This document shows positions 1 through 64,000 of a stretch of DNA of 64,000 nt, piece by piece. The notes under the pieces are model-generated. The model was given only the letters and a program-made list of their open reading frames with translations. It was not told the DNA's origin and searched no databases. Within the stretch, counting starts at the first letter, position 1, and the number at the start of each line of letters is the position of its first letter. The DNA is from a virus, in IMG/VR virus record IMGVR_UViG_3300045988_130366. One strand, 5' to 3'. The position numbers were made by a program, and so were the translations under genes.

Positions 1-35
1 TATATAATATATATGTAATAAATAATTAAAAGGAA

Positions 36-341
36 TTGATACTAATGGGACGAAGAAATGGAAAAATGATAATCAATGATTTTTATTGTATGAATTGCGG
101 TCATAAAAATATGAGTTTACCACGTCGGAATAGTCATCAGCATGGTAGATTTCATAGAAAGAAAATGTACTGTGTATTCTGCAAACAAGAAGTAAATCAT
201 ATTGAATGTAAATCATATGAGGATGTTCTTGAGTTTAAAGAAAATTTTGAAAATGGGGTGTATAAAGATGAAGCACAAGATTCTCTTTCTTATGTGCGGT
301 CTGAGCAAATAATAAAACCCAAAGTGGTTAATGTTGAGTAA
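36..341 (+). CDS. hypothetical Zn-ribbon protein (CxxC…CxxC); true start may be the internal Met at 48
   Basis: ORF with paired CxxC motifs (CMNCGH…CVFCKQ); no recognisable family. Confidence 0.4.
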   Translation: MILMGRRNGKMIINDFYCMNCGHKNMSLPRRNSHQHGRFHRKKMYCVFCKQEVNHIECKSYEDVLEFKENFENGVYKDEAQDSLSYVRSEQIIKPKVVNVE

Positions 342-407
342 AAGTCATTTTGGCGAATATTTTATTTTTCATATACAGTAAAGAAAAATAAAAAGGAGCG
401 TATTAAA

Positions 408-974
408 ATGGCAAAAATAAAAAATAGAGTTGGAGATCACTATGGACATTGGATTGTAGTAGCTCAAGACATTGAAAAAACTAATGAAACTGGAAAAGTT
501 TATTGGGACTGTGAATGTGATTGTGGATGTGGGACTCATAAATCCATTAGAACTGATGCATTATATCAAGTTAAAGTTGGCGGTTGTAATAATATGGTAA
601 GTTCAAAACCAAAAACTTGTGCAAAATGTAAAAAAATCTTTTATCCTAAAAAACAAGCTAAAACACGTCAATATTGTTATGATTGTGTTCCAGAAGCTAA
701 TTATAGTAGTACTCTGATTAGATCAAAAATAAAAGATTGGGCTTTAGAATATAAAGGTAATAAATGTTCTTGTTGTGGTTATGATAAATGTAAAGAAGCA
801 TTAGAATTTCATCATATTAACTCAAAAGAAAAAGATTTTATTATTTCAGATAGACATATTTCTTTTACTTGGGATGAAGCTAAAAAAGAACTGGATAAAT
901 GTATTGTAGTTTGTTCAAATTGTCACAGAGAAATTCATGCCGGAATCAGAAAGATAGAGGAATCGAATTTATGA
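408..974 (+). CDS. HNH endonuclease with N-terminal Cys-rich zinc module
   Basis: C-terminal HNH motif (CSCCGYDKC…EFHHI…CSNCHREIH); N-terminal WDCECDCGCG Cys cluster; AGGAG RBS upstream; paralog of 31948-32490. Confidence 0.75.
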   Translation: MAKIKNRVGDHYGHWIVVAQDIEKTNETGKVYWDCECDCGCGTHKSIRTDALYQVKVGGCNNMVSSKPKTCAKCKKIFYPKKQAKTRQYCYDCVPEANYSSTLIRSKIKDWALEYKGNKCSCCGYDKCKEALEFHHINSKEKDFIISDRHISFTWDEAKKELDKCIVVCSNCHREIHAGIRKIEESNL

Positions 975-1489
975 AACATAAAATTTTATTTTTACTTTGT
1001 GGACCCGCAGGATCCGGAAAGACGACTTACGTCAAGAAGGAAATGGCACAAGCAACAACTTACAAGTGTGTACATGTGTCAAGAGATGAAGTAAGAGCTG
1101 AGTTCTTAAAAGAAGATGATAAAAATATCTTTAAGTATGAAGATGATGTCTTTGATGAATTCTGTAATAGAATTAAAAATGCTTTAAATGAAGCAACTGA
1201 TGATATTGCAGTTTTTGCAGATGCAACTCATCTGAGTGAAAAAGCAAGAAATCGAGTTCTTGATAGGCTTGATTTAGATGGAGTAGATATTATTCCAGTT
1301 GTATTTAATTTACCACTCGCTCAGATTCTTGCTCAGAATGAGAATCGAAAAGGAATGGGACGTGCTTATGTTCCAAGAGGAACAATCAGAAGAATGTTTT
1401 ATACTTTTGATAAGCCAACTTATAATGAAAAATATACCTACAAACATATTTTGATTGTAGGAGATGCCGATAAGGAGTATGTAGAATGA
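971..1489 (+). CDS. P-loop polynucleotide kinase-like protein (AAA_33/Pnkp kinase-like)
   Basis: Walker A LLCGPAGSGKTT at N-terminus; ATGA overlap with upstream stop and with downstream phosphoesterase start (translational coupling). Confidence 0.6.
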   Translation: MKHKILFLLCGPAGSGKTTYVKKEMAQATTYKCVHVSRDEVRAEFLKEDDKNIFKYEDDVFDEFCNRIKNALNEATDDIAVFADATHLSEKARNRVLDRLDLDGVDIIPVVFNLPLAQILAQNENRKGMGRAYVPRGTIRRMFYTFDKPTYNEKYTYKHILIVGDADKEYVE

Positions 1490-2037
1490 TTTATGTGACT
1501 TCAGACCTTCACTTTGGTCATGATAAAGGTTTTATTTATGAGCCAAGAGGTTTTCCGAATATTGTTGACCATGACGAAGAAATTATTAAAAGATGGAATG
1601 AGCTAGTGCAGCCAGAAGATGAAGTGTATATCTTGGGCGATTTGATGCTGAAAGATAATGAACATGGACTCGAATGTTTAAAACGGCTGAATGGTAAAAA
1701 ATATTTTATCATTGGAAACCATGATACAAATACAAGAATTAATCTTTATAAAGAGAATGGTCTTGAATGCCTTGGATATTCGACAGTTTTAAAATATAAA
1801 AAATATAATTTTTATATGAGTCATTATCCAACATTAACTGGTAATGTTGATGATTCAGGATTACATCATATGACTTTAAACTTATTTGGTCATACACATC
1901 AGAATGTTAATTTTTATGAAGATAGCTTCTTTATGTATCATGTAGGAGTTGATTCTCATAACTGTTATCCAGTTTCACTTGATACAGTTATTGAAGATAT
2001 AAAAAATAAATATGAGGAGTGTAAAGATATGCTATGA
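1486..2037 (+). CDS. calcineurin-like metallophosphoesterase
   Basis: DLHFGH, GDLM, GNHD, GHTH metallophosphoesterase motifs in canonical order. Confidence 0.75.
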   Translation: MIYVTSDLHFGHDKGFIYEPRGFPNIVDHDEEIIKRWNELVQPEDEVYILGDLMLKDNEHGLECLKRLNGKKYFIIGNHDTNTRINLYKENGLECLGYSTVLKYKKYNFYMSHYPTLTGNVDDSGLHHMTLNLFGHTHQNVNFYEDSFFMYHVGVDSHNCYPVSLDTVIEDIKNKYEECKDML

Positions 2038-2303
2038 GCCATTTAATTGGGTATAAGAGCTATGACAGCTCTACAAAAGAATCCCAAATTTTACGAGATT
2101 TAAACAGTTTTGCTTATGACCCGCAAGAATCAAGTGGGTATCATGGAAATTTAACTTTTCATAAAAATGCAGTTTATAGAAATAAAACTGAAGCTGTTCA
2201 AAAACTTAAAAGTTTGGTAACAACGTCATATGATGACCATGCTGTTCTTTATAAAGAAGATGGCAAAGAATATTGGTTAGTGAAATATGAGTATCATTGT
2301 TGA
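2034..2303 (+). CDS. hypothetical protein
   Basis: ORF coupled by ATGA overlap to upstream gene. Confidence 0.45.
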   Translation: MSHLIGYKSYDSSTKESQILRDLNSFAYDPQESSGYHGNLTFHKNAVYRNKTEAVQKLKSLVTTSYDDHAVLYKEDGKEYWLVKYEYHC

Positions 2304-2351
2304 ACCTTGAAAATTAAATAAATTATTATAAGAGAAAAAGGAGTTAAGTAC

Positions 2352-3854
2352 ATGAATATTTTAAGTTCAATTCTTCCATTTATCCCTGTAATTATTATTG
2401 CAGTGGTGTTGATTGCGGTCCTTGCAACAGGATATGTAAAGTCCTCACCTGATGTAGCTTATATCATCTCTGGTCCGCACAAGAAACCTCGAATCTTGAT
2501 TGGTAAATCCGGTATTAAGATTCCTTTCTTTGAGAAACTTGATAAGTTATCTCTTGGTGCGATTCAGATTGATGTAAAAACTCGTACTGCTGTTCCAACA
2601 GCAGAGTACATTAACGTAAAAGTTGATTCTACTGTTTCTGTACAGGTTGGAAGAACTGATGAAATGATTGCACTTGCGGCTCAGAACTTCTTGAATGTTA
2701 AACGTGAAGTAATTGCAGAAAGAATTAATGACCTTCTGGAAGGTAATATTCGTGAAATCGTAGGTCAGATGAAACTGACTGAGATGGTATCTGACAGAAA
2801 AGCGTTTAGCGAAAAAGTTCAGCAGAATGTAGTTCCTGATCTTGCCAGATTCGGACTTGAGCTTGTTTCCTTTAATGTTCAGAACTTTTCTGATGAGGGC
2901 GGCGTTATTGATAACTTAGGTATTGATAACGTTGAGCAGATTAGAAAGAATGCGGCAATTGCTAAATCTGATGCACAAAGAGAAATCGCTGTTGCTGAGG
3001 CAGCCAACGCAAAGAAATCTAATGATGCTAAAGTTCAGGCAGCTGAGGAGATTGCAGTTCGTAACAACGAGTTTGAGATGAAGCAGGCAGATCTCAAAAA
3101 GACTGCTGATACTGCAAAGGCTCAGGCTAATGCGGCACAGGCAATTGAGGAAGAGAAACAGCGTCAGTTAAAAGACGTTGCTGCTACTGAAGCAGATATT
3201 GCTCGTCAGGAAAAACAGATTGAGTTGAAAGAGAGAGAAGTTGCTATTAAAGAGCGTGCTCTGGAAGCTGAAGTTAAGAAAACTGCTGAAGCTGAGAAAT
3301 ATGCAGTACAGCAGAGAGCAGATGCTAAACTGTATGAGACTCAGAAGAAATCTGAGGCTGAGTTGTTCGAGAGAACAAAGCAGGCAGAAGCTGCTCTTGC
3401 AGAAGCACAGAGAGATGCAGATGCTAAGAAAGCTCTTGCAGAAGCCGTAAAAGCACAGGGTGAAGCTGATGCAGCTGCAGCTCAGGCAAAAGGTGAAGCA
3501 GAAGCTGCTGCTATTAGAGCTAAACTTGAAGCCGAGGCTGAAGGTCTTCAGAAGAAGGCAGAAGCTATGAAACAATTCCAGTCTGCTGCTGTTATGGATA
3601 TGCAGATGAATGTATTGAAATCTTATTTTGAGCAGTTACCAGCAATTGCAAAAGCAGTTGGAGAGGGCTATAATGGTGTAGATAAAATTGTTATGCTTGG
3701 TGGAGATTCTAATCAGCTTGCAAACAACATTATGAACACTACGACTCAGGTTTCTGAAGGTCTTGCACAAAGCTTAGGAATTGATATTAAAACATTAATG
3801 TCTTCATTCTTTGGCAATATGGCTGCTGAAAAAATTATGGACAATAATGAATAA
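2352..3854 (+). CDS. SPFH/band-7 (flotillin-like) membrane protein with long Ala/Glu/Lys-rich coiled coil
   Basis: N-terminal TM helix, SPFH core (…IISGPHKKPRILIGKSG…IDVKTRTA…), ~200-aa A/E/K/Q heptad-rich segment; AGGAG RBS. Confidence 0.75.
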   Translation: MNILSSILPFIPVIIIAVVLIAVLATGYVKSSPDVAYIISGPHKKPRILIGKSGIKIPFFEKLDKLSLGAIQIDVKTRTAVPTAEYINVKVDSTVSVQVGRTDEMIALAAQNFLNVKREVIAERINDLLEGNIREIVGQMKLTEMVSDRKAFSEKVQQNVVPDLARFGLELVSFNVQNFSDEGGVIDNLGIDNVEQIRKNAAIAKSDAQREIAVAEAANAKKSNDAKVQAAEEIAVRNNEFEMKQADLKKTADTAKAQANAAQAIEEEKQRQLKDVAATEADIARQEKQIELKEREVAIKERALEAEVKKTAEAEKYAVQQRADAKLYETQKKSEAELFERTKQAEAALAEAQRDADAKKALAEAVKAQGEADAAAAQAKGEAEAAAIRAKLEAEAEGLQKKAEAMKQFQSAAVMDMQMNVLKSYFEQLPAIAKAVGEGYNGVDKIVMLGGDSNQLANNIMNTTTQVSEGLAQSLGIDIKTLMSSFFGNMAAEKIMDNNE

Positions 3855-3885
3855 TTTATAATCATTTGAATTTATTTATATATGG

Positions 3886-3920
3886 TGGGACGGCAAAAAA
3901 ACTGCCGTCCCATTTTATTT
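3886..3920 (+). terminator. rho-independent terminator
   Basis: GGGACGGCA-loop-TGCCGTCCC hairpin followed by T-run. Confidence 0.7.
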
Positions 3921-3944
3921 TATATAAATAAAGGAGATAAAATT

Positions 3945-4691
3945 ATGCCTATTAAAGATATTTCAAATCAAAAATTTTATAGATTAACAGCACTTTATCC
4001 CACAGAAAAAAGAGATAAAGATAGAAGCGTAATTTGGCATTGTAAATGTGAATGTGGAAATGAAGTAGATGTATCTGGAAAAAAATTGCGTCAAGGAAAT
4101 ACAAAATCTTGTGGTTGTTTAAATACTGAAACTCGAGCCGCATTAGGCAGAAGTAATAAAAAAGATTTAACTGGCATGACATTTGGCAAATTAACAGTTA
4201 TTGAAGATAGTGGAGAACGCTATGATAATAATATCTTATGGCGCTGTCAATGTGAATGCGGGAATCGTCCATTAATTAAAGGAACTTCATTGTTACATGG
4301 AGTTAAGTCTTGTGGATGCTTAAAATCAAAAGGAGAAGCTCGTATTGCTGAATTATTAACTAAAAATAATATTCCTTTTGAAACTCAAAAAACATTTGAA
4401 GATTGTTTATTTCCAGATAATAACTATCATGCTTATTTTGATTTTTGGGTAGATAACAAATACTTAATTGAATATGATGGTATTCAACATTTTAAAGCAA
4501 GCGATAATCTTAAAAGCTGGAATACAGATATTAATTTAATAGAAACTCAGCAAAGAGATAAATTTAAAAATGATTGGTGTATTAAAAAAAATATCGCTTT
4601 AATAAGAATTCCCTATACTAAATTAAAAAGTATTACAATTGAAGATTTAATATTAGAGACTTCCCAATTTAATATAACCACTCAAGATTAA
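3945..4691 (+). CDS. putative endonuclease: two Cys-rich repeats (WxCxCECGN…SCGC) fused to Vsr/DUF559-like (PD-(D/E)xK-type) C-terminal domain
   Basis: Tandem WHCKCECGN…KSCGC / WRCQCECGN…KSCGC modules; C-terminal YFDFWVDNKYLIEYDGIQH motif resembling DUF559/Vsr nucleases; RBS AAGGAG upstream of ATG 3945 (upstream ORF start at 3882 lies inside the terminator hairpin). Confidence 0.55.
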   Translation: MPIKDISNQKFYRLTALYPTEKRDKDRSVIWHCKCECGNEVDVSGKKLRQGNTKSCGCLNTETRAALGRSNKKDLTGMTFGKLTVIEDSGERYDNNILWRCQCECGNRPLIKGTSLLHGVKSCGCLKSKGEARIAELLTKNNIPFETQKTFEDCLFPDNNYHAYFDFWVDNKYLIEYDGIQHFKASDNLKSWNTDINLIETQQRDKFKNDWCIKKNIALIRIPYTKLKSITIEDLILETSQFNITTQD

Positions 4692-4708
4692 TTTATAAGG
4701 AGAAAAAC

Positions 4709-5095
4709 ATGGAAATTATTTATTTTGAAGTTAATGATTGGAGTCCAGGAAAAGATTGTCCAGATTGTGAGCCATTTGATACTTGGTTAGATGTTGATAA
4801 TTTAACTTTTAGAAATGAACAATGGTTAATTGAAAATAAAATTATTGCAGTTGAAACAATAATTGATATGTCATTAAATTATTGCGTTACAGCTCCAAAA
4901 GAATGGGTTGAGAAAAACTGTCCTTGTATTTTAAATTCTAAGTTTATTAGAGAACCAAATGAAAATAATGAAATATTTGGAAGATTTGGTTGTCCCTTTA
5001 AATCTTATACTGAAGAAAATTTAGGATACTGGTTTGCGGGCTGGGATGAATTTGAAAACTGGGAACCTAAACGAAAAGATGAAATAGAGTCTTAA
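4709..5095 (+). CDS. hypothetical protein
   Basis: ORF with RBS AAGGAG. Confidence 0.45.
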   Translation: MEIIYFEVNDWSPGKDCPDCEPFDTWLDVDNLTFRNEQWLIENKIIAVETIIDMSLNYCVTAPKEWVEKNCPCILNSKFIREPNENNEIFGRFGCPFKSYTEENLGYWFAGWDEFENWEPKRKDEIES

Positions 5096-5113
5096 AAGAC
5101 TCTATTTTTTTTT
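5085..5113 (+). terminator. rho-independent terminator
   Basis: AGAGTCTT-AA-AAGACTCT hairpin + T9. Confidence 0.75.
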
Positions 5114-5214
5114 GTGCCAGAAAATTCGGGCTCGTAGGCGCCCTCAGCGGTCGTTGCTGCTTAAAAATCGCACCCACCAATTTTTTTTAGCAAAATGTCC
5201 CCTTTTTGATTTTC

Positions 5215-5250
5215 CCTTATTTTTGTGATATAATATTTTTATATAATATA
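5215..5250 (+). promoter_or_regulatory. sigma-A-like promoter with extended -10 (TGTGATATAAT)
   Basis: TGnTATAAT element upstream of RBS AAGGAGG and ATG 5264. Confidence 0.45.
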
Positions 5251-5263
5251 AGGAGGACTTGAT

Positions 5264-5722
5264 ATGAAACAAGAACCTAAGTTCTACTGGGATGATACTA
5301 CTAAAACTGCAACTTGCATTTTAGCAGATGGAAATAATATATTTACTGGTATTGCCAGTGTACATCCAGATGATATGGATATGGCTAATGAAAAGACTGG
5401 GTATCAAATTGCTTTATGGAGAGCAGAGATTAAATATTATACTCATATTCGTGATAATGAATTAAAGCCAGCTCTTAAAGCATTAAAAAAAGTATTGGAT
5501 GAAATGAAATATAGTAAAAAGTTTAATCCAAAATCTTATGAAAATAGGTCTTTGCAGAGAAACTTCTATCAAATAGAATCTGACTTAGATACAGTTCGTG
5601 ATTTGCTAACTCACACTAAGCAAAAACTTAAACAGTATATCTCTGAAAAAGAAAAATTCTATCAAAAAATTAGAGCCAATAGAACAAAGAAGGACGATGT
5701 AGGACAAAAACCTTCAATTTAA
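5264..5722 (+). CDS. hypothetical protein
   Basis: ORF with strong RBS. Confidence 0.45.
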   Translation: MKQEPKFYWDDTTKTATCILADGNNIFTGIASVHPDDMDMANEKTGYQIALWRAEIKYYTHIRDNELKPALKALKKVLDEMKYSKKFNPKSYENRSLQRNFYQIESDLDTVRDLLTHTKQKLKQYISEKEKFYQKIRANRTKKDDVGQKPSI

Positions 5723-5768
5723 TCTCTCTATTTTCAAATATATATAAGGAGTTAAAAAGGAGGAACGA

Positions 5769-6017
5769 ATGATTCAAAACTTAATATTTTTTATTTTAGG
5801 AATAATTTTTATTGAATTAATAATTCCTGTAATAGAGGCTCTAACATTAGTAATTGTCACTGCTTTAGAGGTTGCCAAAGGCAAACTAAACATGACAATT
5901 TCTAAATATAATATACAAATTCAAAAGATGGCAGAAGAACTTGAGCCAGAAAATACACACGCCATTGGATTTGTAGTACAAAATAATGAACCAGAGGAAG
6001 AAGAGGAAGACGAATGA
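5769..6017 (+). CDS. small membrane protein with acidic C-terminal tail
   Basis: single TM helix, EPEEEEEDE tail; RBS AAAGGAGG. Confidence 0.4.
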   Translation: MIQNLIFFILGIIFIELIIPVIEALTLVIVTALEVAKGKLNMTISKYNIQIQKMAEELEPENTHAIGFVVQNNEPEEEEEDE

Positions 6018-7261
6018 AATTTTATGACACATGTGCATTATTAGATAACTTTGAAACTATGCCAGAAGAGAAGTTCATTATATCTTCTATTACATTAGCG
6101 GAACTTGAGAAGATTAAAACATCAACTTCTAAAGATTCTGAAGTTAAATATATTGCAAGAAAAATCTTATCTTTTTTAAATGCAAATCCCGCAAAATATG
6201 AAGTTGTATTATATAAAACATTTTTTACTTATTCTTTTACTGAAAAAGGATTTGAGATAAATAATGATATTAAAATTTTGGCAACTGCATATTCTTATTT
6301 CAATAATTTAAAAATAAGTGAAAGAGAAGATTTTTTCTTTGTAACGAATGATTTAACTTTAAAAGTTACTGCCGCCGCATTTTTACCAGTCCAATGCGTT
6401 ATATCTATATATCCTCCAAAAGATGATTACAGTGGATATAAAGAAATTATAATGGATGATGAAATGATGTCTGATTTTTATTCTAATCCTACTGAAAATA
6501 TTTATGATTTAAAAGTAAATGAATATATTATTGTAAAGAATAAAGATGGAAAACCAGTTGATTCTGCCGTATGGACAGGCTCTGAATATCGCCATACTCA
6601 ATTTAGAAGTTTTAATTCTAAATGGTTCGGTGAAGTTAAACCACTTAAAGGAGATATTTATCAAACACTTGTCGCAGATAGTTTTACAAATAATAAAATA
6701 ACTCTGGTAAAAGGACCTGCGGGCTCAGGTAAAACATATCTATCTCTTGGATACCTAATGAGTCAATTAGAGCGTGGTAAGATTGATAAGATTATTATTT
6801 TCTGTAATACAGTTGCTACAAAAAATTCTGCTAAATTAGGATATTTACCAGGTACTAAAGATGAAAAACTTTTAGATTCACAAATTGGAAATGTTCTTGC
6901 AAGTAAAATAGGAAGTAGAATTGAATTAGAGAGATTAATGGATGAAGAACAAATTGTTTTACTTCCATTTTCTGATATTAGAGGTTATGACACTACTGGA
7001 ATGAATGCTGGGATATATATTTCAGAAGCTCAAAACCTTGATATTACACTTATGAAGCTTGCTTTACAAAGAATTGGTGAAGATAGTGTATGTATTATAG
7101 ATGGAGATGAAAAAACACAAGTTGATGACATCGCATTCGCTGGAAATAATAATGGTATGAAACGAGTGTCAAAGGTCTATAGAGGCGAAGATATATATGG
7201 CGAAATTGAATTAAAAATGATTCATCGTTCTAAAATTGCTAAAATTGCAGAAAGAATGTAA
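6014..7261 (+). CDS. phoH: PIN-domain / PhoH-like ATPase fusion (PhoH2-type)
   Basis: N-terminal PIN-like acidic motifs (…FVTNDLTLKV…), C-terminal PhoH Walker A (LVKGPAGSGKTYLSLGY) and PhoH core. Confidence 0.8.
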   Translation: MKFYDTCALLDNFETMPEEKFIISSITLAELEKIKTSTSKDSEVKYIARKILSFLNANPAKYEVVLYKTFFTYSFTEKGFEINNDIKILATAYSYFNNLKISEREDFFFVTNDLTLKVTAAAFLPVQCVISIYPPKDDYSGYKEIIMDDEMMSDFYSNPTENIYDLKVNEYIIVKNKDGKPVDSAVWTGSEYRHTQFRSFNSKWFGEVKPLKGDIYQTLVADSFTNNKITLVKGPAGSGKTYLSLGYLMSQLERGKIDKIIIFCNTVATKNSAKLGYLPGTKDEKLLDSQIGNVLASKIGSRIELERLMDEEQIVLLPFSDIRGYDTTGMNAGIYISEAQNLDITLMKLALQRIGEDSVCIIDGDEKTQVDDIAFAGNNNGMKRVSKVYRGEDIYGEIELKMIHRSKIAKIAERM

Positions 7262-7267
7262 TATAAA

Positions 7268-7300
7268 CCAGAAGAGATTAATATCTCTTCTGGTTTTTTT
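7268..7300 (+). terminator. rho-independent terminator
   Basis: CCAGAAGAGAT-TAAT-ATCTCTTCTGG hairpin + T7. Confidence 0.8.
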
Positions 7301-7366
7301 ATTTATAATGGAAACATGTAAAAACCTTTGAAGAAGATATTTTGGAAGAGGAGGTTTATAATAAAT

Positions 7367-9073
7367 ATGGCTTCAATTGAAAAAAATATTTGGGATTATC
7401 TAATTAAAGAAATTAATAATCCATATGGTGTTGCCGGATTAATGGGTAATATCTATGCTGAGTCTGGTATGATTCCAAATAGAGTAGAAGTTTTATGCTT
7501 AAATAGATTAAAAGAACATGGTCAAGTATGGAATGATTCTACTTATACTGCGGCAGTCGATAGTGGAAAAATTTCAAGAGAAACTTTTTTACATCCACTC
7601 CCTAATAAGCAGTATGGATATGGACTTTGCCAATGGACCAGTCCAGGTCGTAAAGCAGGATTATACGATTTAGCAAAAATGAAACAAGCTTCTATTGGCA
7701 ATGAATTAATTCAATTGCAATGGCTTATAACTGAATTAAAAAATAATTATTCTACAGTTTTATCAACTTTAAAAAATGCAACAAGCGTAAGACAAGCTTC
7801 TGATATGGTCTTAACTCGTTTTGAATGTCCTGCTAATACAGGTGAAACTGTTAAAGCAACAAGAGCTAAATATGGTCAGAGGTATTATGATGCATATGCA
7901 TCTAATAAAGGAGGAAACTCAATAGTGGCAAATTATAATAACTATATTAATTCTACTGGCACTCATTATATTTCTAATTCAGGTTCAGATGAAAATGGTG
8001 GATATCATAGTGGAAGAGCTGGTGACCAGACTGGTAGAGAATGGTACTTACGTTCTTGGTATAATAGACCATGGAACTGTGTATTAAGATATGAAAAAGA
8101 CCCAAGAGTTGGTCAAAAGATGGCTGAATTAAGCTGTGCCGCAGCTCTTAATAATTTAGTTGGTTATGACCAATATGAAAGAGATACTTATTGGGCTCAT
8201 TTAAAAGCATCTAACTATGACCCTGCTCAAATTACTATTGCATGTGAAGCAGACTGTTCTGCAGGTGTAATTGCTAATATTAGAGCAGTAGGATATTTAC
8301 TTGGTATTCCAGCTTTACAACATATTAGTGCAAGCTATACTGGTGATATGAGAGCCGGTTTTAAAGCTGCTGGATTTACTGTTTTAACCGCAGACAAATA
8401 TCTTTCTGGGTATGATTATTTACTTCCTGGAGATGTTTTACTTAATGACGCTCATCATACAGCAACAAATGTTACAAGAGGACGTTTAGCAGCTAATTCT
8501 AACTCACCACAACCAAGCCCAGCTCCAGCAAAAACTAATATGACTTATGTTGGAAAAGGAATTGGTACTGCAACTGCAAAAACCGAGATGAATATTAGAA
8601 GTAATTCCAATACAAATAGCTCTTCTTATGGAACTATTTCTAAAGGAACTAAAGTAGAAGTATTAGAGATTTTATCTAATGGCTGGTATAAAATTGTATG
8701 GCCAGGTGCTTCATGCGGCTATGCTTATACTTCTAATTCTACTAAAACCTATTATTCATATGTAGCTAAAAAGAAGGCTCCTACAGCCACTAAACCAAAA
8801 CCATCCAGTAGTAAAAAAAGTATGACTGCAAAAGAAGGTGCAACTGGATTCAATAAATCTCTTGCAGGCACATATCGTACAACAGCTGATTTAAATATCC
8901 GTCATGGAGCAGGTACATCTAAAGCTCTTATGGTTACAGTTCCAAAAGGAACAAAAGTAGCTAATTATGGATATTACTCAGTTAGCAATGGTTGTAAATG
9001 GCTGTATGTCCAATTCACATATAAGAACGTAACTTATACAGGATTTGCTTCAAGCACATATTTACGTAAATAA
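7367..9073 (+). CDS. cell-wall hydrolase (phage lysozyme-like N-domain) with two C-terminal SH3b-type cell-wall-binding repeats
   Basis: N-terminal GLMGNIYAESG…CQWT lysozyme-like motif, Pro/Ser/Lys linker, two ~60-aa SH3b-like repeats (…GTKVEVLEILSNGWYKI… / …GTKVANYGYYSVSNGCKWLYV…); RBS GAGGAGG before ATG 7367. Confidence 0.7.
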   Translation: MASIEKNIWDYLIKEINNPYGVAGLMGNIYAESGMIPNRVEVLCLNRLKEHGQVWNDSTYTAAVDSGKISRETFLHPLPNKQYGYGLCQWTSPGRKAGLYDLAKMKQASIGNELIQLQWLITELKNNYSTVLSTLKNATSVRQASDMVLTRFECPANTGETVKATRAKYGQRYYDAYASNKGGNSIVANYNNYINSTGTHYISNSGSDENGGYHSGRAGDQTGREWYLRSWYNRPWNCVLRYEKDPRVGQKMAELSCAAALNNLVGYDQYERDTYWAHLKASNYDPAQITIACEADCSAGVIANIRAVGYLLGIPALQHISASYTGDMRAGFKAAGFTVLTADKYLSGYDYLLPGDVLLNDAHHTATNVTRGRLAANSNSPQPSPAPAKTNMTYVGKGIGTATAKTEMNIRSNSNTNSSSYGTISKGTKVEVLEILSNGWYKIVWPGASCGYAYTSNSTKTYYSYVAKKKAPTATKPKPSSSKKSMTAKEGATGFNKSLAGTYRTTADLNIRHGAGTSKALMVTVPKGTKVANYGYYSVSNGCKWLYVQFTYKNVTYTGFASSTYLRK

Positions 9074-9075
9074 TT

Positions 9076-9477
9076 ATGACTAAAGAAGAACGTGATATAA
9101 CTATCAAAGAACATCGCTGGCAAAGAGAAAAAGAGGTTCTTGAAAAAAAATATAAATTAAAACAAGAAAAAAGAGAATTTAAAAAACAATTCCTTCCTAA
9201 AATATCTACTTCAAAACTCCTTATTCTTTTCTTGTTTATAAATTGCACAATTATAGAACTTTTCACAGGCTTTGTAACTTTAAAGAGTCTTGATTTAACA
9301 ACTCTTACCATGGCGAATCCAGACTTTACTCCATTAGTAGCATTAATAGGTGCGGTCGTGAGTGAGGTCGTAGGATATGCGGTCTATGCATTGAAGTCCG
9401 CAAAAGAGAATACCGCAGGTGGTATTACATATGAAACAGCAATGCGTCAAATTGACGAAGATAAAGCTAAAGGATAA
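9076..9477 (+). CDS. holin-like membrane protein (2 TM helices) downstream of lysin
   Basis: two hydrophobic helices, charged N-terminus, position immediately after lysin gene. Confidence 0.4.
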   Translation: MTKEERDITIKEHRWQREKEVLEKKYKLKQEKREFKKQFLPKISTSKLLILFLFINCTIIELFTGFVTLKSLDLTTLTMANPDFTPLVALIGAVVSEVVGYAVYALKSAKENTAGGITYETAMRQIDEDKAKG

Positions 9478-9487
9478 TTAATTTTTA

Positions 9488-9528
9488 ACCCTAAAAGAGA
9501 AGATTTTCTCTTTTAGGGTATTTTTTTT
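9488..9528 (+). terminator. rho-independent terminator
   Basis: ACCCTAAAAGAGAA…TTCTCTTTTAGGGT hairpin + T8. Confidence 0.8.
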
Positions 9529-9551
9529 GACCGTAACTAAAATTTTAAGAA

Positions 9552-9580
9552 TTGATTTTATTATTTTTTTATGCTATAAT
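9552..9580 (+). promoter_or_regulatory. sigma-A-like promoter (TTGATT -35, 17-nt spacer, TATAAT -10)
   Basis: TTGATT at 9552-9557 and TATAAT at 9575-9580 upstream of gyrB. Confidence 0.5.
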
Positions 9581-9630
9581 ATATGTATGATAAGAAAAAA
9601 TGATGATTTTAAAGTTGAAAGGAGATTTAT

Positions 9631-11139
9631 ATGTCTGAGAACTATGGTGTAAAAGACATAAAAACTTTGGAAGGTATCGAAGCCATCAGGCTTAGACCTG
9701 GTATGTATATAGGCTCAATCGGACCAGATGGAGTTAGACATATTACTCTTGAAATTATTTCTAACGTAATTGATGAGTATTTAAACGGATATTGTACAAA
9801 GTGTAATATTGAGGTAACAGAAGATGACATGGTAAAAGTTTCTGATGATGGACGTGGTGTTCCTTTTGGAAAGGCGGCAGATGGTTCAGAAACTCTTGAA
9901 AATATTTTTACAAAGCTTCATACAGGAGCTAAATTTGATAGTTCTGGTAAAACTGGATATAATACATCTGGTGGTATGAATGGTGTTGGTGCAAAAGCAA
10001 CGAATGCATTGTCTGATAAATTTATTGTCACTTCCAAAAGAGATGGTAAAATTGCAACAATGACATTTGAAAAAGGTGAAAGAAAAGATTTTAAAGTTGA
10101 AAAGTATGCAGGAAAAGATACTGGAACAACTATTACTTTTCATCCCGATATTGAGATTTTTAAAGAAGGAATCTCACTTGATTATGAAGAATTAAAAAGA
10201 CAGATTCAGGAATTAGCATATCTTTCTCCTGGATTAACTTTTACATTAAAATATAAAGACAAAGCTGAAGATGTAATTGTTTCTCAGAATGGTATTCTGG
10301 ATTATATTCAAGATTTGAATAAAAAGAAAAATACTATTACATCTGTTTTTTATGCCGAGGCTTCCGAAGATAGAATTGGCGTAAAATTAGCAATGCTGTA
10401 TAACGATAGTTATACTGATACTTATAAATTATATACAAACTCAATTCCAAATACAGCTGGAACTCATCTTACTGGATTTAGAACTGCATTAACTTCTGCA
10501 ATTAATAATTATGCAAGAGAGAATAAACTTCTTAAAGAGAAAGATTCTAATATTGTAGGAGATGAGTTAAAAGAAGGTCTTGTATTAGTTCTTTCTTTTG
10601 TGATGCCAGACCCAGTCTTTTCAGGTCAGACAAAAGAGAAACTTGATTCAAGTGAAGGACGTACAATGGTCCAAAAGCTGGTGTCAAAAGAGATTGCGAT
10701 TTGGCTTGAAAGCCATCCGAATGATGCAAAAGCAATTATTAATAAGGCTTTATTGGCACGTGCCGCAAGAGAAAAAGCTAAAAAAGCTAAAGAGACAGTT
10801 CGTAAGGCGGATGTGAAGAAAAGAGCAGTAATGCCCGGTACATTAGCAGATGCAAGTTCTCGAAATAGAGCTTCTTGTGAAGTGTTTATTGTAGAGGGAA
10901 AGTCTGCTGCCGGTTCAACAAAAGAAGCCAGAGATAGAGCTACCCAGGCTGTGTTCCCCGTACGAGGAAAGATTCTTAACGTATTGAAGGCAGACCTTGC
11001 GAAGGCGTTAAAGAACGCAGAAATTGATGGTATGATTACTGCTTTTGGACTTGAAATTAAGGACGGAAAAGTAATTGTAAATAAAGATAAATTGCGTTAT
11101 GGTAAAATTGTTATTACAGCCGATGCGGATGTAGATGGT
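9631..11139 (+). CDS. gyrB: DNA gyrase subunit B, exon 1 (ATPase, transducer and TOPRIM up to …ITADADVDG)
   Basis: GyrB N-terminus (LEGIEAIRLRPGMYIGS), GHKL ATPase motifs, TOPRIM EGKSA(A)GS…, ends at DADVDG codon GGT (exon ends in U). Confidence 0.85.
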
Positions 11140-12229
11140 CAAATGTGGGCCAGTGAAAAACTTTTCGCTTAATCATCAAAGCGGGTATAAAATTTTTTGG
11201 TTAGAGATATTATATGTGATATGTACATTCATCATATAATATTGAGAAGAAAAGATTTTATGCTAACGGGGAAGGGTTATTAACTTAATCCCGTGGGAAA
11301 CTTATATTAATCCTTTCTTCTTAATATAATAATTAAGGAGAAATAAAAGTGATAGGTATATATAAAATTACAAACCTTGTAAATGGTAAAACTTATATTG
11401 GACAAAGTAATAATATAGAAAGAAGATTTAAAGAACATCAACAAAAAGGAGAATTGAGTAGAATTCCAGTTGATATTGCAATTAAAAAATATGGAAAAGA
11501 TATGTTTTCTTATGATATAGTTGAAGAATGTAAGTTAGAAGAATTAAATGAAAAAGAAACATATTGGATAAAAAAATATCATACAAAAGAAGATGGATAT
11601 AATTGCAATGACGGTGGGAGTTTTCAATCTTCTGGAGAAAATAATGGTAGAAGTAAATTAACCGAAAAAGATGTTATTTTAATTAGAAAAGCTTATAACA
11701 ATCATAAGAAACAATCTGAAATATATGAATTATTTTCTGATAAAATTTCTTTTGGACATTTCCAAAATGTTTGGCAAGGAAAGGTTTGGAGTAATGTAAT
11801 GCCAGAAGTTTTTACAGAAGAAAATAAAAATTATTATATCTATAAAAATAGTCAAGGACAAAATGGAAAAAATTCTAATCTTACAGATGAAGAAGTTATA
11901 AAAATAAGAAAAAGATATGTTAAAGAATCTGCAAGAGAGATTTATGAAGACTATAAGGATATAATGTCTTATCAAACTTTACAGCAATTATTATGGGGAA
12001 GACATTATTCTCATTTACCAATTTACAAGAAAAAAGAGAAAAAATGGATTAATATTTGAACCTGTATCGACTATCCCCCAGGCCTTTTGGGCGGGGGAGT
12101 AGGGCTGCTATTGATACGCAGCCAGGTTTTAGGAAACGAAGCCTGTTAAAAGCCGAAATGGTTTCCTTGATAAAATAAAATTTATCAAGTAAAAGATAGT
12201 CAGTGCCAATAGTAATATTGGAATAAATG
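11140..12229 (+). mobile_element. group I intron (gyrB intron 1) carrying GIY-YIG homing endonuclease ORF
   Basis: Interrupts DVDG|SHIR of GyrB; 3' core GTATCGACTATCC…CTATTGATACG…AGATAGTCAGTGCCAAT…AAATG ending in omega-G immediately before exon 2. Confidence 0.8.
11349..12059 (+). CDS. GIY-YIG homing endonuclease (intron-encoded, I-TevI-like)
   Basis: GIYKITNLVNGKTYIGQS…ERRFKEH motif; GTG start with AGGAG RBS; two NUMOD-like repeats. Confidence 0.85.
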   Translation: MIGIYKITNLVNGKTYIGQSNNIERRFKEHQQKGELSRIPVDIAIKKYGKDMFSYDIVEECKLEELNEKETYWIKKYHTKEDGYNCNDGGSFQSSGENNGRSKLTEKDVILIRKAYNNHKKQSEIYELFSDKISFGHFQNVWQGKVWSNVMPEVFTEENKNYYIYKNSQGQNGKNSNLTDEEVIKIRKRYVKESAREIYEDYKDIMSYQTLQQLLWGRHYSHLPIYKKKEKKWINI

Positions 12230-12407
12230 TCACATATTAGAGCGTTATTTTTAACCTTTATTTGGAAATTTGCTCCGCAATTAATTGAAGATGGATATAT
12301 TTATGCGGCAGTTCCTCCACTTTATAAAGTTACACAGGGAACTAAAATTACTTATCTAAAAGATGATGCGGCTCTTGAGGAATTTAGAAAGACAGCTAAA
12401 AAGTCTT
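12230..12407 (+). CDS. gyrB: DNA gyrase subunit B, exon 2 (SHIRALFLTF…GYIYAAVPPLYKV…TAKKS)
   Basis: Canonical GyrB PPLYK region; ORF 12227-12433 of the six-frame track = this exon plus read-through into intron 2. Confidence 0.75.
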
Positions 12408-13464
12408 TTGAGCTGGGTCGTATGAAAGGGTAAGAGATAGTCTGGCCCTTATCCACTTTTCCTCTAATCAGAGGGGTTATTATCTTAGATAATAGCTAAC
12501 GAGGCAGTCTTCAAAATATTTTGGGTATTTCAGGAAATCCTGAAATGGATAAAACTTAAATATTCTTGGAGATAATCTCGTGGGAAAAAACTATAAGAGA
12601 TTATCTTACATTTTATTATGTGAGGTATTCAATATGATAGGAATTTATAAGATAACAAACAAAATTAATGGAGATGCTTATATTGGACAAAGCACTCAAA
12701 TAGAAGAAAGATTTATAGAACATAAAAATCCTACAAATTGGGCAAGAGAATCTAATAAAAGTCTTTATAAAGCATTTATTCAATTTGGATTACAAAATTT
12801 TGATTTTTCCGTTTTAGAAGAATGCAAAAAAGAAGAATTAAATGATAAAGAACAATATTGGATTGGATATTATAGTACATATCCTAATCAATATAATATG
12901 ACTCCAGGAGGACAATTTAATGCAGGTGAATGTCATCCAAGTCATAAATTAACTGAAAAGGATGTGATTGATATTAGAACGAGATATAAAAATCACGAAA
13001 GAAAAAAAGACGTTTATTTATTATATGCTCATTTAATTGGGGAATCTGGCTTTCATAAAATTTGGAATGGTTCAACATGGAAAACAATAATGCCAGAAGT
13101 TTATACAAAAGAAAATAAAGATTTTCATGCTCATAATACTTCAAATGTAGGTTCTAAAAATGGAAGGTCTAAATTAACAGAAGAAGATGTTAAAAATATT
13201 CGCTTAAGAAAGAAAAATGGAGAGCAGTTATCTTCCGTTTATAATGATTATTCTGACAAATTAACTTATAAATCTTTTGAAAATGTTTGGTCTTATAGAA
13301 ACTGGAAAAAAATTATAGTTTAAGCCTGTATCGACTATTCCCTTTGTCGGGAAGTAGAAATACTATTGATACGTATTTCAAAAAGGTGGACATGATGAAG
13401 GCAGTTAATACGTTAGCCGGAGTGAAGAAATAGTCAGTACCAATGGTGACATTGGAGTAATACG
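12408..13464 (+). mobile_element. group I intron (gyrB intron 2) carrying GIY-YIG homing endonuclease ORF
   Basis: Splits …KKS|LGEMDP… (GyrB YKGLGEM motif restored on splicing); 3' core GCCTGTATCGACTATTCC…CTATTGATACG…AATAGTCAGTACCAATGG…AATACG omega-G. Confidence 0.7.
12580..13323 (+). CDS. GIY-YIG homing endonuclease (intron-encoded)
   Basis: GIYKITNKINGDAYIGQS…ERFIEHK motif. Confidence 0.85.
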   Translation: MGKNYKRLSYILLCEVFNMIGIYKITNKINGDAYIGQSTQIEERFIEHKNPTNWARESNKSLYKAFIQFGLQNFDFSVLEECKKEELNDKEQYWIGYYSTYPNQYNMTPGGQFNAGECHPSHKLTEKDVIDIRTRYKNHERKKDVYLLYAHLIGESGFHKIWNGSTWKTIMPEVYTKENKDFHAHNTSNVGSKNGRSKLTEEDVKNIRLRKKNGEQLSSVYNDYSDKLTYKSFENVWSYRNWKKIIV

Positions 13465-13652
13465 TAGGCGAGATGGACCCGTCCGAAATGGCTGAAACAG
13501 TTATGAATCCAGAAACCAGAACTCTTAAACAAATATGTATGGAAGATGCAGAAGAAGCTGCTAAAACTTTCATGGGATTGATGGGTGAGTCGGTTGTTTA
13601 TAGAAAGAAATTTATCGAAGAGAATGCATGGAGAGCAAATATTGACGTATAA
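13465..13652 (+). CDS. gyrB: DNA gyrase subunit B, exon 3 (C-terminal LGEMDPSEMAETVMNPETRTL…FIEENAWRANIDV*)
   Basis: Unmistakable GyrB C-terminus; total spliced length 1875 nt = 624 aa. Confidence 0.75.
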
Positions 13653-13748
13653 TGATGCAATGTATCTGGCCGTTGGAGTTGAAGACGGCTGGATACATGT
13701 AACTCCAAAAGTGTGGAAGGAATATTTAAAAGCTAAAGAGGTTATTAA

Positions 13749-14108
13749 ATGGAAGCAAAAATATTTGAATTTGTACCAGAAGAGTCAGAACACTTTGAAT
13801 CCCAATTTTTAAAATGGTATGATGCGGGTAAACCTAAAAATAATTTTAATGAGGCTTATGATTATAGTGCAATAACTCAATTCCTTATATGGGAATATGG
13901 ATTATCAGATGAATCATATGATGAACCTCGTAGATGGAATCAAATTGTAGAAGGAATTGTTTGTATTAATGGACGCTATTTTTCTGTTTGTTACGACAGA
14001 GGTTTAACAGAAATGCAAGAAGATTATTATGACTTTGATGATGATATTACTGAAGTTGAAAAACGCACAGTTTTAAAAGAGGTAACAGAATGGAAGAAAA
14101 AAAGATAA
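13749..14108 (+). CDS. hypothetical protein
   Basis: ORF with RBS AAAGAGG. Confidence 0.45.
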   Translation: MEAKIFEFVPEESEHFESQFLKWYDAGKPKNNFNEAYDYSAITQFLIWEYGLSDESYDEPRRWNQIVEGIVCINGRYFSVCYDRGLTEMQEDYYDFDDDITEVEKRTVLKEVTEWKKKR

Positions 14109-14329
14109 TTGAATTAGCTGGAGATTTTTCTCAGAAGCCAGATATGGCCGCAATTACTAAAATAACTCCTATAAAAGATGGGGACAAAGTAATCTTACAT
14201 TTTGATGCAATGAAATATGATTTAGATATAGATACTGTTGTTGAACAATTTAAACTATGGCAGCAATGTTTTCCACATAATGATGTAATTGGAGATTTGT
14301 GTAATACAGACATTGAAGTAAAGGAGTAA
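14090..14329 (+). CDS. hypothetical protein
   Basis: ORF with RBS AAGAGG. Confidence 0.4.
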   Translation: MEEKKIIELAGDFSQKPDMAAITKITPIKDGDKVILHFDAMKYDLDIDTVVEQFKLWQQCFPHNDVIGDLCNTDIEVKE

Positions 14330-14331
14330 AT

Positions 14332-14778
14332 ATGATATTTTATACAGACGGTTCTGCGAGTCCAAATCCAGGCCCAGGTGGCTTTGGAGTTGTTCAAGTC
14401 GATACAGAAGGTAATATTTTAAGTACATATTCCAGTAGACAGGATAATACGACTAACAATGAACAGGAAATGAAAGCTATTCTTTATGCGGCCTGTCAAG
14501 GAGTATTAGCTAAAGAAGATGTATTAATTTACTCTGATTCTGCATATGCAATTAATACTTTTTCAAACTGGATGTATAGTTGGGAAAGAAATGGATGGAT
14601 TAAAGGAGATGGAAAAGTGCCTGAAAATTTAGAAGTTGTGCAGGCTTTTTTTGAAGTATCTAAAATGATTGAAGTTACTTTTGTAAAAGTAAAAGGACAT
14701 TCTAAAAATCCATTCAATGAGCTGGCAGATAATCTGGCAACTGGCAAGGTTAAACCTGGTAACTATTTGACAATTTAA
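14332..14778 (+). CDS. rnhA: ribonuclease HI
   Basis: FYTDGSASPNPGPGGFGVV… RNase H catalytic motif, DSxY, C-terminal H…ELAD. Confidence 0.85.
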   Translation: MIFYTDGSASPNPGPGGFGVVQVDTEGNILSTYSSRQDNTTNNEQEMKAILYAACQGVLAKEDVLIYSDSAYAINTFSNWMYSWERNGWIKGDGKVPENLEVVQAFFEVSKMIEVTFVKVKGHSKNPFNELADNLATGKVKPGNYLTI

Positions 14779-14802
14779 TTTTTTTATGGTAATATATTAT
14801 AT

Positions 14803-15081
14803 ATGGATAAGAATAAAGAACAGTTAAAAAAACAATTACTACAATTTGTTAAATCAGTTGAAGAACCTATAACAAAAGAAGAATATGATAAATATATGAA
14901 AAAATATCATAAACAAAATCCTCTTTTAAATACTGGTTCTGGTTATTTATATGTTCCATCAGAAGATGTTGTTGTTAGTGCTGATTCAATTTATAATTTT
15001 ATAGAAAAAGTTATAGATGAAAGTTTGATGGATGTAAAAATGCAATATTATAAAGAATTATTTGATAAGGGAGAGTCTTAA
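14803..15081 (+). CDS. hypothetical protein
   Basis: ORF preceded by TATGGTAATAT -10-like element. Confidence 0.4.
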   Translation: MDKNKEQLKKQLLQFVKSVEEPITKEEYDKYMKKYHKQNPLLNTGSGYLYVPSEDVVVSADSIYNFIEKVIDESLMDVKMQYYKELFDKGES

Positions 15082-17459
15082 TGAGTGAGAATATTATTCA
15101 AGTAAATATTAAAGATGAAATTGAACAGAGTTTACTTGATTATGGAATGAGTATCATTTCAGATCGAGCTTTACCTTCAGCAGAAGATGGATTAAAACCT
15201 GTTAATAGACGTATCTTATATGATATGTTTGATAAAGGTTTTATGAATAATAAGAAATTTGTAAAGTGCGCTCAGCCGGTCGGAGATACAATGGGTAGAT
15301 TTCATCCGCATGGTGATAGTTCTATTTATGGTGCATTAGTATGGATGTCACAGGAATGGAATATGAGATATCCACTCATTTCTTGGCATGGGAATAACGG
15401 AAGTCGAGATGGTGATGAACCGGCTGCATACAGATATACAGAATGTAAGCTTTCTAAACTCGGAGAAGAGATGCTTGCTGATATTAAAAAGAATACAGTA
15501 GATTGGATGAATGCTTATACAGATGAAGAGCAAGAACCAGTTTATTTACCTGGCCGCATTCCAAATCTTATCGTGAATGGTACTTCTGGAATTGCGTGGG
15601 CGATGGCTTGTTCATTTGCACCACATAATTTATCAGAAGTTATGGATGCAGCTATTCATCTTTTGGAAAATCCAGAATGCGACATTAGAGAGCTTTTAAA
15701 CTATATTAAAGGTCCAGATTTTCCAACAGGTGGATTACTTATTAATAAAGATGAACTTGAAACAGCTTATCTTACAGGAAAAGGTCGTGCAAGATTAAGA
15801 GGTGAATATACAATCGAATCTTCCAAAAGTGGAGATAGCATTGTTTTTACTTCAATGCCTTATAAGGTTTCAAAGGAGGATTTAATTGTTGAAATTGACA
15901 ACCTTTGCGAACAAGGTGAGATTAATGGCATTACAACGATTCGCGATGAATCAAACCAAAAAGGTGTCAGGTTTGTCATTGAATTGGGAAAAGGAGTGTC
16001 AACAGCTCCAATTATTGCAAAACTTTTTAAGTCCACAAGACTTGAAAGTACGTATTCATTCAACCAAGTTGCACTGGTTGACAAAAAGCCAAGACTTCTT
16101 AATATCAAACAATTATTAGAGAATTATATTGAACATCAAAAAGATGTCCTTTTAAGAAAAACTAAATTTGATATTGAAAAAGTTCAAGCTAAAATTCATA
16201 TTCTTGAAGGATTGCTTATTGCTTTAGAGGATATTGATAATATCATTTCACTCATTAAAAAGTCTTCAAGTGCGGCTGAAGCTAAAGTTGTTCTTATGAA
16301 TAAATATAATCTTAGTGAGGCACAGTCTAAAGCAATCTTAGATATGAAATTATCTCGTTTAGCAAAATTAGAGTCTGTTGAAATAAGGAATGAAAAAGAT
16401 TCTTTATTAATTAAAGAAGGTGAATTAAATCAGATTCTTTTAAATCCAGTTCCAGAAATGAAAAAGAACTTTACAGAGATTAAAACCTCATATGGAGATG
16501 CTCGTAGAACTACAATCACACAGGTAAATATCACAAAAGAAGAAAAAGAGATTGAATATGTAGAACCAGAAAAATGTGTTGTTGTAATGACAGAAGATGG
16601 TTTAATTAAACGTATTCCTTCTACAAGTTTCAGAACTCAGAGAAGGAATGGAAAAGGTGTTAAAACACAGGGTGATGTTGTTAAAACTACTATCCGTACA
16701 AATACTATTGATTCTCTGATGGTATTTACAACAAAAGGAAAAATGTATCGTATCCTTGTAAATGATATTCCAGTAGGTACAAATGTATCTAAAGGTCAGT
16801 CAATTAAATCTTTAATTGCGATGGATATTGATGAAGAACCTAATTTAATTTATTCTATTTATAGAGATACTGATGCGAAGTATTTATTATTTGTAACAAA
16901 GAATGGAATTACAAAGAAAACCTCCTTAGAGGAATATACAAATACAAAGAAAAAGACTGGAATTATTGCTATTAATCTTAAAGAGGATGATACATTAGTA
17001 TCTGTAAATCTTGTTAAAGATGAAGATTTAGTCCTTTTAACCTCTAATGGTATGGGAATTAAGATTAATTCTGGAGAGATTTCAGCTTCTGGTAGAGCAA
17101 CAGCAGGTGTTAAAGGAATCACTTTAAAGAAAGATGATTTTGTGGTTGCAGCATTACCAGTTCGTAATAAGACAGATTACATTGCAATCTTTTCATCTAA
17201 AGGTCTTGGAAAGAAGATTGAAATGGATGAATTAGTTCTTCAGAAACGTGCGGGAAAAGGCTTGATTATTTATAAACCAACAGAAGAAACAGGAACAGTT
17301 ATTTCTGGTGCTCTGGTTGCGGATGAGGATAATATTCTTGTTGTTGGCAAATTAAGTTCAATTTGTATTTCCGCAAAAGATATTCCTCTTGCAAGTAGAA
17401 TTGCAACAGGTAATCAGTTAATTAAAAACGGTGAAATTACTTCTGTGACAAAAATTTAA
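15081..17459 (+). CDS. gyrA: DNA gyrase subunit A (type IIA topoisomerase A subunit)
   Basis: GLKPVNRRILYDM, HPHGDSSIYGALVWMSQEW, active-site tyrosine region AAYRYTE; C-terminal beta-pinwheel repeats. Confidence 0.9.
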   Translation: MSENIIQVNIKDEIEQSLLDYGMSIISDRALPSAEDGLKPVNRRILYDMFDKGFMNNKKFVKCAQPVGDTMGRFHPHGDSSIYGALVWMSQEWNMRYPLISWHGNNGSRDGDEPAAYRYTECKLSKLGEEMLADIKKNTVDWMNAYTDEEQEPVYLPGRIPNLIVNGTSGIAWAMACSFAPHNLSEVMDAAIHLLENPECDIRELLNYIKGPDFPTGGLLINKDELETAYLTGKGRARLRGEYTIESSKSGDSIVFTSMPYKVSKEDLIVEIDNLCEQGEINGITTIRDESNQKGVRFVIELGKGVSTAPIIAKLFKSTRLESTYSFNQVALVDKKPRLLNIKQLLENYIEHQKDVLLRKTKFDIEKVQAKIHILEGLLIALEDIDNIISLIKKSSSAAEAKVVLMNKYNLSEAQSKAILDMKLSRLAKLESVEIRNEKDSLLIKEGELNQILLNPVPEMKKNFTEIKTSYGDARRTTITQVNITKEEKEIEYVEPEKCVVVMTEDGLIKRIPSTSFRTQRRNGKGVKTQGDVVKTTIRTNTIDSLMVFTTKGKMYRILVNDIPVGTNVSKGQSIKSLIAMDIDEEPNLIYSIYRDTDAKYLLFVTKNGITKKTSLEEYTNTKKKTGIIAINLKEDDTLVSVNLVKDEDLVLLTSNGMGIKINSGEISASGRATAGVKGITLKKDDFVVAALPVRNKTDYIAIFSSKGLGKKIEMDELVLQKRAGKGLIIYKPTEETGTVISGALVADEDNILVVGKLSSICISAKDIPLASRIATGNQLIKNGEITSVTKI

Positions 17460-17460
17460 G

Positions 17461-17488
17461 TGGGATTTATTTCCCACTTATCTTTTCC
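17461..17488 (+). terminator. rho-independent terminator
   Basis: GTGGGA-TTTATT-TCCCAC hairpin + T-rich tail. Confidence 0.6.
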
Positions 17489-17505
17489 AAAAGGAGAATA
17501 TATAA

Positions 17506-19446
<1,941 letters not shown>

Positions 19447-19470
19447 TTTAAAAAAAATGTTATAATTAAA
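19447..19470 (+). promoter_or_regulatory. conserved promoter motif AAAAAAATGTTATAAT (extended -10)
   Basis: Identical 16-mer recurs at 22668-22690. Confidence 0.5.
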
Positions 19471-19499
19471 TTGTAATAAAGATAAGGATAGAAAAAAAT

Positions 19500-19694
19500 A
19501 TGAATAAGAAAGAAATCAAGAATTTAGCTAAACAAATCGCAAAAGCTGAATCAACTATTCAGAATTCCACTGATCAAAAGGAAAGAAAATATGCGATGGA
19601 TACAATAATTGCTTTATCCAGTAAGCTCTCCTCATTAGAGGAAATAGAACGTGTCGATGAGATGGTTCAAAAAATTTTAAAAAATAATTCTTGA
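19500..19694 (+). CDS. hypothetical small protein
   Basis: ORF after promoter motif. Confidence 0.4.
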   Translation: MNKKEIKNLAKQIAKAESTIQNSTDQKERKYAMDTIIALSSKLSSLEEIERVDEMVQKILKNNS

Positions 19695-19792
19695 CTTAAA
19701 AATATTTTTTTGATATAATAATTACATAAGCTAAGAGAGCTTAGAAAATTACACAAACAATAAAATTATTTAATTAAAGGAGATTTGTTATT

Positions 19793-20068
19793 ATGGCAAA
19801 AATGAAAGAAAATTCACGTAAAGTATTTGAGTATTTAAAGACTATCGGAGATGCAAAGGTTACAGCAGCAGATGTAGCAGAAGCACTCGGAATTGAGAAG
19901 AAACGTGTAGATGGAATCTTTACTTCCGCTATTCAGAGAAAAGGTCTTGGAGTTCGTACTCCTGCAGAAGTTGAGCTTGAGGACGGAAGTCATAAGGCAG
20001 TTAAGTTCTTGTCTCTTACACCAGCTGGCATGAGCTTCGACCCAGACGCTGAAGATGAAGCTGAGTAA
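19793..20068 (+). CDS. hypothetical protein with acidic C-terminal tail (DPDAEDEAE)
   Basis: ORF with RBS AAAGGAG. Confidence 0.45.
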   Translation: MAKMKENSRKVFEYLKTIGDAKVTAADVAEALGIEKKRVDGIFTSAIQRKGLGVRTPAEVELEDGSHKAVKFLSLTPAGMSFDPDAEDEAE

Positions 20069-20095
20069 TTAAATTATTTTTGTAATATAAATTAA

Positions 20096-20126
20096 AAGAG
20101 ATAAGGTAACACTTATCTCTTTTTTT
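20096..20126 (+). terminator. rho-independent terminator
   Basis: AGAGATAAG-GTAACAC-CTTATCTCT hairpin + T7. Confidence 0.8.
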
Positions 20127-20134
20127 AACAAAAT

Positions 20135-21127
20135 ATGATTACTGCAATTATAGCAATTTTTTGTCTTATATTGGGGGCTGGGTTAGTATATCTGTTTATG
20201 CAACCAAAAGTCAAAGTTACTCAAGAGGAAGATAAAGAAATTCTCGAAAAGAATAAAGCCGTTCAATTTGAGTTACAAGCAATGGAGCAAAGAACGGATT
20301 ACTTAAAAGAACAATATGAACAAAAATTGCAAGAATATAAACAATTAAAACAAGATGTTGATAAAGAATATAAAACTTCAGAAGAAAGTGCAAAGAAATA
20401 TTATCAACAAATGCTTGATTTTTATAAACAGAAATTTCACACTGATACAGAAGAAATTCATGCTATTTTCATGGACACCAAACACAGTTTAGAAGATAGT
20501 TATGAAGAATTGGCTAAAGATTTAGTACAGGATTATTTGGATAAAGAGCAAGAAAGTGTCCAAAAGATAAAGAAGTTAAATGAAAAAATTCAATTTGAAG
20601 AATCTCAGTTAGAAGATTTGCGGCATAAGGTAGAGGCCGCAGTTGCATATGATAAACGCAATGAAGAGAACAAGAATAAAACTGATTTTTACAAATTAAA
20701 TTTAACTCAAGATGATTTAGATGAAATTTGTGAATTAAGAAAAATTATTTCTCATTTCAGAAATCCTGAACCTGTTAATAAGGTTATATGGAAAACATAT
20801 TATGAGAAGCCTTATACTGATTTAATTGGTAGAGTAATTGGTTCTGGCGTTCATTGCGGCATTTATAAAATCACAAATTTACAAAATAATATGTGTTATG
20901 TCGGACAGAGTACGAATATTGCTGAACGTTGGAAACAGCATATTAAGCGTGGATTGGGCGCAGATACTCCGACCCGCAATAAACTTTATCCTATTATGCA
21001 GGCTGTTGGAGTTGAAAATTTTTCATTTGAAATCATTGAAGAATGTACAAAATCTCAATTAAATGATAGAGAAGATTATTGGCAAGATTTTTTTAAAGCA
21101 AAAGAATTCGGTTATAGTATAAAATAA
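20135..21127 (+). CDS. membrane-anchored coiled-coil protein with C-terminal minimal GIY-YIG nuclease domain
   Basis: N-terminal TM helix (ITAIIAIFCLILGAGLVYLF), ~200 aa E/K/Q coiled-coil, C-terminal GIYKITNLQNNMCYVGQSTNIAERWKQHIKRG…. Confidence 0.6.
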   Translation: MITAIIAIFCLILGAGLVYLFMQPKVKVTQEEDKEILEKNKAVQFELQAMEQRTDYLKEQYEQKLQEYKQLKQDVDKEYKTSEESAKKYYQQMLDFYKQKFHTDTEEIHAIFMDTKHSLEDSYEELAKDLVQDYLDKEQESVQKIKKLNEKIQFEESQLEDLRHKVEAAVAYDKRNEENKNKTDFYKLNLTQDDLDEICELRKIISHFRNPEPVNKVIWKTYYEKPYTDLIGRVIGSGVHCGIYKITNLQNNMCYVGQSTNIAERWKQHIKRGLGADTPTRNKLYPIMQAVGVENFSFEIIEECTKSQLNDREDYWQDFFKAKEFGYSIK

Positions 21128-21142
21128 AAGGAGAAAATTGTT

Positions 21143-21436
21143 ATGTATAGAATTATTGATGGACGAGGAACAGGAAAAACTTCTCGATTATTCTTACTTG
21201 CAAAAGAAGCAGGTGTTCCGATTATTTGTCAGTGTCCGCAAGATATGAGAGAAAGAGCTTATTCTTATGGAATAACTGGCATTGATTTTATTAGTTATCA
21301 AGAAGCCCTTACCGCAGGAGACATGTCTGATACTGCTAAAGAGGTCTTTATTGATAATATTGAACAATTTTCTTATTATATATTAATGAAGAATCATTTT
21401 AAGTTGAAAGGATTTACAGTATCAAATGAAGATTAA
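21143..21436 (+). CDS. hypothetical protein (degenerate P-loop GRGTGKTS)
   Basis: ORF with RBS AAAGGAG. Confidence 0.4.
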   Translation: MYRIIDGRGTGKTSRLFLLAKEAGVPIICQCPQDMRERAYSYGITGIDFISYQEALTAGDMSDTAKEVFIDNIEQFSYYILMKNHFKLKGFTVSNED

Positions 21437-21749
21437 AGTATTTACAACTGACCAAAAAGGCTATATTACTTTAACGCAGAAAGAACTTCAAGAACTTTTA
21501 AATGAAGCTTATTGGGAAGGTTATAATGAGGGAAATAGACCTATACCAACTTATCCTAATCGTCCAAATCCTTACTATTGGACTACTGCAACAAACGGTA
21601 ATGTAACTTTATTAAATAATCCAGATGTTACTAATAATGCTAAAATTAGTACACCCACAGTAACAACTACTACTGGAAATTTATCAATTAAAGCAGAAGA
21701 TATGAAACCATATTCAATTAGTTATGATACAAAAATCAGAGGTAAATAA
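21426..21749 (+). CDS. hypothetical protein
   Basis: overlapping-start ORF. Confidence 0.4.
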   Translation: MKIKVFTTDQKGYITLTQKELQELLNEAYWEGYNEGNRPIPTYPNRPNPYYWTTATNGNVTLLNNPDVTNNAKISTPTVTTTTGNLSIKAEDMKPYSISYDTKIRGK

Positions 21750-21752
21750 AGA

Positions 21753-22649
21753 ATGAAATTTGAAAATATAAAAGTTTATAATTTTGAAAATGCTTTAAGA
21801 GGAATGAGAAATCCAAAAAACTCTTGGAATTTAAGCGATAGTTATTTTGGGCTTATCAATATAGACGATGATGAGCACGATTATGAGGTTGCTGAAGAGT
21901 GGGTTCAGAAAAAGTTTCCTAATTATCCATCTGATACAGATAATGAGGCTCTTATGGCTCAAGAGGAATATGATAGATGGCTTTTAAGCAATGGTATTCT
22001 TGAAATTAATTTTGACCATCAGTTAGCTAATGTCGCTTTTATTGGTCCGAATGATATGAAGCTTGCTAAAGCTCTTATTAATGGCGGTTCCGAGCATAGA
22101 AAATTTTTAAGACAAATTATGGTAACAGTTGACATTACAGCCCCACTTTACTGGTTCAAAGAATTTGATACTTACAAAATTGGCACAACTGCAAATTCTA
22201 CATCTACAATGCATAAACTTACGAGCAAGCCAATCACAAAAGATTGTTTTGAAATTGATGATTATGACCAAGATTTATCTGTCGATTTTACAGACCAATC
22301 TCTTGCTGGAGAAAATGGTTTTACTGACCACTGGCATATGGATATGTTTGTTGATGACCTTATTGATAGATTAGAAGAGCTTAGACTTGCTTATTTACAA
22401 ACTAAAGATAAACGCTATTGGAAAGAACTCGTTCGTTGGTTACCAGAGTCTTGGCTTCAGACAAGAACTGTCACAATGAATTATGAAAACGTTCTGGCTA
22501 TGGTTCATCAGAGGGGCCATCATAAACTTACAGAATGGTCTGGAGATGGCGAAGAATTTATCAATGAAAGTTTCATTAAATTTGCTCATTCTTTACCTTA
22601 TTCTGACGATTTTATCTTTACAGACAACAATACAACAGAAAGTAAGTAA
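21753..22649 (+). CDS. ThyX-like (flavin-dependent thymidylate synthase fold) protein, divergent
   Basis: Pattern HRKFLRQIMVTVDITAPLYWFKEFDTYKIG parallels ThyX …[24 protein letters not shown]… but RHR replaced; C-terminal …R.GHH..EW resembles ThyX LRxD.HAQWEI; from memory only. Confidence 0.35.
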   Translation: MKFENIKVYNFENALRGMRNPKNSWNLSDSYFGLINIDDDEHDYEVAEEWVQKKFPNYPSDTDNEALMAQEEYDRWLLSNGILEINFDHQLANVAFIGPNDMKLAKALINGGSEHRKFLRQIMVTVDITAPLYWFKEFDTYKIGTTANSTSTMHKLTSKPITKDCFEIDDYDQDLSVDFTDQSLAGENGFTDHWHMDMFVDDLIDRLEELRLAYLQTKDKRYWKELVRWLPESWLQTRTVTMNYENVLAMVHQRGHHKLTEWSGDGEEFINESFIKFAHSLPYSDDFIFTDNNTTESK

Positions 22650-22667
22650 AACAATATTGATTTTTAT

Positions 22668-22690
22668 TTAAAAAAATGTTATAATATACT
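22668..22690 (+). promoter_or_regulatory. conserved promoter motif AAAAAAATGTTATAAT with TTGATT -35
   Basis: Same 16-mer as at 19447; TTGATT 17 nt upstream. Confidence 0.5.
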
Positions 22691-22696
22691 TATAAG

Positions 22697-23080
22697 ATGA
22701 AAGATGAAAGCGAGTTAAAGAGAATGAGTAAAAAAGAAAAATTTATTGAATGTATAGATTCATTATTTGCAGATTTAGATATGGCAGATATTGACCCAGA
22801 TGTAATTGCTTATTGGGAGGCTTTTAAAGGTAAAGGTACTTCTGATAAACCATTATTTACTGATAATGGAAAAATGATTTTAAAATATATGCAAGAGCAT
22901 ATTTCTGATATGCCAATGGGTAAAGCAAAAGATATTGCTGAAGGAATGTTTGTTTCTTCAAGAACTGTATCTGGTGCAATTCAGAAACTTGTTAAAGATG
23001 GATATGTTGAGAAGATTGGGTCAGACCCAGTTGTCTATGCTTTAACAGATAATGGAAAAACAGTTAATATTAATGATTAA
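22697..23080 (+). CDS. putative winged-helix DNA-binding protein
   Basis: C-terminal …SSRTVSGAIQKLVKDGYVEKIG… wHTH-like segment. Confidence 0.4.
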   Translation: MKDESELKRMSKKEKFIECIDSLFADLDMADIDPDVIAYWEAFKGKGTSDKPLFTDNGKMILKYMQEHISDMPMGKAKDIAEGMFVSSRTVSGAIQKLVKDGYVEKIGSDPVVYALTDNGKTVNIND

Positions 23081-23122
23081 TTAAATAAAAAGAATAAATA
23101 TAATTAAGGAGAATAGAATAAT

Positions 23123-24070
23123 ATGAAGAGTATGGTGAATCGTACACATTTGGAAGGGTTTATTTATGAGCATGACTTACAGTTAAGAGAGTCTGGTGCA
23201 AATTCAAAACATCCAGGAACTAAATTTATCATGGGTAATCTTAGTATTGCTACTGATAATGATATGACAAATATTGTACCTGTTCATTTTACATATGTAA
23301 CAGCAACAACTGCAAAAGGAAATTCCAATGCAACATTTGGTATTCTTAATCAGATTATCAATGGAGAACTTGGTTCTGTAATGGAGCATGGTAAAGAGAA
23401 TGCAGCAAAAGTTCGTGTTGATTCCGCAGTTGGCTTAAATGAGTTTTATTCTGATAAAAATGGTGAAGAGAAGCTTGTTTCTGTTAAAAGAAATGAAGGC
23501 GGATTTGTTCATACTTGTGTTGATTTGAATGAAGACGAGAAAATGAGAAATACTTTTGAAGCTGATATTCTTATCACAAATGTAAGAACTATTGATGCAA
23601 ATGAGGAGCAGAATACTCCTGAGAAAGCTATCATCAAAGGTGCGATTTTTGATTTCAGAGGTGCGGTTCTTCCTGTTGAATTTTCAGCAATTAATCCAGG
23701 AGCTATCTCTTATTTTGAGGGACTTGGCGCGTCTGCAAAAGAGCCTGTATTTACAAAAGTAAAAGGTCGTCAGGTATCTGAAGTAATTACTCGTACAATT
23801 ACTGAAGAGTCTGCATTTGGTGAGCCTTATGTAAGAACAGTTCAGTCTAATAGAAAAGATTGGGTTATCACTTGGGCTCTTCCAGATCCGTATGTATGGG
23901 ATGATGCAAGCACAATTACTGCGGCAGAGCTGACTGAAGCTCTTGCAAACAGAGAAGTTTATCTTGCTGATGTAAAGAAACGTCAGGATGAGTATAAAGC
24001 TTCTAAAGGACAGGCAGCTGCTCCAACTTCTGCAACTCCTGCAAAGGGCGGCGGCGCATTTAACTTCTAA
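23123..24070 (+). CDS. hypothetical protein (possibly ssDNA-binding/recombination-associated by position upstream of Sak4)
   Basis: ORF with RBS AAGGAG; no recognisable motifs. Confidence 0.45.
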   Translation: MKSMVNRTHLEGFIYEHDLQLRESGANSKHPGTKFIMGNLSIATDNDMTNIVPVHFTYVTATTAKGNSNATFGILNQIINGELGSVMEHGKENAAKVRVDSAVGLNEFYSDKNGEEKLVSVKRNEGGFVHTCVDLNEDEKMRNTFEADILITNVRTIDANEEQNTPEKAIIKGAIFDFRGAVLPVEFSAINPGAISYFEGLGASAKEPVFTKVKGRQVSEVITRTITEESAFGEPYVRTVQSNRKDWVITWALPDPYVWDDASTITAAELTEALANREVYLADVKKRQDEYKASKGQAAAPTSATPAKGGGAFNF

Positions 24071-24293
24071 TGACAGTTTCTGAATTTATTATTTTACTAC
24101 AGTCGTATCCAAAAGATGCGATTGTAGTAAATGATATGGGAATTATATCAAAAGAAGATATTTATATACAAAATGAATTTTATAATGGTGACAGTGCAAA
24201 TCCTAATTGTGAAATTTTAAAAGATGTTGTAAGAATTGATTAAAATAAAAATTGCGGGTGGTCGGATGCCAATGCCGCAAGAAGGAGAAAAGA

Positions 24294-25271
24294 ATGGGAA
24301 TTAATTTATTAAATATTGAGCCACATAAGGTTAGTAAAGATTTAAGTGGATATATCACTTATATCTATGGGGCTCCTAAAACAGGAAAAACAACTTTAGC
24401 AGTTCAGATGCCAAAAACACTTTTACTCGCTTTTGAACGTGGATACAATGCATTGCCTGGTGTAATCGCTCAGGATGTTACCTCTTGGGGAGACATGAAA
24501 CAGGTTATGAGAGAGCTTAAAAAACCAGAAGTTAAGGCTAATTTTGATGCCGTAGTTGTTGATACTATTGATATTGCTTCTGATTTTTGTCAGAAATATA
24601 TTTGTCAGCAAAAAGGTATTGAGGCTCTTGGAGACCTTGGATATGGAAAAGGTTGGACTGCTTTCAAAGATGAATTTAATGATGTATTTAGAGGTTTAAC
24701 TCAGTTAGGATATGCAGTATTTTTCATCGGTCACCACAAAGAGCAGACAATTACAAATGATGATGGAACAGAAAAAATTGTAATTCGTCCTGCACTTAGT
24801 AATTCAACAAGACAGGTTATTGAAGGTATGGCTGATATTTATGGATATGCTCATCAGTCTAATAAGAATGAAATGTCTGTATTAACACTTCGTTGTCCAG
24901 ATGATTCTATTAGCTGTGGTGGTCGTTTTAAATATATCGCAAGTGAGTTTCCAATGAGTTATGATAATCTCGTAGAAGAGATTCATAGAGCTATTGATAA
25001 AGAAGCTCTTGAGCATGGTAATCAGTATGTTACAGATGAACGTGAAAAACCTGTTGAGAAAGAGGAATTAAATTATGATGCATTAATGAATAAGTTCCAG
25101 GAGTTAGTTGGTAATTTAATGCAGACTTCTGAGGCTAATGGACCTAAGATTACAAAGATTATTGAGAAATATCTTGGCAAAGGTCGTAAAATTGCGGATG
25201 CAACTCCAGAGCAAGTTGAGATGATTAACTTAATTGTAACTGAGATTGAAGATGAATTAATGCATAGCTAA
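24294..25271 (+). CDS. Sak4-like / RecA-superfamily ATPase (AAA_24)
   Basis: Walker A YGAPKTGKTT, Walker B VVVDTID; RBS AAGGAGAAAAGA before ATG 24294. Confidence 0.75.
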   Translation: MGINLLNIEPHKVSKDLSGYITYIYGAPKTGKTTLAVQMPKTLLLAFERGYNALPGVIAQDVTSWGDMKQVMRELKKPEVKANFDAVVVDTIDIASDFCQKYICQQKGIEALGDLGYGKGWTAFKDEFNDVFRGLTQLGYAVFFIGHHKEQTITNDDGTEKIVIRPALSNSTRQVIEGMADIYGYAHQSNKNEMSVLTLRCPDDSISCGGRFKYIASEFPMSYDNLVEEIHRAIDKEALEHGNQYVTDEREKPVEKEELNYDALMNKFQELVGNLMQTSEANGPKITKIIEKYLGKGRKIADATPEQVEMINLIVTEIEDELMHS

Positions 25272-25286
25272 GATATATAATCTTAA

Positions 25287-25323
25287 AGTCAATCCAAGTT
25301 ATATCCTTGGATTGACTTTTTTA
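25287..25323 (+). terminator. rho-independent terminator
   Basis: AGTCAATCCAAG…CTTGGATTGACT hairpin + T6. Confidence 0.8.
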
Positions 25324-25374
25324 TTGAAAAATGATATAATATTATTATAGATTGGGAGAAAGGAGTAAGAATAT

Positions 25375-25902
25375 TTGGCACATAAAGTAAAATGTATATA
25401 TTGTCATCAAACGTTTGATAGAGATAAATATTCTTTTGTTCAAGTCTCACCAAGAAGATACGCTCATACTGAATGTGCAAGTAAAGAGCAAAGTCGATTA
25501 AAACAAGAAGAAGCTGATAAAATAGCTTTAGAAGAATATATCATTAAATTGTTGGGCGATGACTTTATAACTCCAAGAGTTAGAAAACAAATAAATACAT
25601 ACATTGAACAATACCAATATACTTATTCAGGAATTAGAAAAGCTTTAGTTTATTTTTATGAGATAAAAGGTAATTCTACAGAAAAGGCAAATGGCGGCAT
25701 AGGTATCGTTCCTTATGTTTATAAAGATGCTTTTAATTATTATTATTCCATTTGGGAAGCGAATCAAAAAAATCAAGATAAAGATGTTCAAGAGTTTGTT
25801 TCAAAGGAAAAAGTTATAAAAATCGAACCCCCAAAAAGGAATTTGAGAAAACGGAGATTATTTGCATTTTTAGACGAGGAGGAAGCTGAGAGTGGCGAGT
25901 AA
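25375..25902 (+). CDS. hypothetical zinc-finger protein (candidate helicase-loader/replication accessory by position)
   Basis: CIYCHQ…HTEC; directly upstream and overlapping DnaB-like gene. Confidence 0.4.
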   Translation: MAHKVKCIYCHQTFDRDKYSFVQVSPRRYAHTECASKEQSRLKQEEADKIALEEYIIKLLGDDFITPRVRKQINTYIEQYQYTYSGIRKALVYFYEIKGNSTEKANGGIGIVPYVYKDAFNYYYSIWEANQKNQDKDVQEFVSKEKVIKIEPPKRNLRKRRLFAFLDEEEAESGE

Positions 25903-27433
25903 GTATGTCGATGTGACTGCAATAATGCAGGTAATTGGATGTGTTTATAATAATCCTCAGATTTTGGAGTTTGAAGATAAATATACTATTACAGATGAAG
26001 ATTTTCCAGATGAATTTCATAGAACTGTATTTGGTGCTATTTATAAAGTTTATGAACTTGGAGCAAAAACTATCACGTTAGAAAACTTAGCGGATTTTTT
26101 AAGTTCAAGACCAAAATCTGCGGCAATATATAAAAAAAATGATGGCGATAAATGGCTATTAAAAGTAGCTGATGTTGCATCTCAGTTATCTTTTGATTTC
26201 TATTATAATAGATTAAAGAAGATGACATTATTAAGAGCGTATGATAATTATGGAGTAGATGTTTCTGATATCTATGACCCAGACAATATCTTAGATATAA
26301 AAAAGAAACAACTTCAAGAAGATTTGTTAGATAATTCTTCTTTAGAGGAAATTGCGGATAAGGTTGACCGCAAGATAAGTGATATTCGTTTAAAATATGT
26401 TGATGACACTACTGGAGAAGCTATTCAAGCTGGAAAAGGTGTTTTACAATTAATTCAGAAATTTAAAGACCATCCAGAAGTAGGAGTGCCTCTTTATGGA
26501 AGGTTAGTAAATACAGTTACTCGTGGAGCAAGATTAAAGAAGTTTTATTTACGTTCTGCGGCAACTGGTATAGGAAAGACTCGTTCAATGATTGCGGACG
26601 CTTGTAATATAGCTTGTAATAAGATATATGATGAGTCTTTTGGATGGATTAAGAATGGTACATCTGAGCCAACTTTGTTTATTACAACAGAGCAGGAACT
26701 TGAAGAAATCCAAACAATGATGTTAGCTTTTCTTTCTAATGTAAATGAAGAACATATCATTAATGGTGAGTATGAGGGCGATGAAGAAGAGCGAGTCATT
26801 AAAGCTGGAGAGATTCTTGAAAGCAGTCCATTATATGTAGAAGAGTTACCAGATTTTTCATTGAAAGATGTCGAGAATGTAATTAAGAAAAATATTCGTG
26901 ACCATGATGTTAAGTATATTTTTCACGATTATATTCATACCAGTTTGAAAATTTTAGAAGAAATCACAAAAAGAAGTGGTGGAGTTAAACTTCGTGAAGA
27001 TAATATCTTATTTATGTTATCAAATAAATTAAAAGATATTTGTAATCAGTATGGAGTCTTTATTATGTCTGCAACGCAGTTAAATGGAGATTATCAAGAA
27101 GCTAAAACTCCTGACCAGAATTTACTTCGTGGTGCAAAATCTATTGCTGATAAGATTGATTATGGTTCAATTTTATTAAGTGTTAAAGAAGAAGATATTG
27201 ATGCTCTTGATTCAATTCTTTCTTCAAATATTTTTGAAAAGCCTACTATTAAAATGTCTGTTTACAAGAATAGACGTGGTAGATATAAAGGAATTATTAT
27301 GTGGTGTAAAGCAGATTTAGGTACTTGTAGAATCCAACCTATGTTCTGTACTACATATGATTATGAACTTATTAACATGGATGATATAAAAATTATTGTA
27401 GAGAAAGGTGCTTGGGACGATGATGAAGAGTGA
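25892..27433 (+). CDS. dnaB: DnaB-like replicative helicase
   Basis: DnaB N-terminal domain, RecA-like core with Walker A SAATGIGKTR, arginine finger region. Confidence 0.8.
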   Translation: MASKYVDVTAIMQVIGCVYNNPQILEFEDKYTITDEDFPDEFHRTVFGAIYKVYELGAKTITLENLADFLSSRPKSAAIYKKNDGDKWLLKVADVASQLSFDFYYNRLKKMTLLRAYDNYGVDVSDIYDPDNILDIKKKQLQEDLLDNSSLEEIADKVDRKISDIRLKYVDDTTGEAIQAGKGVLQLIQKFKDHPEVGVPLYGRLVNTVTRGARLKKFYLRSAATGIGKTRSMIADACNIACNKIYDESFGWIKNGTSEPTLFITTEQELEEIQTMMLAFLSNVNEEHIINGEYEGDEEERVIKAGEILESSPLYVEELPDFSLKDVENVIKKNIRDHDVKYIFHDYIHTSLKILEEITKRSGGVKLREDNILFMLSNKLKDICNQYGVFIMSATQLNGDYQEAKTPDQNLLRGAKSIADKIDYGSILLSVKEEDIDALDSILSSNIFEKPTIKMSVYKNRRGRYKGIIMWCKADLGTCRIQPMFCTTYDYELINMDDIKIIVEKGAWDDDEE

Positions 27434-27710
27434 AAAAACTTACAGCAAGAAAAATTATAAGGTAAACAATTTTACAAAAAAGAAAACTAAAAAGAAAGAA
27501 AGCAGAGTGGCAAAAATTGCTCGTCAGTATGTAGCTCCAAAAGAAATTAGAGCTGGTATGCAGTTTGAGTATAAAATGCCTATTCCTATGTATGAGGACA
27601 TTCTTAAAGAGTGCAAAAAAGATGGCGGCGAGGCTCAGGTATATCTTTGCAATTGGGTAAATGAGCAGTTCGGATTGCTTGGAACTTGCGTAAGAGTTAT
27701 CCCAGGTTAA
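27408..27710 (+). CDS. hypothetical basic protein
   Basis: ORF. Confidence 0.35.
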   Translation: MLGTMMKSEKTYSKKNYKVNNFTKKKTKKKESRVAKIARQYVAPKEIRAGMQFEYKMPIPMYEDILKECKKDGGEAQVYLCNWVNEQFGLLGTCVRVIPG

Positions 27711-27714
27711 TATT

Positions 27715-27903
27715 ATGGATAAGCAAGAAATAACAATTCTTCGACTTATGGGACAAGATAAATTCGTTGCTGGCAGAAAATTAACTCTGTCAGCAGACGA
27801 ATATAAAATAACTGGTCCAATGAAAGAGTTTGAAGAACAAACTGGAATAGATTTGACCGCAATAACAGATTTAACATTCTTTTGGCCAGAAAGTGAAAAG
27901 TAA
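27715..27903 (+). CDS. hypothetical small protein
   Basis: ORF. Confidence 0.3.
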   Translation: MDKQEITILRLMGQDKFVAGRKLTLSADEYKITGPMKEFEEQTGIDLTAITDLTFFWPESEK

Positions 27904-29010
27904 ATGATTAATTATGATAAGAGTGAAATTAGAGAAGTTTTAGAATTAGAAAATATATTTGAGTTATTGCAAGAGTGGGGAGGAGACCCAGAGTATACTG
28001 GCTTTGGAATCCTCTCTTCTACTATATGTCATAATGAACCAGGAGAAGGAAGTCGTAAACTGTATTATTATAATAATTCAGGTTTATTTAGATGTTATAC
28101 TGGTTGTGATAGTTATTTCGATATTTTTGAATTAACAAGAAAAGTTGCTAAAATTCAATGGTCAGAAGAATATGACTTAAATGATGCGGTGCGATGGGTT
28201 GCAAGAAGATTCGGTATCGCAGGAAAAAATGAAGATGGTTCTGAATCTGATGATAAAATTGAAGATTGGAAACTTTTAGCGAATTATGAAAAAATAAAAG
28301 AAATAGAATTAAGAGAAAATAAGATAGAATTAAAAGAATTTAATACAGATATTTTAACACGATTTAATTATAATGTTCTTATTATGCCTTGGATAAAAGA
28401 AGGAATAACTAATGAAGTTATGAAACTTGCTCAGATAGGTTATTATCCAGGAGCAGACCAAATTACAATTCCACATTTCGATGTTAATGGTAGGTTTATT
28501 GGTTTAAGAGGTCGAACTTTAATTGCGGATGAGGCTGAAATATATGGAAAATATAGACCTATGCGAATTAATAAACTATTATATAATCATCCTCTTGGAA
28601 TGAATCTATATGGTTTAAATTGGAGCAAAGATAATATTAAAACAATGGGAAAAGCCATTGTTTTTGAATCTGAAAAATCTGTATTAATGTATGCAAGTTA
28701 TTTTGGTTGGGATAATAATATTTCGGTTGCTTGTTGCGGTTCAAGTTTGTCCGCAAGGCAAATTCAATTATTGAAAGATGCTGGGGCAAAAGAAATTATT
28801 ATTGCTTTTGATAGACAGTTTCAAGAAATTGGAGATAAAGAATTTAAACACTTAACAAGAAATCTTACAAGAATTAATGATAAATATAAAAATGATGTAA
28901 ATATTAGCTTTATATTTGATAAAAATATGATTACTGGATATAAAGCAAGTCCAATAGACGAAGGCTCTGAAAAATTTCTCACATTATTTAAAGAAAGGAT
29001 TTTATTATGA
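27904..29010 (+). CDS. dnaG: DnaG-like DNA primase (Zn-binding + TOPRIM)
   Basis: CHNEPGEG…FRCYTGCD zinc-binding motif; TOPRIM (…IVFESEKSVLM… CCGSS…IIIAFD). Confidence 0.75.
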   Translation: MINYDKSEIREVLELENIFELLQEWGGDPEYTGFGILSSTICHNEPGEGSRKLYYYNNSGLFRCYTGCDSYFDIFELTRKVAKIQWSEEYDLNDAVRWVARRFGIAGKNEDGSESDDKIEDWKLLANYEKIKEIELRENKIELKEFNTDILTRFNYNVLIMPWIKEGITNEVMKLAQIGYYPGADQITIPHFDVNGRFIGLRGRTLIADEAEIYGKYRPMRINKLLYNHPLGMNLYGLNWSKDNIKTMGKAIVFESEKSVLMYASYFGWDNNISVACCGSSLSARQIQLLKDAGAKEIIIAFDRQFQEIGDKEFKHLTRNLTRINDKYKNDVNISFIFDKNMITGYKASPIDEGSEKFLTLFKERILL

Positions 29011-29309
29011 TAGTAGATGAACCTTTTAACCCTAATAAATACCCATTAAGAGATTACGCAGGATTTAGTATAGAAGTGCCTATTCATGGAGATAGATATA
29101 GCGCCAGAGGTAAATTTTCTCGGGCGCATAGGGAAATGTTAGATATTATTGATGCAAATATGATTAGTTTTACTTTTCAAGATTATTGGGAGTTTAATGA
29201 ATTTGTAGGTATGTTAAATGAAATGAAAAAATCCCTTGAAGAAAAAGCTGGATATGGAAAAGAAGTTAGTTCAGTGAATAAAATTAATTTTGATGATAAG
29301 GGAGTGTGA
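29007..29309 (+). CDS. hypothetical protein
   Basis: ORF overlapping primase stop. Confidence 0.4.
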   Translation: MIVDEPFNPNKYPLRDYAGFSIEVPIHGDRYSARGKFSRAHREMLDIIDANMISFTFQDYWEFNEFVGMLNEMKKSLEEKAGYGKEVSSVNKINFDDKGV

Positions 29310-29327
29310 TGGACAAATGAAAGGAGG

Positions 29328-31121
29328 TTGAAATCAAATATGGATTATCAACTTAAAACGCCATTGCTCCCAATTAAAAATGAATATACAGTGGTAGAGC
29401 GGGTATTTGCAATACGAGGAGTAGACCCAAAAGATATTCCTCATTATCTTAATACAACTAAAGAAGATATTTTAGACCCTGGTTTAATTATGAATATAGA
29501 TGAAGGAGTAAGAATGTTGGCAAAACATATTAGCCAACAGGATAAGATTTATATTCAAGTAGATAGTGACTGTGATGGTTTCACATCTGCGGCGTTCCTT
29601 ATTAACTATTTAAACCGATTATTTCCAGGATATACTCAGACAAAAATTTCATATGGATTGCATTCTGGTAAACAACATGGACTTTATGAAGAGTTTATTT
29701 CAGATTTTATAAATGAAGATTATAAATTAATTATTGCGCCAGATTCGTCAAGCAATAATTATGAAGTACATAAAAAACTTAAAGAACTTGGAATTGATGT
29801 ATTGGTTATTGACCACCATGAAGCTGAAAAAATTTCAGAAGATGCATGTGTAATAAATAATCAATTATGTGATTATCCAACTAAGTCCTTATCTGGTGTA
29901 GGTATGGTTTATAAATTCTGTTCTTATTTTGATTCAATTATGGGTACAGATTGGGCAAGTTACTATCTTGATTTGGCAGCACTTGGAATCATTGCAGATA
30001 TGATGGATATTAGAGATTTTGAAACAAGAGAAATTATTAATCTTGGTTTAGCATCTGTTGAAAACCCATTCTTTAAAGAGATGGTAAAGGTACAAGATTA
30101 TTCCATTAGCCGAGCAGGAGGCTTATGTCCATTTGCAGTTAGCTTTTATATTGCGCCGCAGATAAATGGAACTATTCGTATGGGTTCTGCAAATGAGAAA
30201 CTTATGCTTTTTGAATCTATGTTAGACTTTAAAGCTTATGACCAAATTCCTTCTACTAAAAGAGGATGTAAAGGCCAGTTTGAAACTCGTGTAGAGCAGG
30301 CTTGCCGCAATTGCACAAATATTAAACGTAATCAGTCTAAAGCCATTGATGCAAGTCTTCAAACGATTGAAGGAATTATAAAGGATAAATCTCTTGAAGA
30401 AAATAAAATTATTGCGGTTAAGCTTGCTGCTGGAGCAATAAATAAAAATTTAACTGGACTTATTGCAAATCAATTAATGGCTAAATATAATCATCCATTC
30501 CTTATTCTTATGGAACACCCACAAGAGGATGGCAGTATTAGTTTAGAAGGTTCTGGTAGAAGTTATGAAACTTCTAATTTTAATGATTTAAGAACATTTA
30601 TTCGAGATAGCGGTTATGCCAGTCTTGCAGAAGGTCATCCTAATGCATTTGGTGCAGCTATTCCAGAAGATAAGTTTAGTGATTTTATTCAATATTCAAA
30701 TGAAGCTTTAAAAGAATGTTCATTTACACCATGTCAGAAAGTTGATTTTATCTGGGATGCAAATGACTTTAAAGCAAATGATATTATTGATTTAGCTGAA
30801 TTAAATACTATTTGGGGACAAGAGCTTGCGGAACCGATTGTTGTAATTAAAAATGTTAAAGTAACCAAAGATAATTTATCTTATATGGGAAAAGGCGGCA
30901 GATGTCCTTCATTTAAAATCACTTTGCCTAATGGAACAAGCTTAATTAAGTTTAGAATTACTGATGAAGAATTTGATTCATTACTTCCTACTAATGCTAC
31001 TGGTAGTAAAAATGTTACAGTTATAGGAACTTGTGCAATTAATGAGTGGAATGGTCGTATAACTCCTCAGATTAAAGTTAGTGATTATGAAATCACAGGA
31101 GAGACTAAATATTATTTTTGA
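29328..31121 (+). CDS. recJ: RecJ-like DHH-family exonuclease
   Basis: DHH motifs: DSDCDGFTS, APDSS, VIDHHE; DHHA1-like C-terminal half. Confidence 0.8.
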   Translation: MKSNMDYQLKTPLLPIKNEYTVVERVFAIRGVDPKDIPHYLNTTKEDILDPGLIMNIDEGVRMLAKHISQQDKIYIQVDSDCDGFTSAAFLINYLNRLFPGYTQTKISYGLHSGKQHGLYEEFISDFINEDYKLIIAPDSSSNNYEVHKKLKELGIDVLVIDHHEAEKISEDACVINNQLCDYPTKSLSGVGMVYKFCSYFDSIMGTDWASYYLDLAALGIIADMMDIRDFETREIINLGLASVENPFFKEMVKVQDYSISRAGGLCPFAVSFYIAPQINGTIRMGSANEKLMLFESMLDFKAYDQIPSTKRGCKGQFETRVEQACRNCTNIKRNQSKAIDASLQTIEGIIKDKSLEENKIIAVKLAAGAINKNLTGLIANQLMAKYNHPFLILMEHPQEDGSISLEGSGRSYETSNFNDLRTFIRDSGYASLAEGHPNAFGAAIPEDKFSDFIQYSNEALKECSFTPCQKVDFIWDANDFKANDIIDLAELNTIWGQELAEPIVVIKNVKVTKDNLSYMGKGGRCPSFKITLPNGTSLIKFRITDEEFDSLLPTNATGSKNVTVIGTCAINEWNGRITPQIKVSDYEITGETKYYF

Positions 31122-31263
31122 AATTATATGGCGTATATAATGTACACCATATTTTTGTACCCATATGCGAGAATAGCAGGTCTTCCGGCGGTGATGGGCC
31201 CTAACAACCGTAATCCAAAATAAAAAGTGGTCTTAGAAATTTTTCACCAAAAATGCCTTATAT

Positions 31264-31292
31264 TGATTTTTTACTTAAAAAATGGTATAATA
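31264..31292 (+). promoter_or_regulatory. promoter (TTGATT … TGGTATAAT)
   Basis: -35/extended -10 pair upstream of 31323 ORF. Confidence 0.45.
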
Positions 31293-31322
31293 TTTATATA
31301 ATCAAAAGGGATGGTATATATT

Positions 31323-31616
31323 ATGATAAGAGAAGCTGAAGAATTAAAAAATAAATTAGATGTAACAGTAATCAATAGAGACCAATTAAATAAAATTTTA
31401 CTTGAAAGAATTAATTTTGCTTTTGATAGTTTATATTTTCGATATGCTATGGCTATCAAAGAGCTTGGTGAATATAAAGAAAGAGAAGCATTAAAAGAAG
31501 GTAGACATTTTTCCCGTAAAACTTGGGAAGATGGTCAGTGTATGCATTTTTATAACGTATTAGAGGAGATATTAGAAGCCCATGCAGAAGACCACCCACT
31601 TCGATCAAACAAATAA
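31323..31616 (+). CDS. hypothetical protein
   Basis: ORF after promoter. Confidence 0.4.
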   Translation: MIREAEELKNKLDVTVINRDQLNKILLERINFAFDSLYFRYAMAIKELGEYKEREALKEGRHFSRKTWEDGQCMHFYNVLEEILEAHAEDHPLRSNK

Positions 31617-31947
31617 TGACTCAATTAGAGTTTTTAAATTAACTAAAAGCGATATATTCTCAATTTCCATGAAAACATATATGAAAAGTTCATATTTATG
31701 GAATGGAAATTTTAAGATAATGGGATTTAAAAAAGAGCGAGTATGTTTATATTGGTGTTATCATAGGATTCCAACGCCGTTTAAACAGCAAATGATCAGA
31801 TTAATGTATATGAAAGAGAGTAATGAAATAAATGGTTAGATACGCGGAAAGAGAAAAAAGTTAGGACAAAACTAACGAAAGTATTATTTAAAAATTTTAA
31901 TAATATATAAGAAATAAAATATATTATTAAAAAGGAGAATTTATGAA

Positions 31948-32490
31948 ATGAAAGTAATTTGTACAGTGTGCGGAAAAGAATTTGAAGCACAGAAATCAAC
32001 TAAAAAATATTGCAGTAATGAATGTATGAATGCTGCAAGACGAAAAAAATATGCTGAAGCTAAAGCAGCTGGATTAGATCCTCATAATAAAGGGTTGCAA
32101 GAAAAAGAATGTCCGATATGTGGTAAAAAATTTATTCCTAAAAGTGCTGCAGCTAATCAAAGAATATGTTGTTATGATTGTATGCCAGAAGGCGTTCAAC
32201 TAACAAGAGGAGCTTTTTTAGCAAAAATAAAAGAGGCCAGAGGTGGAAAATGCATAAGATGTGGGTATAATAAATGTCTTAAAGCGCTTGAATTTCATCA
32301 TTTAGACCCGTCTCAGAAGGATTTTACTATTAGCAATGACCATTTTAAATTAAAAGAGGCTGTTGAAGAAAGTAAAAAATGTATTCTATTATGTTCTAAT
32401 TGCCATAAAGAATTCCATGCAGGACTTTGGTCTTTAGATGAGTTAAATTTAGAAGAAAAGGAGGAAGTAGAATCTTATGGAGTTAACTAA
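31948..32490 (+). CDS. HNH endonuclease (paralog of 408-974)
   Basis: CIRCGYNKC…EFHHLDPSQKDF…CSNCHKEFHAG nearly collinear with C-terminus of ORF 408-974. Confidence 0.8.
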   Translation: MKVICTVCGKEFEAQKSTKKYCSNECMNAARRKKYAEAKAAGLDPHNKGLQEKECPICGKKFIPKSAAANQRICCYDCMPEGVQLTRGAFLAKIKEARGGKCIRCGYNKCLKALEFHHLDPSQKDFTISNDHFKLKEAVEESKKCILLCSNCHKEFHAGLWSLDELNLEEKEEVESYGVN

Positions 32491-32572
32491 AAAACAACTC
32501 GAAGGTTTGAAAATTGCCGTAGCCAGATTTCACAGTAATGAAAAATATACTGTGATTGCTGGCTACGCCTAA
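32477..32572 (+). CDS. dda: Dda-like SF1 helicase, N-terminal 31 codons (frame A) ending at in-frame UAA
   Basis: MELTKKQLEGLKIAVARFHSNEKYTVIAGYA* aligns with T4 Dda LTEGQKNAFNIVMKAIKEKKHHVTINGPA. Confidence 0.6.
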   Translation: MELTKKQLEGLKIAVARFHSNEKYTVIAGYA

Positions 32573-33665
32573 GGTAGGTACTGGTAAGTCCACACTTGTG
32601 AAGTTCATCATCGAGGCCCTTGATGTTGATCCGAGTAAAGTGGCATATGCTACTTTTACCGGTAAGGCAGCAGAAGTTCTTCGTAAAAAGGGAAATAAGA
32701 ATGCTTGCACTTTACATAAATTACTTTATGAGCATATCCCAAGACCAGGTGGAGGTTTTTTTAGAAAACCAAAATCTACTATTGAATATAGCATTATTGT
32801 AGTGGATGAGATTTCAATGGTGCCAGTAGGCATGATGCAACAGCTTTTTAAACATAAAGTGTATGTTATTTGTTTAGGTGACCCATTCCAGATTCCTCCA
32901 ATAGAGAAAGATCAAGATAATCACTTACTTGATAACCCTCATATTTTCTTAGATGAAATTATGCGGCAGGCCGCAGATTCTGAAATTATTAGACTTAGCA
33001 TTGACATTCGAGAAATGAAACCTTTAGAGTTATTTAAAGGAAAAAATGTTCAAGTAATTGACCAAAAAGATTATGAAGCTGGTATGGTTCTTTGGGCTGA
33101 TCAGATTATTTGTGGAACCAATGCCGCAGTTGAAGAGATTAATGTTTATGCAAGAAATCTGTTGGGAAGAGGCCCGCTTCCAGAAGATGGAGATAAAATT
33201 CTTTGTAGACAAAATTATTGGGAAGATATTAGTGATGACCATAATGCCTTAGTTAATGGTACCATTGGTTATTTAAAAAACCCTAAAAATAGATTTATTT
33301 ATTTCCCATATTGGATTGGAACTTCTGTCCCATCAGTACAAGCCATTCAATGTGATATAGAGACTGATGAAGGAGATATTTATAAAGATTTATATCTGGA
33401 TAAAACTATGCTTACTCATGGAGCAAGATGTCTTGATAATAGAGATATTTATAAAATTGGTAAGCATCGTGAAAGAGTTGGAGATTTAGTTCCAAAATTT
33501 TTTACTTATGGATATGGAATTACTGGACATAAGGCTCAAGGTTCTGAATGGGATAATGTTTTAGTTCTTGAAGAGCCATTTCCAAGAGTAAGGTTGGAAC
33601 ATGCAAGATGGCTTTATACTGCAATAACCAGAGCATCTGAAAAAGTAATTGTAAGGAGAAAATAA
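32571..33665 (+). CDS. dda: Dda-like SF1 helicase, remainder (frame B, +1 relative to N-terminal piece)
   Basis: KVGTGKSTLVKFIIEAL (cf. T4 Dda AGTGKTTLTKFIIEAL), motif II VVDEISMV, later helicase motifs; requires +1 shift at GCC-U-AAG. Confidence 0.75.
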   Translation, partial: KVGTGKSTLVKFIIEALDVDPSKVAYATFTGKAAEVLRKKGNKNACTLHKLLYEHIPRPGGGFFRKPKSTIEYSIIVVDEISMVPVGMMQQLFKHKVYVICLGDPFQIPPIEKDQDNHLLDNPHIFLDEIMRQAADSEIIRLSIDIREMKPLELFKGKNVQVIDQKDYEAGMVLWADQIICGTNAAVEEINVYARNLLGRGPLPEDGDKILCRQNYWEDISDDHNALVNGTIGYLKNPKNRFIYFPYWIGTSVPSVQAIQCDIETDEGDIYKDLYLDKTMLTHGARCLDNRDIYKIGKHRERVGDLVPKFFTYGYGITGHKAQGSEWDNVLVLEEPFPRVRLEHARWLYTAITRASEKVIVRRK

Positions 33666-33666
33666 T

Positions 33667-34308
33667 ATGAATGTAGTTACAATAGATTTTGATATTATTA
33701 TGGAGCCAAGTATTAGTTTTTATAATAATATGGTGGATATTGAAGACCCAATGAAAGATTATGTAGATAAATTTTCATTTCTTACAAATATCCCCGCCAA
33801 TTTATATATTTATGATTATCTAACTCGTTATATCGTACGTGCGGCAAAGCAAAATCAAGAGATTTATTTTGTAAATAGTCATGATAAAGTGATTGATATT
33901 CTTAAAACGATTCCTCACGATGAGCAGATTGATTTATATAATATTGACTATCATCATGACTTAGGATATGATATGGAGTCTGCGGACTGGATGCGCCCAA
34001 TGTTTAAATATGATTTAAGTAATTGGGTCAAATATGCAAGAGATAAAAAAATGGTTGATACTTTTTATTGGATTCACAATGAAAATTCTGACCCTTATCC
34101 AAGCGAGGCCGCAAGATATGTTACAGAAGATTATATCTTAAAGGACTTTAATTTAGAAGATGACAAAAATGCTCCAGATGTTTTAATTATTTGTTCTTCT
34201 TTTGAATGGATTCCGCCTGTTTATCAGCCATTGTTTTATTCATGGAATACTATCTGTAGTGAAATCACAGGAAAAGAATATCCTTTTGACAGCATTGAAA
34301 AAATATGA
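33667..34308 (+). CDS. hypothetical protein
   Basis: ORF overlapping upstream stop. Confidence 0.45.
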   Translation: MNVVTIDFDIIMEPSISFYNNMVDIEDPMKDYVDKFSFLTNIPANLYIYDYLTRYIVRAAKQNQEIYFVNSHDKVIDILKTIPHDEQIDLYNIDYHHDLGYDMESADWMRPMFKYDLSNWVKYARDKKMVDTFYWIHNENSDPYPSEAARYVTEDYILKDFNLEDDKNAPDVLIICSSFEWIPPVYQPLFYSWNTICSEITGKEYPFDSIEKI

Positions 34309-34356
34309 TATAATATTTATATAATTGAGAATAGTATAGATAGAGGAAGATAATAA

Positions 34357-36881
34357 ATGAGCAAAAAGTGGTTTAATTGTCATAACCATACAGAGTATTC
34401 AAACTTACGTCTTTTGGATTCAACCAATCACCCAAAAGATTTAATCAATAAAGCAATCGAATTAGGACTTAGTGGTATCTGTATAACTGACCATGAGGCC
34501 CTTTGTGCGCACGTTGAAATAAATAAAATTGCAACAGAGTTAAGAGAAACAAATCCTGATTTTGTGATTGGATTAGGAAATGAGATTTATTTAACTGATA
34601 CAAGAAATCATGGTCAGAAATATTATCATTTTATTTTGATTGCTAAAGATGCAATCGGTCATAAAGCGTTAAGAGAGTTAAGTTCTACAGCTTGGTATTA
34701 TTCATATATGGATAGAGGTATGGAAAGAGTTCCAACTTTAAAAGATGAATTAACTGAGATTGTAAGACATTATAAAGGTCATTTAATTGCAACAAGTGCA
34801 TGTATTGGTGGAGAATTATCTTCATGGTCTTTATTATATGCAGAAGCATTAAAGGTAAATGACCAAAAGATGGCAATGGAGTTTCAGAAAAAGATTCAAG
34901 ATTTTATGAATTTTGTTCTTGATTTATTTGGAGATGATTTTTATATTGAATGTGCTCCATCTAATAAAGAAGATCAAATGACTGTAAATTCTCAGTTGTT
35001 TAAAATTGCAACTGCATATAATGTTAAAATGGTTGTTGGAACTGACTCTCATTATTTAACAAAAGAAGATAGAATGGTTCATAAAGCATATCTTAATTCA
35101 AAAGGTGGAGAGCGTGAAGTTGATGACTTTTATGAATTTGCCAGACTTATGGATAGCGATGAAGTGGAAGAATTATTATCTCCATGTTTTCCAGATGGAT
35201 ATGTAGATGTAATTTTTGAAAACACTTTAGATTTACAAAATAAAATTGAATATTATAGTCTTTTTCATAAGCAGGATATTCCATCTGTAGAAGTTAAAGA
35301 TTATCCAAAAGTAAGAGGATTTAAACAATATCCACATTTATCTGCAATGTTAATGGATGATGATATTCAGAATCGTTATTGGGTAAATGAATGTTTAAAT
35401 CAGCTTGAAAAACTTGAAAAAATTAATGATAGACGTTATCTTGATGAGCTTGAAGAAGAAGCACGAGTTAAAAGTATCATTAGTGAAAAACTTGAAACAA
35501 ATATGTTTCGTTATCCAAATACACTTCAGCATTATATTGATATGATTTGGGATTGCGGTTCAATGGTAGGTGCTGGTCGTGGTTCCAGTTGTGCCGCGCT
35601 TAATCATTACCTTATGGGAATTACTCAGTTGGATCCTATTGAATGGGATTTACCTTTCTTCCGTTATCTTAATGAAGAGAGAATTGAGCTTGGTGATATT
35701 GATATTGACATATGCCCGTCTAAACGTCCGGAAATTCTTCGTAAAATTAAAGAAGAGCGTGGAAAGATGTTCTATGATAATATCATGGAATGGGCAAAGA
35801 AAAATCTTGGATGTACTCTTGTAGCAACATTCGGTACAGAAGGAACCAAATCTGCAATTCAGACAGCTTGTAGAGGTTATAGAAGTGAGGATTATCCAGA
35901 AGGAATTGATGTTGATGAAGCTCAGTATATGAGTTCATTAATTCCAGAGGAAAGGGGTTTTTTATGGACAATTAAAGAAGTTGTTTATGGAAATCCAGAA
36001 AAAGGTCGTAAACCTGTTAAGACATTTGTAAATGAAGTAAATAAATATCCAGGTTTATTGGATATTATTGTAGCTATTGAAGGTCTTGTAAACCATAGAG
36101 GCTCTCATGCATCTGGTGTAATTTTATTTGGAGATGACCCATTTGAGCATAGTGCTTTTATGAAAACTCCAAAAGGTGAGATTACTACTCAGTTTGACTT
36201 ACATGATGCAGAGTATATGGGATTAACAAAATATGATTTTCTTGTAACTGAGGTTCAGGATAAGTTGGTTCAAACTATTCAATTACTCCAAGAGGATAAT
36301 GAAATTGAGCCAGAATTAAGTTTGCGGGAAGTCTATGATAAATATTTTCATCCTAATGTTTTACCTTTAAATGATCAAAAGATTTGGGATGCATTGGGTA
36401 AAGTATCTGTTATTAATACTTTCCAGTTTGATTCTCAGGTTGGTGCGCAGGTTGCAAAGAAATTAAAACCTCAGAATGTATTGGAAATGGCGGATGCGAA
36501 TGGTCTAATGAGACTTATGGGCGAAGATGGAGAAGAACGCCCAATGGATAAATATTATCGTTTTAAACAAAACATTCAGTTATGGTATGATGAAATGACA
36601 AAATTTGGTCTTACCAAAGAAGAGCAGAAAACTCTTGAACCTTACTTTAAGAGTTCTTATGGAGTTCCGCCTTCACAGGAACAGTTAATGAGAATGTTGA
36701 TGGATGATAAGATTTGTCACTTCAGTCTTGGAGAAGCAAATGCGGCTCGTAAGATTGTTGGTAAAAAGCAGATGAATAAAATTCCAGCTTTGCATGAAAA
36801 GGTATTGGCACAGGCGGCAAGTGAGAAGCTTGGCCAGTATGTATGGAAATGTGGAGTTGGCCCGCAGATGGGTTATTCATT
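34357..36881 (+). CDS. dnaE: DNA polymerase III alpha (DnaE-type), exon 1 (PHP, palm, fingers up to …QMGYSF)
   Basis: PHP motif CHNHTEYS…ITDHEAL, DnaE palm/fingers similarity, ends in conserved GYxF of the GYGFNKSH region; exact 5' splice site +/- few nt. Confidence 0.75.
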
Positions 36882-38115
36882 TAGCGTTGTGTAAATGGCG
36901 CTTACACACTTAACCACTTATCGGTGGGGTAATTAAAACATTAATATATTTGGCAAATATAGTTTTAATTGCTAACGAGGGTAAAATCTCGTGACAAATT
37001 TCTTTAATAGAGGTATAGTGTTTTTCATTTATACATGAGAACAATAGCCATGTATAAAGGAGAATATTTATGTATTATATTTATAAATTCACAAATAAAA
37101 CAAATGGTAAGATTTATATTGGGCAAACTAATAATATTCAAAAACGAAAAAATGGTCATAGAAGTGATTCTTTTAATGAAAAAAGTTCTGGATATAATTT
37201 ACCATTTCATTCTGCAATAAGAAAATATGGTTGGGATAATTTTAATTTTGATATTCTTGAAGAAATATCAGATGGAGAGTCTCAAGATTATATTGATGAA
37301 AGAGAAATTTTTTTCATTCAATATTATCATTCTTTAAAAGACGAAAATGGATATAATATTTCTATTGGGGGTCAAGGATATAAAAGACAACCCTTAACTT
37401 ATGAAGAAAGATTGAATCTATCTAAGTTATTTAAAAAAGAAGAGATTATTGATATTCAAAATCGTTTAATGAATGATGAAGAATATGATGATATTGAAAA
37501 AATTTATTATCCTAAATTAAAACGAACATTTTTAGTCAATATAAATACTGGAACAAATTATTTTAATGAAAAATTTGATTATCCTTTAAAGAAAAATTCC
37601 AGAAGTCGTTTTTCTCAAAAAGAAATTCGAGAAATAAAAGATAGAATTAAAAGTGGAGAGAAATATAAATCCATTCAAGAAGATTTTAATATTAAATCCG
37701 CAGGATTTTTATCTATGATAAATACTGGAAAATATTTTTATAGTAATCAAGATACATATCCACTTTGTGATAAAGGAAGTAATAAAGCTAAAAATGAAGT
37801 TTGGGTTCAAGGTATTATAAAAGATATCTTAGAAACAGAATTATCATTAAAAGATATTTCTAAAAAATGGAATAAAAGTTACGCTACAGTTAAAAATATT
37901 AACTCTGGTCGTTCTCATAAAAAAGAAAAATATAAATACCCTCTTAGAGATAATAAATAAATCTATTAAAAGAAAAATGTTGTATCGACTATCCTGGGTT
38001 AGACCGGGAGTACTGGAACTATTGATACGTTCTGGGAAATAGTGTGCGGATAAGGGGTATGCCAAAACCTCACTACAACATCCGTAAAAAATAGTCAGTA
38101 ATTTAAAAAATTATG
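36882..38115 (+). mobile_element. group I intron in dnaE carrying GIY-YIG homing endonuclease ORF
   Basis: Shared core TGTATCGACTATCC…CTATTGATACG…AATAGTCAGTAATTT…TTATG omega-G; exon 2 resumes (F)IHALAYSFIGVQTLY matching DnaE [13 protein letters not shown]. Confidence 0.7.
37070..37960 (+). CDS. GIY-YIG homing endonuclease (intron-encoded)
   Basis: YIYKFTNKTNGKIYIGQTNNIQKRKNGH motif. Confidence 0.8.
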   Translation: MYYIYKFTNKTNGKIYIGQTNNIQKRKNGHRSDSFNEKSSGYNLPFHSAIRKYGWDNFNFDILEEISDGESQDYIDEREIFFIQYYHSLKDENGYNISIGGQGYKRQPLTYEERLNLSKLFKKEEIIDIQNRLMNDEEYDDIEKIYYPKLKRTFLVNINTGTNYFNEKFDYPLKKNSRSRFSQKEIREIKDRIKSGEKYKSIQEDFNIKSAGFLSMINTGKYFYSNQDTYPLCDKGSNKAKNEVWVQGIIKDILETELSLKDISKKWNKSYATVKNINSGRSHKKEKYKYPLRDNK

Positions 38116-39511
38116 TATACACGCTTTAGCTTATAGTTTCATTGGTGTTCAAACATTATATATTGCAACAAATTGGAATCCTATTTATTGGGATTGTGCA
38201 TGTTTAATTGTAAACAGTGGTTCACTTGAAGATAATAGTGAGTTAGAGATTGATGAGGATAATGAATCTGAATCTATTTCCGTGAAGAAAACAGCTTCAA
38301 CTGATTATGGAAAAATCGCAAAGGCGATGGGTGAAATTATATCTGCGGGAATTAAAATGAGCCTTGTTGATATAAATAATTCAGATTATGGATTTAAACC
38401 TGATGCTAAAAATAATCAGATTCTTTATGGAATGAAAGGTTTATTGAATGTCAGTGATGCGGTAATTGATGATATTATCAAAAATAGACCTTATATTTCA
38501 CCTAAAGACTTTTTATTAAAAGTGCGTCCAAATAAACAGGCAATGATTTCACTTATTAAAGGTGGAGCATTTGATACAATGATTGACCGCAAGATTTGTA
38601 TGGGTTGGTATATTTGGGAAACTTGTGATAAGAAGAAACGAATTACTTTACAAAACATGGGAGGTTTGATTAAATATAATCTTCTTCCAGAAAAAAATGA
38701 ACAACAGATTATGGCGAGAAGAGTTTATGAATTTAATCGTTATCTAAAATCTGTTTGTAAGATTAAAGGTGATACAACTAATTATCATATAGATGATAGA
38801 GCAATGAATTTTTTGATTGAAATGGAACATGATGATTTATTAGAGGGTTATTCTTTAAATATGAAAGCATGGGACAAAGTATATCAGAAATGGATGGATG
38901 TATTCAGAGAGTGGATTGCGGAAGAAAAAGAACAGATTCTTCAGAACTTAAATGAAAAAATCTTTAAGGATGATTGGGATAAATATGCTCAAGGAACTTT
39001 ATCAGCTTGGGAAATGCAGGCATTATGTTTCTATTACCATGAACATGAATTATCTCATGTTGATACTCAAAGATATGGTTTTGTTGATTTTGATAAGCTG
39101 CCGCAAGAACCTATTGTAGAAAGAACATTTACAAAAGGTGCAAAGCAAATTAATATATTCAAATTGAATAAAATTTGCGGAACTTGTATTGCTAAAAATA
39201 AAACTAAAAGTACAGTAACTATATTGACAACTTCTGGAGTAGTTAATGTTAAATTTAGAAAAGAATATTTCTCATTATTTGATAAGCAGATTTCTGAAAA
39301 ACAAGAAGATGGAACTAAAAAAGTTCGAGAAAAATCTTGGTTCAATCGAGGAAATATGATTATAGTAATGGGCATTAGGTCAGGGGATGATTTCATTTCT
39401 AAGAAATATGCTTCTTCTAATGGACATCAATTATATAAGATTGATAAAATTAATGAAGATGGAAGTTTGGAAATTAGAAGTGATAGATACCAAGGAGAAG
39501 ATGTTTTTTAA
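38116..39511 (+). CDS. dnaE: DNA polymerase III alpha (DnaE-type), exon 2 (C-terminal: HhH, beta-binding region, OB fold)
   Basis: …IHALAYSFIGVQTLYIA… then DINNSDYGFKP / GMKGL (cf. DnaE DINRSD…GLGAIKG). Confidence 0.7.
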
Positions 39512-39550
39512 CATCTTCTCTAATATATCAATAAAAAGGAGAATAAAGAT

Positions 39551-39892
39551 ATGAGTCAAGTAGTAAAAAGAGTTTGTGATTTATGTGGACATGAAATTAC
39601 AGAAAATTTAGACACTGGTAATATTAATTTTAATTATGCAAATTCTATGGGCTATATGTGTAGTCATAACATGGATATTTGTAAAGAGTGTGCCCCAAAG
39701 ATTGTTCCTGCTCTTCACAAAACCTTAACAGATTTGTTTAAATTAAAAGAAAGTGATAATGAGGTTTCTGATTTAGCTACATTCTTCCAAAGAGAAAGTA
39801 TTATGCAGGAAGAGATAGATAAAGCAAATAAGCCAGGTGGAAATACTACACCAGGAGAGTCAACAGATAAAGAGGAAGAAGCAAGCGTATGA
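39551..39892 (+). CDS. hypothetical zinc-ribbon protein
   Basis: CDLCGH…CKEC. Confidence 0.4.
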   Translation: MSQVVKRVCDLCGHEITENLDTGNINFNYANSMGYMCSHNMDICKECAPKIVPALHKTLTDLFKLKESDNEVSDLATFFQRESIMQEEIDKANKPGGNTTPGESTDKEEEASV

Positions 39893-40461
39893 TAGGTTCT
39901 TATAAAATTCTTGCCATTATTGGAGAAGCTGGTAGCGGAAAAGATACTCTTATGCAAGAGGTTTTAAAAGTTAATCATAATCTCCATGAGATAGTTAGTT
40001 TTACAACAAGACCTCCAAGAGAAGGAGAAAAAGACGGAATTAATTATCATTTTGTTTCTGGTGAAGAATTTGCAGAAAAGCTTCTGGCAGGTGAAATGCT
40101 GGAAGCTGCCTGCTTCAATGATTGGTTTTATGGAACTGGTTTTGGCTCATTGCGCTCTGATTGTGTTAATATCGGAGTCTTTAATCCAGAAGGAATTGAT
40201 AGTTTAATGGCTCATAAAAATATTGAGATTGTTGTATATTATGTAACTGCTAAAGATAAGACTCGATTATTGCGGCAATTGAATAGAGAAGAAAATCCAA
40301 ATGTTGATGAAATTATTAGAAGATATAAAGCTGATAAAGATGATTTTGCTGATTTAGATTTTCATTATAATGAAATAGTAAATGAAGATAGAAAAGATAT
40401 GAACTTCAATGTGAAAGTTGTATCTGCTGCGGCACAGCGGTTGGAGAACAGGATTGGATAA
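39889..40461 (+). CDS. guanylate-kinase-family (d)NMP kinase
   Basis: P-loop GEAGSGKDT, …SFTTRPPREGEKDGINYHFVS… guanylate kinase signature. Confidence 0.7.
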   Translation: MIGSYKILAIIGEAGSGKDTLMQEVLKVNHNLHEIVSFTTRPPREGEKDGINYHFVSGEEFAEKLLAGEMLEAACFNDWFYGTGFGSLRSDCVNIGVFNPEGIDSLMAHKNIEIVVYYVTAKDKTRLLRQLNREENPNVDEIIRRYKADKDDFADLDFHYNEIVNEDRKDMNFNVKVVSAAAQRLENRIG

Positions 40462-40520
40462 TTTATCCATCACAAAAACCATATATAGTGTTAAGACTTA
40501 AAAAATTTTACTAAATATAG

Positions 40521-41816
40521 ATGGAGGGATACAATATGTTAGAAGTTCAAAAACGAAATGGTGATATTGTCCCATTTGATAAAGAAAAAATTATTGATGC
40601 AGTAAACAGAGCAATGATTGAAGTAGATAAAATCCTTTATGAGACAGATACTTCAGAAGATATTGCTACTGAAATTGAAGAAATGGCTAAACGCTCTAAG
40701 ACAACTATTTCTGTAGAAACTATTCAAGATTGTGTAGAAGATTTATTAATGCAATCTGAAAGAAGAGATGTTGCAAGAGCGTATATTCGTTATAGATATA
40801 AACAAGAAGCAAAGAGAGAGCATGAGGCAGTTTTTGTTAAAACTTATAGTGAAAAATTGGAAGCCCGCAATGTTCAAAATCAAAATGCTAATGTAGATGA
40901 ACACTCTTTTGGCGGACGTATGGGTGAAGCAAGCTCAGTTATGACAAAGAAATATGCTTTAGATTATATTGTATCTAAAATGTCAAGAGATAATCATTTA
41001 AACAATGAAATTTATATTCACGATTTAGATAGTTATGCTGTTGGAATGCATAATTGTTTGTCATTACCTATAGATGATTTACTTAGAAATGGTTTTAATA
41101 CTCGTCAAACTGATGTTCGTCCTGCTCAATCTGTTAATACAGCTTTTCAGCTTTTGGCAGTATTATTTCAGTTACAATCATTACAGCAGTTTGGAGGAGT
41201 ATCTGCTACTCACTTAGATTGGAGCATGGTTCCTTATGTTCGTAGAAGTTTTTATAAGCATTTCTTAGATGGCATTAAATATTGTCAAAAAGGTCAGATG
41301 CTTGGATTAGCTGGAACTTATGAAGATTTTGATTTATCTAATGCAAAAGAGGCGTGGATTAAAGCTGATGCTTCTATTAATGATGATGTATTTGTTAGAA
41401 ATGAAGCAGCTTATCAATATGCCGTAGATATGACAATAAAAGAAACTTATCAAGCTGTAGAAGGAATGTATCATAATCTTAATACATTACAATCTCGAAG
41501 TGGAAACCAGTTACCTTTTACTTCTATTAACTATGGTACATGTACTTTACCAGAAGGAAGATTAGTAACAGAGGCTTTATTAAATGTATCTATTAAAGGT
41601 ATTGGAAAGCTTCATAAAACTTCTATTTTTCCTTGTGGAATTTTCCAGTGTATGAAAGGAGTCAATCGTGAAGAAGGAGACCCAAATTACGATTTATTTA
41701 AACTCGCATTACGTTCAACCGCCACAAGACTGTACCCAAATTATGCTAATGTCGACTGGTCTGGAAACGCAGGATATGACATCAACGACCCTCGTACCTA
41801 CTTCTCTACAATGGGT
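40521..41816 (+). CDS. nrdD: anaerobic ribonucleoside-triphosphate reductase NrdD, exon 1 (ATP-cone … YFSTMG)
   Basis: ATP-cone VQKRNGDIVPFD, IYIHDLD…HNC, ends at …TMG just before conserved radical-loop Cys (cf. E. coli SPMG|CRSF). Confidence 0.8.
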
Positions 41817-42706
41817 AAGCGAAAACTCAGCCCATTTAAAATCTTTTGAACTGTGCTAACAGGTGTTTATATATTCTAATATATAGGCTAACGGTTAGGT
41901 CTTAATGACTTTGCAGTTTGTTGTTAAGATGAGACCGTGCTAAGATTCATTATAATATTCACACATAGAAGGAGGCTATATGTGGATATATAAAATAACA
42001 AATATTCAAAATAATAAAGTTTATATTGGTCAAACAATACGACCAATAAATCAAAGATTTCATCGGCATTTGAATGATGCTATCAATAATATTTTAGATA
42101 CACACTTTGCCAGAGCAATTAGAAAATATGGTAAAGATAATTTTATCATAGAAGAAATTGATACCGCTCAAACTCAAGATGAATTAAACCAAAAAGAACA
42201 ATATTGGATTAGATTTTATAATTCAGTTGAAGAAGGATATAATGAAACAGATGCAATATCTAAGTGCGGGGGTAATACATATCGTTCTAAAACTGAAGAA
42301 GAGATGGAAATTATCAAAGAAAAAATTCGACAAACAAAAATAGGTACTAAAAACCCTATGGCACGAAAAATTAAACGAACAAACATTATTACTAATGAAG
42401 TAGATATATTTAATACTGTTATTAGTTGTGCTAAAGCTTGTGGAATTAAAAATGGTAAAACATCTATCTCAACAAGATTAAATGGACAAATAAAAAGTCC
42501 TTATAAAAATACTTGGATTTTTGAATATTATAATGAATAAAGTGTATCGACTATCCCTGATGAATGTATGGGAGTAGGGACGGAGATAAGCACCGTCGTT
42601 GTTTTAGGAAACGAAGCAACTGAGAACCGAAGCGGAAGACAACTCTATTTACTTTTAAATAGAATGATAATATAGTCAGTGCTGATGGTGACATCAGATA
42701 AACACG
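41817..42706 (+). mobile_element. group I intron (nrdD intron 1) with GIY-YIG homing endonuclease ORF
   Basis: Core GTGTATCGACTATCC…; 3' end …ATATAGTCAGTGCTGATGG…AACACG omega-G; splicing joins MG|CRTANGYDINGFGQLKDGRGN (cf. MGCRSFLGVWENENGEQIHDGRNN). Confidence 0.75.
41980..42540 (+). CDS. GIY-YIG homing endonuclease (intron-encoded)
   Basis: MWIYKITNIQNNKVYIGQT…RFHRH motif. Confidence 0.8.
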   Translation: MWIYKITNIQNNKVYIGQTIRPINQRFHRHLNDAINNILDTHFARAIRKYGKDNFIIEEIDTAQTQDELNQKEQYWIRFYNSVEEGYNETDAISKCGGNTYRSKTEEEMEIIKEKIRQTKIGTKNPMARKIKRTNIITNEVDIFNTVISCAKACGIKNGKTSISTRLNGQIKSPYKNTWIFEYYNE

Positions 42707-43225
42707 TGCAGAACTGCCAATGGGTACGATATTAACGGTTTCGGTCAGTTAAAAGATGGACGTGGAAATATTTGTCCTGTAACAATTATTTTACCTACAT
42801 TAGCAATGGAAGCTAAACAGAACTTTATGTCTCAATATGCTTTAACTGGCGAAGATGCAAAAGAAGCTTTTGCAGTTGAATATTTCATGACTCTTTTAGA
42901 TGAAAAAATTCATCAGGCAAAAGATATGTTGATTGAACGCTTCGATTGGATTTGTTCTCAGGATGCTTCTGCCGCAGTCTTTATGTATGAGAATGGCACA
43001 ATGAAGGGGTATATTCCAGAGGAAGGAATAAGAAGCGCATTAAAACATGGAACTTTAGCGGTAGGTCAGTTAGGACTCGCTGAGACTCTTCAAATTCTTA
43101 TTGGCACAGACCATACGACTTCAGAAGGAATGAAACTGGCTAAAAGAATTGAACAGTTATTTAAAGATAGATGTGCGGAATTTAAAGAAGAATATAAGCT
43201 TAATTTTGGTGTATATTATACTCCT
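42707..43225 (+). CDS. nrdD: NrdD exon 2 (CRTANGYDING…ILPTLAMEAK…VYYTP)
   Basis: Matches E. coli NrdD DGRNNLGVISLNLPRIALEAK block; ends at …YYTP (cf. LYSTPSENLC). Confidence 0.75.
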
Positions 43226-44198
43226 AAACTTTTCGGATTGGGAGTCGCACAAGTGATTGTGTGAAAAAACAACTCTGTTAAACGGGCAATCGTAATAAGA
43301 TGATAAGAGAGACTAAACCTGTAATAAGGCAAGTTAATCCCGTAGGGTAAATTCATTGGACACAAGTTTTCAGTCGTGTATAATAAAAATTCATATAATA
43401 TAGAAGGAGAGTGAATTTTTTTATGGCACGTAGAAAAATGACAGATAAATTAATTAAAAGAAGTCAAATTAATGAAGAAATACGATTAATTAATGGAAGT
43501 GAAACTGATTATATTTCTTCAAAAGGTAATATTTATAAAGATTATGGAAATGATTTATTTTATCCCAAAGCAAATTTTATAAATAAAAATAATGGATATT
43601 TATATTCCAGTATAACTTATCCAGAAGGACAAAGACAAAGAAGAGTGCATATTTTAGTTGCAGAAGCTTTTTTGCCTAATCCAAATAATTATACAGTAGT
43701 AATGCATAAAGATAATAATAAAGCAAACCCTGAAGTATCTAATCTTGAATGGGGGACTAATTCAAAAAATACTAAAGATGCTTATAAAGATGGTCTTGCT
43801 AAAAATGATAAAAGCTGGGATGATAATCAATCAATTCATATTTGTAGTTTTGATTTACAGGGCAACCTATTAAAGATGTATGGCTCTGTAGGAGAAGCTT
43901 CAAGAGAATTACACGTTACAAAAACAACAATATTAAATCAATGTAATCACAATGTAAAAACAAAACCTCGTTGTGGATATTGGTTTAGATACTTGACTGA
44001 ATACAAAACCAATGGATTTGTTCTCTAACGACTATCGAAAACATAGTTATAAAAGAAATATTTATAATGAAGAAGTGAGTAGAGTAGGATATTATATCCG
44101 AAAGACAGAGCTCTTATTATTTGGTAATAGGATAATAAGATGATAATATAGTCTAATCCCCTTTTTTATGAAATATCGGGAAACCGAGGGTTCGAATG
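43226..44198 (+). mobile_element. group I intron (nrdD intron 2) with HNH-type homing endonuclease ORF
   Basis: 3' end …AATATAGTCTAATCC…GGGTTCGAATG omega-G; joins YYTP|AENLCYK. Confidence 0.7.
43411..44028 (+). CDS. HNH-family homing endonuclease (I-HmuI-like, with AP2-like DNA-binding C-terminus)
   Basis: …VHILVAEAFLPNPNNYTVVMHKDNNKANPEVSNLEWGT… HNH_3-type motif; RBS GAAGGAG. Confidence 0.65.
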   Translation: MNFFMARRKMTDKLIKRSQINEEIRLINGSETDYISSKGNIYKDYGNDLFYPKANFINKNNGYLYSSITYPEGQRQRRVHILVAEAFLPNPNNYTVVMHKDNNKANPEVSNLEWGTNSKNTKDAYKDGLAKNDKSWDDNQSIHICSFDLQGNLLKMYGSVGEASRELHVTKTTILNQCNHNVKTKPRCGYWFRYLTEYKTNGFVL

Positions 44199-44717
44199 GC
44201 CGAAAACCTTTGCTATAAAGCTTTAAAGAATTTTAAAGCAAAATATGGAGTAATTGAAAATGTAAGTGATAAAGAGTTTTTTACTAATTCAATTCATGTT
44301 CCAGTTTGGAAAGAAATGTCTCCATTTGAGAAGATTGATATTGAGTCTCAATTAACCGGTTATTCATCTGCGGGATGTATTACTTATGTTGAATTAGATT
44401 CTGGTATTAAAAACAATCTTGAAGCATTAGAGCAAATTGTAAATTATGCTATGGATAAAGACATTCCATATTTTGCAGTTAATGTACCAAACGATACATG
44501 TCTTGAGTGCGGATACACAGATGAATTTAATGATAGATGTCCTATCTGCGGAAGCACTCATATTCAACAGCTTAGAAGAGTTACTGGATATTTAACAGGA
44601 AATTATAAAACTGCTTTTAACCTTGGTAAGCAAGATGAAGTTGAGCATCGTGTTAAACATGGAGGAAAAAGAGAATGGGCGCAGATAAAACCTGGCACGA
44701 CAAAGAAGAATACTTAA
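44199..44717 (+). CDS. nrdD: NrdD exon 3 (…ENLCYK…Zn ribbon CLECGY…CPICG…glycyl-radical RRVTGYLTG…)
   Basis: C-terminal Zn ribbon and glycyl radical motif RVxGY; spliced total 2334 nt = 777 aa. Confidence 0.8.
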   Translation, partial: AENLCYKALKNFKAKYGVIENVSDKEFFTNSIHVPVWKEMSPFEKIDIESQLTGYSSAGCITYVELDSGIKNNLEALEQIVNYAMDKDIPYFAVNVPNDTCLECGYTDEFNDRCPICGSTHIQQLRRVTGYLTGNYKTAFNLGKQDEVEHRVKHGGKREWAQIKPGTTKKNT

Positions 44718-44872
44718 AACAAGCAAAAGAATGCAGATATTGTAGAGAATTAGATGCAGATGATACTTTATATATGGCAAATGACTGGGATGGTGGAATA
44801 GGATTTGAATATATCAGACATATTAAATACTGTCCTATCTGCGGCCGCAAGCTTTTTAATTGGGAGGAATAA
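44675..44872 (+). CDS. small CxxC zinc-ribbon protein overlapping nrdD 3' end
   Basis: CRYC…CPICG in alternate frame; overlaps nrdD by 43 nt; uncertain. Confidence 0.3.
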   Translation: MGADKTWHDKEEYLKQAKECRYCRELDADDTLYMANDWDGGIGFEYIRHIKYCPICGRKLFNWEE

Positions 44873-44877
44873 TTATA

Positions 44878-45357
44878 ATGCGTTATGCAGGAATTATTAA
44901 AAATGATTTTTCTGCCGCTCCTGGAACAAGTGTAACTTTTTTTACACAGGGTTGCCCTCACAGATGTGAGGGTTGCCATAATCCAGAGACTTGGGATTTT
45001 GAAGGCGGAGAAGAAGTCACTCATGATACTATTTTAGAGGTTATTGAAGCTATTACTGCTAATGGATTACATCGTAATTTATGTATTATGGGAGGAGAGC
45101 CTCTTTGTCCAGAAAATCAATTTTTGACTAATTTAATTATTAATTCTGTTAAAGAAAAACTTCCTGACACTAAAATTTATTTATGGACAGGATATTGTTT
45201 AGAAGATTTAGATATGAGTAATAATAGAGTTAAATCAATACTTGAACAAGTAGATTGCCTTATTGACGGTCCTTATGATAAAACAAAAAGAGATGTTTCT
45301 TTATTTATGAGAGGTTCATCTAATCAACGAATTTTATATAAGGGAACTGATTATTGA
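44878..45357 (+). CDS. nrdG: anaerobic RNR activating protein NrdG (radical SAM)
   Basis: GCPHRCEGCHNPETW cluster, …IMGGEPL…; RBS GGGAGG before ATG 44878. Confidence 0.85.
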   Translation: MRYAGIIKNDFSAAPGTSVTFFTQGCPHRCEGCHNPETWDFEGGEEVTHDTILEVIEAITANGLHRNLCIMGGEPLCPENQFLTNLIINSVKEKLPDTKIYLWTGYCLEDLDMSNNRVKSILEQVDCLIDGPYDKTKRDVSLFMRGSSNQRILYKGTDY

Positions 45358-45410
45358 TTTTCTAAAAAAAATATGATATTATATACTTATAAATGATAAG
45401 GAGATTAAAA

Positions 45411-45938
45411 ATGAAACATATTAAAGATAATAAAGAATTAGATGAAATTAAAGAGCCAGAAGATGGCCAGATTGTATATAATGAAACAGATGAAAGTTAT
45501 TTTATCTATAAAAATGAAAAATGGTTTCCAGTAGAAGCTCAAATGACTTCTCAGGGACTTGAACTTAATTTATATGAATTAAATAGAAGTATTATTGAGC
45601 AACTTCCAGATTATGAAGATTCTCAATGGGAAGGTGCTGAAAAGATTTTTGGTGATTGGTTAATGGAACAGTCTTCTACATATTATATGCTTTATGGTAG
45701 AGAGATTAATTACTTTACAATCTTTAAGAAAGGAAACATCGGAGAGTCAGATTTCGCAACATTCTGGGATGGACTTAAAGAATGCTTAACTGCGCTTGGT
45801 ACAGTTCGTTCTATCGGTGTTAATAAATTAGAAGATGGTAGTGCTTCTTCTGTCGAAATCTGGATTAAATATAATGATGTAGTTACTTGCATGTATTTAT
45901 TTAATTACGATGAAGGTATTGTAACTTATGAACAGTAA
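45411..45938 (+). CDS. hypothetical protein
   Basis: RBS AAGGAG; promoter TATGATATTAT upstream. Confidence 0.45.
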   Translation: MKHIKDNKELDEIKEPEDGQIVYNETDESYFIYKNEKWFPVEAQMTSQGLELNLYELNRSIIEQLPDYEDSQWEGAEKIFGDWLMEQSSTYYMLYGREINYFTIFKKGNIGESDFATFWDGLKECLTALGTVRSIGVNKLEDGSASSVEIWIKYNDVVTCMYLFNYDEGIVTYEQ

Positions 45939-46182
45939 TGAGATTGTATGTTTTATTGATATGTTCTCTATTTATCAAAAAGTTCAGTATAATGATGGTC
46001 AAGAAGAACAGGTTTCTTTAGCAAACTTACCTGGCTTCTTGCCGCAGGTTTGTTCAGCAGAGAATATCAGTAAAATTCATTTATATGGTGATGCTATTTT
46101 TTGTAATGGCGTTGCTGATAAAATTAGAACAAGTGAAATTACAACATATGGAGAAAATAATTTAGAAATCGAGGTAAATTAA
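45928..46182 (+). CDS. hypothetical protein
   Basis: ORF. Confidence 0.35.
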   Translation: MNSNEIVCFIDMFSIYQKVQYNDGQEEQVSLANLPGFLPQVCSAENISKIHLYGDAIFCNGVADKIRTSEITTYGENNLEIEVN

Positions 46183-46185
46183 TTT

Positions 46186-46434
46186 ATGAATAAATATTTA
46201 ATTAACAATACATTAGTATTTAGAGTTCCAACAGTAGAAGATGCTTTAGCTTTAAGAGATGAACTTTCTGAGAATCCTTATGGAGAATTAACAAACTTTA
46301 GTTATACAACTAAGTACATTAAAGCTAAAGGTGAGATTATTGAAGAGTATCAGCTTGTAAAAGCTAAGATTGAATTTACTCCAGAAAAAGATCCAGAGCA
46401 GCATATTAATGTTACTTATGAGGAGGGAATCTAA
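46186..46434 (+). CDS. hypothetical protein
   Basis: ORF. Confidence 0.4.
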   Translation: MNKYLINNTLVFRVPTVEDALALRDELSENPYGELTNFSYTTKYIKAKGEIIEEYQLVKAKIEFTPEKDPEQHINVTYEEGI

Positions 46435-46435
46435 T

Positions 46436-47032
46436 TTGGCTAAATTTGAGTTAATTAAAAAATTTCAAGGCGAAAATGATTTACTTCCTAAAAGAAAGAC
46501 TATAGAATCTGCTGGATATGACTTTATTGTAGCAGAAGATACAATAATTCTTCCATATCATTATCATTTTTCAAATCTTTCACAGGGTATTTTTGCAGAA
46601 ATGCTGTCTAAAAAACTTGAAGAAAAATATCTTGAAAGACCTATGACGCTTGATGAAGTTGCTGCTTTTACTAAAGAAACTTTATCAAAACCTACTTTAG
46701 TTCCAACAGGTGTTAAAGTTAAACTTGACCCTGGCACATACTTAGAACTTTCAGTTCGTAGTTCTTGTCCGCTTAAATATTGGTTAGTAATGGCTAATAG
46801 TGTGGGAATTATAGATGGTGATTATTATAATAATCCAGATAATGAGGGACATATCTTTTTTCAGATGATTAATTTTTCCCCTGTTCCTATTATCTTAAAG
46901 AAAGGTGACTGTATTGGTCAAGGTATTATTAAACCTTATTTAAAAACTGAGGATGATAATACAGTTGATTTGCGGGAAGGTGGTTTTGGTTCTACAGATG
47001 CGGCAAGTCAGCCAGTACTGCAAGAAGCTTAA
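46436..47032 (+). CDS. dut: dUTPase (trimeric dUTP pyrophosphatase)
   Basis: SAGYDF, …GIIDGDYYN…, probable TTG start after RBS GAGGAGGG. Confidence 0.8.
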   Translation: MAKFELIKKFQGENDLLPKRKTIESAGYDFIVAEDTIILPYHYHFSNLSQGIFAEMLSKKLEEKYLERPMTLDEVAAFTKETLSKPTLVPTGVKVKLDPGTYLELSVRSSCPLKYWLVMANSVGIIDGDYYNNPDNEGHIFFQMINFSPVPIILKKGDCIGQGIIKPYLKTEDDNTVDLREGGFGSTDAASQPVLQEA

Positions 47033-47529
47033 TGAGCCGATTACTCGCATTAGACCAGGCAAGTCGAATTTCAGGTTGGGCCTTCTTTAATGAAGGTCAA
47101 CTTGAAGCTCATGGTAAATTTAATGCTACTCAAGAAGATATTGGGGAAAGACTTTTTTTTATTAAAAACGAAGTAAATAAACTTATTGAAGAATTTAATA
47201 TTAATGAAGTAGCTTTTGAAGATATTCAACTTCAAGGAAATGTTACTAATAATGTTCAAACCTTTAAGATTTTGGCAGAAGTGTTCGGAGTTATTTATGA
47301 ATTAGTAACAGAATTAAAGATACCAAATAGTGCAACTTTAGCAAGCGTATGGAAGTCTGCATTAAATATAAAAGGGCGTACTCGTCCCGAGCAGAAAAGA
47401 AATGCTCAACAATATGTTCTTGATACATATGGAATAAAAGCTACTCAAGATGAATGCGATGCAATTTGTATTGGGACATATATTGTTAATGAAAAAGCAA
47501 GAGAAAAGATACATGACTGGTCTGATTAA
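47032..47529 (+). CDS. RuvC-like Holliday junction resolvase
   Basis: LALDQASRISGWAFF (cf. RuvC LGIDPGSRVTGYGV), acidic catalytic residues E…D…D spaced as in RuvC. Confidence 0.65.
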   Translation: MSRLLALDQASRISGWAFFNEGQLEAHGKFNATQEDIGERLFFIKNEVNKLIEEFNINEVAFEDIQLQGNVTNNVQTFKILAEVFGVIYELVTELKIPNSATLASVWKSALNIKGRTRPEQKRNAQQYVLDTYGIKATQDECDAICIGTYIVNEKAREKIHDWSD

Positions 47530-47579
47530 AGAAAGTATTTTCTCTTTTTTTTCATTTCTTAAAAAGGAGAGAGAAAATT

Positions 47580-47954
47580 ATGTACACTTTAATTATAAAT
47601 AATGGCGAATTACAATGCCATATTAAAAGCTTTACAGAGGGCTTAGAATTAAAAGACTTACCAGATAATTCTGGTAAGAAAGAAACTACAGCGGCTTTAT
47701 ATATTACTACTTATATCTCCGCAGAGGATGGTGAAGGAGTAAATACTTTTGATAATATTAGTTTAGTAGATTTTCTTCCATATTTTAAAGTTGAAAATTC
47801 TATCAGCAATATAACTATAAAAGATGGAGAAAAAATAGTTTTTGAATCTACTAAATATACATCTATTTCAAATGCAAAAGGAGATTATGACCAAACCGCT
47901 GAAACTCCAGAATATTATATAGACATTTCTTTTCAGACAAACCCAAGACTTTAA
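47580..47954 (+). CDS. hypothetical protein
   Basis: RBS AAAGGAGAGAG. Confidence 0.45.
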   Translation: MYTLIINNGELQCHIKSFTEGLELKDLPDNSGKKETTAALYITTYISAEDGEGVNTFDNISLVDFLPYFKVENSISNITIKDGEKIVFESTKYTSISNAKGDYDQTAETPEYYIDISFQTNPRL

Positions 47955-47968
47955 AGAGAGGTGATTGA

Positions 47969-49210
47969 ATGGCAAGAATAGAATATACAGGTAAGCCAAT
48001 TCAAGCCTCTACTATTAATGATTATTATAGAAGATTAGATGCTATTAGAACTTGGAATGGTAGATATTCTGCTATTTCTAATCGAGGAAGCGTTGGCGCT
48101 GGTGTTAAAATCACCAGCGCGCAAGTTATGAATGAAATTTTTAAAAGTGTTGTAGATACAAAAAATACTGTTTCATTTGTAAATGGCGTTTCAATTTTAG
48201 TTCCTATTGGAGTTACTCAAGGTAGTTCCGCAATTGGAAAAAAATCTATGGCTCAAATTGAAAAAAGTATTGGAATGATGGAACAAGCTTGTCGAGAGCA
48301 TTTTTCAAGTAAACGTAATGGTTTTAATAGTTCCAATTATGGTATTTTCGGAAGTTTTAGTTCTAATAGGTCTGGATTTAATGGTACTAATAGAACTTCT
48401 AATAATACAAGCTTCAATGTAATTGATAATAATTCTAATAGAAGCGGATATTTTAATGGTCATAGAAATGGTTACTGTGGTGGTAACAGAAGTAGTAATA
48501 ATGCTACTAATAGAAGTGGTTATAATAATGCTTTTAGAAACGGATATCATCATACTTTTAATAGTGGATTTTTTAGTACTAAATGGGCATCTAATGATGG
48601 TTCAAATTTTAGTGCTTTTGGAGATAATAGTGCTAAGTTTTCAAAAGTTCATAATGGTAATAAAAGTGGATTTGCAACTGGAAAATACCATCATCATTAT
48701 TCTTATTGGGTATTTAATTGGGCTGGAAATGGAAATAAAGACGTTCAATTAACAGGTAATGCTATTAAAAGAGGTAATTTTGATGGACATAATGCTTCTA
48801 AATTTTCTGGAAATGGAACAAATAGCACTAATAGAACTACTGTGAATCATGCTAATAGAAGTCCTTTTCATAAAGGTGGTTATACTGCAAATAATGATAC
48901 TAAATATACAGGGCATACAATAAGTTGTTCTGGAAATAATGGTAGTCATTTTTCCAGAGTAGGTACTTCATGCGTAGGAGATAACGCTTCCAATTATTCT
49001 GGAAACGCTACTGGATATTCAAGCTTTTTTACTTCTAATTGTCCTGTTAATCATGCTACGAATGATGCCAGTGTAAATACTTGTCCAAGTAATTTCTCTG
49101 GAGTATTTAGTGGTAATTATAATGTTGTTTGTCCAAGTAATTTTAGTAATGTTGATAGAAAATGCTTTACAGTTCATAGTAGTTATACTGTAGAAGGTGT
49201 TGATTTTTAG
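47969..49210 (+). CDS. Asn/Ser/Gly-rich repetitive protein with C-terminal Cys repeats (CPxNxS modules); candidate substrate of downstream radical-SAM enzymes
   Basis: ~110-aa ordinary N-domain then ~300 aa low-complexity (N 20%+, dozens of N-x-S/T sequons; repeats NRSGFNG / NRSGYFNG / NRSGYNNA; C-terminal CPVNHATN…CPSNFSGV…CPSNFSNV). Confidence 0.55.
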   Translation: MARIEYTGKPIQASTINDYYRRLDAIRTWNGRYSAISNRGSVGAGVKITSAQVMNEIFKSVVDTKNTVSFVNGVSILVPIGVTQGSSAIGKKSMAQIEKSIGMMEQACREHFSSKRNGFNSSNYGIFGSFSSNRSGFNGTNRTSNNTSFNVIDNNSNRSGYFNGHRNGYCGGNRSSNNATNRSGYNNAFRNGYHHTFNSGFFSTKWASNDGSNFSAFGDNSAKFSKVHNGNKSGFATGKYHHHYSYWVFNWAGNGNKDVQLTGNAIKRGNFDGHNASKFSGNGTNSTNRTTVNHANRSPFHKGGYTANNDTKYTGHTISCSGNNGSHFSRVGTSCVGDNASNYSGNATGYSSFFTSNCPVNHATNDASVNTCPSNFSGVFSGNYNVVCPSNFSNVDRKCFTVHSSYTVEGVDF

Positions 49211-49236
49211 ATATATTTAAAGAGTAAAAGGAGTCA

Positions 49237-50664
49237 TTGATGATAGAGAATAATGATAAAATTTATTTTACAAATATAACATTATTTACTACAGCTTTAT
49301 GTAATCTTAATTGCGGATATTGTTATATTTGTAAAGATGCTACTGGATGTTTAAAACAAATAGATGATGACCTTGCGAAAGATTTTGAAGAAGGAAATCA
49401 AATTAAACAGGTATATGATGTAGATCCAGAAGCAGATAAACATATTAATCATATTACTTTATGGGGAGGAGAGCCTTTCCTTCATCTGGAACGTTTTATA
49501 GACCATTTTGAAGAATACTTAAATGCTTTTCCAAACTTTACTGAAATAGATACTTCAACAAATTTTACTCTTCCAAATCAAATTGAATCTTTAAAGAAAA
49601 TGTTTGATGCAATTATTAAACATTATCATGGTAATAAAAAATTTCATTTTGATCTTCAGGTCTCAATTGATGGGCCTGAAGAGATGAATGATTTTGGAAG
49701 AGGTAAAGGAGTTACTCAAAAATTCTTAAAGAATTTTAGAGATTTATGTGAATTAGAATTTGACGATTCTAAAATTGATTTATTTGTTCATACTAAACCA
49801 ACTTTTTCAAAACCTACATTCCATTTTGTAGATACACCAGAGAAAGCATATGAATGGTTTGAATTTTTTGATAAAGAAATGTATCAGTATTATAAAAATA
49901 GAAAAACTAAAAAATGGTTTTTCTTGCCATGTCTTTTTAATTATGCAACTCCAGCAGAATGGACAAAAGAAGATGGACTTGAAGTGGCAAAAATCTATCG
50001 TTCAATTCAAGAAGTAACACCAAAAATAAAACAATTGGATGGATGGATTCCAAACTATGAAACATATATTCCAGGTGTAGAATTTTTATTAGGTAGATTA
50101 AAAGATGATAATTCTTTTAATAAAAAAAAGTGTTTAGATTGTTCTAAACCATTCTGCGGCGGAGGGTGTGGTTCATTTTCTCATGTAGTAGTTCCTATTC
50201 ATGATGGTAAATATACTATGTGTCATAGAGGTATGTTTGATGATTATGTTGATTATCATAACAATATGAAAGACCATGCTGATATGAATGGACTTGCCGC
50301 AAAATATGTTCAAACAAATAATGAATCTGCTTGGATTTATGATAAAGACCAATTCTTAAATCTTAAAAAGACTTTTGATAATCTTATTTTATATCCTCAT
50401 CAAATTTTCTATACAGATTATGTTAAGTTTGTATATGAATATGCAAAAGCAGGTATCATTGATGAAAAATGGACTGATATGAGTAAGATTGATAAAACGG
50501 TAGCTATTTTCGTTGATAAATCATGTTGTTTACAAGATTCATATATTATTACTGGCTCTTGGATAACATCAAATCCGTTAGAAATTCCATTGTGGTATAA
50601 TGGAGCTATGGATGTAGTTGAAGAAGAAATTGACAGAATAATGGCGGAAAGAGGTATAGTATGA
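49237..50664 (+). CDS. radical SAM enzyme with C-terminal SPASM-like domain (anSME/peptide-maturase-like)
   Basis: CNLNCGYC (Cx3Cx2C), GGEP, C-terminal CLDCSKPFCGGGC (Cx2Cx4Cx3C). Confidence 0.75.
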   Translation: MMIENNDKIYFTNITLFTTALCNLNCGYCYICKDATGCLKQIDDDLAKDFEEGNQIKQVYDVDPEADKHINHITLWGGEPFLHLERFIDHFEEYLNAFPNFTEIDTSTNFTLPNQIESLKKMFDAIIKHYHGNKKFHFDLQVSIDGPEEMNDFGRGKGVTQKFLKNFRDLCELEFDDSKIDLFVHTKPTFSKPTFHFVDTPEKAYEWFEFFDKEMYQYYKNRKTKKWFFLPCLFNYATPAEWTKEDGLEVAKIYRSIQEVTPKIKQLDGWIPNYETYIPGVEFLLGRLKDDNSFNKKKCLDCSKPFCGGGCGSFSHVVVPIHDGKYTMCHRGMFDDYVDYHNNMKDHADMNGLAAKYVQTNNESAWIYDKDQFLNLKKTFDNLILYPHQIFYTDYVKFVYEYAKAGIIDEKWTDMSKIDKTVAIFVDKSCCLQDSYIITGSWITSNPLEIPLWYNGAMDVVEEEIDRIMAERGIV

Positions 50665-52055
50665 CATTTCAAGAGCAGCAAGATTTACTTTTAGAAAATT
50701 ATTTATTTAGATATGATAAAGATGAAGCTTCTGTTGAATTTATCATCACATCTATATGCAATCAAAAATGTGAGTATTGTTATTTATATAGATATGGTAA
50801 CGAGATGTATCCTCCAGAAGCTAATAAAAAAGAAAACATTCTTAGAAATTTAGCATTGTTATTAGATTGGTTAGATGAGAATGGATATAAATATACAACC
50901 TTTGATATTTTTTCAGGAGAATTTTTTCAGATTCCTTATTGGGAAGAAATTTTGAGTGTTTTTTATGAGCATCAAATAAACACTCCTAATATTCCATCAA
51001 GAGATTTTGTTATTCCTACAAATATGTCTTTTCTCATGGACGAAGAGAAAACTGCAAGAGTTGAATATTGGATAAATAGGGTTAGAAATGATACAAAACA
51101 TTTTAATGGCTTTTGGTTGAGCGCTTCGGTAGATGGACCAACAGAATTAGAATCTGTTGAAAGAGGATTGAGAAACGGTCAAACGAAACAAGATTTATTC
51201 TATGATAAATTTTTTAAGTTTATTGCGAAGTATTCTTTTTCTTGCCATCCTATGATTACAAAAGAATTCGTTAAAGATTATAAACGTAATTATGATTGGT
51301 GGATTGATAATCTTATTAAATATAATGCTACCTTTAAAAAAGAAAATGGATATGAAGTATGCTCAATTCCAATGATGTTAGAGGTTAGAAATGCAGAACA
51401 ATGGGATAAAGAGTCTTTACAGAATTATAGAGATTTTCTTTTCTATGTAGCAGAAAAAGATTTGAATACACTTCATAAAGGAGATTTAACTGATTTTGCA
51501 TATCATATGGCAGATAACTTCTCTGATGGAATGATGAATATTGGAACATATAATCATGTACAGCCATATATATTAGCCCTTCCAGAAGTACAACATAGAA
51601 TGCCATGTTCAATTCAAGGCGGTACAATTTTCAGAGTTGGAGATTTAGCAGTCGTACCTTGTCACAGAACTTGCTATCCAGATAAAGTTTATGGATTCCT
51701 TGAATTAAATGAAGATAAAACTAAAATTGTGGGCGTTTATGGAGAAAATCCTATGCTGGCATATAAGATTAAAACCATTAATCAGAATCGTTCTTTTATG
51801 AAATGTGCGGGCTGTCCTATTAAAAGCTTTTGTATGAAAGGCTGCTTAGGAGCACAATATGAAGATAGAAAAGAATTATTTTGTGCTATTGATGAAGTGT
51901 GTGAAATGTTTAAAACTAAGTATCGTACTGTTAATGATATAGCTGAAAAATATGGCATTTATGATATTATTTTAAATGATTTAAAAATCTCAAAAGAGAG
52001 AAGGGAGTTCATAAAATATGCAAGAGATATTATCAACAGATGCTTGTATGACTGA
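50661..52055 (+). CDS. radical SAM enzyme with SPASM domain, paralog of upstream gene
   Basis: CNQKCEYC, C-terminal CAGCPIKSFCMKGC (Cx2Cx5Cx3C canonical SPASM); ATGA overlap with upstream. Confidence 0.75.
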   Translation: MTFQEQQDLLLENYLFRYDKDEASVEFIITSICNQKCEYCYLYRYGNEMYPPEANKKENILRNLALLLDWLDENGYKYTTFDIFSGEFFQIPYWEEILSVFYEHQINTPNIPSRDFVIPTNMSFLMDEEKTARVEYWINRVRNDTKHFNGFWLSASVDGPTELESVERGLRNGQTKQDLFYDKFFKFIAKYSFSCHPMITKEFVKDYKRNYDWWIDNLIKYNATFKKENGYEVCSIPMMLEVRNAEQWDKESLQNYRDFLFYVAEKDLNTLHKGDLTDFAYHMADNFSDGMMNIGTYNHVQPYILALPEVQHRMPCSIQGGTIFRVGDLAVVPCHRTCYPDKVYGFLELNEDKTKIVGVYGENPMLAYKIKTINQNRSFMKCAGCPIKSFCMKGCLGAQYEDRKELFCAIDEVCEMFKTKYRTVNDIAEKYGIYDIILNDLKISKERREFIKYARDIINRCLYD

Positions 52056-52701
52056 TGAGAATGTAGAAGTTTCTATTTTTGATTTAACTCAAGACATTAT
52101 GTTTAAAAAGCAATTTGCATTAATAGATGAATTAGATTTTAGACTTGGCAAAGTTAATGATGAAGATGACGTACTTGAATCAGCCAGGTTAAAAATTTAT
52201 TATATTTATTATTTTATGCTTGATGATAAAGAAAAAGAGTATTTCACTCATATAAAGAATTTTATTATTGCATCTAATAATAAGTTAATTAAACGAATTA
52301 AAAATAGCACTGTTGAAGGCTTCCTTGATGAAGATACAAATACCATTGAAGAAGTTCATTTAAACAAACTGTTTTTAGTTCTTTTGAAAGAATACGCTCC
52401 AGAGTTAAGATATACAGATTATAAAGATGATGTTTTATCTAATATAAATCAATATATTTATCTTTTAAATGAAACTTATTTTGATGATTTTAGTTTGTTT
52501 CAAGATAATGTATTATATGGAATTTGTATTGGAAAATCTATAGTTGATTATAAAAAGTTCTTGAGTCCTGCAGAATGGGATAGATTTCAATATAGTTTTT
52601 ATCATTTGTTTTATAGTATTCAAGAATTTCCAACAGACGATGAAATATTAGATATTGAAAAAGATATTGAAAATAAAGTAGACCTTCTTTATGTAAAATA
52701 A
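52048..52701 (+). CDS. hypothetical acidic protein (operon member)
   Basis: ORF overlapping rSAM stop; start uncertain (52018 or 52048). Confidence 0.4.
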   Translation: MTDENVEVSIFDLTQDIMFKKQFALIDELDFRLGKVNDEDDVLESARLKIYYIYYFMLDDKEKEYFTHIKNFIIASNNKLIKRIKNSTVEGFLDEDTNTIEEVHLNKLFLVLLKEYAPELRYTDYKDDVLSNINQYIYLLNETYFDDFSLFQDNVLYGICIGKSIVDYKKFLSPAEWDRFQYSFYHLFYSIQEFPTDDEILDIEKDIENKVDLLYVK

Positions 52702-52732
52702 TAAGAAGTAAAGAGTAAAAGGAGTATAGTAA

Positions 52733-53524
52733 ATGATTTTTATATTGCCATCTATTTATTATAATTTTGAAGATAATATAAATATTTTAAATATGTATAG
52801 CAATACAGTGAAAATCAAAGGCATTGAGGGTAACTTCCCGTCTAACATTATGTGCGGCGGGATTAACGCCCTTGACACCAGATATTTTGCGCTGTATGAT
52901 GATATTATAGGTTGTGTAAATAGTTATCCAATAACATCTAAAATGTTATTTGTTGATTGCGGCAACCTCTTTCTTAATGAAAAAGAATATCTAAATCGTT
53001 TTGATAAGATATTATTTGAAGAATGGGAAAATAATAATTCTACATATTATGAAATTGCTGATTTTAATTTGATTGATTATGTAGTAAAACGTTATCCTAA
53101 TATTCAAATTGCGTTACATCAAAATGCTTTATTAAAATATAGCTTAAAAGAGATTCAAGATAAAATTGATAGTTGTAAAAATATCAAATACATAATTTTA
53201 CCAAGATGTTATGCTCATTTAAAAATAAAAGGTACTCAAAAAATTTATTTAATGAGTTTTACAAAATGTAAAGATTGTGTAAATTACTGCGATTGTTTAT
53301 TTGAAGAGTCTCATAATATATTGGAATATAGTGGTAATTCTGTCTTTAGAAAATGTACTCAAAGGTTTTATAAAGATGATGATGAGTTCTTTGAAGAATA
53401 TAGAAATATTCCAAAAGATTTCTCATATGTTTTATTTGATAATATTATTCCAGAAGAGACAAATGAATGCTATACATTAATGATTAATTTATTTGAGAGA
53501 GGGCTTAAAAATGATTTATTATAA
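52733..53524 (+). CDS. hypothetical protein (operon member)
   Basis: RBS AAAGGAG. Confidence 0.45.
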   Translation: MIFILPSIYYNFEDNINILNMYSNTVKIKGIEGNFPSNIMCGGINALDTRYFALYDDIIGCVNSYPITSKMLFVDCGNLFLNEKEYLNRFDKILFEEWENNNSTYYEIADFNLIDYVVKRYPNIQIALHQNALLKYSLKEIQDKIDSCKNIKYIILPRCYAHLKIKGTQKIYLMSFTKCKDCVNYCDCLFEESHNILEYSGNSVFRKCTQRFYKDDDEFFEEYRNIPKDFSYVLFDNIIPEETNECYTLMINLFERGLKNDLL

Positions 53525-54509
53525 TTTACCTGGATTTTATGAACACTTTACTTTAAATAAGTTTATTTTAGAATTACATGACACAAATCCTGAATATTTC
53601 AGAGATGGAATTAAGATTGCAACTTTCTTTGGTAATTTCCCATTCTGCACTTGGGATGGCGGCAGAAACTTTCCATTTTATCGTCAAATCACAAAAGAGG
53701 AAATTGAAAAGATTAGAGATTTTTATAAATTCTACAATATTCCTATGAGATTAATTTTTACCAATTCTGCAATCGAAGAAGAAGATTTATATGATCCATT
53801 TTGTAATCTTCAAATGAGGCTGCTTGAAGATGGTAATAATGAAGTTGTTGTAAATTCTCCTCTTTTGGAGCAATATTTAAGAGAGACTTATCCAGATTTT
53901 AAATATATTAGTTCTACAACTAAATGTTTAAATAAGGAAAAATTTCTTAAAGAGCTTCAAAATCCAGATTATTATCAAGTTTGTTTAGATTATAATTTGA
54001 ATAAAAATATGGATATGCTTGAAAACATTCCTCAAGAGTTACGAAGTAAATGTGAATTTTTATCAAATGCGATTTGTCATAGTCATTGCCCTGTTAGAAA
54101 ATCACATTATCTTGACACCAGTAAAACTAATTTAACATATGGCAGACATAAATACAGTATTACCGCAAGATGTCAAATTAAAGGTGGTATTAATGACCCT
54201 GATACTCTTGGAAAACAAAACAATTTGACTTGGGAAAATATTCAAGAATATAATTCAATGGGATATAAATACTTTAAATTTGAAGGAAGAACATTGCCAA
54301 GTGCAGATATTTTTGCTAATTATTTATATTATTTATTTAAACCTGAATATATCCCAACTATTGTAAGTCAATCTTCATATGTACCAGGAATATTTTTTAA
54401 TAATCCAAATTCTCAGTTTTATTTAGAGATGGTAAAAAGAACCGATGCTTCATTAGAAGCTGATAATGGCGTATATGCAAATGAATGTGTAATGAGTTGG
54501 CCATTCTAA
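53493..54509 (+). CDS. hypothetical protein (operon member, weakly similar to upstream gene)
   Basis: ORF overlapping upstream by 32 nt. Confidence 0.45.
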   Translation: MREGLKMIYYNLPGFYEHFTLNKFILELHDTNPEYFRDGIKIATFFGNFPFCTWDGGRNFPFYRQITKEEIEKIRDFYKFYNIPMRLIFTNSAIEEEDLYDPFCNLQMRLLEDGNNEVVVNSPLLEQYLRETYPDFKYISSTTKCLNKEKFLKELQNPDYYQVCLDYNLNKNMDMLENIPQELRSKCEFLSNAICHSHCPVRKSHYLDTSKTNLTYGRHKYSITARCQIKGGINDPDTLGKQNNLTWENIQEYNSMGYKYFKFEGRTLPSADIFANYLYYLFKPEYIPTIVSQSSYVPGIFFNNPNSQFYLEMVKRTDASLEADNGVYANECVMSWPF

Positions 54510-54578
54510 TAGAATTAGCCCTTCTTGTTTTTTAAAATCTGTAGAGAGAAAGTTTAAAAATAAGGAGGGCTTTTAACT

Positions 54579-55163
54579 ATGCTGGAAACAATTGGATCAA
54601 TTGTCTTAAAGTATTGGGTTGAACTTATTTTAGGTTTGATTGTAACTGGCGGCGGTTTTTTAATAAAACGTTATTTAAGACTTGAAAAAGAAGAACGTCA
54701 AAGAGAGCAAAAAGAATATTTTGATAATGTGCTTAAAAAAATTCAAAGTGAAAATCAACAGGTATTAAAATCTTTAGAAGAAGAACATGATAAGATGAAT
54801 CAAAATTCTGAAGATAAGTATGATGAAATTAATACCAAGGTTGATCAAGCTTTAGAAGCAGGTCGTGAAGAATCTAAATCTGATGATGCGGTTCTTGAAA
54901 AAGAAATTTCAGCATTGGAAAAAAATATTACAGCTTTGACCGCAGGCGTTTTATCAATACAAGGAAAAGAGTTTAGAAATAATTGTAGAAAACTTTTAGC
55001 TGAAGATCATGTTATTACTCTTGATGAATGGGAAGAATTAGATAAAGACCATATGGCTTATAATGGGTTAGGTGGTAATCATAAAGGTGACCATTTATTT
55101 TCATTAGTAAAAAAGAAAGTCGAAGCCGGCTTTGCAGAAGACCAACGTCCAAAAGAAGAATAA
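54579..55163 (+). CDS. membrane-anchored coiled-coil protein
   Basis: N-terminal TM helix, E/K-rich coiled coil; RBS AAGGAGGG. Confidence 0.45.
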   Translation: MLETIGSIVLKYWVELILGLIVTGGGFLIKRYLRLEKEERQREQKEYFDNVLKKIQSENQQVLKSLEEEHDKMNQNSEDKYDEINTKVDQALEAGREESKSDDAVLEKEISALEKNITALTAGVLSIQGKEFRNNCRKLLAEDHVITLDEWEELDKDHMAYNGLGGNHKGDHLFSLVKKKVEAGFAEDQRPKEE

Positions 55164-55207
55164 AAAAGAGGGGATAGAATTAAATTCTATCCCCTATTAT
55201 TTTTTAT
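55164..55207. terminator. bidirectional rho-independent terminator between convergent transcription units
   Basis: GGGGATAGAAT-TTA-ATTCTATCCCC hairpin flanked by A6 and T7. Confidence 0.8.
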
Positions 55208-55507
55208 CTTAGAAAAAATCTTATTGGTTATATCAATTACCTCTTGTCCATAAGTAGCGAGTAAATCAGCTAATAACTCCTCTTGGTCATAAGTTAATTG
55301 AATATCATAGCTAAACATTGCGGCGTGTGTTATTTCATGGCATAAAACTTTTTTAATTTTTTCGAGAGAAAGTTTATTATTAATATAGATTTTCTTTGTA
55401 TCATCAACGCAAGCTCCAAGAGTATAAGAGCCATCTTTCTTTTTAAGCATTGGGTGATATGGGGATACAAAGACGACTCGCCAATTATCCCCATTAATTT
55501 TAAACAT
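55187..55507 (-). CDS. putative HExxH zinc metallopeptidase
   Basis: …VLCHEITHAAMF… motif in ~100-aa protein. Confidence 0.5.
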   Translation of the reverse strand: MFKINGDNWRVVFVSPYHPMLKKKDGSYTLGACVDDTKKIYINNKLSLEKIKKVLCHEITHAAMFSYDIQLTYDQEELLADLLATYGQEVIDITNKIFSKIKNNRG

Positions 55508-56012
55508 TTATTTTAGTTGCTAATAAAGCAATTTTCTTTTGAAGTAACTGTTTTTCCTCTTGGCTTGCGCCCTCAATCATTTCAAGAATATCTGCATTAA
55601 GTTCTTGCATATATTCTTCAAGTTCTTTTAATTTTTTAGCTTGATCATGATGAAGTTCTTTGGATTCCATATACATACGTCTGCGCTCAGGGCTTTTACC
55701 TTCACGGCTGTCGTATATTTTGATTGGATATTCTCTTTCGTCTTCATCTTCGTATCTATCATAGTAGTCCATAGGTATATTACGTTTTTTCTTACGAATG
55801 CTTTCTTTATAGTACATTCTCTGAGGTTCTTCATCGTCAGATTTTTCTTTCATAGCTTTAGTGATTGTACAATAATAGATAGCTTGTTCAATATCCTTAA
55901 TCATATCAATAACTTTGCCTAATTCTTCAGCGTCACAATTCTGAAGATTAGACATTTGAGATTGGGCCGCACTAATTAAACAATTTTTCATTTCGCAAAG
56001 TCTTTTCATCAT
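55500..56012 (-). CDS. hypothetical acidic coiled-coil protein
   Basis: ORF overlapping neighbours (operon). Confidence 0.45.
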   Translation of the reverse strand: MMKRLCEMKNCLISAAQSQMSNLQNCDAEELGKVIDMIKDIEQAIYYCTITKAMKEKSDDEEPQRMYYKESIRKKKRNIPMDYYDRYEDEDEREYPIKIYDSREGKSPERRRMYMESKELHHDQAKKLKELEEYMQELNADILEMIEGASQEEKQLLQKKIALLATKINV

Positions 56013-56013
56013 A

Positions 56014-56436
56014 TTAAGCCACCCTTTCTACGATTAGATTAGCATTTTGAACATTAATCGTTTGATTTGATGTATTAGTTACTCCAGCTGTTGAGCAATA
56101 TCCAGTAGGCACATCAATGTATACACATGAAGCTACATTAAAATATTGTTCTACTGCGGCAGGGGTAACAATCATCTGGGCAGTGCGAACTGCCTCACCG
56201 TCTATAGTGATAGTTAATGAGATAGCTCCTGCGGTACCGCCAGTTGGGACTGCAATATTACCTGTAAAAGTTACTTTGAATCTTGAGCGGCATTGATTAT
56301 TAGACAAGCCTCTCATTTTGATATTTCCGCTTCCCTCGGTATGAATAACTGAACAATTACCAGGGATTCGAGTTGTAATAAATACAACATTTCCATTTGC
56401 ATTTACTGTTTGTACTACATTGCTTGTGAGTTCCAT
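56014..56436 (-). CDS. hypothetical beta-rich structural protein (Gly/Thr/Val-rich)
   Basis: RBS AAAGGAGAC; composition typical of fibre/knob domains. Confidence 0.45.
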   Translation of the reverse strand: MELTSNVVQTVNANGNVVFITTRIPGNCSVIHTEGSGNIKMRGLSNNQCRSRFKVTFTGNIAVPTGGTAGAISLTITIDGEAVRTAQMIVTPAAVEQYFNVASCVYIDVPTGYCSTAGVTNTSNQTINVQNANLIVERVA

Positions 56437-56507
56437 AAATAGTCTCCTTTCAGGAATTTAATAGGTTAGAGGGTTGGCAGACCCTCTAACCATTAAACTA
56501 ATTTAGA

Positions 56508-57278
56508 TTAAAGTGTACCACATCCGCAGTTATGATATCCAGAATATGGATTAGCAACTGTATATGCAGGGATAGGTGTTGGATTTAAAGCATTAATTAA
56601 ATAGCTATTTTGAGCTGCTTGACTTGCTTGTAATCTAAGATTAGAATTTGCTGCAGTTAATTCACTAATCTTATCATGTAAAGCTTGTGTCTGCATCTCT
56701 TGGATAGCACCTAAAACGCTTCTGGTATTAGCGTTTTGATTTTCCATTAGGTCTCTGGTTGCATCAGAAACTGTTCTACGAGTTGAGCACTCTTGGTCTG
56801 CTAAATTATAATTTAATTGAGCAAAGTTTTGAGCGTCCTCATATCTGTTTTGGCAGCAACACTGTTGCAACTGAGTTCCTAAACTGGTAATACCTGCATT
56901 AATGGTATTAATATTTTGCATGTCTGCGATTGTTTGCTGAGTAATATTATTATTAATACCAGCAAATCCATTCAACATACCTGTGTTCATGGCATAAAAG
57001 CCATCACAGAGTCCACTATTTACATTGTCAATTTTTCTTTCAATGTTAGCGAAATCTGAGGTTAAAATATAACCATCTGTAATTCCAGAACCTGTGGAAC
57101 CTCCTCCGAAGAGTCCATTTCCATTTCCTCCCCATCCTGCGAAGCAGAAAAGGAATAAAATTATAATCCACCAGGCTCCAGAGTCTCCACCGAATCCAAA
57201 TCCATTATCATTTCTATTGGTTCCAGTAGCTGCGGCAATGTCGGCTAAACTATAGCCATTTGTTGCGTTATTGAACAT
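56508..57278 (-). CDS. glycine-rich membrane protein with Cys cluster (CCCQ…NCGCG)
   Basis: internal TM helix WWIIILFLFCFAGW flanked by Gly-rich segments; RBS AAAGGAGGAC. Confidence 0.45.
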   Translation of the reverse strand: MFNNATNGYSLADIAAATGTNRNDNGFGFGGDSGAWWIIILFLFCFAGWGGNGNGLFGGGSTGSGITDGYILTSDFANIERKIDNVNSGLCDGFYAMNTGMLNGFAGINNNITQQTIADMQNINTINAGITSLGTQLQQCCCQNRYEDAQNFAQLNYNLADQECSTRRTVSDATRDLMENQNANTRSVLGAIQEMQTQALHDKISELTAANSNLRLQASQAAQNSYLINALNPTPIPAYTVANPYSGYHNCGCGTL

Positions 57279-57303
57279 ATTAATGTCCTCCTTTTAAAAT
57301 ATA

Positions 57304-57552
57304 TTATTTAATCCCAAGCATTTGCTTAAAGGCATTAAATTCTTTATCAAAATCTTTACCATTTTGACTGCATATATTTCGAGCGATTTGTTCAATATCT
57401 GCACTTCTATTCTGCTTTGCTAAAGACAATAGATTAGCTCCCATTGGAGTATTTTGCATTTGTTGCTCTAACATATCCATTACTAATTGTTGAGGATTCT
57501 GGCCTCCTTTAATCATTTGAATTAATTGCATTGGGTTAATATTCATTGACAT
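57304..57552 (-). CDS. hypothetical protein
   Basis: RBS AGGAGG. Confidence 0.4.
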   Translation of the reverse strand: MSMNINPMQLIQMIKGGQNPQQLVMDMLEQQMQNTPMGANLLSLAKQNRSADIEQIARNICSQNGKDFDKEFNAFKQMLGIK

Positions 57553-57563
57553 AAGAATTCCTC

Positions 57564-57989
57564 CTAAAATTTAATATCCTCTTTTTTAACTGGTTGCGGC
57601 GAAGGAACTGAAGGAGTAGTCTTTTGCGGCGCTTGCTCTGGTACCTGACCCGCAAATATAGCTCTTATTTTTTCCATTTGTTCATTAAATTCATCTCTTG
57701 TTATATAATCTGTCATTTGTGGCTGTGCGGTTGGTTGTTGTAATATTTTTAATTCATACACATTAATTGATGCGGTTCCATCTAAATTGATTTGTTTAGT
57801 ATAAATTTGTTTATTCGCTATATCTGGAAAAATAAAAATAGAGCCATCAAAGTCTATTGGAATGGCTTTAACCTCTTCAATGGAAGAAACTGGCCTGCCT
57901 TTTAGGTACAAAATACTTTGGTTTTGCATTGGTGGTTGCTGTCTAATAGGTTGTTGATTCTGCGGGAAATAGTTGTAATTAGGATACAT
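57564..57989 (-). CDS. hypothetical Gln/Pro-rich protein
   Basis: RBS AAGGAGG. Confidence 0.4.
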   Translation of the reverse strand: MYPNYNYFPQNQQPIRQQPPMQNQSILYLKGRPVSSIEEVKAIPIDFDGSIFIFPDIANKQIYTKQINLDGTASINVYELKILQQPTAQPQMTDYITRDEFNEQMEKIRAIFAGQVPEQAPQKTTPSVPSPQPVKKEDIKF

Positions 57990-58112
57990 TTTTTAATCCT
58001 CCTTCTTAAAATTATTTTTCTTTCTTTCCTTCAATAGTATGTAAAATTTTTACTAATAATCTTAATACGAAAAGTCCAGTCTTTTTAAATCTTTTTTTGT
58101 ACTACAAAATTA

Positions 58113-58154
58113 GACAAAAAAAATAGGGATACAGAATATATATTCTGTATCCCT
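58113..58154 (-). terminator. rho-independent terminator (minus strand)
   Basis: AGGGATACAGAATATATATTCTGTATCCCT hairpin; T8 on minus strand (A8 at 58116-58123). Confidence 0.75.
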
Positions 58155-58159
58155 TATTC

Positions 58160-58561
58160 TTATTTAGGCATTTTATTTTTATTAACAGCCGCTTCAATTT
58201 GTTTTGTAATATATGTATTCAAATCGCCATAGATTGCTGTCAGGTATTCTTTCGCTTCGTCATTTAAGATAGAAAGAACTGCAGTTAAGGTCATGTTAAA
58301 TGCCTTTTTCTGAGCTTCGGCATCGAATTTTCCTTGGGCTTTTAAGCTATCTACATATGTTTGATTTGTGGCAATTACACAATCAGTAATTGTCTTTGAT
58401 AACATTGTAATATATTTTGCTGCTAAAGCATTATCATTCTGCTTAATTAAAGCATCTTTTTTTGTTGCAATATACTGTACTAAGTAAGCTGTTAAAATTC
58501 CTAATAATGGAATTATACATACCTCAAAAATTTGTGATAACATCTGTAAAAAATTCTCCAT
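58160..58561 (-). CDS. hypothetical membrane protein (N-terminal TM)
   Basis: ORF; hydrophobic N-terminus. Confidence 0.4.
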   Translation of the reverse strand: MENFLQMLSQIFEVCIIPLLGILTAYLVQYIATKKDALIKQNDNALAAKYITMLSKTITDCVIATNQTYVDSLKAQGKFDAEAQKKAFNMTLTAVLSILNDEAKEYLTAIYGDLNTYITKQIEAAVNKNKMPK

Positions 58562-58563
58562 AA

Positions 58564-58746
58564 TTATTCCTCACTTTCTAACCATTTATTATATTTGGTT
58601 AATATACATTTAGGGCATAAATCACTTGAGAAAGAACCTATTGTTCTTTCATCAAGTTTAATATTTATATCAACTTCATTTAATTCTTCATGCCGAAGGC
58701 CAGTAAACCAAATGAAGTTTAAATTAAATTTATCTTTATTTTTCAT
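58564..58746 (-). CDS. hypothetical small protein
   Basis: ORF. Confidence 0.35.
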   Translation of the reverse strand: MKNKDKFNLNFIWFTGLRHEELNEVDINIKLDERTIGSFSSDLCPKCILTKYNKWLESEE

Positions 58747-58750
58747 AATA

Positions 58751-61700
58751 TTATTTTACCTTTATCCAAATTCTACCATTAATTTTAACTGGATCTCTAT
58801 CAGCATTTTTTCCTCCGCCCCATTCTTCATAATCTGGAACACAAGAAACTATACCAACAATACGATCTGGAAACTTTATAATTTCTTCTCTTGTCATAAT
58901 ATCAATAGTTCCATCTGGAGCAGCGCATACACAATCACCAGGTTTATAATTATTACGATTTTGATAAGTATAAACTAAAACTCGTCCTGCAACAGCAATA
59001 TTAGTTTTAGCTTTATCAGTTTCACCTTGACTAAATCCCCATGTATCGGAAATTACACCAGCAAAATGTTGAAGTCTTTTTTCTGTTTTTGTTAGAGTAT
59101 CATCACCTTTTTCAAAAACAACTCGTCCTGGCTCACTACAATCTGATTGACGACATTCTGCATAATCATTCCAAACTGCACCAGTAACAGAATTTCCTTG
59201 ACACCAAATTCTATTCCATGAATACCAATCATCACAGCAATCTCGAAGACCTCTCATCCATAATCCAGAACTTCCAGTCCATTGACCAGCAATTTCGATA
59301 TGTCCGCTAGTTCCATTTCCGAATCCAACTACAGACAAATAAGTAGTAGGTGCTCCATTAGCAGTTTGATCATTCATATTATATGTATAAACACCGCCTC
59401 TCGCTGCAGTTCTCCCAGATTCTGCTTTTTGATTACCCATACTTCTTATATAACCAGCATTACTAACACTAAAATTAGACGGACTATAAACATACATATT
59501 AGTTCCATCATTGCCACCCCAAATCCAATTTGGCTGTCCGCCTTGTCCATTCCAATAGAATGTCATAGGTATAGCAACGTTTCCACTCTGACCTAATTTA
59601 GCAGCTACATCAGAATTTTTTGTTGCAAGGGCACTGCGTCTTACAGCTTTAATTTTTTTACCATCCGCGCTCCATCCGGCAATCCAATCTGTTGCAGATG
59701 CAGCTTGTTCGCCAGACCATTCTAAATGTACTCCATCGGTAGTGTCTGCATTATCTGCATTTGTAGCATGTGTTGCATTTGTAGCAGTTCCTGATAAAGA
59801 ACCTACAAAAGTATTTGCATAAACATAATCTACAAGTCCTTGTTGACCATTTCCAAATCTATATTCAGAAATTAAACTACTATTTTTGCTACCTGGAGTT
59901 GGGCGACTCCAACTTTGATAATTAAACCATAGTTTATTATTATAACTATCTGGAATAAAATTAAACTCATTGCTCGCACAAATAAATATATTTGCATGAG
60001 GAGAATAAATACCTCCTGCAGTATATATAGGTTTATCATTATAAGAACGCATCCAAATAGAATCACTCATATACCAGCCACCGCCATAAGATTCAGAATA
60101 CCATCCAGTTGAGCCAGTAGTTCTTAACCAACCATCTTGAACATAAACGTCTCCCTTACAAGTTATACTATAACCACTTAATGAAGATGTTCTAATTCCG
60201 ACTTGATTACTGGATTTTTTAAAATAAACAATCCAATTAAATCCTTGCTGAAATAGTCCTTTATGCTCACCAGAATCTATAATAGTCATATAATTAGTAT
60301 CTTTTCCTAAATGAATTCCAGAATAACCACCCTTAGATCCATTTATAGCCCATTGACCATAGGTAGAAACATTATTAGGAAATAAATGAGCATCATTATT
60401 TGGAGAATATAATCCTGTATAATTATCAAATTGAATCCACTCTTTTTCATATAATCTACAATTTATAATAACCTTATTTCCTGTCATTTGCATAGGATTA
60501 TAAACAGTTGAGTTTTCAGGTGTATCAGACCAATCTTTAAATTCAAAATCTAACCAATCTGTAGTAGCATTATCTCCAACTTTAATTTTTAATCTGCCAT
60601 TATCCTCTGTTCCAGAACCAATAATTTCCCAATAATCTGAGCCGCCTGCCATTGATCCGTGGATACCTTTATTATTGGTAAAATTAAGGTTACCTGTCAT
60701 AGTATCGCCAGTTTTTAAAACATATCTACCATCCAATGTATAGGTATAATTATTAACATCTAACACTTGAATCCATTTAGAATATGCAACACTTCCATTT
60801 CTAACAATTTTATAATAAATACTATTATCATTAAAAGGAATTGCAATATCCGTATAATAGTTATTGCTTGTATTTGTATGACGATTCCTTAAAACATACC
60901 ACCAAGCACTTGAAGGAGTATCATTAGTATCTACTGCAGCTCCAGCAGTACCTTCTATATCAAACCAAGTTAATCCACCTACATTTCCAGAATTTGTACT
61001 ACTATTTGACCCCAATATACCTGTAAAGCATGATTTATTAGGGATAGTAAGATTTCCATCTATATAAGAAGCTCCATTAACTCGTAATCTATAACCAGAA
61101 TCCCTTGAATCATATTGATATCCGATATTAGTATAATTAAACCATGAATAACCACTTATATTAATAGCCCAATTACTCGCTCCAGAATGAGAACAAATAT
61201 CTTGCGTAAAAACCCAATTACTATTATCTGCATTTCCAAGATACAATGGTTGTGTAGAACGATTCATTACACGAGTTGCACCAGATAATTGTCCTGTAAC
61301 ATCTGCGGTTCCATCAAAAGGTTGTCCCCAAATATTTCTGGTATTTAATAACTTAGTTGCTGCATAACTACTATTTGGTTTGTCAACTGAGCCAGTTACA
61401 TTTTCTAAAGTAGTAACAAAATCAATATTCCAATTACAACACCATTTTTTATATTCATAATTATTAAATCCAACGGTAACATCATGAATCTGAATTTGTG
61501 GATAACGCCAATTAGTTGCAACATCTCCAATATAAATTACATTATTAGAAGCTGTTTCTCCATAACGGACTGGTAAATTAGATATTGAAAGATTTCCATT
61601 ATGTCCTATAGAATAGGCAGTGCAATTATGCCAAACACCATCTTGATAATTATAACCTTTAATAACGTATTCACAACTTGTATCTGAAGAATAATTATAA

Positions 61701-64000
61701 ATAGAAATTTTAAAACCTAACATCGTATTAGAACGTCGTTGTGGCAAAGTAATTCTTAAATACCCTGTTTTAACTTCAGTTTTAGTTGTATAGCTTCCTC
61801 CATCTGGGAAAGCAATAAAATTATCTCGTCCTGTTGCATTAAAAGCTGCATAACCTTTATTATTAATAGAAGCAACATTAGTATTACCAGCTCTAAAAAT
61901 CCATCCTCTATTAGAAGTACTATCCATAGTAAAATAAGTTGCCCAATCATTACAAACAGCTCCATGAGAATCAAATGTGCCAACTCCTGAAAAAGCAATT
62001 CCATAAGTAGGAAGTGACCCAGTTCCTCCATAGTTACCTCCAAATAAAGAGATACCCTTTCCAGTCTTATCAGATGTATTTGTAATTCCAATATGAGTTG
62101 CATATAATGTATCAGAAAAATATCCTGTACCAGAAACCATTAAACGATGACTTCCATTAGCATCTGTACCTATTCCAACTTGACCATTTTGATTAATTCC
62201 AATAGCAATTATATCTGCCTGACCTTGATTATCAGCATATAATCTTAATACATTGCTGACTCCAGAACCAGTTCCAATATATTTTAATCCATATTCATAA
62301 TATTGTTTAGTAGAAGTCCCCGAACTAATTTGCCATAGCCAGTTGTCAGTATCATTTCCATTCATCCAGATTACTGGATTTTGATTATTTGCGGTAAAGT
62401 TTTTATAAATACCGCCTGAATTTGCTAATGGTTCAATAACTCCATTATCTCTAATAACTAATAAATTTTTCCAACTGGATGCCGCATCTTCACTTTGTTG
62501 AAAAGTAAATACAGGAGTATTTGCAGTTGAATCATCTGTGGTTAATAATCTTTGTCTATATGTATCTGAGTCCCAATAAATACTTGTTCTTGCCCCAGTC
62601 ATATATATATTATTAGCTACTCTTATATTACCTTGAAATAAAGAATCACCTTTAACATAAAAAGTATAACTTCCTACAGGAGAAGTGTCTCCAATAGAGA
62701 TTTGAGTTGAACTGGCATAATGATGAGAAGCTTGTATGGCATTAGCTCCATTAGTCCATACTAATCTATTTGCGGTTTGTCCATATAAATTAAGATTAGT
62801 TACATAAAGAGTTCTCCATGCTAATGCTTGTGTGCCTAAATCATATGCATTAGTTTGATTAGGATTTACATGGCTATTAAAAGTAAAATATCCTCCACCC
62901 TCTTTCACAAAACGCATATTTCCGTTATCAGAAATATCCGTTTGAATATATCCATATCTTTTAGAAGAGGTATCTCCTTTTTTAGTGTACCATCCAATCC
63001 AGTTATCTCCAGACAAATATTTTTGACCAAACCATCCTGCATTAGCTTGAATACTTGCTGTACCAGTCTCACCACCAAAAATAAATATTGATGGAATTTC
63101 TTTAGAAGTCTTTTTTCTATATCCAAAATAAATTCTGGTAGAAGGATTTGTTCCACCAAAGTTTATTTCATTATTATTCTCAACATAAACTTTTATAGTG
63201 CCGCTATCTGAAGTAAAACCATCTGAAGCTTTTACTCCACCAGTAGTATTTATAGAGTCAGAATCTGTATTTTCTACAGCAAATTTTTTTCCACCATAAA
63301 TTCTAACATAACTACTGTCTTTCATATAAATACCGCCACCATGAGCGGAATTTTGCCATCCTGTAGAAGGTGCATTTGAGAAAAACCAGCCTGAAGAAGT
63401 AACATTGAAAAAATTTGGATTAGTCTTTGCATTAGCTGTTGTAGAAACTTTGACATCTGCCCAATAATAATTATTTATATAAGAGGTATAATTTGAAGAA
63501 TCTAAAACTGTACTCCAAGTTTCATCCCAAATAGAGACACCTTTTTCACCAGCTTTTGCACCTCTTATTGCCATATGCGGTTTGGCATCTGCAGTAATCG
63601 CTAATTGAGCACCCCATCCAGAACCATCCCAACCAAAAGTCAAAACATGTGAGTCTCCTACTGGAGGCTTTCCTGTTTTTGTAATTGAACTGGCTAATGA
63701 ATAAGTCACTCTACTTTGATATTTATCTGAATTTATTTGATAATCAATATTTTCTTGTCTATTACTTGGATTTAAAAATAAGCTATTTGCTCTACTGGCT
63801 ATAGTCGCACTGTCTGCATTACCTTGAAATCTTGTAGATTGAATTAAATTAAAACCAGAAATACTGGCTGGTAAAATTAATTCCAATAAAGCACCAGTTA
63901 ACTTAGTAACTACACCTGTTTCACCAGTAGTTGCATTAGCAACTTTACTAATTTTAAAAGTAACATCGTGGTCTAATCCAGCTGTATTTACAGAATGAGC
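58751..64000 (-). CDS. giant tail fibre / receptor-binding structural protein (partial; N-terminus lies beyond window end)
   Basis: Open frame continues without stop to position 64000; >1750 aa, Gly/Ser/Thr/Asn/Trp/Tyr-rich beta-type composition typical of phage fibres. Confidence 0.6.
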   Translation of the reverse strand, partial: AHSVNTAGLDHDVTFKISKVANATTGETGVVTKLTGALLELILPASISGFNLIQSTRFQGNADSATIASRANSLFLNPSNRQENIDYQINSDKYQSRVTYSLASSITKTGKPPVGDSHVLTFGWDGSGWGAQLAITADAKPHMAIRGAKAGEKGVSIWDETWSTVLDSSNYTSYINNYYWADVKVSTTANAKTNPNFFNVTSSGWFFSNAPSTGWQNSAHGGGIYMKDSSYVRIYGGKKFAVENTDSDSINTTGGVKASDGFTSDSGTIKVYVENNNEINFGGTNPSTRIYFGYRKKTSKEIPSIFIFGGETGTASIQANAGWFGQKYLSGDNWIGWYTKKGDTSSKRYGYIQTDISDNGNMRFVKEGGGYFTFNSHVNPNQTNAYDLGTQALAWRTLYVTNLNLYGQTANRLVWTNGANAIQASHHYASSTQISIGDTSPVGSYTFYVKGDSLFQGNIRVANNIYMTGARTSIYWDSDTYRQRLLTTDDSTANTPVFTFQQSEDAASSWKNLLVIRDNGVIEPLANSGGIYKNFTANNQNPVIWMNGNDTDNWLWQISSGTSTKQYYEYGLKYIGTGSGVSNVLRLYADNQGQADIIAIGINQNGQVGIGTDANGSHRLMVSGTGYFSDTLYATHIGITNTSDKTGKGISLFGGNYGGTGSLPTYGIAFSGVGTFDSHGAVCNDWATYFTMDSTSNRGWIFRAGNTNVASINNKGYAAFNATGRDNFIAFPDGGSYTTKTEVKTGYLRITLPQRRSNTMLGFKISIYNYSSDTSCEYVIKGYNYQDGVWHNCTAYSIGHNGNLSISNLPVRYGETASNNVIYIGDVATNWRYPQIQIHDVTVGFNNYEYKKWCCNWNIDFVTTLENVTGSVDKPNSSYAATKLLNTRNIWGQPFDGTADVTGQLSGATRVMNRSTQPLYLGNADNSNWVFTQDICSHSGASNWAINISGYSWFNYTNIGYQYDSRDSGYRLRVNGASYIDGNLTIPNKSCFTGILGSNSSTNSGNVGGLTWFDIEGTAGAAVDTNDTPSSAWWYVLRNRHTNTSNNYYTDIAIPFNDNSIYYKIVRNGSVAYSKWIQVLDVNNYTYTLDGRYVLKTGDTMTGNLNFTNNKGIHGSMAGGSDYWEIIGSGTEDNGRLKIKVGDNATTDWLDFEFKDWSDTPENSTVYNPMQMTGNKVIINCRLYEKEWIQFDNYTGLYSPNNDAHLFPNNVSTYGQWAINGSKGGYSGIHLGKDTNYMTIIDSGEHKGLFQQGFNWIVYFKKSSNQVGIRTSSLSGYSITCKGDVYVQDGWLRTTGSTGWYSESYGGGWYMSDSIWMRSYNDKPIYTAGGIYSPHANIFICASNEFNFIPDSYNNKLWFNYQSWSRPTPGSKNSSLISEYRFGNGQQGLVDYVYANTFVGSLSGTATNATHATNADNADTTDGVHLEWSGEQAASATDWIAGWSADGKKIKAVRRSALATKNSDVAAKLGQSGNVAIPMTFYWNGQGGQPNWIWGGNDGTNMYVYSPSNFSVSNAGYIRSMGNQKAESGRTAARGGVYTYNMNDQTANGAPTTYLSVVGFGNGTSGHIEIAGQWTGSSGLWMRGLRDCCDDWYSWNRIWCQGNSVTGAVWNDYAECRQSDCSEPGRVVFEKGDDTLTKTEKRLQHFAGVISDTWGFSQGETDKAKTNIAVAGRVLVYTYQNRNNYKPGDCVCAAPDGTIDIMTREEIIKFPDRIVGIVSCVPDYEEWGGGKNADRDPVKINGRIWIKVK

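What the first reader, a model, noticed from the sequence alone, without database searches (positions are those of the whole stretch)
34357..39511. dnaE (Pol III alpha) interrupted by a group I intron with GIY-YIG HEG
The PHP/palm/fingers ORF ends at …QMGYSF(SVV*). After a 1.2-kb insert containing a GIY-YIG ORF and the shared intron core, a frame reopens at 38116. It begins IHALAYSFIGVQTLY… and continues into the DINNSDYGF / GMKGL block of DnaE.

This corresponds to the conserved [21 protein letters not shown] region. The spliced product is ~1306 aa. The exact 5' splice site is uncertain by a few nucleotides, because the NKSH tetrapeptide is not fully recovered.
Basis: partly seen in the sequence, partly recalled or inferred. 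Interest (0 to 1): 0.6.

Follow-up and report, generated by a model that had tools for sequence, protein, structure and literature searches.

The report
Self-splicing intron inside phage DNA polymerase
The DNA polymerase III alpha gene of this SPbeta-like phage is interrupted by a 1,228-base mobile group I intron that carries its own homing endonuclease, a well-known kind of selfish element whose RNA here has an unusually stripped-down core.

Summary

**Gene layout**
- Exon 1 of dnaE is 34357-36887.
- The insert is 36888-38115 (1,228 nt).
- Exon 2 is 38116-39511.
- Joining the exons gives a 1,308-aa protein with the junction GYSFSV|IHALAYSF.

**Evidence for a mobile insert.** Metagenomic relatives that are 96-97% identical in DNA lack exactly these 1,228 nt. 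They encode the same 1,308-aa protein.

**Evidence for a group I intron**
- P1 has a U·G pair at the 5' splice site, supported by one compensatory change in a relative.
- The last intron base is G.
- P3, P4, P6/P6a, P7, P7.1, P7.2, P8 and P9 are present.
- 19 base pairs covary among 8 same-site variants.
- A covariance model built without T4 sequences finds the proven T4 td intron core (E about 1e-4).

**Endonuclease.** A 296-aa GIY-YIG enzyme resembling I-TevI sits in the P6a loop.

**Rival reading.** Exon 2 has no start codon for 55 conserved codons, so two separately translated halves are unlikely.

**Verdict.** This is a new member of a known kind.

**Extras**
- The ribozyme has no P5.
- Two hairpins lie between P3 and P4.
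- Rfam does not detect it.
- Its P4 motif occurs in 64 uncultured viral contigs, 52 of them in this same dnaE motif.

The parts
34357..36887 (+). dnaE (yorL-like Pol III alpha) exon 1: 843 codons plus 2 nt (GT of the split Val codon)
   Evidence: ORF and Pfam domains PHP, DNA_pol3_alpha and finger. The end point is fixed by intron-less alleles L001 and L002.
36888..38115 (+). Group I intron, 1,228 nt. The first base is U36888 and the last is G38115 (omega G).
   Evidence: These bases are precisely absent from 96-97% identical alleles. Structure and covariation. Link to T4 td.
36883..36902 (+). P1: exon AGCGU (36883-36887) pairs with the internal guide sequence GCGCU (36898-36902). The U36887·G36898 wobble lies at the splice site.
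   Evidence: Paired in 8 of 8 variants. L011 has the compensatory pair AGCAU/GUGCU.
36905..36910 (+). P3 5' strand CACACU. It pairs with AGUGUG at 38041-38046.
   Evidence: Invariant in the same-site group. Across the wider family, 13 of 14 distinct hexamer pairs are fully complementary, against 9% for mismatched partners.
36914..36927 (+). Hairpin 1 (CCACU-UAUC-GGUGG), lying between the P3 5' strand and P4
   Evidence: Compensatory variants CCGUU/AACGG and CCGAU/AUCGG.
36931..36970 (+). Hairpin 2 (AAUUAAAAC...GUUUUAAUU). Its loop UUGGCA (36950-36955) is complementary to the L8a loop at 38060-38065.
   Evidence: 4 pairs have double changes. Loop-loop complementarity is kept in variants; L012 has UGGUAA with UUACCA.
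36975..36992 (+). P4 hairpin ACGAGG-GUAAAA-UCUCGU, preceded by J3/4 UAA. There is no P5.
   Evidence: Aligns with td ACGGGG...CCCGU, with the whole P5 region replaced by a 6-8 nt A-rich loop. The motif is invariant and present in 64 IMG/VR loci.
36994..37011 (+). P6 (ACAA) and P6a 5' strands. They pair with 37962-37983 and close the loop that holds the endonuclease ORF.
   Evidence: Found in the minimum-energy fold of the ORF-deleted construct. L012 keeps P6a with a different sequence.
37056..37062 (+). Shine-Dalgarno AAAGGAG of the endonuclease gene, 7 nt before the ATG. It is partly inside the hairpin 37028-37058.
   Evidence: Read directly from the sequence.
37070..37960 (+). GIY-YIG homing endonuclease gene (296 aa plus stop), I-TevI-like
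   Evidence: Pfam GIY-YIG 3.2e-10. PHROG 7168 1.8e-42. Best solved structure is the I-TevI catalytic domain 1MK0, with the YIG, Arg, Glu and Asn motifs aligned.
37962..37983 (+). P6a and P6 3' strands (UCUAUUAAAAGAAA ... UUGU)
37987..38096 (+). Catalytic 3' domain:
- P7 GACUAU (37987-37992) with AUAGUC (38091-38096)
- P7.1 37993-38008
- P7.2 38013-38035
- P3' 38041-38046
- P8 38047-38084, with inner helix 38054-38071
   Evidence: The P7 sequence is identical to T4 td and invariant in 57 family members. P7.1, P7.2 and P8 all covary. Model R2 hits the td core at 23.7 bits, E 1e-4.
38099..38115 (+). P9 hairpin (UAAUU...AAUUA), then UG ending in the terminal G38115
   Evidence: Compensatory A-U to U-A change in L012.
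38116..39511 (+). dnaE exon 2: T completes the Val codon, followed by 464 codons and the stop. The first 6 nt, UAUACA, can pair with intron nt 1-6 UGUGUA (P10).
   Evidence: Translation and HhH_6 domain. P10 is paired in 6 of 8 variants at every position. No in-frame start codon before 38282.

Best explanation
The insert is a mobile group I intron. Its catalytic core matches that of the phage T4 td intron: the same P7 sequence, plus the extra hairpins P7.1 and P7.2 that mark the IA2 subclass. It is lodged in the finger-domain motif GYSFSV|IH of the phage's Pol III alpha gene.

**Splicing (inferred).**
1. The gene is transcribed through the intron.
2. The RNA folds into P1-P10.
3. A free guanosine attacks after U36887, which sits in a U·G pair with the internal guide sequence.
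4. The freed exon 1 then attacks after the terminal G38115.
5. The exons are joined, and the mRNA encodes one 1,308-aa polymerase.

**Homing (inferred).** The P6a loop carries a GIY-YIG endonuclease related to I-TevI. By analogy with that enzyme, it cuts intron-less dnaE alleles near the insertion site during mixed infection. Repair from the intron-bearing copy then copies the intron in, together with a short tract of flanking exon.

**Shown here**
- the exact boundaries of the insert;
- the existence of empty alleles;
- the RNA helices and their covariation;
- the relationship to the T4 td core;
- the endonuclease family;
- the lack of an alternative start codon for exon 2;
- disagreement between intron and exon phylogenies.

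**Inferred, not shown**
- splicing itself;
- endonuclease activity and its cleavage site.
For: **1. Precise empty alleles.**
- P0001 and P0002 are 1,308 aa, 99% and 98% identical to the spliced product, and carry GYSFSVIHALAYSF.
- Their DNA (L001, L002) reads TTTAGTGT|TATTCATGC where the window reads TTTAGCGT[1,228 nt]TATACACGC.
- Exon DNA identity is 96-97%.
- Six silent changes cluster at positions -3 to +12.

**2. Splice-site rules are met.**
- The U·G pair in P1 and the terminal G are both present.
- P1 shows a compensatory G-C to A-U change in L011.

**3. Secondary structure.**
- The minimum-energy fold of the ORF-deleted RNA gives P4, P6/P6a, P7, P7.1, P7.2, P8 and P9.
- Across 8 same-site variants, 94 pairs are 97.6% paired and 19 have double changes. 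None of 500 shuffles reached this, and slid controls gave 37-49%.
- Across 57 distinct family 3' halves, 95.4% are paired, against 64.7% when shuffled.
- P3 covaries: 13 of 14 hexamer types are fully complementary.

**4. Link to a proven ribozyme.** Model R2, built with no T4 sequence, hits the td core L004:1392-1491 in register (23.7 bits, E 1e-4). P7 is the same sequence, GACUAU/AUAGUC.

**5. Endonuclease.** Pfam, PHROG and the I-TevI catalytic domain all match.

**6. Exon 2 cannot be translated alone.** Its first 55 conserved codons have no start codon, yet they stay conserved in intron-bearing lineages.

**7. Relatives without an endonuclease gene.** ORF-less members of the same RNA family interrupt dnaE in other contigs, for example the roughly 200-nt insert in L021. 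There only RNA removal can restore the gene.

**8. Mobility.** L011 exons are 61-62% identical to the window but its intron is 89% identical. L010 shows the reverse pattern.
Against: - No transcript data or splicing assay is available.
- Rfam RF00028 gives no hit even at E up to 10. The T4 td control reaches 40 bits, which is still below the gathering score of 50.
- The ribozyme lacks P5, a helix present in the characterised group I introns I know of, so autonomous catalysis is not guaranteed.
- P3, P4, P6 and P7 do not vary within the same-site group. Their support comes from more distant family members and from homology to td.
- The E-value of the td hit comes from a shortened calibration and a 2.9-kb search.
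Confidence: 0.9

Rival explanations
1. The gene is split by a free-standing homing endonuclease gene and there is no RNA splicing. The two halves of Pol III alpha would be translated separately and assemble as a heterodimer, as in Aeromonas phage Aeh1 nrdA split by mobE.
For: - An endonuclease ORF lies between two polymerase ORFs.
- Gene callers report the 845-aa N-terminal piece as a protein (P0116, P0118, P0119).
- Such fragmented genes are documented in the literature (PMC3045599, listed).
Against: - The exon 2 frame has no ATG, GTG or TTG from the stop at 38099 to GTG 38282, and no ribosome-binding site there. The conserved HALAYSFIGVQTLY... segment would be lost.
- 337 nt of non-coding insert fold into covarying group I helices.
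- ORF-less relatives interrupt the same motif.
- The insert boundaries obey the U·G and terminal G rules.
Confidence: 0.03
2. The insert is a decaying intron whose ribozyme has lost P5 and no longer splices efficiently. In this reading dnaE is a pseudogene, or is rescued only by host factors or by the host polymerase.
For: - P5 is absent; P4 is capped by GUAAAA.
- Rfam gives no hit.
- Whether yorL-type polymerases are essential to SPbeta-like phages has not been established (PMC8270828).
Against: - The P5-less P4 motif is identical in 64 viral contigs from many samples. It sits in at least 4 different dnaE sites and in other genes.
- The other helices in these contigs are maintained by compensatory changes.
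- Exons flanking the intron keep open frames and conserved residues.
- Decay would not preserve all this.
Confidence: 0.05
3. The insert is an intein, a group II intron or an assembly chimera.
For: dnaE genes are classic intein hosts (PMC4760082, PMC2677866, listed).
Against: - The insert is not in frame: a stop codon follows 2 codons after the junction, and the endonuclease gene has its own ribosome-binding site and frame.
- No reverse transcriptase or domain V was found; Rfam group II models gave nothing.
- The same insert is found in 11 independent contigs.
Confidence: 0.01

Closest known systems
Phage T4 td group I intron (subclass IA2) with I-TevI
   Same: - Same P7 sequence (GACUAU/AUAGUC).
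- Same J3/4-P4 motif (UAA-ACGNGG...CNCGUG).
- P7.1 and P7.2 lie between P7 and P3'.
- The GIY-YIG endonuclease ORF sits in the P6a loop.
- It interrupts a conserved site in a DNA-metabolism gene.
- Model R2 finds its core.
   Different: - td has a P5 helix and a P2 hairpin placed before P3.
- The window intron has no P5 and has two hairpins after the P3 5' strand.
- td reaches 40 bits on Rfam RF00028; this intron gives no hit.
- The host gene is thymidylate synthase rather than the polymerase.
Introns in the Pol III alpha gene of Enterococcus phage EF1/EF5 (MF001358)
   Same: - Same host gene and the same GYSF motif.
- Same RNA family (R1 hit at L003:4261-4413).
- Its GIY-YIG ORF is the closest endonuclease homologue among isolate phages (40% identity).
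   Different: - Its insertion site is 13 nt upstream, after the first base of the Tyr codon.
- Its P4-P5 region resembles td and includes a P5.
- The GenBank record annotates the pieces as separate proteins. Only the other insert, which carries an HNH endonuclease, is labelled 'Phage intron'.
Group I introns of SPbeta and Bacillus prophage ribonucleotide reductase genes, and IA1/IA2 introns of Firmicute phages (Twort, SPO1, B. cereus prophages)
   Same: - Same phage lineage: YorF, YorH and YorL synteny.
- Same habit of several endonuclease-bearing group I introns in replication and nucleotide-metabolism genes (PMC2504315 and PMC8270828).
   Different: - None of the papers I could read reports an intron in yorL/dnaE.
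- I could not compare sequences directly, apart from the negative megablast and blastn searches against isolate phages.
Genes split by free-standing homing endonucleases (Aeh1 nrdA/mobE)
   Same: An endonuclease gene lies between two halves of an essential gene.
   Different: In those cases each half has its own start codon and there is no ribozyme. Here there is a ribozyme and no second start codon.

Membership tests
Group I intron | 5' splice site follows a U that forms a U·G wobble with an internal guide sequence (P1) | tested here: met
   U36887·G36898 lies within AGCGU/GCGCU. It is paired in 8 of 8 variants, with one compensatory change in L011.
Group I intron | Intron ends in G (omega G), and the exon 2 start can pair next to the guide sequence (P10) | tested here: met
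   G38115 is the last base, as defined by the empty alleles. UAUACA pairs with UGUGUA at 6 of 6 positions in the window, with one mismatch in some variants.
Group I intron | Core helices P3, P4, P6, P7 and P8 in the canonical pseudoknotted arrangement | tested here: met
   All were identified. P7.1, P7.2, P8, P6a and P9 covary within the same-site group. P3 covaries across the family. The P7 and P4 motifs are shared with td.
Group I intron | P5 helix with J4/5 and J5/4 flanking it | tested here: not met
   Only 6-8 nt (GUAAAA) lie between the two P4 strands. The A-rich loop may stand in for J4/5, but that is inference only.
Group I intron | Match to Rfam RF00028 at the gathering score | tested here: not met
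   No hit at E up to 10. The control is informative: the proven T4 td intron also fails the gathering score (40.3 against 50 bits).
Group I intron | Guanosine-dependent self-splicing | not testable with these tools
   Requires in-vitro transcription with GTP and Mg2+, or RT-PCR.
Subclass IA2 (td/Twort type) | P7.1 and P7.2 hairpins between P7 and P3' | tested here: met
   P7.1 is 37993-38008 and P7.2 is 38013-38035. Both covary.
Subclass IA2 (td/Twort type) | P2 hairpin located between P1 and the P3 5' strand | tested here: not met
   The P3 5' strand follows the guide sequence after 2 nt. Two hairpins then lie between P3 and J3/4. T4 td and nrdB have the canonical order.
GIY-YIG homing endonuclease (I-TevI type) | N-terminal GIY-YIG catalytic domain with conserved Tyr, Tyr, Arg, Glu and Asn | tested here: met
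   Pfam 40.6 bits, above the 22.6 cut-off. The alignment to I-TevI 1MK0 keeps IY..YIG..KR..ERE..NGYN.
GIY-YIG homing endonuclease (I-TevI type) | Encoded in a peripheral loop of an intron that is present in some alleles and absent from others | tested here: met
   The ORF lies in the P6a loop. Empty alleles exist. Intron and exon identities disagree.
GIY-YIG homing endonuclease (I-TevI type) | Site-specific cleavage of the intron-less allele | not testable with these tools
   Requires a cleavage assay on the L001/L002 target sequence.
Family C DNA polymerase, Pol III alpha (DnaE/YorL) | PHP, palm/NTPase, fingers and HhH domains in one chain | tested here: met
   The Pfam domains are spread over the two exons. 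The spliced protein aligns with Thermus and E. coli alpha subunits across the junction. Closest isolate homologue is SPbeta YorL, about 42% identity.

The most novel reading that the evidence does not exclude
This intron may belong to an undescribed, abundant subfamily of phage group I ribozymes with three departures from the td/Twort pattern:
- P5 is dispensed with entirely; P4 is capped by a conserved GUAAAA loop.
- The P2-type hairpins sit between the P3 5' strand and J3/4.
- A covarying loop-loop contact joins the second of those hairpins to P8.

The subfamily would have specialised on the catalytic GYxF..H motif of phage Pol III alpha genes, using at least four different insertion sites. 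If these RNAs splice on their own, they would be natural minimal P4-P6 domains. They would also be a blind spot of the Rfam model.
Probability: 0.35. Interest if true: 0.55.

Novelty: new member of a known kind. Interest (0 to 1): 0.35.

Why it matters
**For annotation.**
- The polymerase of this phage and its relatives is one 1,308-aa protein. It is not an 845-aa and a 409-aa fragment.
- Gene callers and Rfam both miss this.
- At least five endonuclease-bearing inserts in this window break genes in the same way: two in a gyrB-like gene, one in dnaE and two in nrdD.

**For biology.**
- It adds Pol III alpha (yorL) to the replication genes colonised by homing introns in SPbeta-like phages.
- One 21-nt stretch encoding a conserved finger motif is a hot spot used at several positions by related introns.

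**For RNA structure.** A widespread, conserved group I core without P5 would be a useful natural test of what the P4-P6 domain is needed for.

Tried and rejected
- **Rfam.** Searches at the gathering score and at E up to 10 on the window, on the intron, on its 3' half, on introns A and B, and on a compact ORF-less relative gave no group I hit. The one exception was a weak P4-P6 match in L011. I treat these results as uninformative because T4 td also fails the gathering score.
- **Isolate phage genomes.** Megablast of the whole locus and blastn of the 3' core and of the P4 motif gave no match, or only short and chance matches.
- **Model R1.** Built from the same-site variants only, it was too narrow to reach td (7.7 bits). 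It was replaced by R2.
- **Hairpin GUGUAA/UUACAC (36889-36909).** The minimum-energy fold prefers it. I considered it as P1 and rejected that: it has no U·G at a usable splice site and it competes with both the covarying P1 and P3. It may be an alternative fold.
- **P3 in the canonical place.** I looked for a P3 5' strand directly before J3/4 and found no complementary 3' partner. The bases there belong to a hairpin that covaries internally.
- **GUAUC/GAUAC and UGUUGUA/UACAACA.** Both were considered as P7 or P3 and rejected in favour of GACUAU/AUAGUC, which is shared with td.
- **First P3 test.** A test based on maximum complementarity over a 70-nt region was too permissive; 47% of mismatched partners also scored 6 of 6. 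It was replaced by a fixed-register test.
- **Literature.** Searches for introns in phage dnaE, and for hairpins between P3 and P4, found nothing relevant. Lazarevic 2001 was not available.

Full report
**What is in the sequence.**
- ORF 34357..36894 (845 aa) carries the PHP, Pol III alpha and finger domains and ends ...PQMGYSFSVV*.
- ORF 37070..37960 (296 aa) is a GIY-YIG protein.
- The frame that continues the polymerase carries the HhH_6 domain. It reads IHALAYSFIGVQTLY... from 38117 to the stop at 39511.
- In that frame there is a stop at 38099. No ATG, GTG or TTG follows until GTG 38282, and that GTG has no Shine-Dalgarno sequence.
- The window has 31.6% G+C. Its gene order (YorF, YorH, DnaB, RecJ, helicase, YorL-type polymerase, guanylate kinase, NrdD) is that of an SPbeta-like phage. 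The closest isolate polymerases are those of Enterococcus phages and Bacillus SPbeta YorL, at 42-44% identity.

**Exact boundaries.**
- Joining T36887 to T38116 gives a 3,927-nt reading frame and a 1,308-aa protein with the junction GYSFSV|IHALAYSF.
- A protein search found uninterrupted proteins of exactly 1,308 aa, 99% and 98% identical (P0001, a cluster of 669 sequences, and P0002). Both contain GYSFSVIHALAYSF. The search also found 845-aa truncated copies from intron-bearing contigs.
- The DNA of the two uninterrupted alleles (L001, L002) is syntenic and 96-97% identical in the exons. It reads TTTAGTGT|TATTCATGCACTTGC where the window reads TTTAGCGT[1,228 nt]TATACACGCTTTAGC.
- Because the intron and exon 2 both begin with T, DNA comparison alone allows 36888-38115 or 36889-38116. 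Only the first ends in G and leaves a U·G pair at the 5' site.
- Six silent differences cluster at positions -3 to +12 around the site. The changes at -3 and +3 improve the P1 and P10 pairings. The pattern is also what a short co-conversion tract, or target-site immunity, would leave.
- Thermus Pol III alpha aligns without a gap across the junction: NYGFNKSHAAAYSLLSYQT against MGYSFSVIHALAYSFIGVQT. The 'missing NKSH' is therefore a lineage difference, not a splice-site error.

**The RNA.** Rfam finds nothing here, so I worked the structure out directly.
- Short sequence blocks of the 3' part recur after three other endonuclease ORFs in the window, near 12063, 13327 and 42543.
- Those blocks match the T4 td intron core. 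I recalled the td sequence and then verified it at 100 of 100 bases against T4.
- With the ORF replaced by a tetraloop, the minimum-energy fold gives the following:
  - two 5' hairpins;
  - a P4 hairpin;
  - P6 and P6a, which close the ORF-bearing loop;
  - P7 (GACUAU/AUAGUC), P7.1, P7.2 and P8 with an inner helix;
  - P9.
- P1 (AGCGU/GCGCU), P3 (CACACU/AGUGUG) and P10 are pseudoknotted or compete with other pairings. I added these by hand.

**Covariation within the same-site group.**
- Relatives of the endonuclease in IMG/VR gave 11 contigs. All carry the intron at the same dnaE site, and they comprise 8 distinct RNA variants.
- On the ORF-deleted alignment, 94 pairs in 15 helices are 97.6% paired and 19 pairs changed on both sides. 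None of 500 shuffles reached this, and sliding the partners gave 37-49% pairing.
- P1 has one compensatory change in L011: exon G to A together with guide sequence C to U. The U·G pair is invariant.
- P3, P4, P6 and P7 do not vary in this group.

**Link to a proven ribozyme.**
- A covariance model of the 3' half (R1) found introns A and B in the window, the second dnaE insert of Enterococcus phage EF1, and two further introns in the dnaE of L011.
- The rebuilt model R2 used 13 sequences, none from T4. It found the T4 td catalytic core in the correct register at 23.7 bits and E about 1e-4 in a filter-free search of 2.9 kb. It also found the first nrdD insert in the window at E 0.013.
- The E-values are rough because the calibration was shortened.

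**The endonuclease.**
- It matches a full-length PHROG 'homing endonuclease' family (1.8e-42).
- Its best solved relative is the I-TevI catalytic domain, with the catalytic motifs aligned.
- It has its own AAAGGAG 7 nt before the ATG, and its stop codon abuts the P6a 3' strand.

**Mobility.**
- Between the window and L011, the exons are 61-62% identical but the intron is 89% identical.
- Between the window and L010, the exons are 95-96% identical but the intron is again 89% identical.
- Together with the empty alleles, this shows that the element moves independently of its host gene.

**Rivals.**
- *A gene split by a free-standing endonuclease.* This fails on three counts: exon 2 has no start codon, the non-coding parts of the insert covary as RNA, and ORF-less relatives interrupt the same motif (for example about 200 nt in L021).
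- *A decayed, non-splicing intron.* This is unlikely, because the unusual core is conserved across many contigs while the other helices are kept by compensatory changes.
- *Intein, group II intron or assembly artefact.* All three are excluded by the sequence itself.

**Unusual features found along the way.**
- *No P5.* The two P4 strands are separated only by GUAAAA, where td has about 20 nt including P5.
- *Distribution of the P5-less motif.* The 22-nt motif CTAACGAGGGTAAAATCTCGTG occurs in 64 IMG/VR loci. Of these, 52 interrupt dnaE in the (G/S)Y(G/S/A)F motif, at no fewer than four positions, each with its own guide sequence. The other 12 lie in other genes. No true match exists in 50,697 isolate phage genomes.
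- *Strand order.* The P3 5' strand follows the guide sequence directly. Two hairpins then precede J3/4, whereas T4 td and nrdB have P2 before P3.
- *P3 covariation.* Across the family, 13 of 14 distinct P3 hexamer pairs are fully complementary, against 9% for mismatched partners.
- *Family-wide 3' half.* It is 95.4% paired, against 64.7% when shuffled, and P7 is invariant in 57 sequences.
- *Loop-loop contact.* The loop of the second hairpin is complementary to the loop of the inner P8 helix and covaries with it: UUGGCA with UGCCAA in the window, and UGGUAA with UUACCA in L012.

I could not check these features against the full catalogue of group I subclasses. I therefore report them as a possible new variant rather than a claim.

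**Verdict.** This is a group I intron carrying a GIY-YIG homing endonuclease inside the phage Pol III alpha gene. Its boundaries are now fixed to the base, and its relationship to the T4 td class is established. It is a new member of a well-known kind, with a moderately interesting reduced ribozyme architecture.

Noticed in passing
window 9631-13650: A gyrB-like (type IIA topoisomerase B) gene is interrupted twice. The two introns belong to the same RNA family, and each carries a GIY-YIG ORF (11349..12059 and 12634..13323). Their 3' cores lie at 12059-12219 and 13323-13450.
   Followed up: partly
window 40521-44717: The anaerobic ribonucleotide reductase gene nrdD is broken by two inserts. One carries a GIY-YIG ORF (41980..42540; 3' core 42539-42695, R2 E 0.013). 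The other carries an HNH ORF (43411..44028) and has a different-looking core. In relatives, L002 has an intact 772-aa NrdD and L001 has only the HNH insert.
   Followed up: partly
window 36975-36992; loci L016-L079: The P4 hairpin without P5 (CTAACGAGGGTAAAATCTCGTG) occurs in 64 uncultured viral contigs and in none of 50,697 isolate phage genomes. Of the 64, 52 sit in the dnaE (G/S)Y(G/S/A)F motif, at no fewer than four different insertion positions.
   Followed up: partly
window 36905-36970 with 38041-38046: The strand order is P1, P3 5' strand, two hairpins, J3/4, P4. In T4 td and nrdB it is P1, P2, P3. P3 is supported by 13 of 14 covarying hexamer types across the family.
   Followed up: partly
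window 36950-36955 with 38060-38065: There is a possible kissing-loop contact between the loop of the second 5' hairpin (UUGGCA) and the loop of the inner P8 helix (UGCCAA). It is kept with different bases in L012 (UGGUAA with UUACCA).
   Followed up: partly
window 38020-38028, 37982-37986, 36919-36922: The invariant P7.2 loop UAUUGAUAC is complementary both to J6/7 GUAUC and to the conserved UAUC loop of the first 5' hairpin. This may be a tertiary contact; it was not tested.
   Followed up: no
window 36889-36909: An alternative hairpin GUGUAA/UUACAC overlaps the intron start, the guide sequence and the P3 5' strand. It would compete with P1 and P3. It is retained, as GUGUGA/UUACAC, in L012.
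   Followed up: no
window 37028-37058: A 10-bp hairpin (UUUAUACAUG...CAUGUAUAAA) overlaps the first bases of the endonuclease Shine-Dalgarno sequence. This recalls the translational occlusion of I-TevI. It is not conserved in L012.
   Followed up: no
L011:1-1110 and L003:1500-4440: Other phages carry several introns in the same polymerase gene. L011 has three, one of them an ORF-poor intron of about 390 nt at about 717-1103. Enterococcus phage EF1 has two, one with an HNH and one with a GIY-YIG endonuclease; the GIY-YIG one lies 13 nt upstream of the window's site.
   Followed up: partly
window 36884-38128 compared with L001, L002 and L010: Six silent substitutions cluster within 15 nt of the insertion site in intron-bearing alleles. 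L010 carries the intron but keeps an exon 2 start like that of the empty alleles. This suggests short and variable co-conversion tracts.
   Followed up: partly

Follow-up and report, generated by a model that had tools for sequence, protein, structure and literature searches.

Introns that carry endonuclease genes tend to occupy the best-conserved catalytic motifs of the genes they interrupt. The T4 nrdD (sunY) intron, which encodes I-TevII, lies at about codon 180 of T4 nrdD, after UAUGAGU. The nrdD intron of the Lactococcus phage 949 group, at ...VPMG|CRS..., is non-coding according to Dwivedi et al. 2013 (PMC3653736). The same article (citing Landthaler 2002 and Lazarevic 1998) describes group I introns, some of which encode HNH endonucleases, in nrdE of Staphylococcus phage Twort, where there are two, and in bnrdE and bnrdF of Bacillus SPbeta. 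In the jumbo gut (Jug) phages, group I introns together with endonuclease genes break nrdD into as many as four fragments, and metatranscriptome reads support its splicing (PMC12880540). The closest cultured relatives of the phage studied here are Thomasclavelia phages TR-TP1 and TR-TP2 (PQ571309 and PQ571310; 69.6% amino-acid identity in NrdD).

The window, a stretch of 64,000 nucleotides from an IMG/VR virus record, derives from a low-GC gut phage. Two independent group I introns, both of the phage IA type and each with an endonuclease gene, very probably interrupt its nrdD and are predicted to splice and to home. Introns of this sort are familiar in phages, and nothing here alters the picture of their workings. 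Intron 1 resembles the T4 intron in lying in nrdD, in belonging to subgroup IA with P7.1 and P7.2 and in encoding a GIY-YIG endonuclease, and the phage 949 group has a homologue of it at exactly the same site, matching at 72% over the 5' core. Phage 949, however, has neither an endonuclease ORF in this intron nor a second intron at the TP|AE site and, unlike the window, carries an intein in the glycyl-radical motif (RVCGY). As in the window, an endonuclease-carrying insert splits nrdD of TR-TP1 and TR-TP2 near the Met-Gly-Cys codons, but it is of a different intron lineage, has an HNH ORF and lies 4 nt upstream of the intron 1 site (AU|G GGU UGU); their nrdD is annotated as separate CDSs and has no intron at the TP|AE site. 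The Twort and SPbeta introns, like those of the window, interrupt a ribonucleotide reductase gene beside functionally important conserved residues (PMC3653736), yet they are found in class Ib nrdE and nrdF at other sites, whereas the window's are in class III nrdD. The Jug phages (360-402 kb, with Bacteroides or Phocaeicola hosts; PMC12880540) form a group different from the window's phage.

Exons and joined product of nrdD

All features described here are on the plus strand. An earlier note on this DNA had proposed a three-exon nrdD, and its junctions are borne out by the coordinates and peptides in the sequence, by intron-less alleles and by a gap-free NrdD alignment. Exon 1 (40521-41816), recognized by its open reading frame and translation and by Pfam ATP-cone and NRDD matches, holds the ATP-cone and the N-terminal half of the barrel and ends in ...YFSTMG, with the codons ATG GGT (Met431-Gly432). 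Exon 2 (42707-43225; 173 codons) opens with TGC AGA (CRTANGYDINGFGQLKDGRGNICPVTIILPTLAMEAK), the TGC encoding Cys433, the thiyl cysteine of the finger loop, and closes with ...VYYTP, its last codons being ACU CCU (Thr-Pro605; CCT in the DNA). Exon 3 (44199-44717; 172 codons plus stop) begins GCC GAA AAC (AENLCYK), so that both peptides named in the note at this second junction are present, and contains a 4-Cys zinc ribbon (CLECG...CPICG) and RRVTGY. The exon lengths of 1296, 519 and 519 nt keep phase 0 throughout and give 777 codons plus a stop. The 777-residue product claimed before thus holds as a count from 40521, but ATG 40536, preceded 8 nt upstream by the Shine-Dalgarno sequence GGAGGG, is the likelier start codon, and NrdD is therefore more likely about 772 residues long.

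The joined exons cover the whole of Pfam NRDD (positions 2-562 of 562, E=1.2e-143), well past anything that chance would give, and ATP-cone and Gly_radical (2.2e-9) are matched as well. Aligned with class III reductases, a check that the note had named, the spliced protein is gap-free at both junctions (TMGCRT and TPAEGL) against Prevotella copri NrdD (8P23; E=5e-121) and colinear with solved NrdD structures over both. Its active-site residues also find their T4 counterparts: Cys433 aligns with Cys290, and Gly735, in the glycyl-radical motif RRVTGY of exon 3, with Gly580 (T4 blocks VSPMGCRSF...DGRNNLGVVTLNLPRIAL and LYSTPAENLC). The ATP-cone, zinc ribbon and RRVTGY attributed to the product by the note are all accounted for. 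Its finger-loop cysteine, glycyl motif, zinc ribbon and adjacent nrdG mark the joined sequence as a class III ribonucleotide reductase of full length. Intron 1 separates Gly432 from Cys433, immediately 5' of the radical-loop cysteine codon as had been noticed, and the suggestion of endonuclease insertions at the most conserved catalytic sites, a standard idea, fits nrdD here. The neighbouring nrdG (44860-45357; Pfam Fer4_12 2.4e-36, Radical_SAM 7.3e-11) encodes the radical-SAM activase of NrdD, the partner that the spliced product requires in order to work.

RNA structure and endonuclease genes of the introns

Intron 1 (41817-42706; 890 nt) belongs to the IA2/sunY-like group I introns. Its P1 pairs the exon sequence AAUGGGU (41810-16) with the IGS GCCCAUU (41830-36), and the fold continues through P3 (41842-48 with 42633-39), P4 (41892-95 with 41934-37), P5 (41900-29), P6/P6a (41940-60 with 42523-42), P7 (42549-53 with 42673-77), P7.1 (42554-73), P7.2 (42579-97), P8 (42644-63) and P9 (42682-97) to the terminal G at 42706. 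Across 17 homologues, 97.4% of cells are paired, against 38-46% in slid controls; compensatory pairs amount to 27/46, and the U·G pair of P1 is kept in 16/17. P10 is weak in the window's copy, with 2 contiguous pairs versus 5 in the family consensus. At least 120 viral stretches match the intron 1 core pattern, the majority of them at the Gly|Cys site.

Intron 2 (43226-44198; 973 nt), at the Pro605|Ala606 site, is a group I intron of IA type in which P1 is formed by exon ACUCCU (43220-25) with IGS GGGAGU (43240-45) and P10 by UUUUCGG (43230-36) with the 3' exon sequence CCGAAAA (44200-06). The remaining helices are P2 (43246-63), P3 (43273-77 with 44106-10), P4 (43283-86 with 43339-42), P5/P5a/P5b (43289-335), P6 (43358-64 with 44017-23), P7 (44030-34 with 44149-53), P7.1 (44046-68), P7.2 (44087-99), P8 (44112-40) and P9 (44158-90), and the terminal G is at 44198. 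Here 12 homologues give 97.5% of cells paired (slid controls about 40%), with 24/75 compensatory pairs and the P1 U·G pair conserved in 12/12. Taken alone, the folding energy of the intron with its ORF deleted is unremarkable (MFE z-score -1.5). The core segments of intron 2 are similar to introns from phages of Staphylococcus, Enterococcus, Listeria and Bacillus.

Comparative analysis thus supplies an intron type, which the earlier note had not given. In both introns, as in nearly all homologues, the last exon base is a U in a U·G pair with the guide and the last intron base is a G, this 3'-terminal G (omega G) being conserved across all aligned homologues. The group I core was located in both, with the P3-P8 and P4-P6 domains, the P3/P7 pseudoknot and a J8/7-P7 S element (GAUAUAGUC-like). 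Compensatory changes back the P3/P7 pseudoknot, P7.1/P7.2 and the P10 of intron 2; P4 and P7 are themselves invariant, leaving no room for covariation, because both were built into the search patterns used to gather the homologues. Guide sequences also change in step with synonymous third-codon positions in the exons, both in P1 of either intron and in P10 of intron 2. Each intron has, after the 5' strand of P7 and before the 3' strand of P3, two covarying hairpins (P7.1/P7.2), extra helices of the P3-P7-P8 domain that define subgroup IA in the classification of Michel and Westhof. From these sequence comparisons, we assign both inserts to the group I introns of phage IA type.

A search of the window's copies with the Rfam group I model (Intron_gpI, RF00028) gave no hit for either intron at E<=10; ORFs of 560-600 nt interrupt the model. 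ORF-less homologues match the full model with 31.5 and 34.6 bits (E=1.7e-6, for L185, an ORF-less intron 1 homologue, and 2.9e-7), scores that fall short of the gathering threshold of 50 bits, which is operational and not biological in nature. As the model misses these introns, gene callers and public records such as that of TR-TP2 list two or three 'NrdD-like' fragments plus endonucleases, and surveys of metabolic genes in gut phages can miscount or discard an nrdD annotated in this way. The homologue alignments of both introns could seed an improved group I model.

Pfam recovers both endonuclease families named in the earlier note, GIY-YIG for intron 1 and HNH for intron 2. The first ORF (41980-42540; 186 aa) lies in the P6a loop of intron 1, has the ribosome-binding site GAAGGAGG at 41968-75, and supplies the 3' strand of P6a with its last five codons plus stop. 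Residues 1-88 match PF01541 (2.4e-10), and the I-TevI catalytic domain (1MK0) is matched at E=6.5e-7; by family it is an I-TevI-like GIY-YIG homing endonuclease with predicted cleavage activity. The second (43423-44028; 201 aa from ATG 43423) occupies the P6 loop of intron 2 with GAAGGAGAG at 43403-11 as its ribosome-binding site, and its final codons double as the 3' strand of P6. It matches HNH_3 at 3.8e-7 and, weakly, I-HmuI (1U3E; E=1.4e-3, residues 71-190, the catalytic and C-terminal region), which places it by family among I-HmuI-like HNH homing endonucleases, again with cleavage as a prediction.

Once transcribed, each intron would take up the group I core fold, P1-P10 including the P3/P7 pseudoknot. 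The phosphate after the last exon U, which the guide holds in the U·G pair, would be attacked by an external guanosine, and the freed exon would attack after the terminal G of the intron. Splicing would then join GGU|UGC (Gly432-Cys433) and CCU|GCC (Pro605-Ala606) and yield a single mRNA encoding an NrdD of 772 or 777 residues. In a mixed infection, intron-less nrdD alleles would be the expected targets of the endonuclease, with cleavage close to the insertion site, and repair from the intron-bearing copy would spread the intron along with a few adjoining bases of the exons.

Alleles in related phages and other readings of the inserts

In near-identical IMG/VR phage contigs (94-97% nucleotide identity, syntenic over 12 kb), 41817-42706 and/or 43226-44198 are cleanly absent, and the uninterrupted alleles, at the same identity, hold exactly the predicted joined sequences. 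Alleles with no intron or with one therefore fix both junctions to the nucleotide. Presence and absence are independent: three contigs have neither intron (L003, L008 and L015, with exon 1 contiguous with exon 2), L110 has intron 1 and lacks intron 2, and intron 2 occurs by itself in L084, L104 and L112. Both are found in the window and in L102, whose nrdD is more divergent (about 75% at the amino-acid level). At exon position -1, all intron-bearing alleles have T, and all alleles without that intron have A or G. This polymorphism among near-identical phages, with its linked differences in the flanking exons, supports the mobility of both introns, and the locus offers a clean natural example of it in which guides co-evolve with synonymous exon positions. 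A third intron, in dnaE, occurs in every combination with the two nrdD introns among near-identical phage genomes.

The introns could also be real group I elements that have become immobile or splicing-impaired relics, so that nrdD would be weakly expressed or on its way to becoming a pseudogene. We consider this improbable: the weakened P10 of intron 1 and the loss of the ORF from many family members would agree with decay, but the core helices are all intact in the window's copies and the two endonuclease ORFs have their full length and include catalytic domains. The exons, too, are intact, with 97-100% protein identity to intron-less alleles, and the independent presence and absence among genomes 94-97% identical points to recent gain or loss.

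In Aeromonas phage Aeh1, nrdA is split by mobE. By analogy, free-standing endonuclease genes might have split nrdD in such a way that three polypeptides are translated separately and reassemble. In favour of this reading, each insert contains an endonuclease ORF provided with a ribosome-binding site, and the public annotation of TR-TP2 lists separate 'NrdD-like' CDSs. It is very unlikely, since exon 2 begins at TGC (42707) with neither a start codon nor a ribosome-binding site, the first in-frame ATG (42806) lying 33 codons downstream, and the ATG of exon 3 (44196) sits within the 3' end of the intron without a Shine-Dalgarno sequence. Moreover, the inserts have a conserved, covarying group I structure with guides that pair with both exons, and ORF-less versions of both occupy the same sites (intron 2 copies of 329 nt in L101 and 334 nt in L092).

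Inteins do occur in phage nrdD, for instance in the RVCGY motif of Lactococcus phage 949, with further ones described in the literature (PMC3653736), and inserts of that kind, or their remnants, would be removed from the protein. This reading is refuted for both inserts by in-frame stops, as the exon frames end at 41847-49 and 43262-64, 11-13 codons into the inserts; Pfam, in addition, finds no Hint/intein domain, the endonuclease ORFs run in their own frames with their own ribosome-binding sites, and the RNA structure covaries. Chimeric metagenome assembly, which might be suspected in an apparently metagenome-derived window with no close match among cultured phages, has a negligible chance of explaining inserts whose exact positions are shared by many independent contigs and samples and that cultured phages also carry (Lactococcus 949 at the intron 1 site, TR-TP1/2 four nucleotides upstream).

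Relationship of intron 1 to the T4 intron

The core of intron 1 is homologous to that of the T4 sunY intron: the intron 1 family and T4 sunY share a 32-nt J6/7-P7-P7.1 block that is 97% identical, their cores as a whole are about 59% identical, and the guide GCUCAU is common to T4 sunY and many family members, the window's copy being GCCCAU. The T4 insertion site is not at the finger-loop cysteine (T4 Cys290), but the target hexamers are near-identical, AUGAGU at T4 codon ~180 versus AUGGGU at the Met-Gly-Cys finger loop. We speculate, tentatively and with the odds rather against it, that the intron 1 family and T4 sunY are one ribozyme lineage at two nrdD sites, a natural trace of a site change by reverse splicing guided by RNA and not by the endonuclease. 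As part of the same tentative proposal, the region of the thiyl-cysteine codon may be a repeatedly struck hotspot, because a second, unrelated intron lineage has inserted 4 nt away. The two introns also differ in the position of the ORF, which is 3' of the core in T4 sunY and in the P6 loop in intron 1. Unlike T4 sunY, intron 1 has two extra hairpins between P3 and P4 (41851-62 and 41867-86), an atypical feature.

Exon junctions and the joined NrdD protein

The nrdD gene lies on the plus strand in three pieces, read from the ORF map and the sequence: exon 1 (40521-41816; 1296 nt) ends in ...YFSTMG (ATG GGT), exon 2 (42707-43225; 519 nt) runs from TGC AGA (CR...) to ...VYYTP (CCT), and exon 3 (44199-44717; 519 nt) starts with GCC GAA AAC (AEN...). 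The pieces are collinear, in phase 0, and sum to 777 codons. The Pfam NRDD model matches the joined protein over positions 2-562 of 562 (E=1.2e-143), and ATP-cone (2.7e-19) and Gly_radical (2.2e-9) domains are also found, as the earlier note had proposed for the product. We ran the alignment with class III reductases that it had suggested. Prevotella copri NrdD (8P23) aligns with E=5e-121 and without gaps across both junctions (...ATMGCRT... and ...ATPAEGL...), while in the alignment with T4 NrdD, reconstructed from NC_000866, Cys433 corresponds to T4 Cys290 and Gly735 to T4 Gly580, and the two proteins share an identical TPAENLC block. Because Cys433 aligns with T4 Cys290, intron 1 (41817-42706) separates the Gly codon from the Cys codon in the Met-Gly-Cys motif, in agreement with its earlier placement at the codon of the radical cysteine. 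This conserved cysteine sits in the finger loop of NrdD, and a role in catalysis has also been ascribed to the Met that precedes it by two residues (PMC4493059).

The size of 777 residues claimed earlier holds for the joined exons as a count of codons, but the protein is likelier to be shorter. The first ATG (40521) has no Shine-Dalgarno sequence, GGAGGG (40523-28) stands 8 nt upstream of the ATG at 40536, and alignments with homologues begin near residue 6. The ATG at 40536 is thus probably the better start codon, which would give a protein of ~772 aa. The final 43 nt of nrdD are overlapped by a 65-aa ORF (44675-44872) with two CxxC pairs (CRYC...CPIC), which terminates inside the annotated nrdG start region and had no match in a Pfam search.

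A protein-guided scan of IMG/VR retrieved near relatives that are syntenic with the window over 12 kb at 94-97% nucleotide identity and differ from it by the clean lack of 41817-42706, of 43226-44198 (intron 2), or of both. In three of them (L003, L008 and L015) nrdD is uninterrupted (2331 nt, 97-99% amino acid identity to the window) and contains exactly the predicted joined sequences, TCTACGATGGGA followed by TGCAGAACTGCC at the intron 1 site and TATACTCCG followed by GCCGAAAAC at the intron 2 site. Intron 1 occurs by itself in L110, intron 2 by itself in L084, L104, L089, L112 and L099, and both introns in the window and L102. The exon base directly before each junction is T in all alleles with that intron and A or G in all alleles without it, and synonymous differences flanking the junctions are likewise linked to intron presence or absence. 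Since each insert has different bases at its two ends, no other junction is possible, and we infer that the spliced message would read ...ACAAUGGGU/UGCAGAACU... between exons 1 and 2 and ...UAUACUCCU/GCCGAAAAC... between exons 2 and 3. The three-exon structure first proposed from the sequence is therefore borne out by the ORF map, the full-length NRDD match and the intron-less alleles. Among cultured phages, the only match given by megablast was one of 446 nt, within an exon, to the Thomasclavelia phages TR-TP1/2; that collection does not contain the source phage.

Group I structure and endonuclease genes

Rfam searches with the region 40000-45500 and with intron 1 by itself gave no group I match; each intron holds an ORF of 560-600 nt. 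After this result, the analysis turned to ORF-less homologues. For intron 2, a search for the shared core motif (CGACTATC ... GATAATATAGTC) found 36 viral loci, most of which contain an intron 2 homologue inserted at the identical position of nrdD; among them are copies of 329 and 334 nt that have no ORF. A group I structure worked out by hand (P1, P10, P2, P3, P4, P5, P5a, P5b, P6, P7, P7.1, P7.2, P8, P9 and P9a, with P3/P7 treated as a pseudoknot) was scored on 12 ORF-deleted homologues. In this alignment 97.5% of cells are paired, a fraction that falls to ~40% if partners are slid 1-3 columns along, and 24 of the 75 pairs show compensatory changes (1-5 when slid); as MAFFT misaligns P5b and P7.2, these helices contributed only their anchored outer pairs or nothing to the count. 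P1 (exon ACUCCU with GGGAGU) becomes ACACCU/GGGUGU or ACGCCU/GGGCGU in homologues, and P10 (UUUUCGG with 3' exon CCGAAAA) becomes UUUUCAG/CUGAAAA or CUCGG/CCGAG. Because both helices change jointly with the exon, the guide sequence follows synonymous variation in the Thr, Ala and Glu codons. The ORF-deleted fold has a z of only -1.5.

For intron 1, a P4-P5-P4' pattern gathered at least 120 viral stretches. Among the matches listed, most copies stand directly after ...ATGGGT (Met-Gly), and at every 3' end examined the next two codons are TGY AGR (Cys-Arg) of nrdD; the host genes range from near relatives to T4-like ...VSPMG/CRS..., and many copies are ORF-less. One ORF-less homologue (L185) matches the whole Rfam Intron_gpI model at 31.5 bits (E=1.7e-6), where the gathering score is 50. 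The helices that align well (P1, P3, two extra hairpins, P4, P5, P6, P7, P7.1 and P9) were scored across 17 sequences and 413 columns: 97.4% of cells are paired, 27 of 46 pairs are compensatory, and the covariation score is 0.559, against 0.075-0.145 with partners slid. MAFFT misaligns P6a, P7.2 and P8, so the count took in at most the anchored outer pairs of these helices; direct complementarity gives P6a as a 15-bp helix (41946-60 with 42523-37), and in L102 its strands are fully different yet still complementary over 13 bp. The ORF-deleted fold has z=-5.3, and P10 of the window copy is weak. There is no P2 between P1 and P3. Between P3 and J3/4-P4 lie the two covarying hairpins, with an invariant GGUGU between them (41851-41886). 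Two pairing partners were tried for GGUGU, the 3' end of the intron and the loop of P7.2, neither convincingly. Both introns end in G, and in both P7.1/P7.2 come after P7 and before the 3' strand of P3, an arrangement that is the signature of subgroup IA.

The assignment of a GIY-YIG gene to intron 1 and an HNH gene to intron 2 was confirmed by Pfam. The first (41980-42540; GIY-YIG, 2.4e-10) is nearest to the I-TevI catalytic domain (E=6.5e-7), and the second (43423-44028; HNH_3, 3.8e-7) aligns weakly with I-HmuI (E=1.4e-3). Both have a strong ribosome-binding site and lie in the P6 loop, with their final codons and stop forming the 3' strand of P6/P6a, as is common in phage introns.

We rejected the readings of the inserts as an intein, as spacers between separately translated pieces, as signs of a decaying gene or pseudogene, or as an assembly artefact. 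Against these stand the stop codons in frame, the absence of any start signal for exon 2, the covarying RNA structure, and the recurrence of the inserts in many independent contigs and in cultured phages. Self-splicing group I introns that spread by homing are the best-supported reading, which is a standard one, with both splicing and cleavage inferred. Guanosine-initiated self-splicing would remove both introns to yield a single nrdD mRNA, whose product would be activated by NrdG (nrdG, 44860-45357, just downstream). During co-infection, the endonucleases would drive homing into intron-less alleles, which would explain the mosaic intron distribution and the linked flanking changes. The earlier note was correct in both observation and interpretation.

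Relation to known phage introns

The window introns belong to an already known kind of element. Among phage ribonucleotide reductase genes, nrdD has been reported as the most often split (PMC3653736), and in Jug gut phages it occurs in up to four fragments, with splicing visible in metatranscriptomes (PMC12880540). The T4 nrdD intron, sunY, occupies a different site (T4 codon ~180) from intron 1, but its core is homologous, with a 32-nt block at 97% identity (window 42541-42573 region) and ~59% identity overall. Unlike intron 1, it lacks the two P3-P4 hairpins and the GGUGU, and carries its ORF 3' of the core. The guide sequence GCUCAU is shared by sunY and many members of the intron 1 family (GCCCAU in the window), and the target hexamers are similar (AUGAGU in sunY, AUGGGU in intron 1), which hints at a possible change of site inside nrdD by reverse splicing.

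Lactococcus phage 949 and its relatives, in whose nrdD a non-coding intron was already noted (PMC3653736), have a member of the intron 1 family that contains no ORF and occupies precisely the Gly/Cys site. In phage 949, the regions 2503-2815 and 2817-5066 hold this intron and an intein in the glycyl-radical motif (IQRV-[CFTGE...VKN]-CGYL), so both catalytic radical sites of its nrdD hold mobile elements. TR-TP1/2 and two viral sequences (L087 and L105) instead carry a second, unrelated intron lineage, whose site is within the Met codon (AU/G GGU UGU), 4 nt upstream of that of intron 1. Its copies contain an HNH ORF in TR-TP2 (4605-5493), an uncharacterised ORF in L105 (949-1785) and a ~9-codon ORF in L087 (7958-8329), which is effectively ORF-less and matches Rfam at E=2.9e-7. 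The GenBank record of TR-TP2 annotates the nrdD exons as two separate CDSs, and a literature search on TR-TP1/2 gave nothing on its nrdD. In its core segments, intron 2 is similar to introns from Staphylococcus, Enterococcus, Listeria and Bacillus phages. Several features are of modest interest: how broad the Gly/Cys family is, its relationship to sunY, which has a different site but a similar target hexamer, the two lineages 4 nt apart at the catalytic cysteine, and the blindness of Rfam to the window copies.

Further insertions in the window and its relatives

The dnaE-like (DNA polymerase III alpha) gene contains an insert at 36888-38115 with a GIY-YIG ORF (37070-37960) and the core CGACTATCC...AATAGTC (37986-38096), which is likely a third group I intron. 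The exon ORFs (34357-36894 and 38282-39511) give the spliced reading ...GYSFSV/IHALAYSF..., and the insert is cleanly absent in L003, L015 and L004 and present in L008, L006 and L007. Two GIY-YIG ORFs (11349-12059 and 12580-13323) come after a gyrB-like gene (9631-11172; HATPase, GyrB, Toprim), and each of these ORFs has a CGACTA...TAGTC group I-like core after it (12068-12201 and 13332-13435). Because each of these ORFs is accompanied by such a core, the region ~11173-13472 appears to hold two more introns, which suggests that the 64 kb contain five or more introns with an endonuclease gene.

In related viral contigs, nrdD is interrupted far more often than in the window. One of them (L117, 3441-10683) has about five or six insertions, near residues 225, 320-330, 552 (exon 2 residue 120), 605 and 638 (exon 3 residue 33) in window protein numbering, and another (L115, 3453-7704) has an extra ~1.1 kb insert near residue 170.

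Follow-up and report, generated by a model that had tools for sequence, protein, structure and literature searches.

What could a phage gain from two radical-SAM enzymes encoded side by side, and on which molecule would they act? This question is raised by a 64,000-nucleotide stretch of DNA from a large uncultured phage (IMG/VR record IMGVR_UViG_3300045988_130366; hereafter the window), in which the two enzyme genes directly follow the gene for a protein with a long disordered tail. A preliminary description had considered positions 47969-54509 as an undescribed unit of six tightly coupled genes, with the upstream repetitive protein as the only plausible substrate of the enzymes.

Organization of the gene cassette

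The window holds a conserved gene cassette for a disordered-tail protein (g1), two radical-SAM enzymes (rSAM1 and rSAM2) and two U32 proteins (g5 and g6), accompanied by small genes. Its features, and those at its downstream end, are as follows:

47580-47954, plus strand: g0, small conserved protein of 124 aa directly upstream of g1
47969-48304, plus strand: N-terminal domain of g1 (residues 1-112), predicted three-helix domain
48305-49183, plus strand: low-complexity core of g1 (residues 113-405), disordered, N/S/G/T-rich
49184-49207, plus strand: conserved C-terminal motif of g1, YTVEGVDF
49237-50664, plus strand: rSAM1, radical-SAM enzyme, CxxxCxxC at nt 49300-49323
50661-52055, plus strand: rSAM2, radical-SAM/SPASM enzyme, CxxxCxxC at nt 50757-50780
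52018-52701, plus strand: g4, small acidic protein; 227 aa with the start at 52018, 217 aa with the ATG at 52048 as start
52733-53524, plus strand: g5, 263 aa, U32-like paralog of g6 with a CxxCxxxCxC cluster
53493-54509, plus strand: g6, divergent Peptidase_U32-family TIM-barrel protein of 338 aa, or 332 aa from the ATG at 53511, the likely true start
54579-55163, plus strand: 194-aa protein, last gene of the plus-strand unit
55169-55195, both strands: bidirectional terminator-like hairpin, 12-bp stem with T-runs on both strands

The six open reading frames were confirmed, those of g1 (47969-49210), rSAM1 and rSAM2 coding for 413, 475 and 464 aa, respectively. Their tight coupling also stands, with an ATGA overlap at the rSAM1/rSAM2 junction (50661-50664), good ribosome-binding sites 5′ of g1 and rSAM1, and no terminator-like site found within the gene block, but the unit has to be extended to the conserved upstream g0. 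It ends at the hairpin, which also ends a convergent unit on the minus strand, and a small gene resembling HExxH metalloproteases is found close by (55187-55507, minus strand). All cassette genes are under purifying selection, with dN/dS from 0.05 to 0.31 (g6 0.05, rSAM1 and rSAM2 0.08 each, g5 0.12, g4 0.18, g0 0.20, g1 core 0.31). The nucleotide-metabolism genes of the window (NrdD, NrdG, dUTPase, RuvC) run in the same direction as the cassette, the structural genes are on the other strand, and a 1711-aa tail fibre is located 4 kb from the cassette.

The two radical-SAM enzymes

The CxxxCxxC cluster noted in both enzymes is invariant among 33 homologs of rSAM1 (C22/26/29) and 32 homologs of rSAM2 (C33/37/40). 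The enzymes are indeed paralogs, but remote ones, sharing 23% identity over 150 aa (E 3e-4), and the HMM searches proposed for them in the preliminary description gave a divided result. Against the Pfam Radical_SAM model (PF04055, cut-off 29.5 bits) rSAM1 scores 33 bits, above the cut-off, and rSAM2 23.2 bits, below it, while the SPASM model TIGR04085 is matched by 26 of the 32 rSAM2 relatives, but only at 16.8 bits, below the cut-off of 27, by the window copy. A SPASM region had been assigned to both enzymes, and this holds for rSAM2, where the seven canonical cysteines (C316, C334, C382, C385, C391, C395 and C414; nt 51606-51902), including a Cx2Cx5Cx3C motif, bring the cysteines invariant in 32/32 homologs to ten. 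It does not hold in full for rSAM1. The Cx2Cx4Cx3C stretch taken there for a SPASM motif is poorly kept among homologs (C299 in 2/33, C302 in 4/33, C307 in 23/33), only C311, C329 and C431 are invariant among the auxiliary cysteines, and the auxiliary region looks twitch-like, with one cluster.

The top PDB profile match of rSAM1, a family of 80 clusters, is the cyclophane synthase ChlB (9gm3, E 4.7e-7), aligned over the N-terminal core only, and that of rSAM2 is CteB (5wgg, E 2.3e-8), aligned over the core as well as the SPASM region. Both families match peptide-maturase models almost exclusively, with DynA, YhhB and AmcB matched by 33/33 rSAM1 relatives, QhpD by 31/32 and PapB by 29/32 rSAM2 relatives, all of these matches being far below the curated cut-offs and mostly confined to the radical-SAM core. 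Judging from the CteB, QhpD and PapB matches, the rSAM2 family resembles thioether-forming SPASM maturases. None of the cassette proteins gave a match to a RiPP recognition element (PqqD-like), and no rSAM1 or rSAM2 homologs were found in 50,697 GenBank phage records.

The candidate substrate protein

The N/S/G-rich composition originally reported for g1 is correct (N 18%, S 15% and G 12% in the core, together with 19% F/Y/H/W and 7 Cys), but its designation as a Cys-repeat protein was overstated, with 8 Cys in total. Likewise, the three CP[SV]N[FH][SA] modules are present (residues 358, 372 and 388; one is missing in close relatives), but the "several" N-x-x-C contexts are only two, and DNA-level tandem repeats are minimal. 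The N-terminal domain, with helices at residues 13-29, 51-67 and 87-114 in the AF2 prediction (pLDDT about 70) and no fold match found, terminates at the invariant Cys108 of the junction (nt 48290-48292). Homologs of g1 comprise 25 representatives; Y20, R22, T64, F70, E98, E105 and C108 are invariant in 19-21 homologs, and the "C-R-N" junction is kept even in distant members, making this part of the protein a candidate recognition ("leader-like") domain.

The core, disordered throughout in the AF2 model (pLDDT <50), evolves fastest in the cassette (76-81% identity vs 90-95% for the enzymes), and its dN/dS is still that of a constrained coding sequence. Among close strains, the invariant fractions are 1.0 for W, 0.81 for F, 0.73 for G and 0.71 for C, with N (0.56), T (0.48) and S (0.43) less conserved. 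Aromatic and small residues form a periodic pattern, and NxS/T occurs 25 times vs 12.1 ± 2.6 in shuffled sequences. The core is proposed as the site of radical cross-linking, and aromatics beside small polar residues, not Cys, are the universal trait of the substrate family. At the C-terminus, the YTVEGVDF motif is invariant across 13 close strains; most close homologs end in VEG[ILV]D[FL] and distant ones in the related TVIDI(T/M)N.YK.

Conservation of the gene order in related loci

rSAM2 comes after rSAM1, usually immediately, in every one of about 36 non-redundant related loci, whose identity ranges down to 24%. The gene directly upstream of rSAM1 usually codes for a relative of g1, else for another low-complexity repeat protein, and the iterated HMM of the g1 N-terminal domain has matches in this position in about 20 loci. 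An N/S/T/G-rich ORF was found upstream in 19 of 39 cassettes, vs 4% of background ORF segments, and four loci (L034, L040, L044 and L103) have no obvious low-complexity upstream ORF. Since the flanking genes vary among the loci, common descent of the region as a whole does not by itself account for the linkage; rSAM1 still comes next when the g1 homolog is fused to LamG. The upstream CxxxC-repeat protein of L017 matches TIGR04117, "radical SAM target protein" (E 1e-6), YcaO adjoins the cassette in L019 and L097, and L018 and L019 carry GT2/GT8 glycosyltransferases, all of which would fit a protein substrate. The initial proposal of g1 as substrate is supported by the conserved gene order, the L017 target protein and the likeness of the rSAM2 family to thioether-forming maturases. 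By reading of the sequences, tail-fibre-like genes are situated directly upstream in L023, L030, L028 and L032, and an ORF of L046 resembles the rSAM-GT2 fusion of L018.

Small genes and the U32-like pair

The candidate accessory or partner protein g0 adjoins g1 in the window clade and, by HMM, in L013, L015, L018, L019 and L023, and most other loci have an ORF of 100-150 aa in its place; it gave no match in Pfam, NCBIfam or PHROG. Homologs of g4, a candidate partner or chaperone, follow rSAM2 in the window clade, L013, L015, L017, L018 and L019, and ORFs of 80-240 aa, often acidic, occupy its position in many other loci. The three downstream proteins were at first reported to be devoid of recognisable motifs, which remains true for g4, with no family match in Pfam, NCBIfam and PADLOC searches, but not for g5 and g6.

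These two are paralogous, divergent U32-family TIM barrels. Their pairwise similarity is weak (E 0.01), the iterated HMMs of both converge on the same 29 ORFs, and they are adjacent in 10 non-redundant loci. For g6, with 371 homologs, PF01136 is matched by 13 of 28 relatives (P0084 and P0186 above the Pfam cut-off), the AF2 model is confident (pLDDT 88.3, pTM 0.86), only the U32 peptidase Mk0906 (5d88, E 3.7e-7) matches significantly in the PDB, and the top BFVD match is a phage "Peptidase" (E 8.9e-12). With invariant C164, C195, C199 and C227 (nt 53982-54173), g6 is probably an Fe-S protein. Characterised U32 members such as UbiU/V, TrhP and RlhA serve in hydroxylation and not as proteases, the substrates of known U32 enzymes being tRNA, rRNA or ubiquinone precursors. 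U32 genes are optional, being absent from most rSAM-pair loci, and a bacterial-looking contig carries a member of the U32-like family by itself, so the pair may be functionally separable. The F+W+H content of the cores has a median of 0.16 with U32 genes vs 0.07 without them (Mann-Whitney p = 0.0002, n = 12 and 12, with kinship of the loci ignored).

Proposed function and alternative explanations

Because the gene order is conserved across highly divergent phage loci, g1 is taken as the substrate of the enzymes, and we estimate at about 0.62 the probability that this is a phage-encoded RiPP-like maturation cassette, in which g1 would be cross-linked by the radical-SAM enzymes to give a product that is possibly a virion-surface or fibre protein. 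The N-terminal domain, up to the Cys108 junction, would dock the enzymes, and the disordered core of roughly 300 residues would receive many intramolecular cross-links, each at a cost of 2 H. Going by family resemblance, rSAM1 could form aromatic C-C (cyclophane-type) links at aromatic-x-x motifs and rSAM2 Cys thioether links, with g0 and g4 acting as helpers comparable to HxsD of the HXS system described below. The g5/g6 pair, which occurs mainly with F/H/W-rich cores, may represent a tailoring module, most plausibly one that hydroxylates aromatic residues without O2. As to its role, our leading guess, held with lower confidence, is that the stapled product would resist proteases and be associated with the virion surface or fibre, in line with the tail-fibre-like genes upstream of some cassettes and the tail fibre near that of the window. 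On the main reading, a virus would be chemically stapling its own protein by a system that lacks description in any cultured phage, and we found no paper describing a phage twin radical-SAM cassette. Points that speak against this reading are the low scores of all named maturase matches, the lack of a match to a RiPP recognition element, the shared orientation with nucleotide-metabolism rather than structural genes, the separability of the U32 pair, and the few loci without an obvious low-complexity ORF upstream.

The earlier remark that no described equivalent was known thus holds for the GenBank phage records, but a bacterial analogue exists. The closest one described is the HXS antiphage system, in which the adjacent radical-SAM enzymes HxsB and HxsC are accompanied by the small partner HxsD, and the effector HxsA combines a folded domain with repeats and depends on a modified SHRSS motif (PMC13128918). 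Two adjacent radical-SAM enzymes, the small g0/g4 and the domain-plus-repeat g1 are the common traits, whereas the gene order differs (D-B-C-A in HXS vs g0-g1-rSAM1-rSAM2-g4). Membership in HXS itself was rejected, with HxsB/HxsC scores of 18-20 bits vs cut-offs of 370 and 268.

It is conceivable, though unlikely, that matured g1 is a non-structural, HxsA-like effector, involved in superinfection exclusion (blocking DNA entry of competing phages) or acting on the host envelope. Besides the same part list, the L015 g1 contains SHRS(S/D/G) five times and the window g1 SNRSG twice, but such short matches could arise by chance in S/N/R/H-rich sequence. The HxsB and HxsC models are matched weakly by 18/33 rSAM1 and 12/32 rSAM2 relatives, again far below the cut-offs, and g0, g1 and g4 do not match the HxsA or HxsD models. 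Co-transcription with early/middle-type genes in the window would suit an effector; on the other hand, neither a peptidoglycan-binding domain nor a signal peptide is apparent in g1, the cores span 100-350 residues and are mostly not basic, the gene order is not that of HXS, and PADLOC gave no relevant match.

It is improbable that the radical-SAM pair, with the U32 pair, modifies a nucleic acid, nucleotide or cofactor, g1 being an unmodified structural protein syntenic by chance. The location after nucleotide-metabolism genes in the window and L013, the substrates of the known U32 enzymes, and glycosyltransferases near some cassettes, which could modify DNA, would agree with it. However, a g1-type gene stays beside rSAM1 despite rearranged neighbours and a replaced substrate type, SPASM/twitch enzymes of similar sequence are peptide and protein maturases, YcaO co-occurs, and no likeness was found to the QueE-type or thymidine-hypermodification radical-SAM context, except a weak QueE-like PHROG match on the core.

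Least probable of all is a multi-core poly-precursor, in which the U32 "peptidases" or a different protease would release many small peptides carrying modifications, or a cofactor of peptide origin along the lines of PQQ or mycofactocin: recurring short motifs in the cores (FNSS >15 times in L018; 9-residue SNGTCSNGSKS-type units in L028 and L032), the historical annotation of U32 proteins as peptidases, kept in the Pfam name, and the nearby HExxH gene speak for it, but the hypervariable cores have no regular cleavage sites, the conserved C-terminal motif and N-terminal domain suggest that g1 works intact, most loci are without U32 genes, characterised U32 members such as UbiU/V are hydroxylation factors, and the cassette has no transporter or immunity gene.

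The inclusion of the 194-aa protein (54579-55163) in the maturation cassette is uncertain. It adjoins the cassette in the window, its homolog in L013 (5737-6360) is on the opposite side, upstream of g0, and it has only weak matches in PHROG and PADLOC; by reading, it appears to carry an N-terminal transmembrane helix and a coiled coil.

Organization of the cassette and selection on its genes

The gene block is a real and conserved cassette which, judging from its sequence, probably represents a protein-maturation system. In this respect the preliminary description, which had proposed a phage operon for protein or peptide maturation, largely stands; it erred in treating rSAM1 as a SPASM enzyme, in giving cysteine a central place in the substrate, and in its view of the genes it regarded as unknown. 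An ORF listing returned all six genes that it had described (g1 to g6 in the list below) at the coordinates given there, and the small protein g0 directly upstream belongs to the same unit.

Genes of the cassette (window coordinates)
47580-47954, + strand: g0, small protein, seventh conserved gene of the unit
47969-49210, + strand: g1, putative substrate, 413 aa
49237-50664, + strand: rSAM1, radical-SAM enzyme, 475 aa
50661-52055, + strand: rSAM2, radical-SAM enzyme, 464 aa
52018/52048-52701, + strand: g4, small acidic protein, 227/217 aa
52733-53524, + strand: g5, U32-like protein, 263 aa
53493/53511-54509, + strand: g6, U32-like protein, 338/332 aa

The window is a phage contig with a GC content of 30%, and a single metagenome yielded near-identical IMG/VR contigs with lengths of 118-196 kb. 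An ATGA overlap joins rSAM1 and rSAM2, g1 and rSAM1 are each preceded by a ribosome-binding site, and no terminator-like hairpin was found inside the gene block, the + strand unit being ended by a bidirectional terminator-like hairpin at 55169-55195. In comparison with seven diverged strains, dN/dS ranges from 0.05 to 0.31 across all genes, including the low-complexity part of g1, and therefore all of them are real, constrained coding sequences. Searches of Pfam, NCBIfam, PHROG and PADLOC gave no family match for g0 and g4, and an Rfam scan of the window found no RNA family.

The two radical-SAM enzymes

In both enzymes a CxxxCxxC motif, the signature of the SAM-binding 4Fe-4S cluster, begins within 40 residues of the N-terminus and is kept in all homologs, as C22/26/29 in 33 diverse rSAM1 sequences and as C33/37/40 in 32 diverse rSAM2 sequences. 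The PF04055 model is matched above its cut-off of 29.5 bits by rSAM1 (33 bits) and just under it by rSAM2 (23.2 bits), many homologs of which carry the domain. Both proteins can be assigned on these motifs and profiles to the radical SAM superfamily, within which they are remote paralogs only, with 23% identity over 150 residues.

Seven further cysteines of rSAM2 (C316, C334, C382, C385, C391, C395 and C414) are each present in 32 of 32 homologs and include Cx2Cx5Cx3C, which corresponds to the canonical SPASM pattern, in which seven cysteines hold two auxiliary clusters. The SPASM model TIGR04085 matches 26 of the 32 family members (best E 5.2e-7), the window rSAM2 itself scoring 16.8 bits, under the cut-off of 27. 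Furthermore, the alignment of the family profile with CteB (5wgg; E 2.3e-8) spans the core as well as the SPASM region, and the models of QhpD and PapB are matched by 31 and 29 of the 32 members, respectively.

The preliminary description had also placed rSAM1 among the SPASM enzymes, an assignment that we do not retain. Its Cx2Cx4Cx3C is poorly kept (C299 in 2 and C302 in 4 of 33 homologs), and no SPASM model of Pfam or NCBIfam matches it. Only C311, C329 and C431 are invariant auxiliary cysteines, with C307 present in 23/33, and the twitch-domain model NF033640 is matched below its cut-off by 30/33 members, on the radical-SAM core (residues 14-191). Such a pattern indicates a single auxiliary cluster in a twitch-like arrangement. 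The best solved relative of rSAM1, over the core only, is ChlB (E 4.7e-7), a multiple cyclophane synthase (PMC12912966), and models of the aromatic cross-linking maturases DynA, YhhB and AmcB are matched by all 33 members.

For both enzymes, every score against a named maturase family is far under the curated cut-off, and they represent new families in the peptide-maturase neighbourhood, belonging to no named one. No RiPP recognition element (PqqD-like) was detected with Pfam and NCBIfam in g0, g4, rSAM1 or rSAM2, and single-sequence PDB searches with the two enzymes gave nothing useful. One rSAM2 homolog of 809 aa (P0298) has Pfam matches to Hint, Vint and LAGLIDADG, by which it is a radical-SAM gene with an intein.

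The putative substrate

Searching with residues 1-115 of g1 retrieved 25 representatives, nearly all of 170-400 aa and with a common layout of a conserved N-domain, a hypervariable low-complexity core, and a conserved C-terminal VEG[ILV]D[FL]. Invariant residues of the N-domain are Y20, R22, T64, F70, E98, E105 and C108. AlphaFold predicts that this domain forms three helices (pLDDT about 70) and that residues 114-407 are disordered, and a fold search with the model returned generic helix bundles only (E>3). Matches of two N-domain homologs (P0326, P0339) to TPR and LapA were dismissed as artefacts of repeats and composition.

The pooled cores of g1-type proteins are composed of S (16%), N (14%), T (11%), G (9%), F (9%), H (5%), Y (5%) and C (4%), and are nearly devoid of I, L, M and E. 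Aromatic-x-x motifs are plentiful in them, and the aromatic residues have small residues at positions +/-2. Since TRF finds two tiny arrays only, the repetition of g1 is compositional, and g1 was not accepted as a true tandem-repeat protein. In 13 close strains the core evolves faster than any other segment, with 76-81% identity compared to 90-95% for the enzymes, and F, W, G and C are the residues best conserved within it. Positive selection on the core was considered and rejected, as its dN/dS of 0.31 points to relaxed but purifying selection. Two features emphasized previously proved to be less general: cysteine, taken as central to the substrate, is absent almost entirely from one homolog (P0343), and of the three CP modules (CP[SV]N[FH][SA]) described at the C-terminus, one is missing from the close strains.

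Glycosylation of the core is possible, because the cassette of some relatives is accompanied by GT2 or GT8 genes (GT2/GT8 genes in L018 and L019, and in L046 an ORF that on reading resembles the rSAM-GT2 fusion of L018). N-x-S/T sequons are, in addition, enriched approximately 1.5-2-fold in nearly all g1-type cores, and the window core (48305-49183) contains 25 of them, compared to 12.1+-2.6 in shuffled sequences. N-glycosylation as the main modification, for which the roughly twofold enrichment would speak, was nevertheless not adopted, as the cassette in the window is devoid of a glycosyltransferase and the enrichment may stem from the periodicity of N and small residues. Formylglycine formation of the anSME type was rejected, since g1 lacks the (C/S)-x-(P/A)-x-R motif and scores for TIGR03942 are far under the cut-off.

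The U32-like pair

The last two genes of the block, formerly listed among proteins with no recognizable motifs, are U32-like according to fold matching and profiles. The AF2 model of g6 (pLDDT 88.3) has a single PDB match at E<=0.001, the U32 peptidase Mk0906 (5d88; E 3.7e-7, probability 1.00), and its top BFVD match is a phage "peptidase". We found 371 homologs of g6, and 13 of 28 sampled matched the Peptidase_U32 model PF01136, two of them passing the cut-off (26.2 and 23.0 vs 22.4 bits). The window g5 and g6 gave no match to PF01136 or any other Pfam family at E<=0.1, the g6 profile retrieved nothing among PDB sequences, and hhalign of the g6 family with E. coli UbiU and UbiV was not significant (probability below 1%). 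By its structural model, g6 has the U32 TIM-barrel fold, and its four invariant cysteines (C164, C195, C199, C227) could well bind a 4Fe-4S cluster. Iteration of the g5 and g6 profiles led to one shared set of ORFs, which makes g5 a paralog of g6.

U32 genes, as a pair or singly, are present in 13 of about 36 non-redundant cassettes (about a third); their usual place is directly after rSAM2/g4, and in L018 they immediately precede g0. The median fraction of F+W+H in the core is 0.16 in cassettes bearing U32 genes and 0.07 in those without them (p = 0.0002, uncorrected for kinship). A stand-alone g6-like U32 protein was also observed at 4728-5627 of L121 (MT835898.1), a high-GC, bacterial-looking contig deposited as "Bacteriophage sp." in which ORF translations read as pyruvate kinase, nitroreductase and TRAP transporter genes; members of the U32 subfamily thus occur outside the cassette as well.

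Conservation and distribution of the cassette

Related loci were collected with profiles of the enzyme families (77 viral loci and 22 from genome collections), and more were added by exact protein look-up. Wherever a true rSAM1 was present (about 36 non-redundant loci, with identities down to 24%), an rSAM2 gene came after it, usually as the immediate neighbour. The upstream gene is a relative of g1 in about 20 loci according to an iterated HMM, and in most of the remaining ones it encodes a low-complexity protein that shares the "C-R-N" junction and has a C-terminal motif of related sequence. An N/S/T/G-rich upstream ORF is found in 19 of 39 cassettes and in 4% of background segments. The other neighbours vary (nucleotide metabolism, endolysin, tail fibres, glycosyltransferases), and YcaO adjoins the cassette in L019 and L097. 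Where the g1 homolog is fused to LamG, rSAM1 still comes after it, and in a 277-kb relative (L017) the upstream gene encodes instead a CxxxC-repeat protein matching TIGR04117, "radical SAM target protein" (E 1e-6; 28.8 bits, cut-off 50). That such a gene stays upstream despite rearrangement of the neighbours and exchange of the substrate type is the principal evidence for g1 as the substrate. A precursor gene predicted next to its maturase corresponds to the arrangement of RiPP-type radical-SAM maturation systems.

With 80-112 enzyme clusters at 90% identity and contigs of up to 478 kb, the cassette family is not rare, yet it is absent from all 50,697 GenBank phage records, where tblastn of rSAM1 and rSAM2 found no homolog and megablast of the whole block gave no match. 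A literature search on phage rSAM, SPASM and RiPP systems and on U32 with RiPP gave no description of such a cassette.

Several loci show further peculiarities. L050 and L100 each carry two complete g1-rSAM1-rSAM2 cassettes on a single contig, separated by about 6-7 kb, L100 being a 175-kb contig binned as a Clostridium sp. MAG. In L017, the stretch after the cassette (11538-13925) encodes a second paralog of rSAM1 together with a fusion of aldo-keto reductase and ferredoxin, and a further SPASM-like rSAM of 560 aa lies 2 kb upstream. The sole matches in 185,579 species genomes are L097-L103, MAG contigs with 30-34% identity in bins of CPR bacteria, Nanohalarchaeota, Clostridium and Peptococcaceae. 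These contigs are probably of viral origin, in which case the system would reach viruses of very different hosts.

TAG is read as sense in the related phages L015, L019, L027, L029, L038, L043, L046 and L120, and the cassette therefore spans both standard-code and TAG-recoded lineages. In L015 and L019, the cassette genes hold 19-43 in-frame TAGs and zero TAA or TGA.

Relation to described systems

The closest described system is HXS, a bacterial antiphage system of Pseudomonadota with the gene order HxsD-HxsB-HxsC-HxsA (Li et al., Nat Commun 2026; PMC13128918). It combines two neighbouring rSAM enzymes with a small partner and with an effector built of a domain plus repeats, in which SHRSS carries an essential +8 Da modification, and it features five HxS repeats and a peptidoglycan-binding domain as well as export with N-terminal processing (PMC13128918). 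Both systems have an adjacent rSAM pair, a small accessory protein, and a substrate of protein size that consists of a folded domain and short repeats. His/Ser/Arg motifs in the repeats are a further likeness, as would be covalent modification of the substrate, predicted for the cassette; of HxsA-type motifs, only short SHRS-like ones occur, in the g1 of L015. Unlike HXS, the cassette is phage-borne, differs in gene order, has hypervariable cores of 100-350 residues, and includes the added U32 pair. The scores are 18.2 bits for TIGR03978 on rSAM2 (cut-off 370) and 19.9 bits for TIGR03977 on rSAM1 (cut-off 267.9), g0, g1, g4 and six homologs match no NCBIfam model, those of HxsA and HxsD included, and no peptidoglycan-binding Pfam domain was found in the cassette proteins. 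As the HxsA-D models are unmatched, the order is different and a peptidoglycan-binding domain is lacking, the cassette would be HXS-like in its working but is not a member of HXS. Homology of g4 or g0 to HxsD/PqqD was rejected for want of HMM support, and PADLOC gave generic viperin-core matches only.

With the SPASM thioether maturases (CteB/SCIFF, QhpD, PapB), rSAM2 shares the full set of seven SPASM cysteines, but it scores far under their cut-offs, has no N-terminal RRE and would have a much larger substrate, and cysteine is not universal in the g1 family. QhpD itself cross-links a whole protein subunit. The core of rSAM1 resembles cyclophane synthases and triceptide or daropeptide maturases (ChlB, YhhB, AmcB, DynA), and aromatic-x-x motifs abound in the g1-type cores, but the match is confined to the core and below cut-offs, and the C-terminal half is different, with three invariant cysteines. 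CXXX-repeat target systems (TIGR04115/TIGR04117) are resembled by the L017 precursor, which accompanies the same enzyme pair, whereas g1 of the window has no CxxxC repeats, and TIGR04115 scores 22.7 and 18.7 bits on the two enzymes (cut-off 350). The cassette falls within none of the CXXX-repeat, anSME or named maturase families.

As in the U32 family (Mk0906, UbiU/UbiV, TrhP, RlhA), g6 has the U32 fold and conserved cysteines, together with the paralog g5; UbiU and UbiV are also a pair of U32 paralogs, and their type of O2-independent hydroxylase is marked by a 4-Cys Fe-S site in each paralog and by prephenate-dependent hydroxylation. We found no paper tying U32 proteins to RiPP or radical-SAM protein maturation. 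RiPP clusters of prophages encode classical small bacteriocins along with immunity and export genes, and are carried by temperate phages. The cassette differs from them in its protein-sized disordered substrate, in the lack of export and immunity genes, and in its residence in uncultured phages of 120-200 kb. Such bacteriocin clusters on temperate phages are nevertheless an example of phage-carried genes for ribosomal-peptide maturation (bioRxiv 10.1101/2020.10.01.322628).

Proposed mechanism and role

The analysis establishes which genes are present, their cofactor-binding motifs, synteny and selective constraint, and the fold of g6. According to the model that we propose on this basis, the N-domain of g1 would dock the enzymes, and the disordered core would be stapled by rSAM1, acting like a cyclophane synthase, and rSAM2, acting like a thioether synthase. 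The small proteins g0 and g4 could assist, in the way HxsD does with HxsC, and the U32 pair could tailor aromatic residues without O2.

In regard to the role of the product, tail-fibre-like genes read directly upstream in several loci, the LamG fusion, and the 1711-aa tail fibre encoded near the cassette in the window favour a virion surface, in which case this could be a new phage route to robust surface structures. The co-orientation of the cassette with the NrdD, NrdG, dUTPase and RuvC genes in the window and the precedent of HXS favour an intracellular or envelope effector, and if that were HXS-like, phages would wield the same weapon as their hosts.

A far bolder scenario, which we consider quite improbable, is that the U32 pair is the first U32-type O2-independent protein hydroxylase and, with the twin rSAMs, makes of the Phe/His/Trp-rich tail a cross-linked, hydroxylated (DOPA-like/adhesive) polymer on the virion or fibres in phages of strict anaerobes. 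If true, viral structural proteins stapled by enzymes would constitute a new class.

Among ribosomal products, short bacterial peptides are the familiar targets of radical-SAM maturation, and protein-sized substrates are few, QhpC among them. HxsA is a newer one (PMC13128918). The maturation system proposed here would extend this chemistry to viruses, to hypervariable disordered cores of 100-350 residues, and to a fixed enzyme pair with different auxiliary-cluster architectures, in a family whose members occur in TAG-recoded phages and on contigs from bins of CPR bacteria and nanoarchaea. It would also be the first link of U32-family Fe-S proteins to a protein-modification context, offering a testable handle on this poorly understood family beyond quinone and RNA hydroxylation.

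Genes flanking the cassette

A 194-aa protein (54579-55163) adjoins the cassette after g6, and its counterpart in a related locus (L013, 5737-6360) precedes g0. Reading of these 194-207 aa sequences suggests an N-terminal transmembrane segment and a coiled coil, and the protein may be a part of the system. Just across the bidirectional terminator, the - strand encodes a 106-aa HExxH metalloprotease-like ORF (55187-55507; PHROG 1233 / metallo-protease).

Farther upstream, the anaerobic ribonucleotide reductase gene nrdD (40521-44717) is split into three pieces (40521-41849, 42806-43264 and 44196-44717) covering positions 2-265, 297-414 and 415-562 of the Pfam NRDD profile. The pieces are parted by a GIY-YIG ORF (41980-42540) and an HNH ORF (43411-44028), and no group I intron was detected there by Rfam. 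The interruptions look like two insertions bearing homing endonucleases, perhaps introns; L013 has a single intact NrdD of 769 aa.
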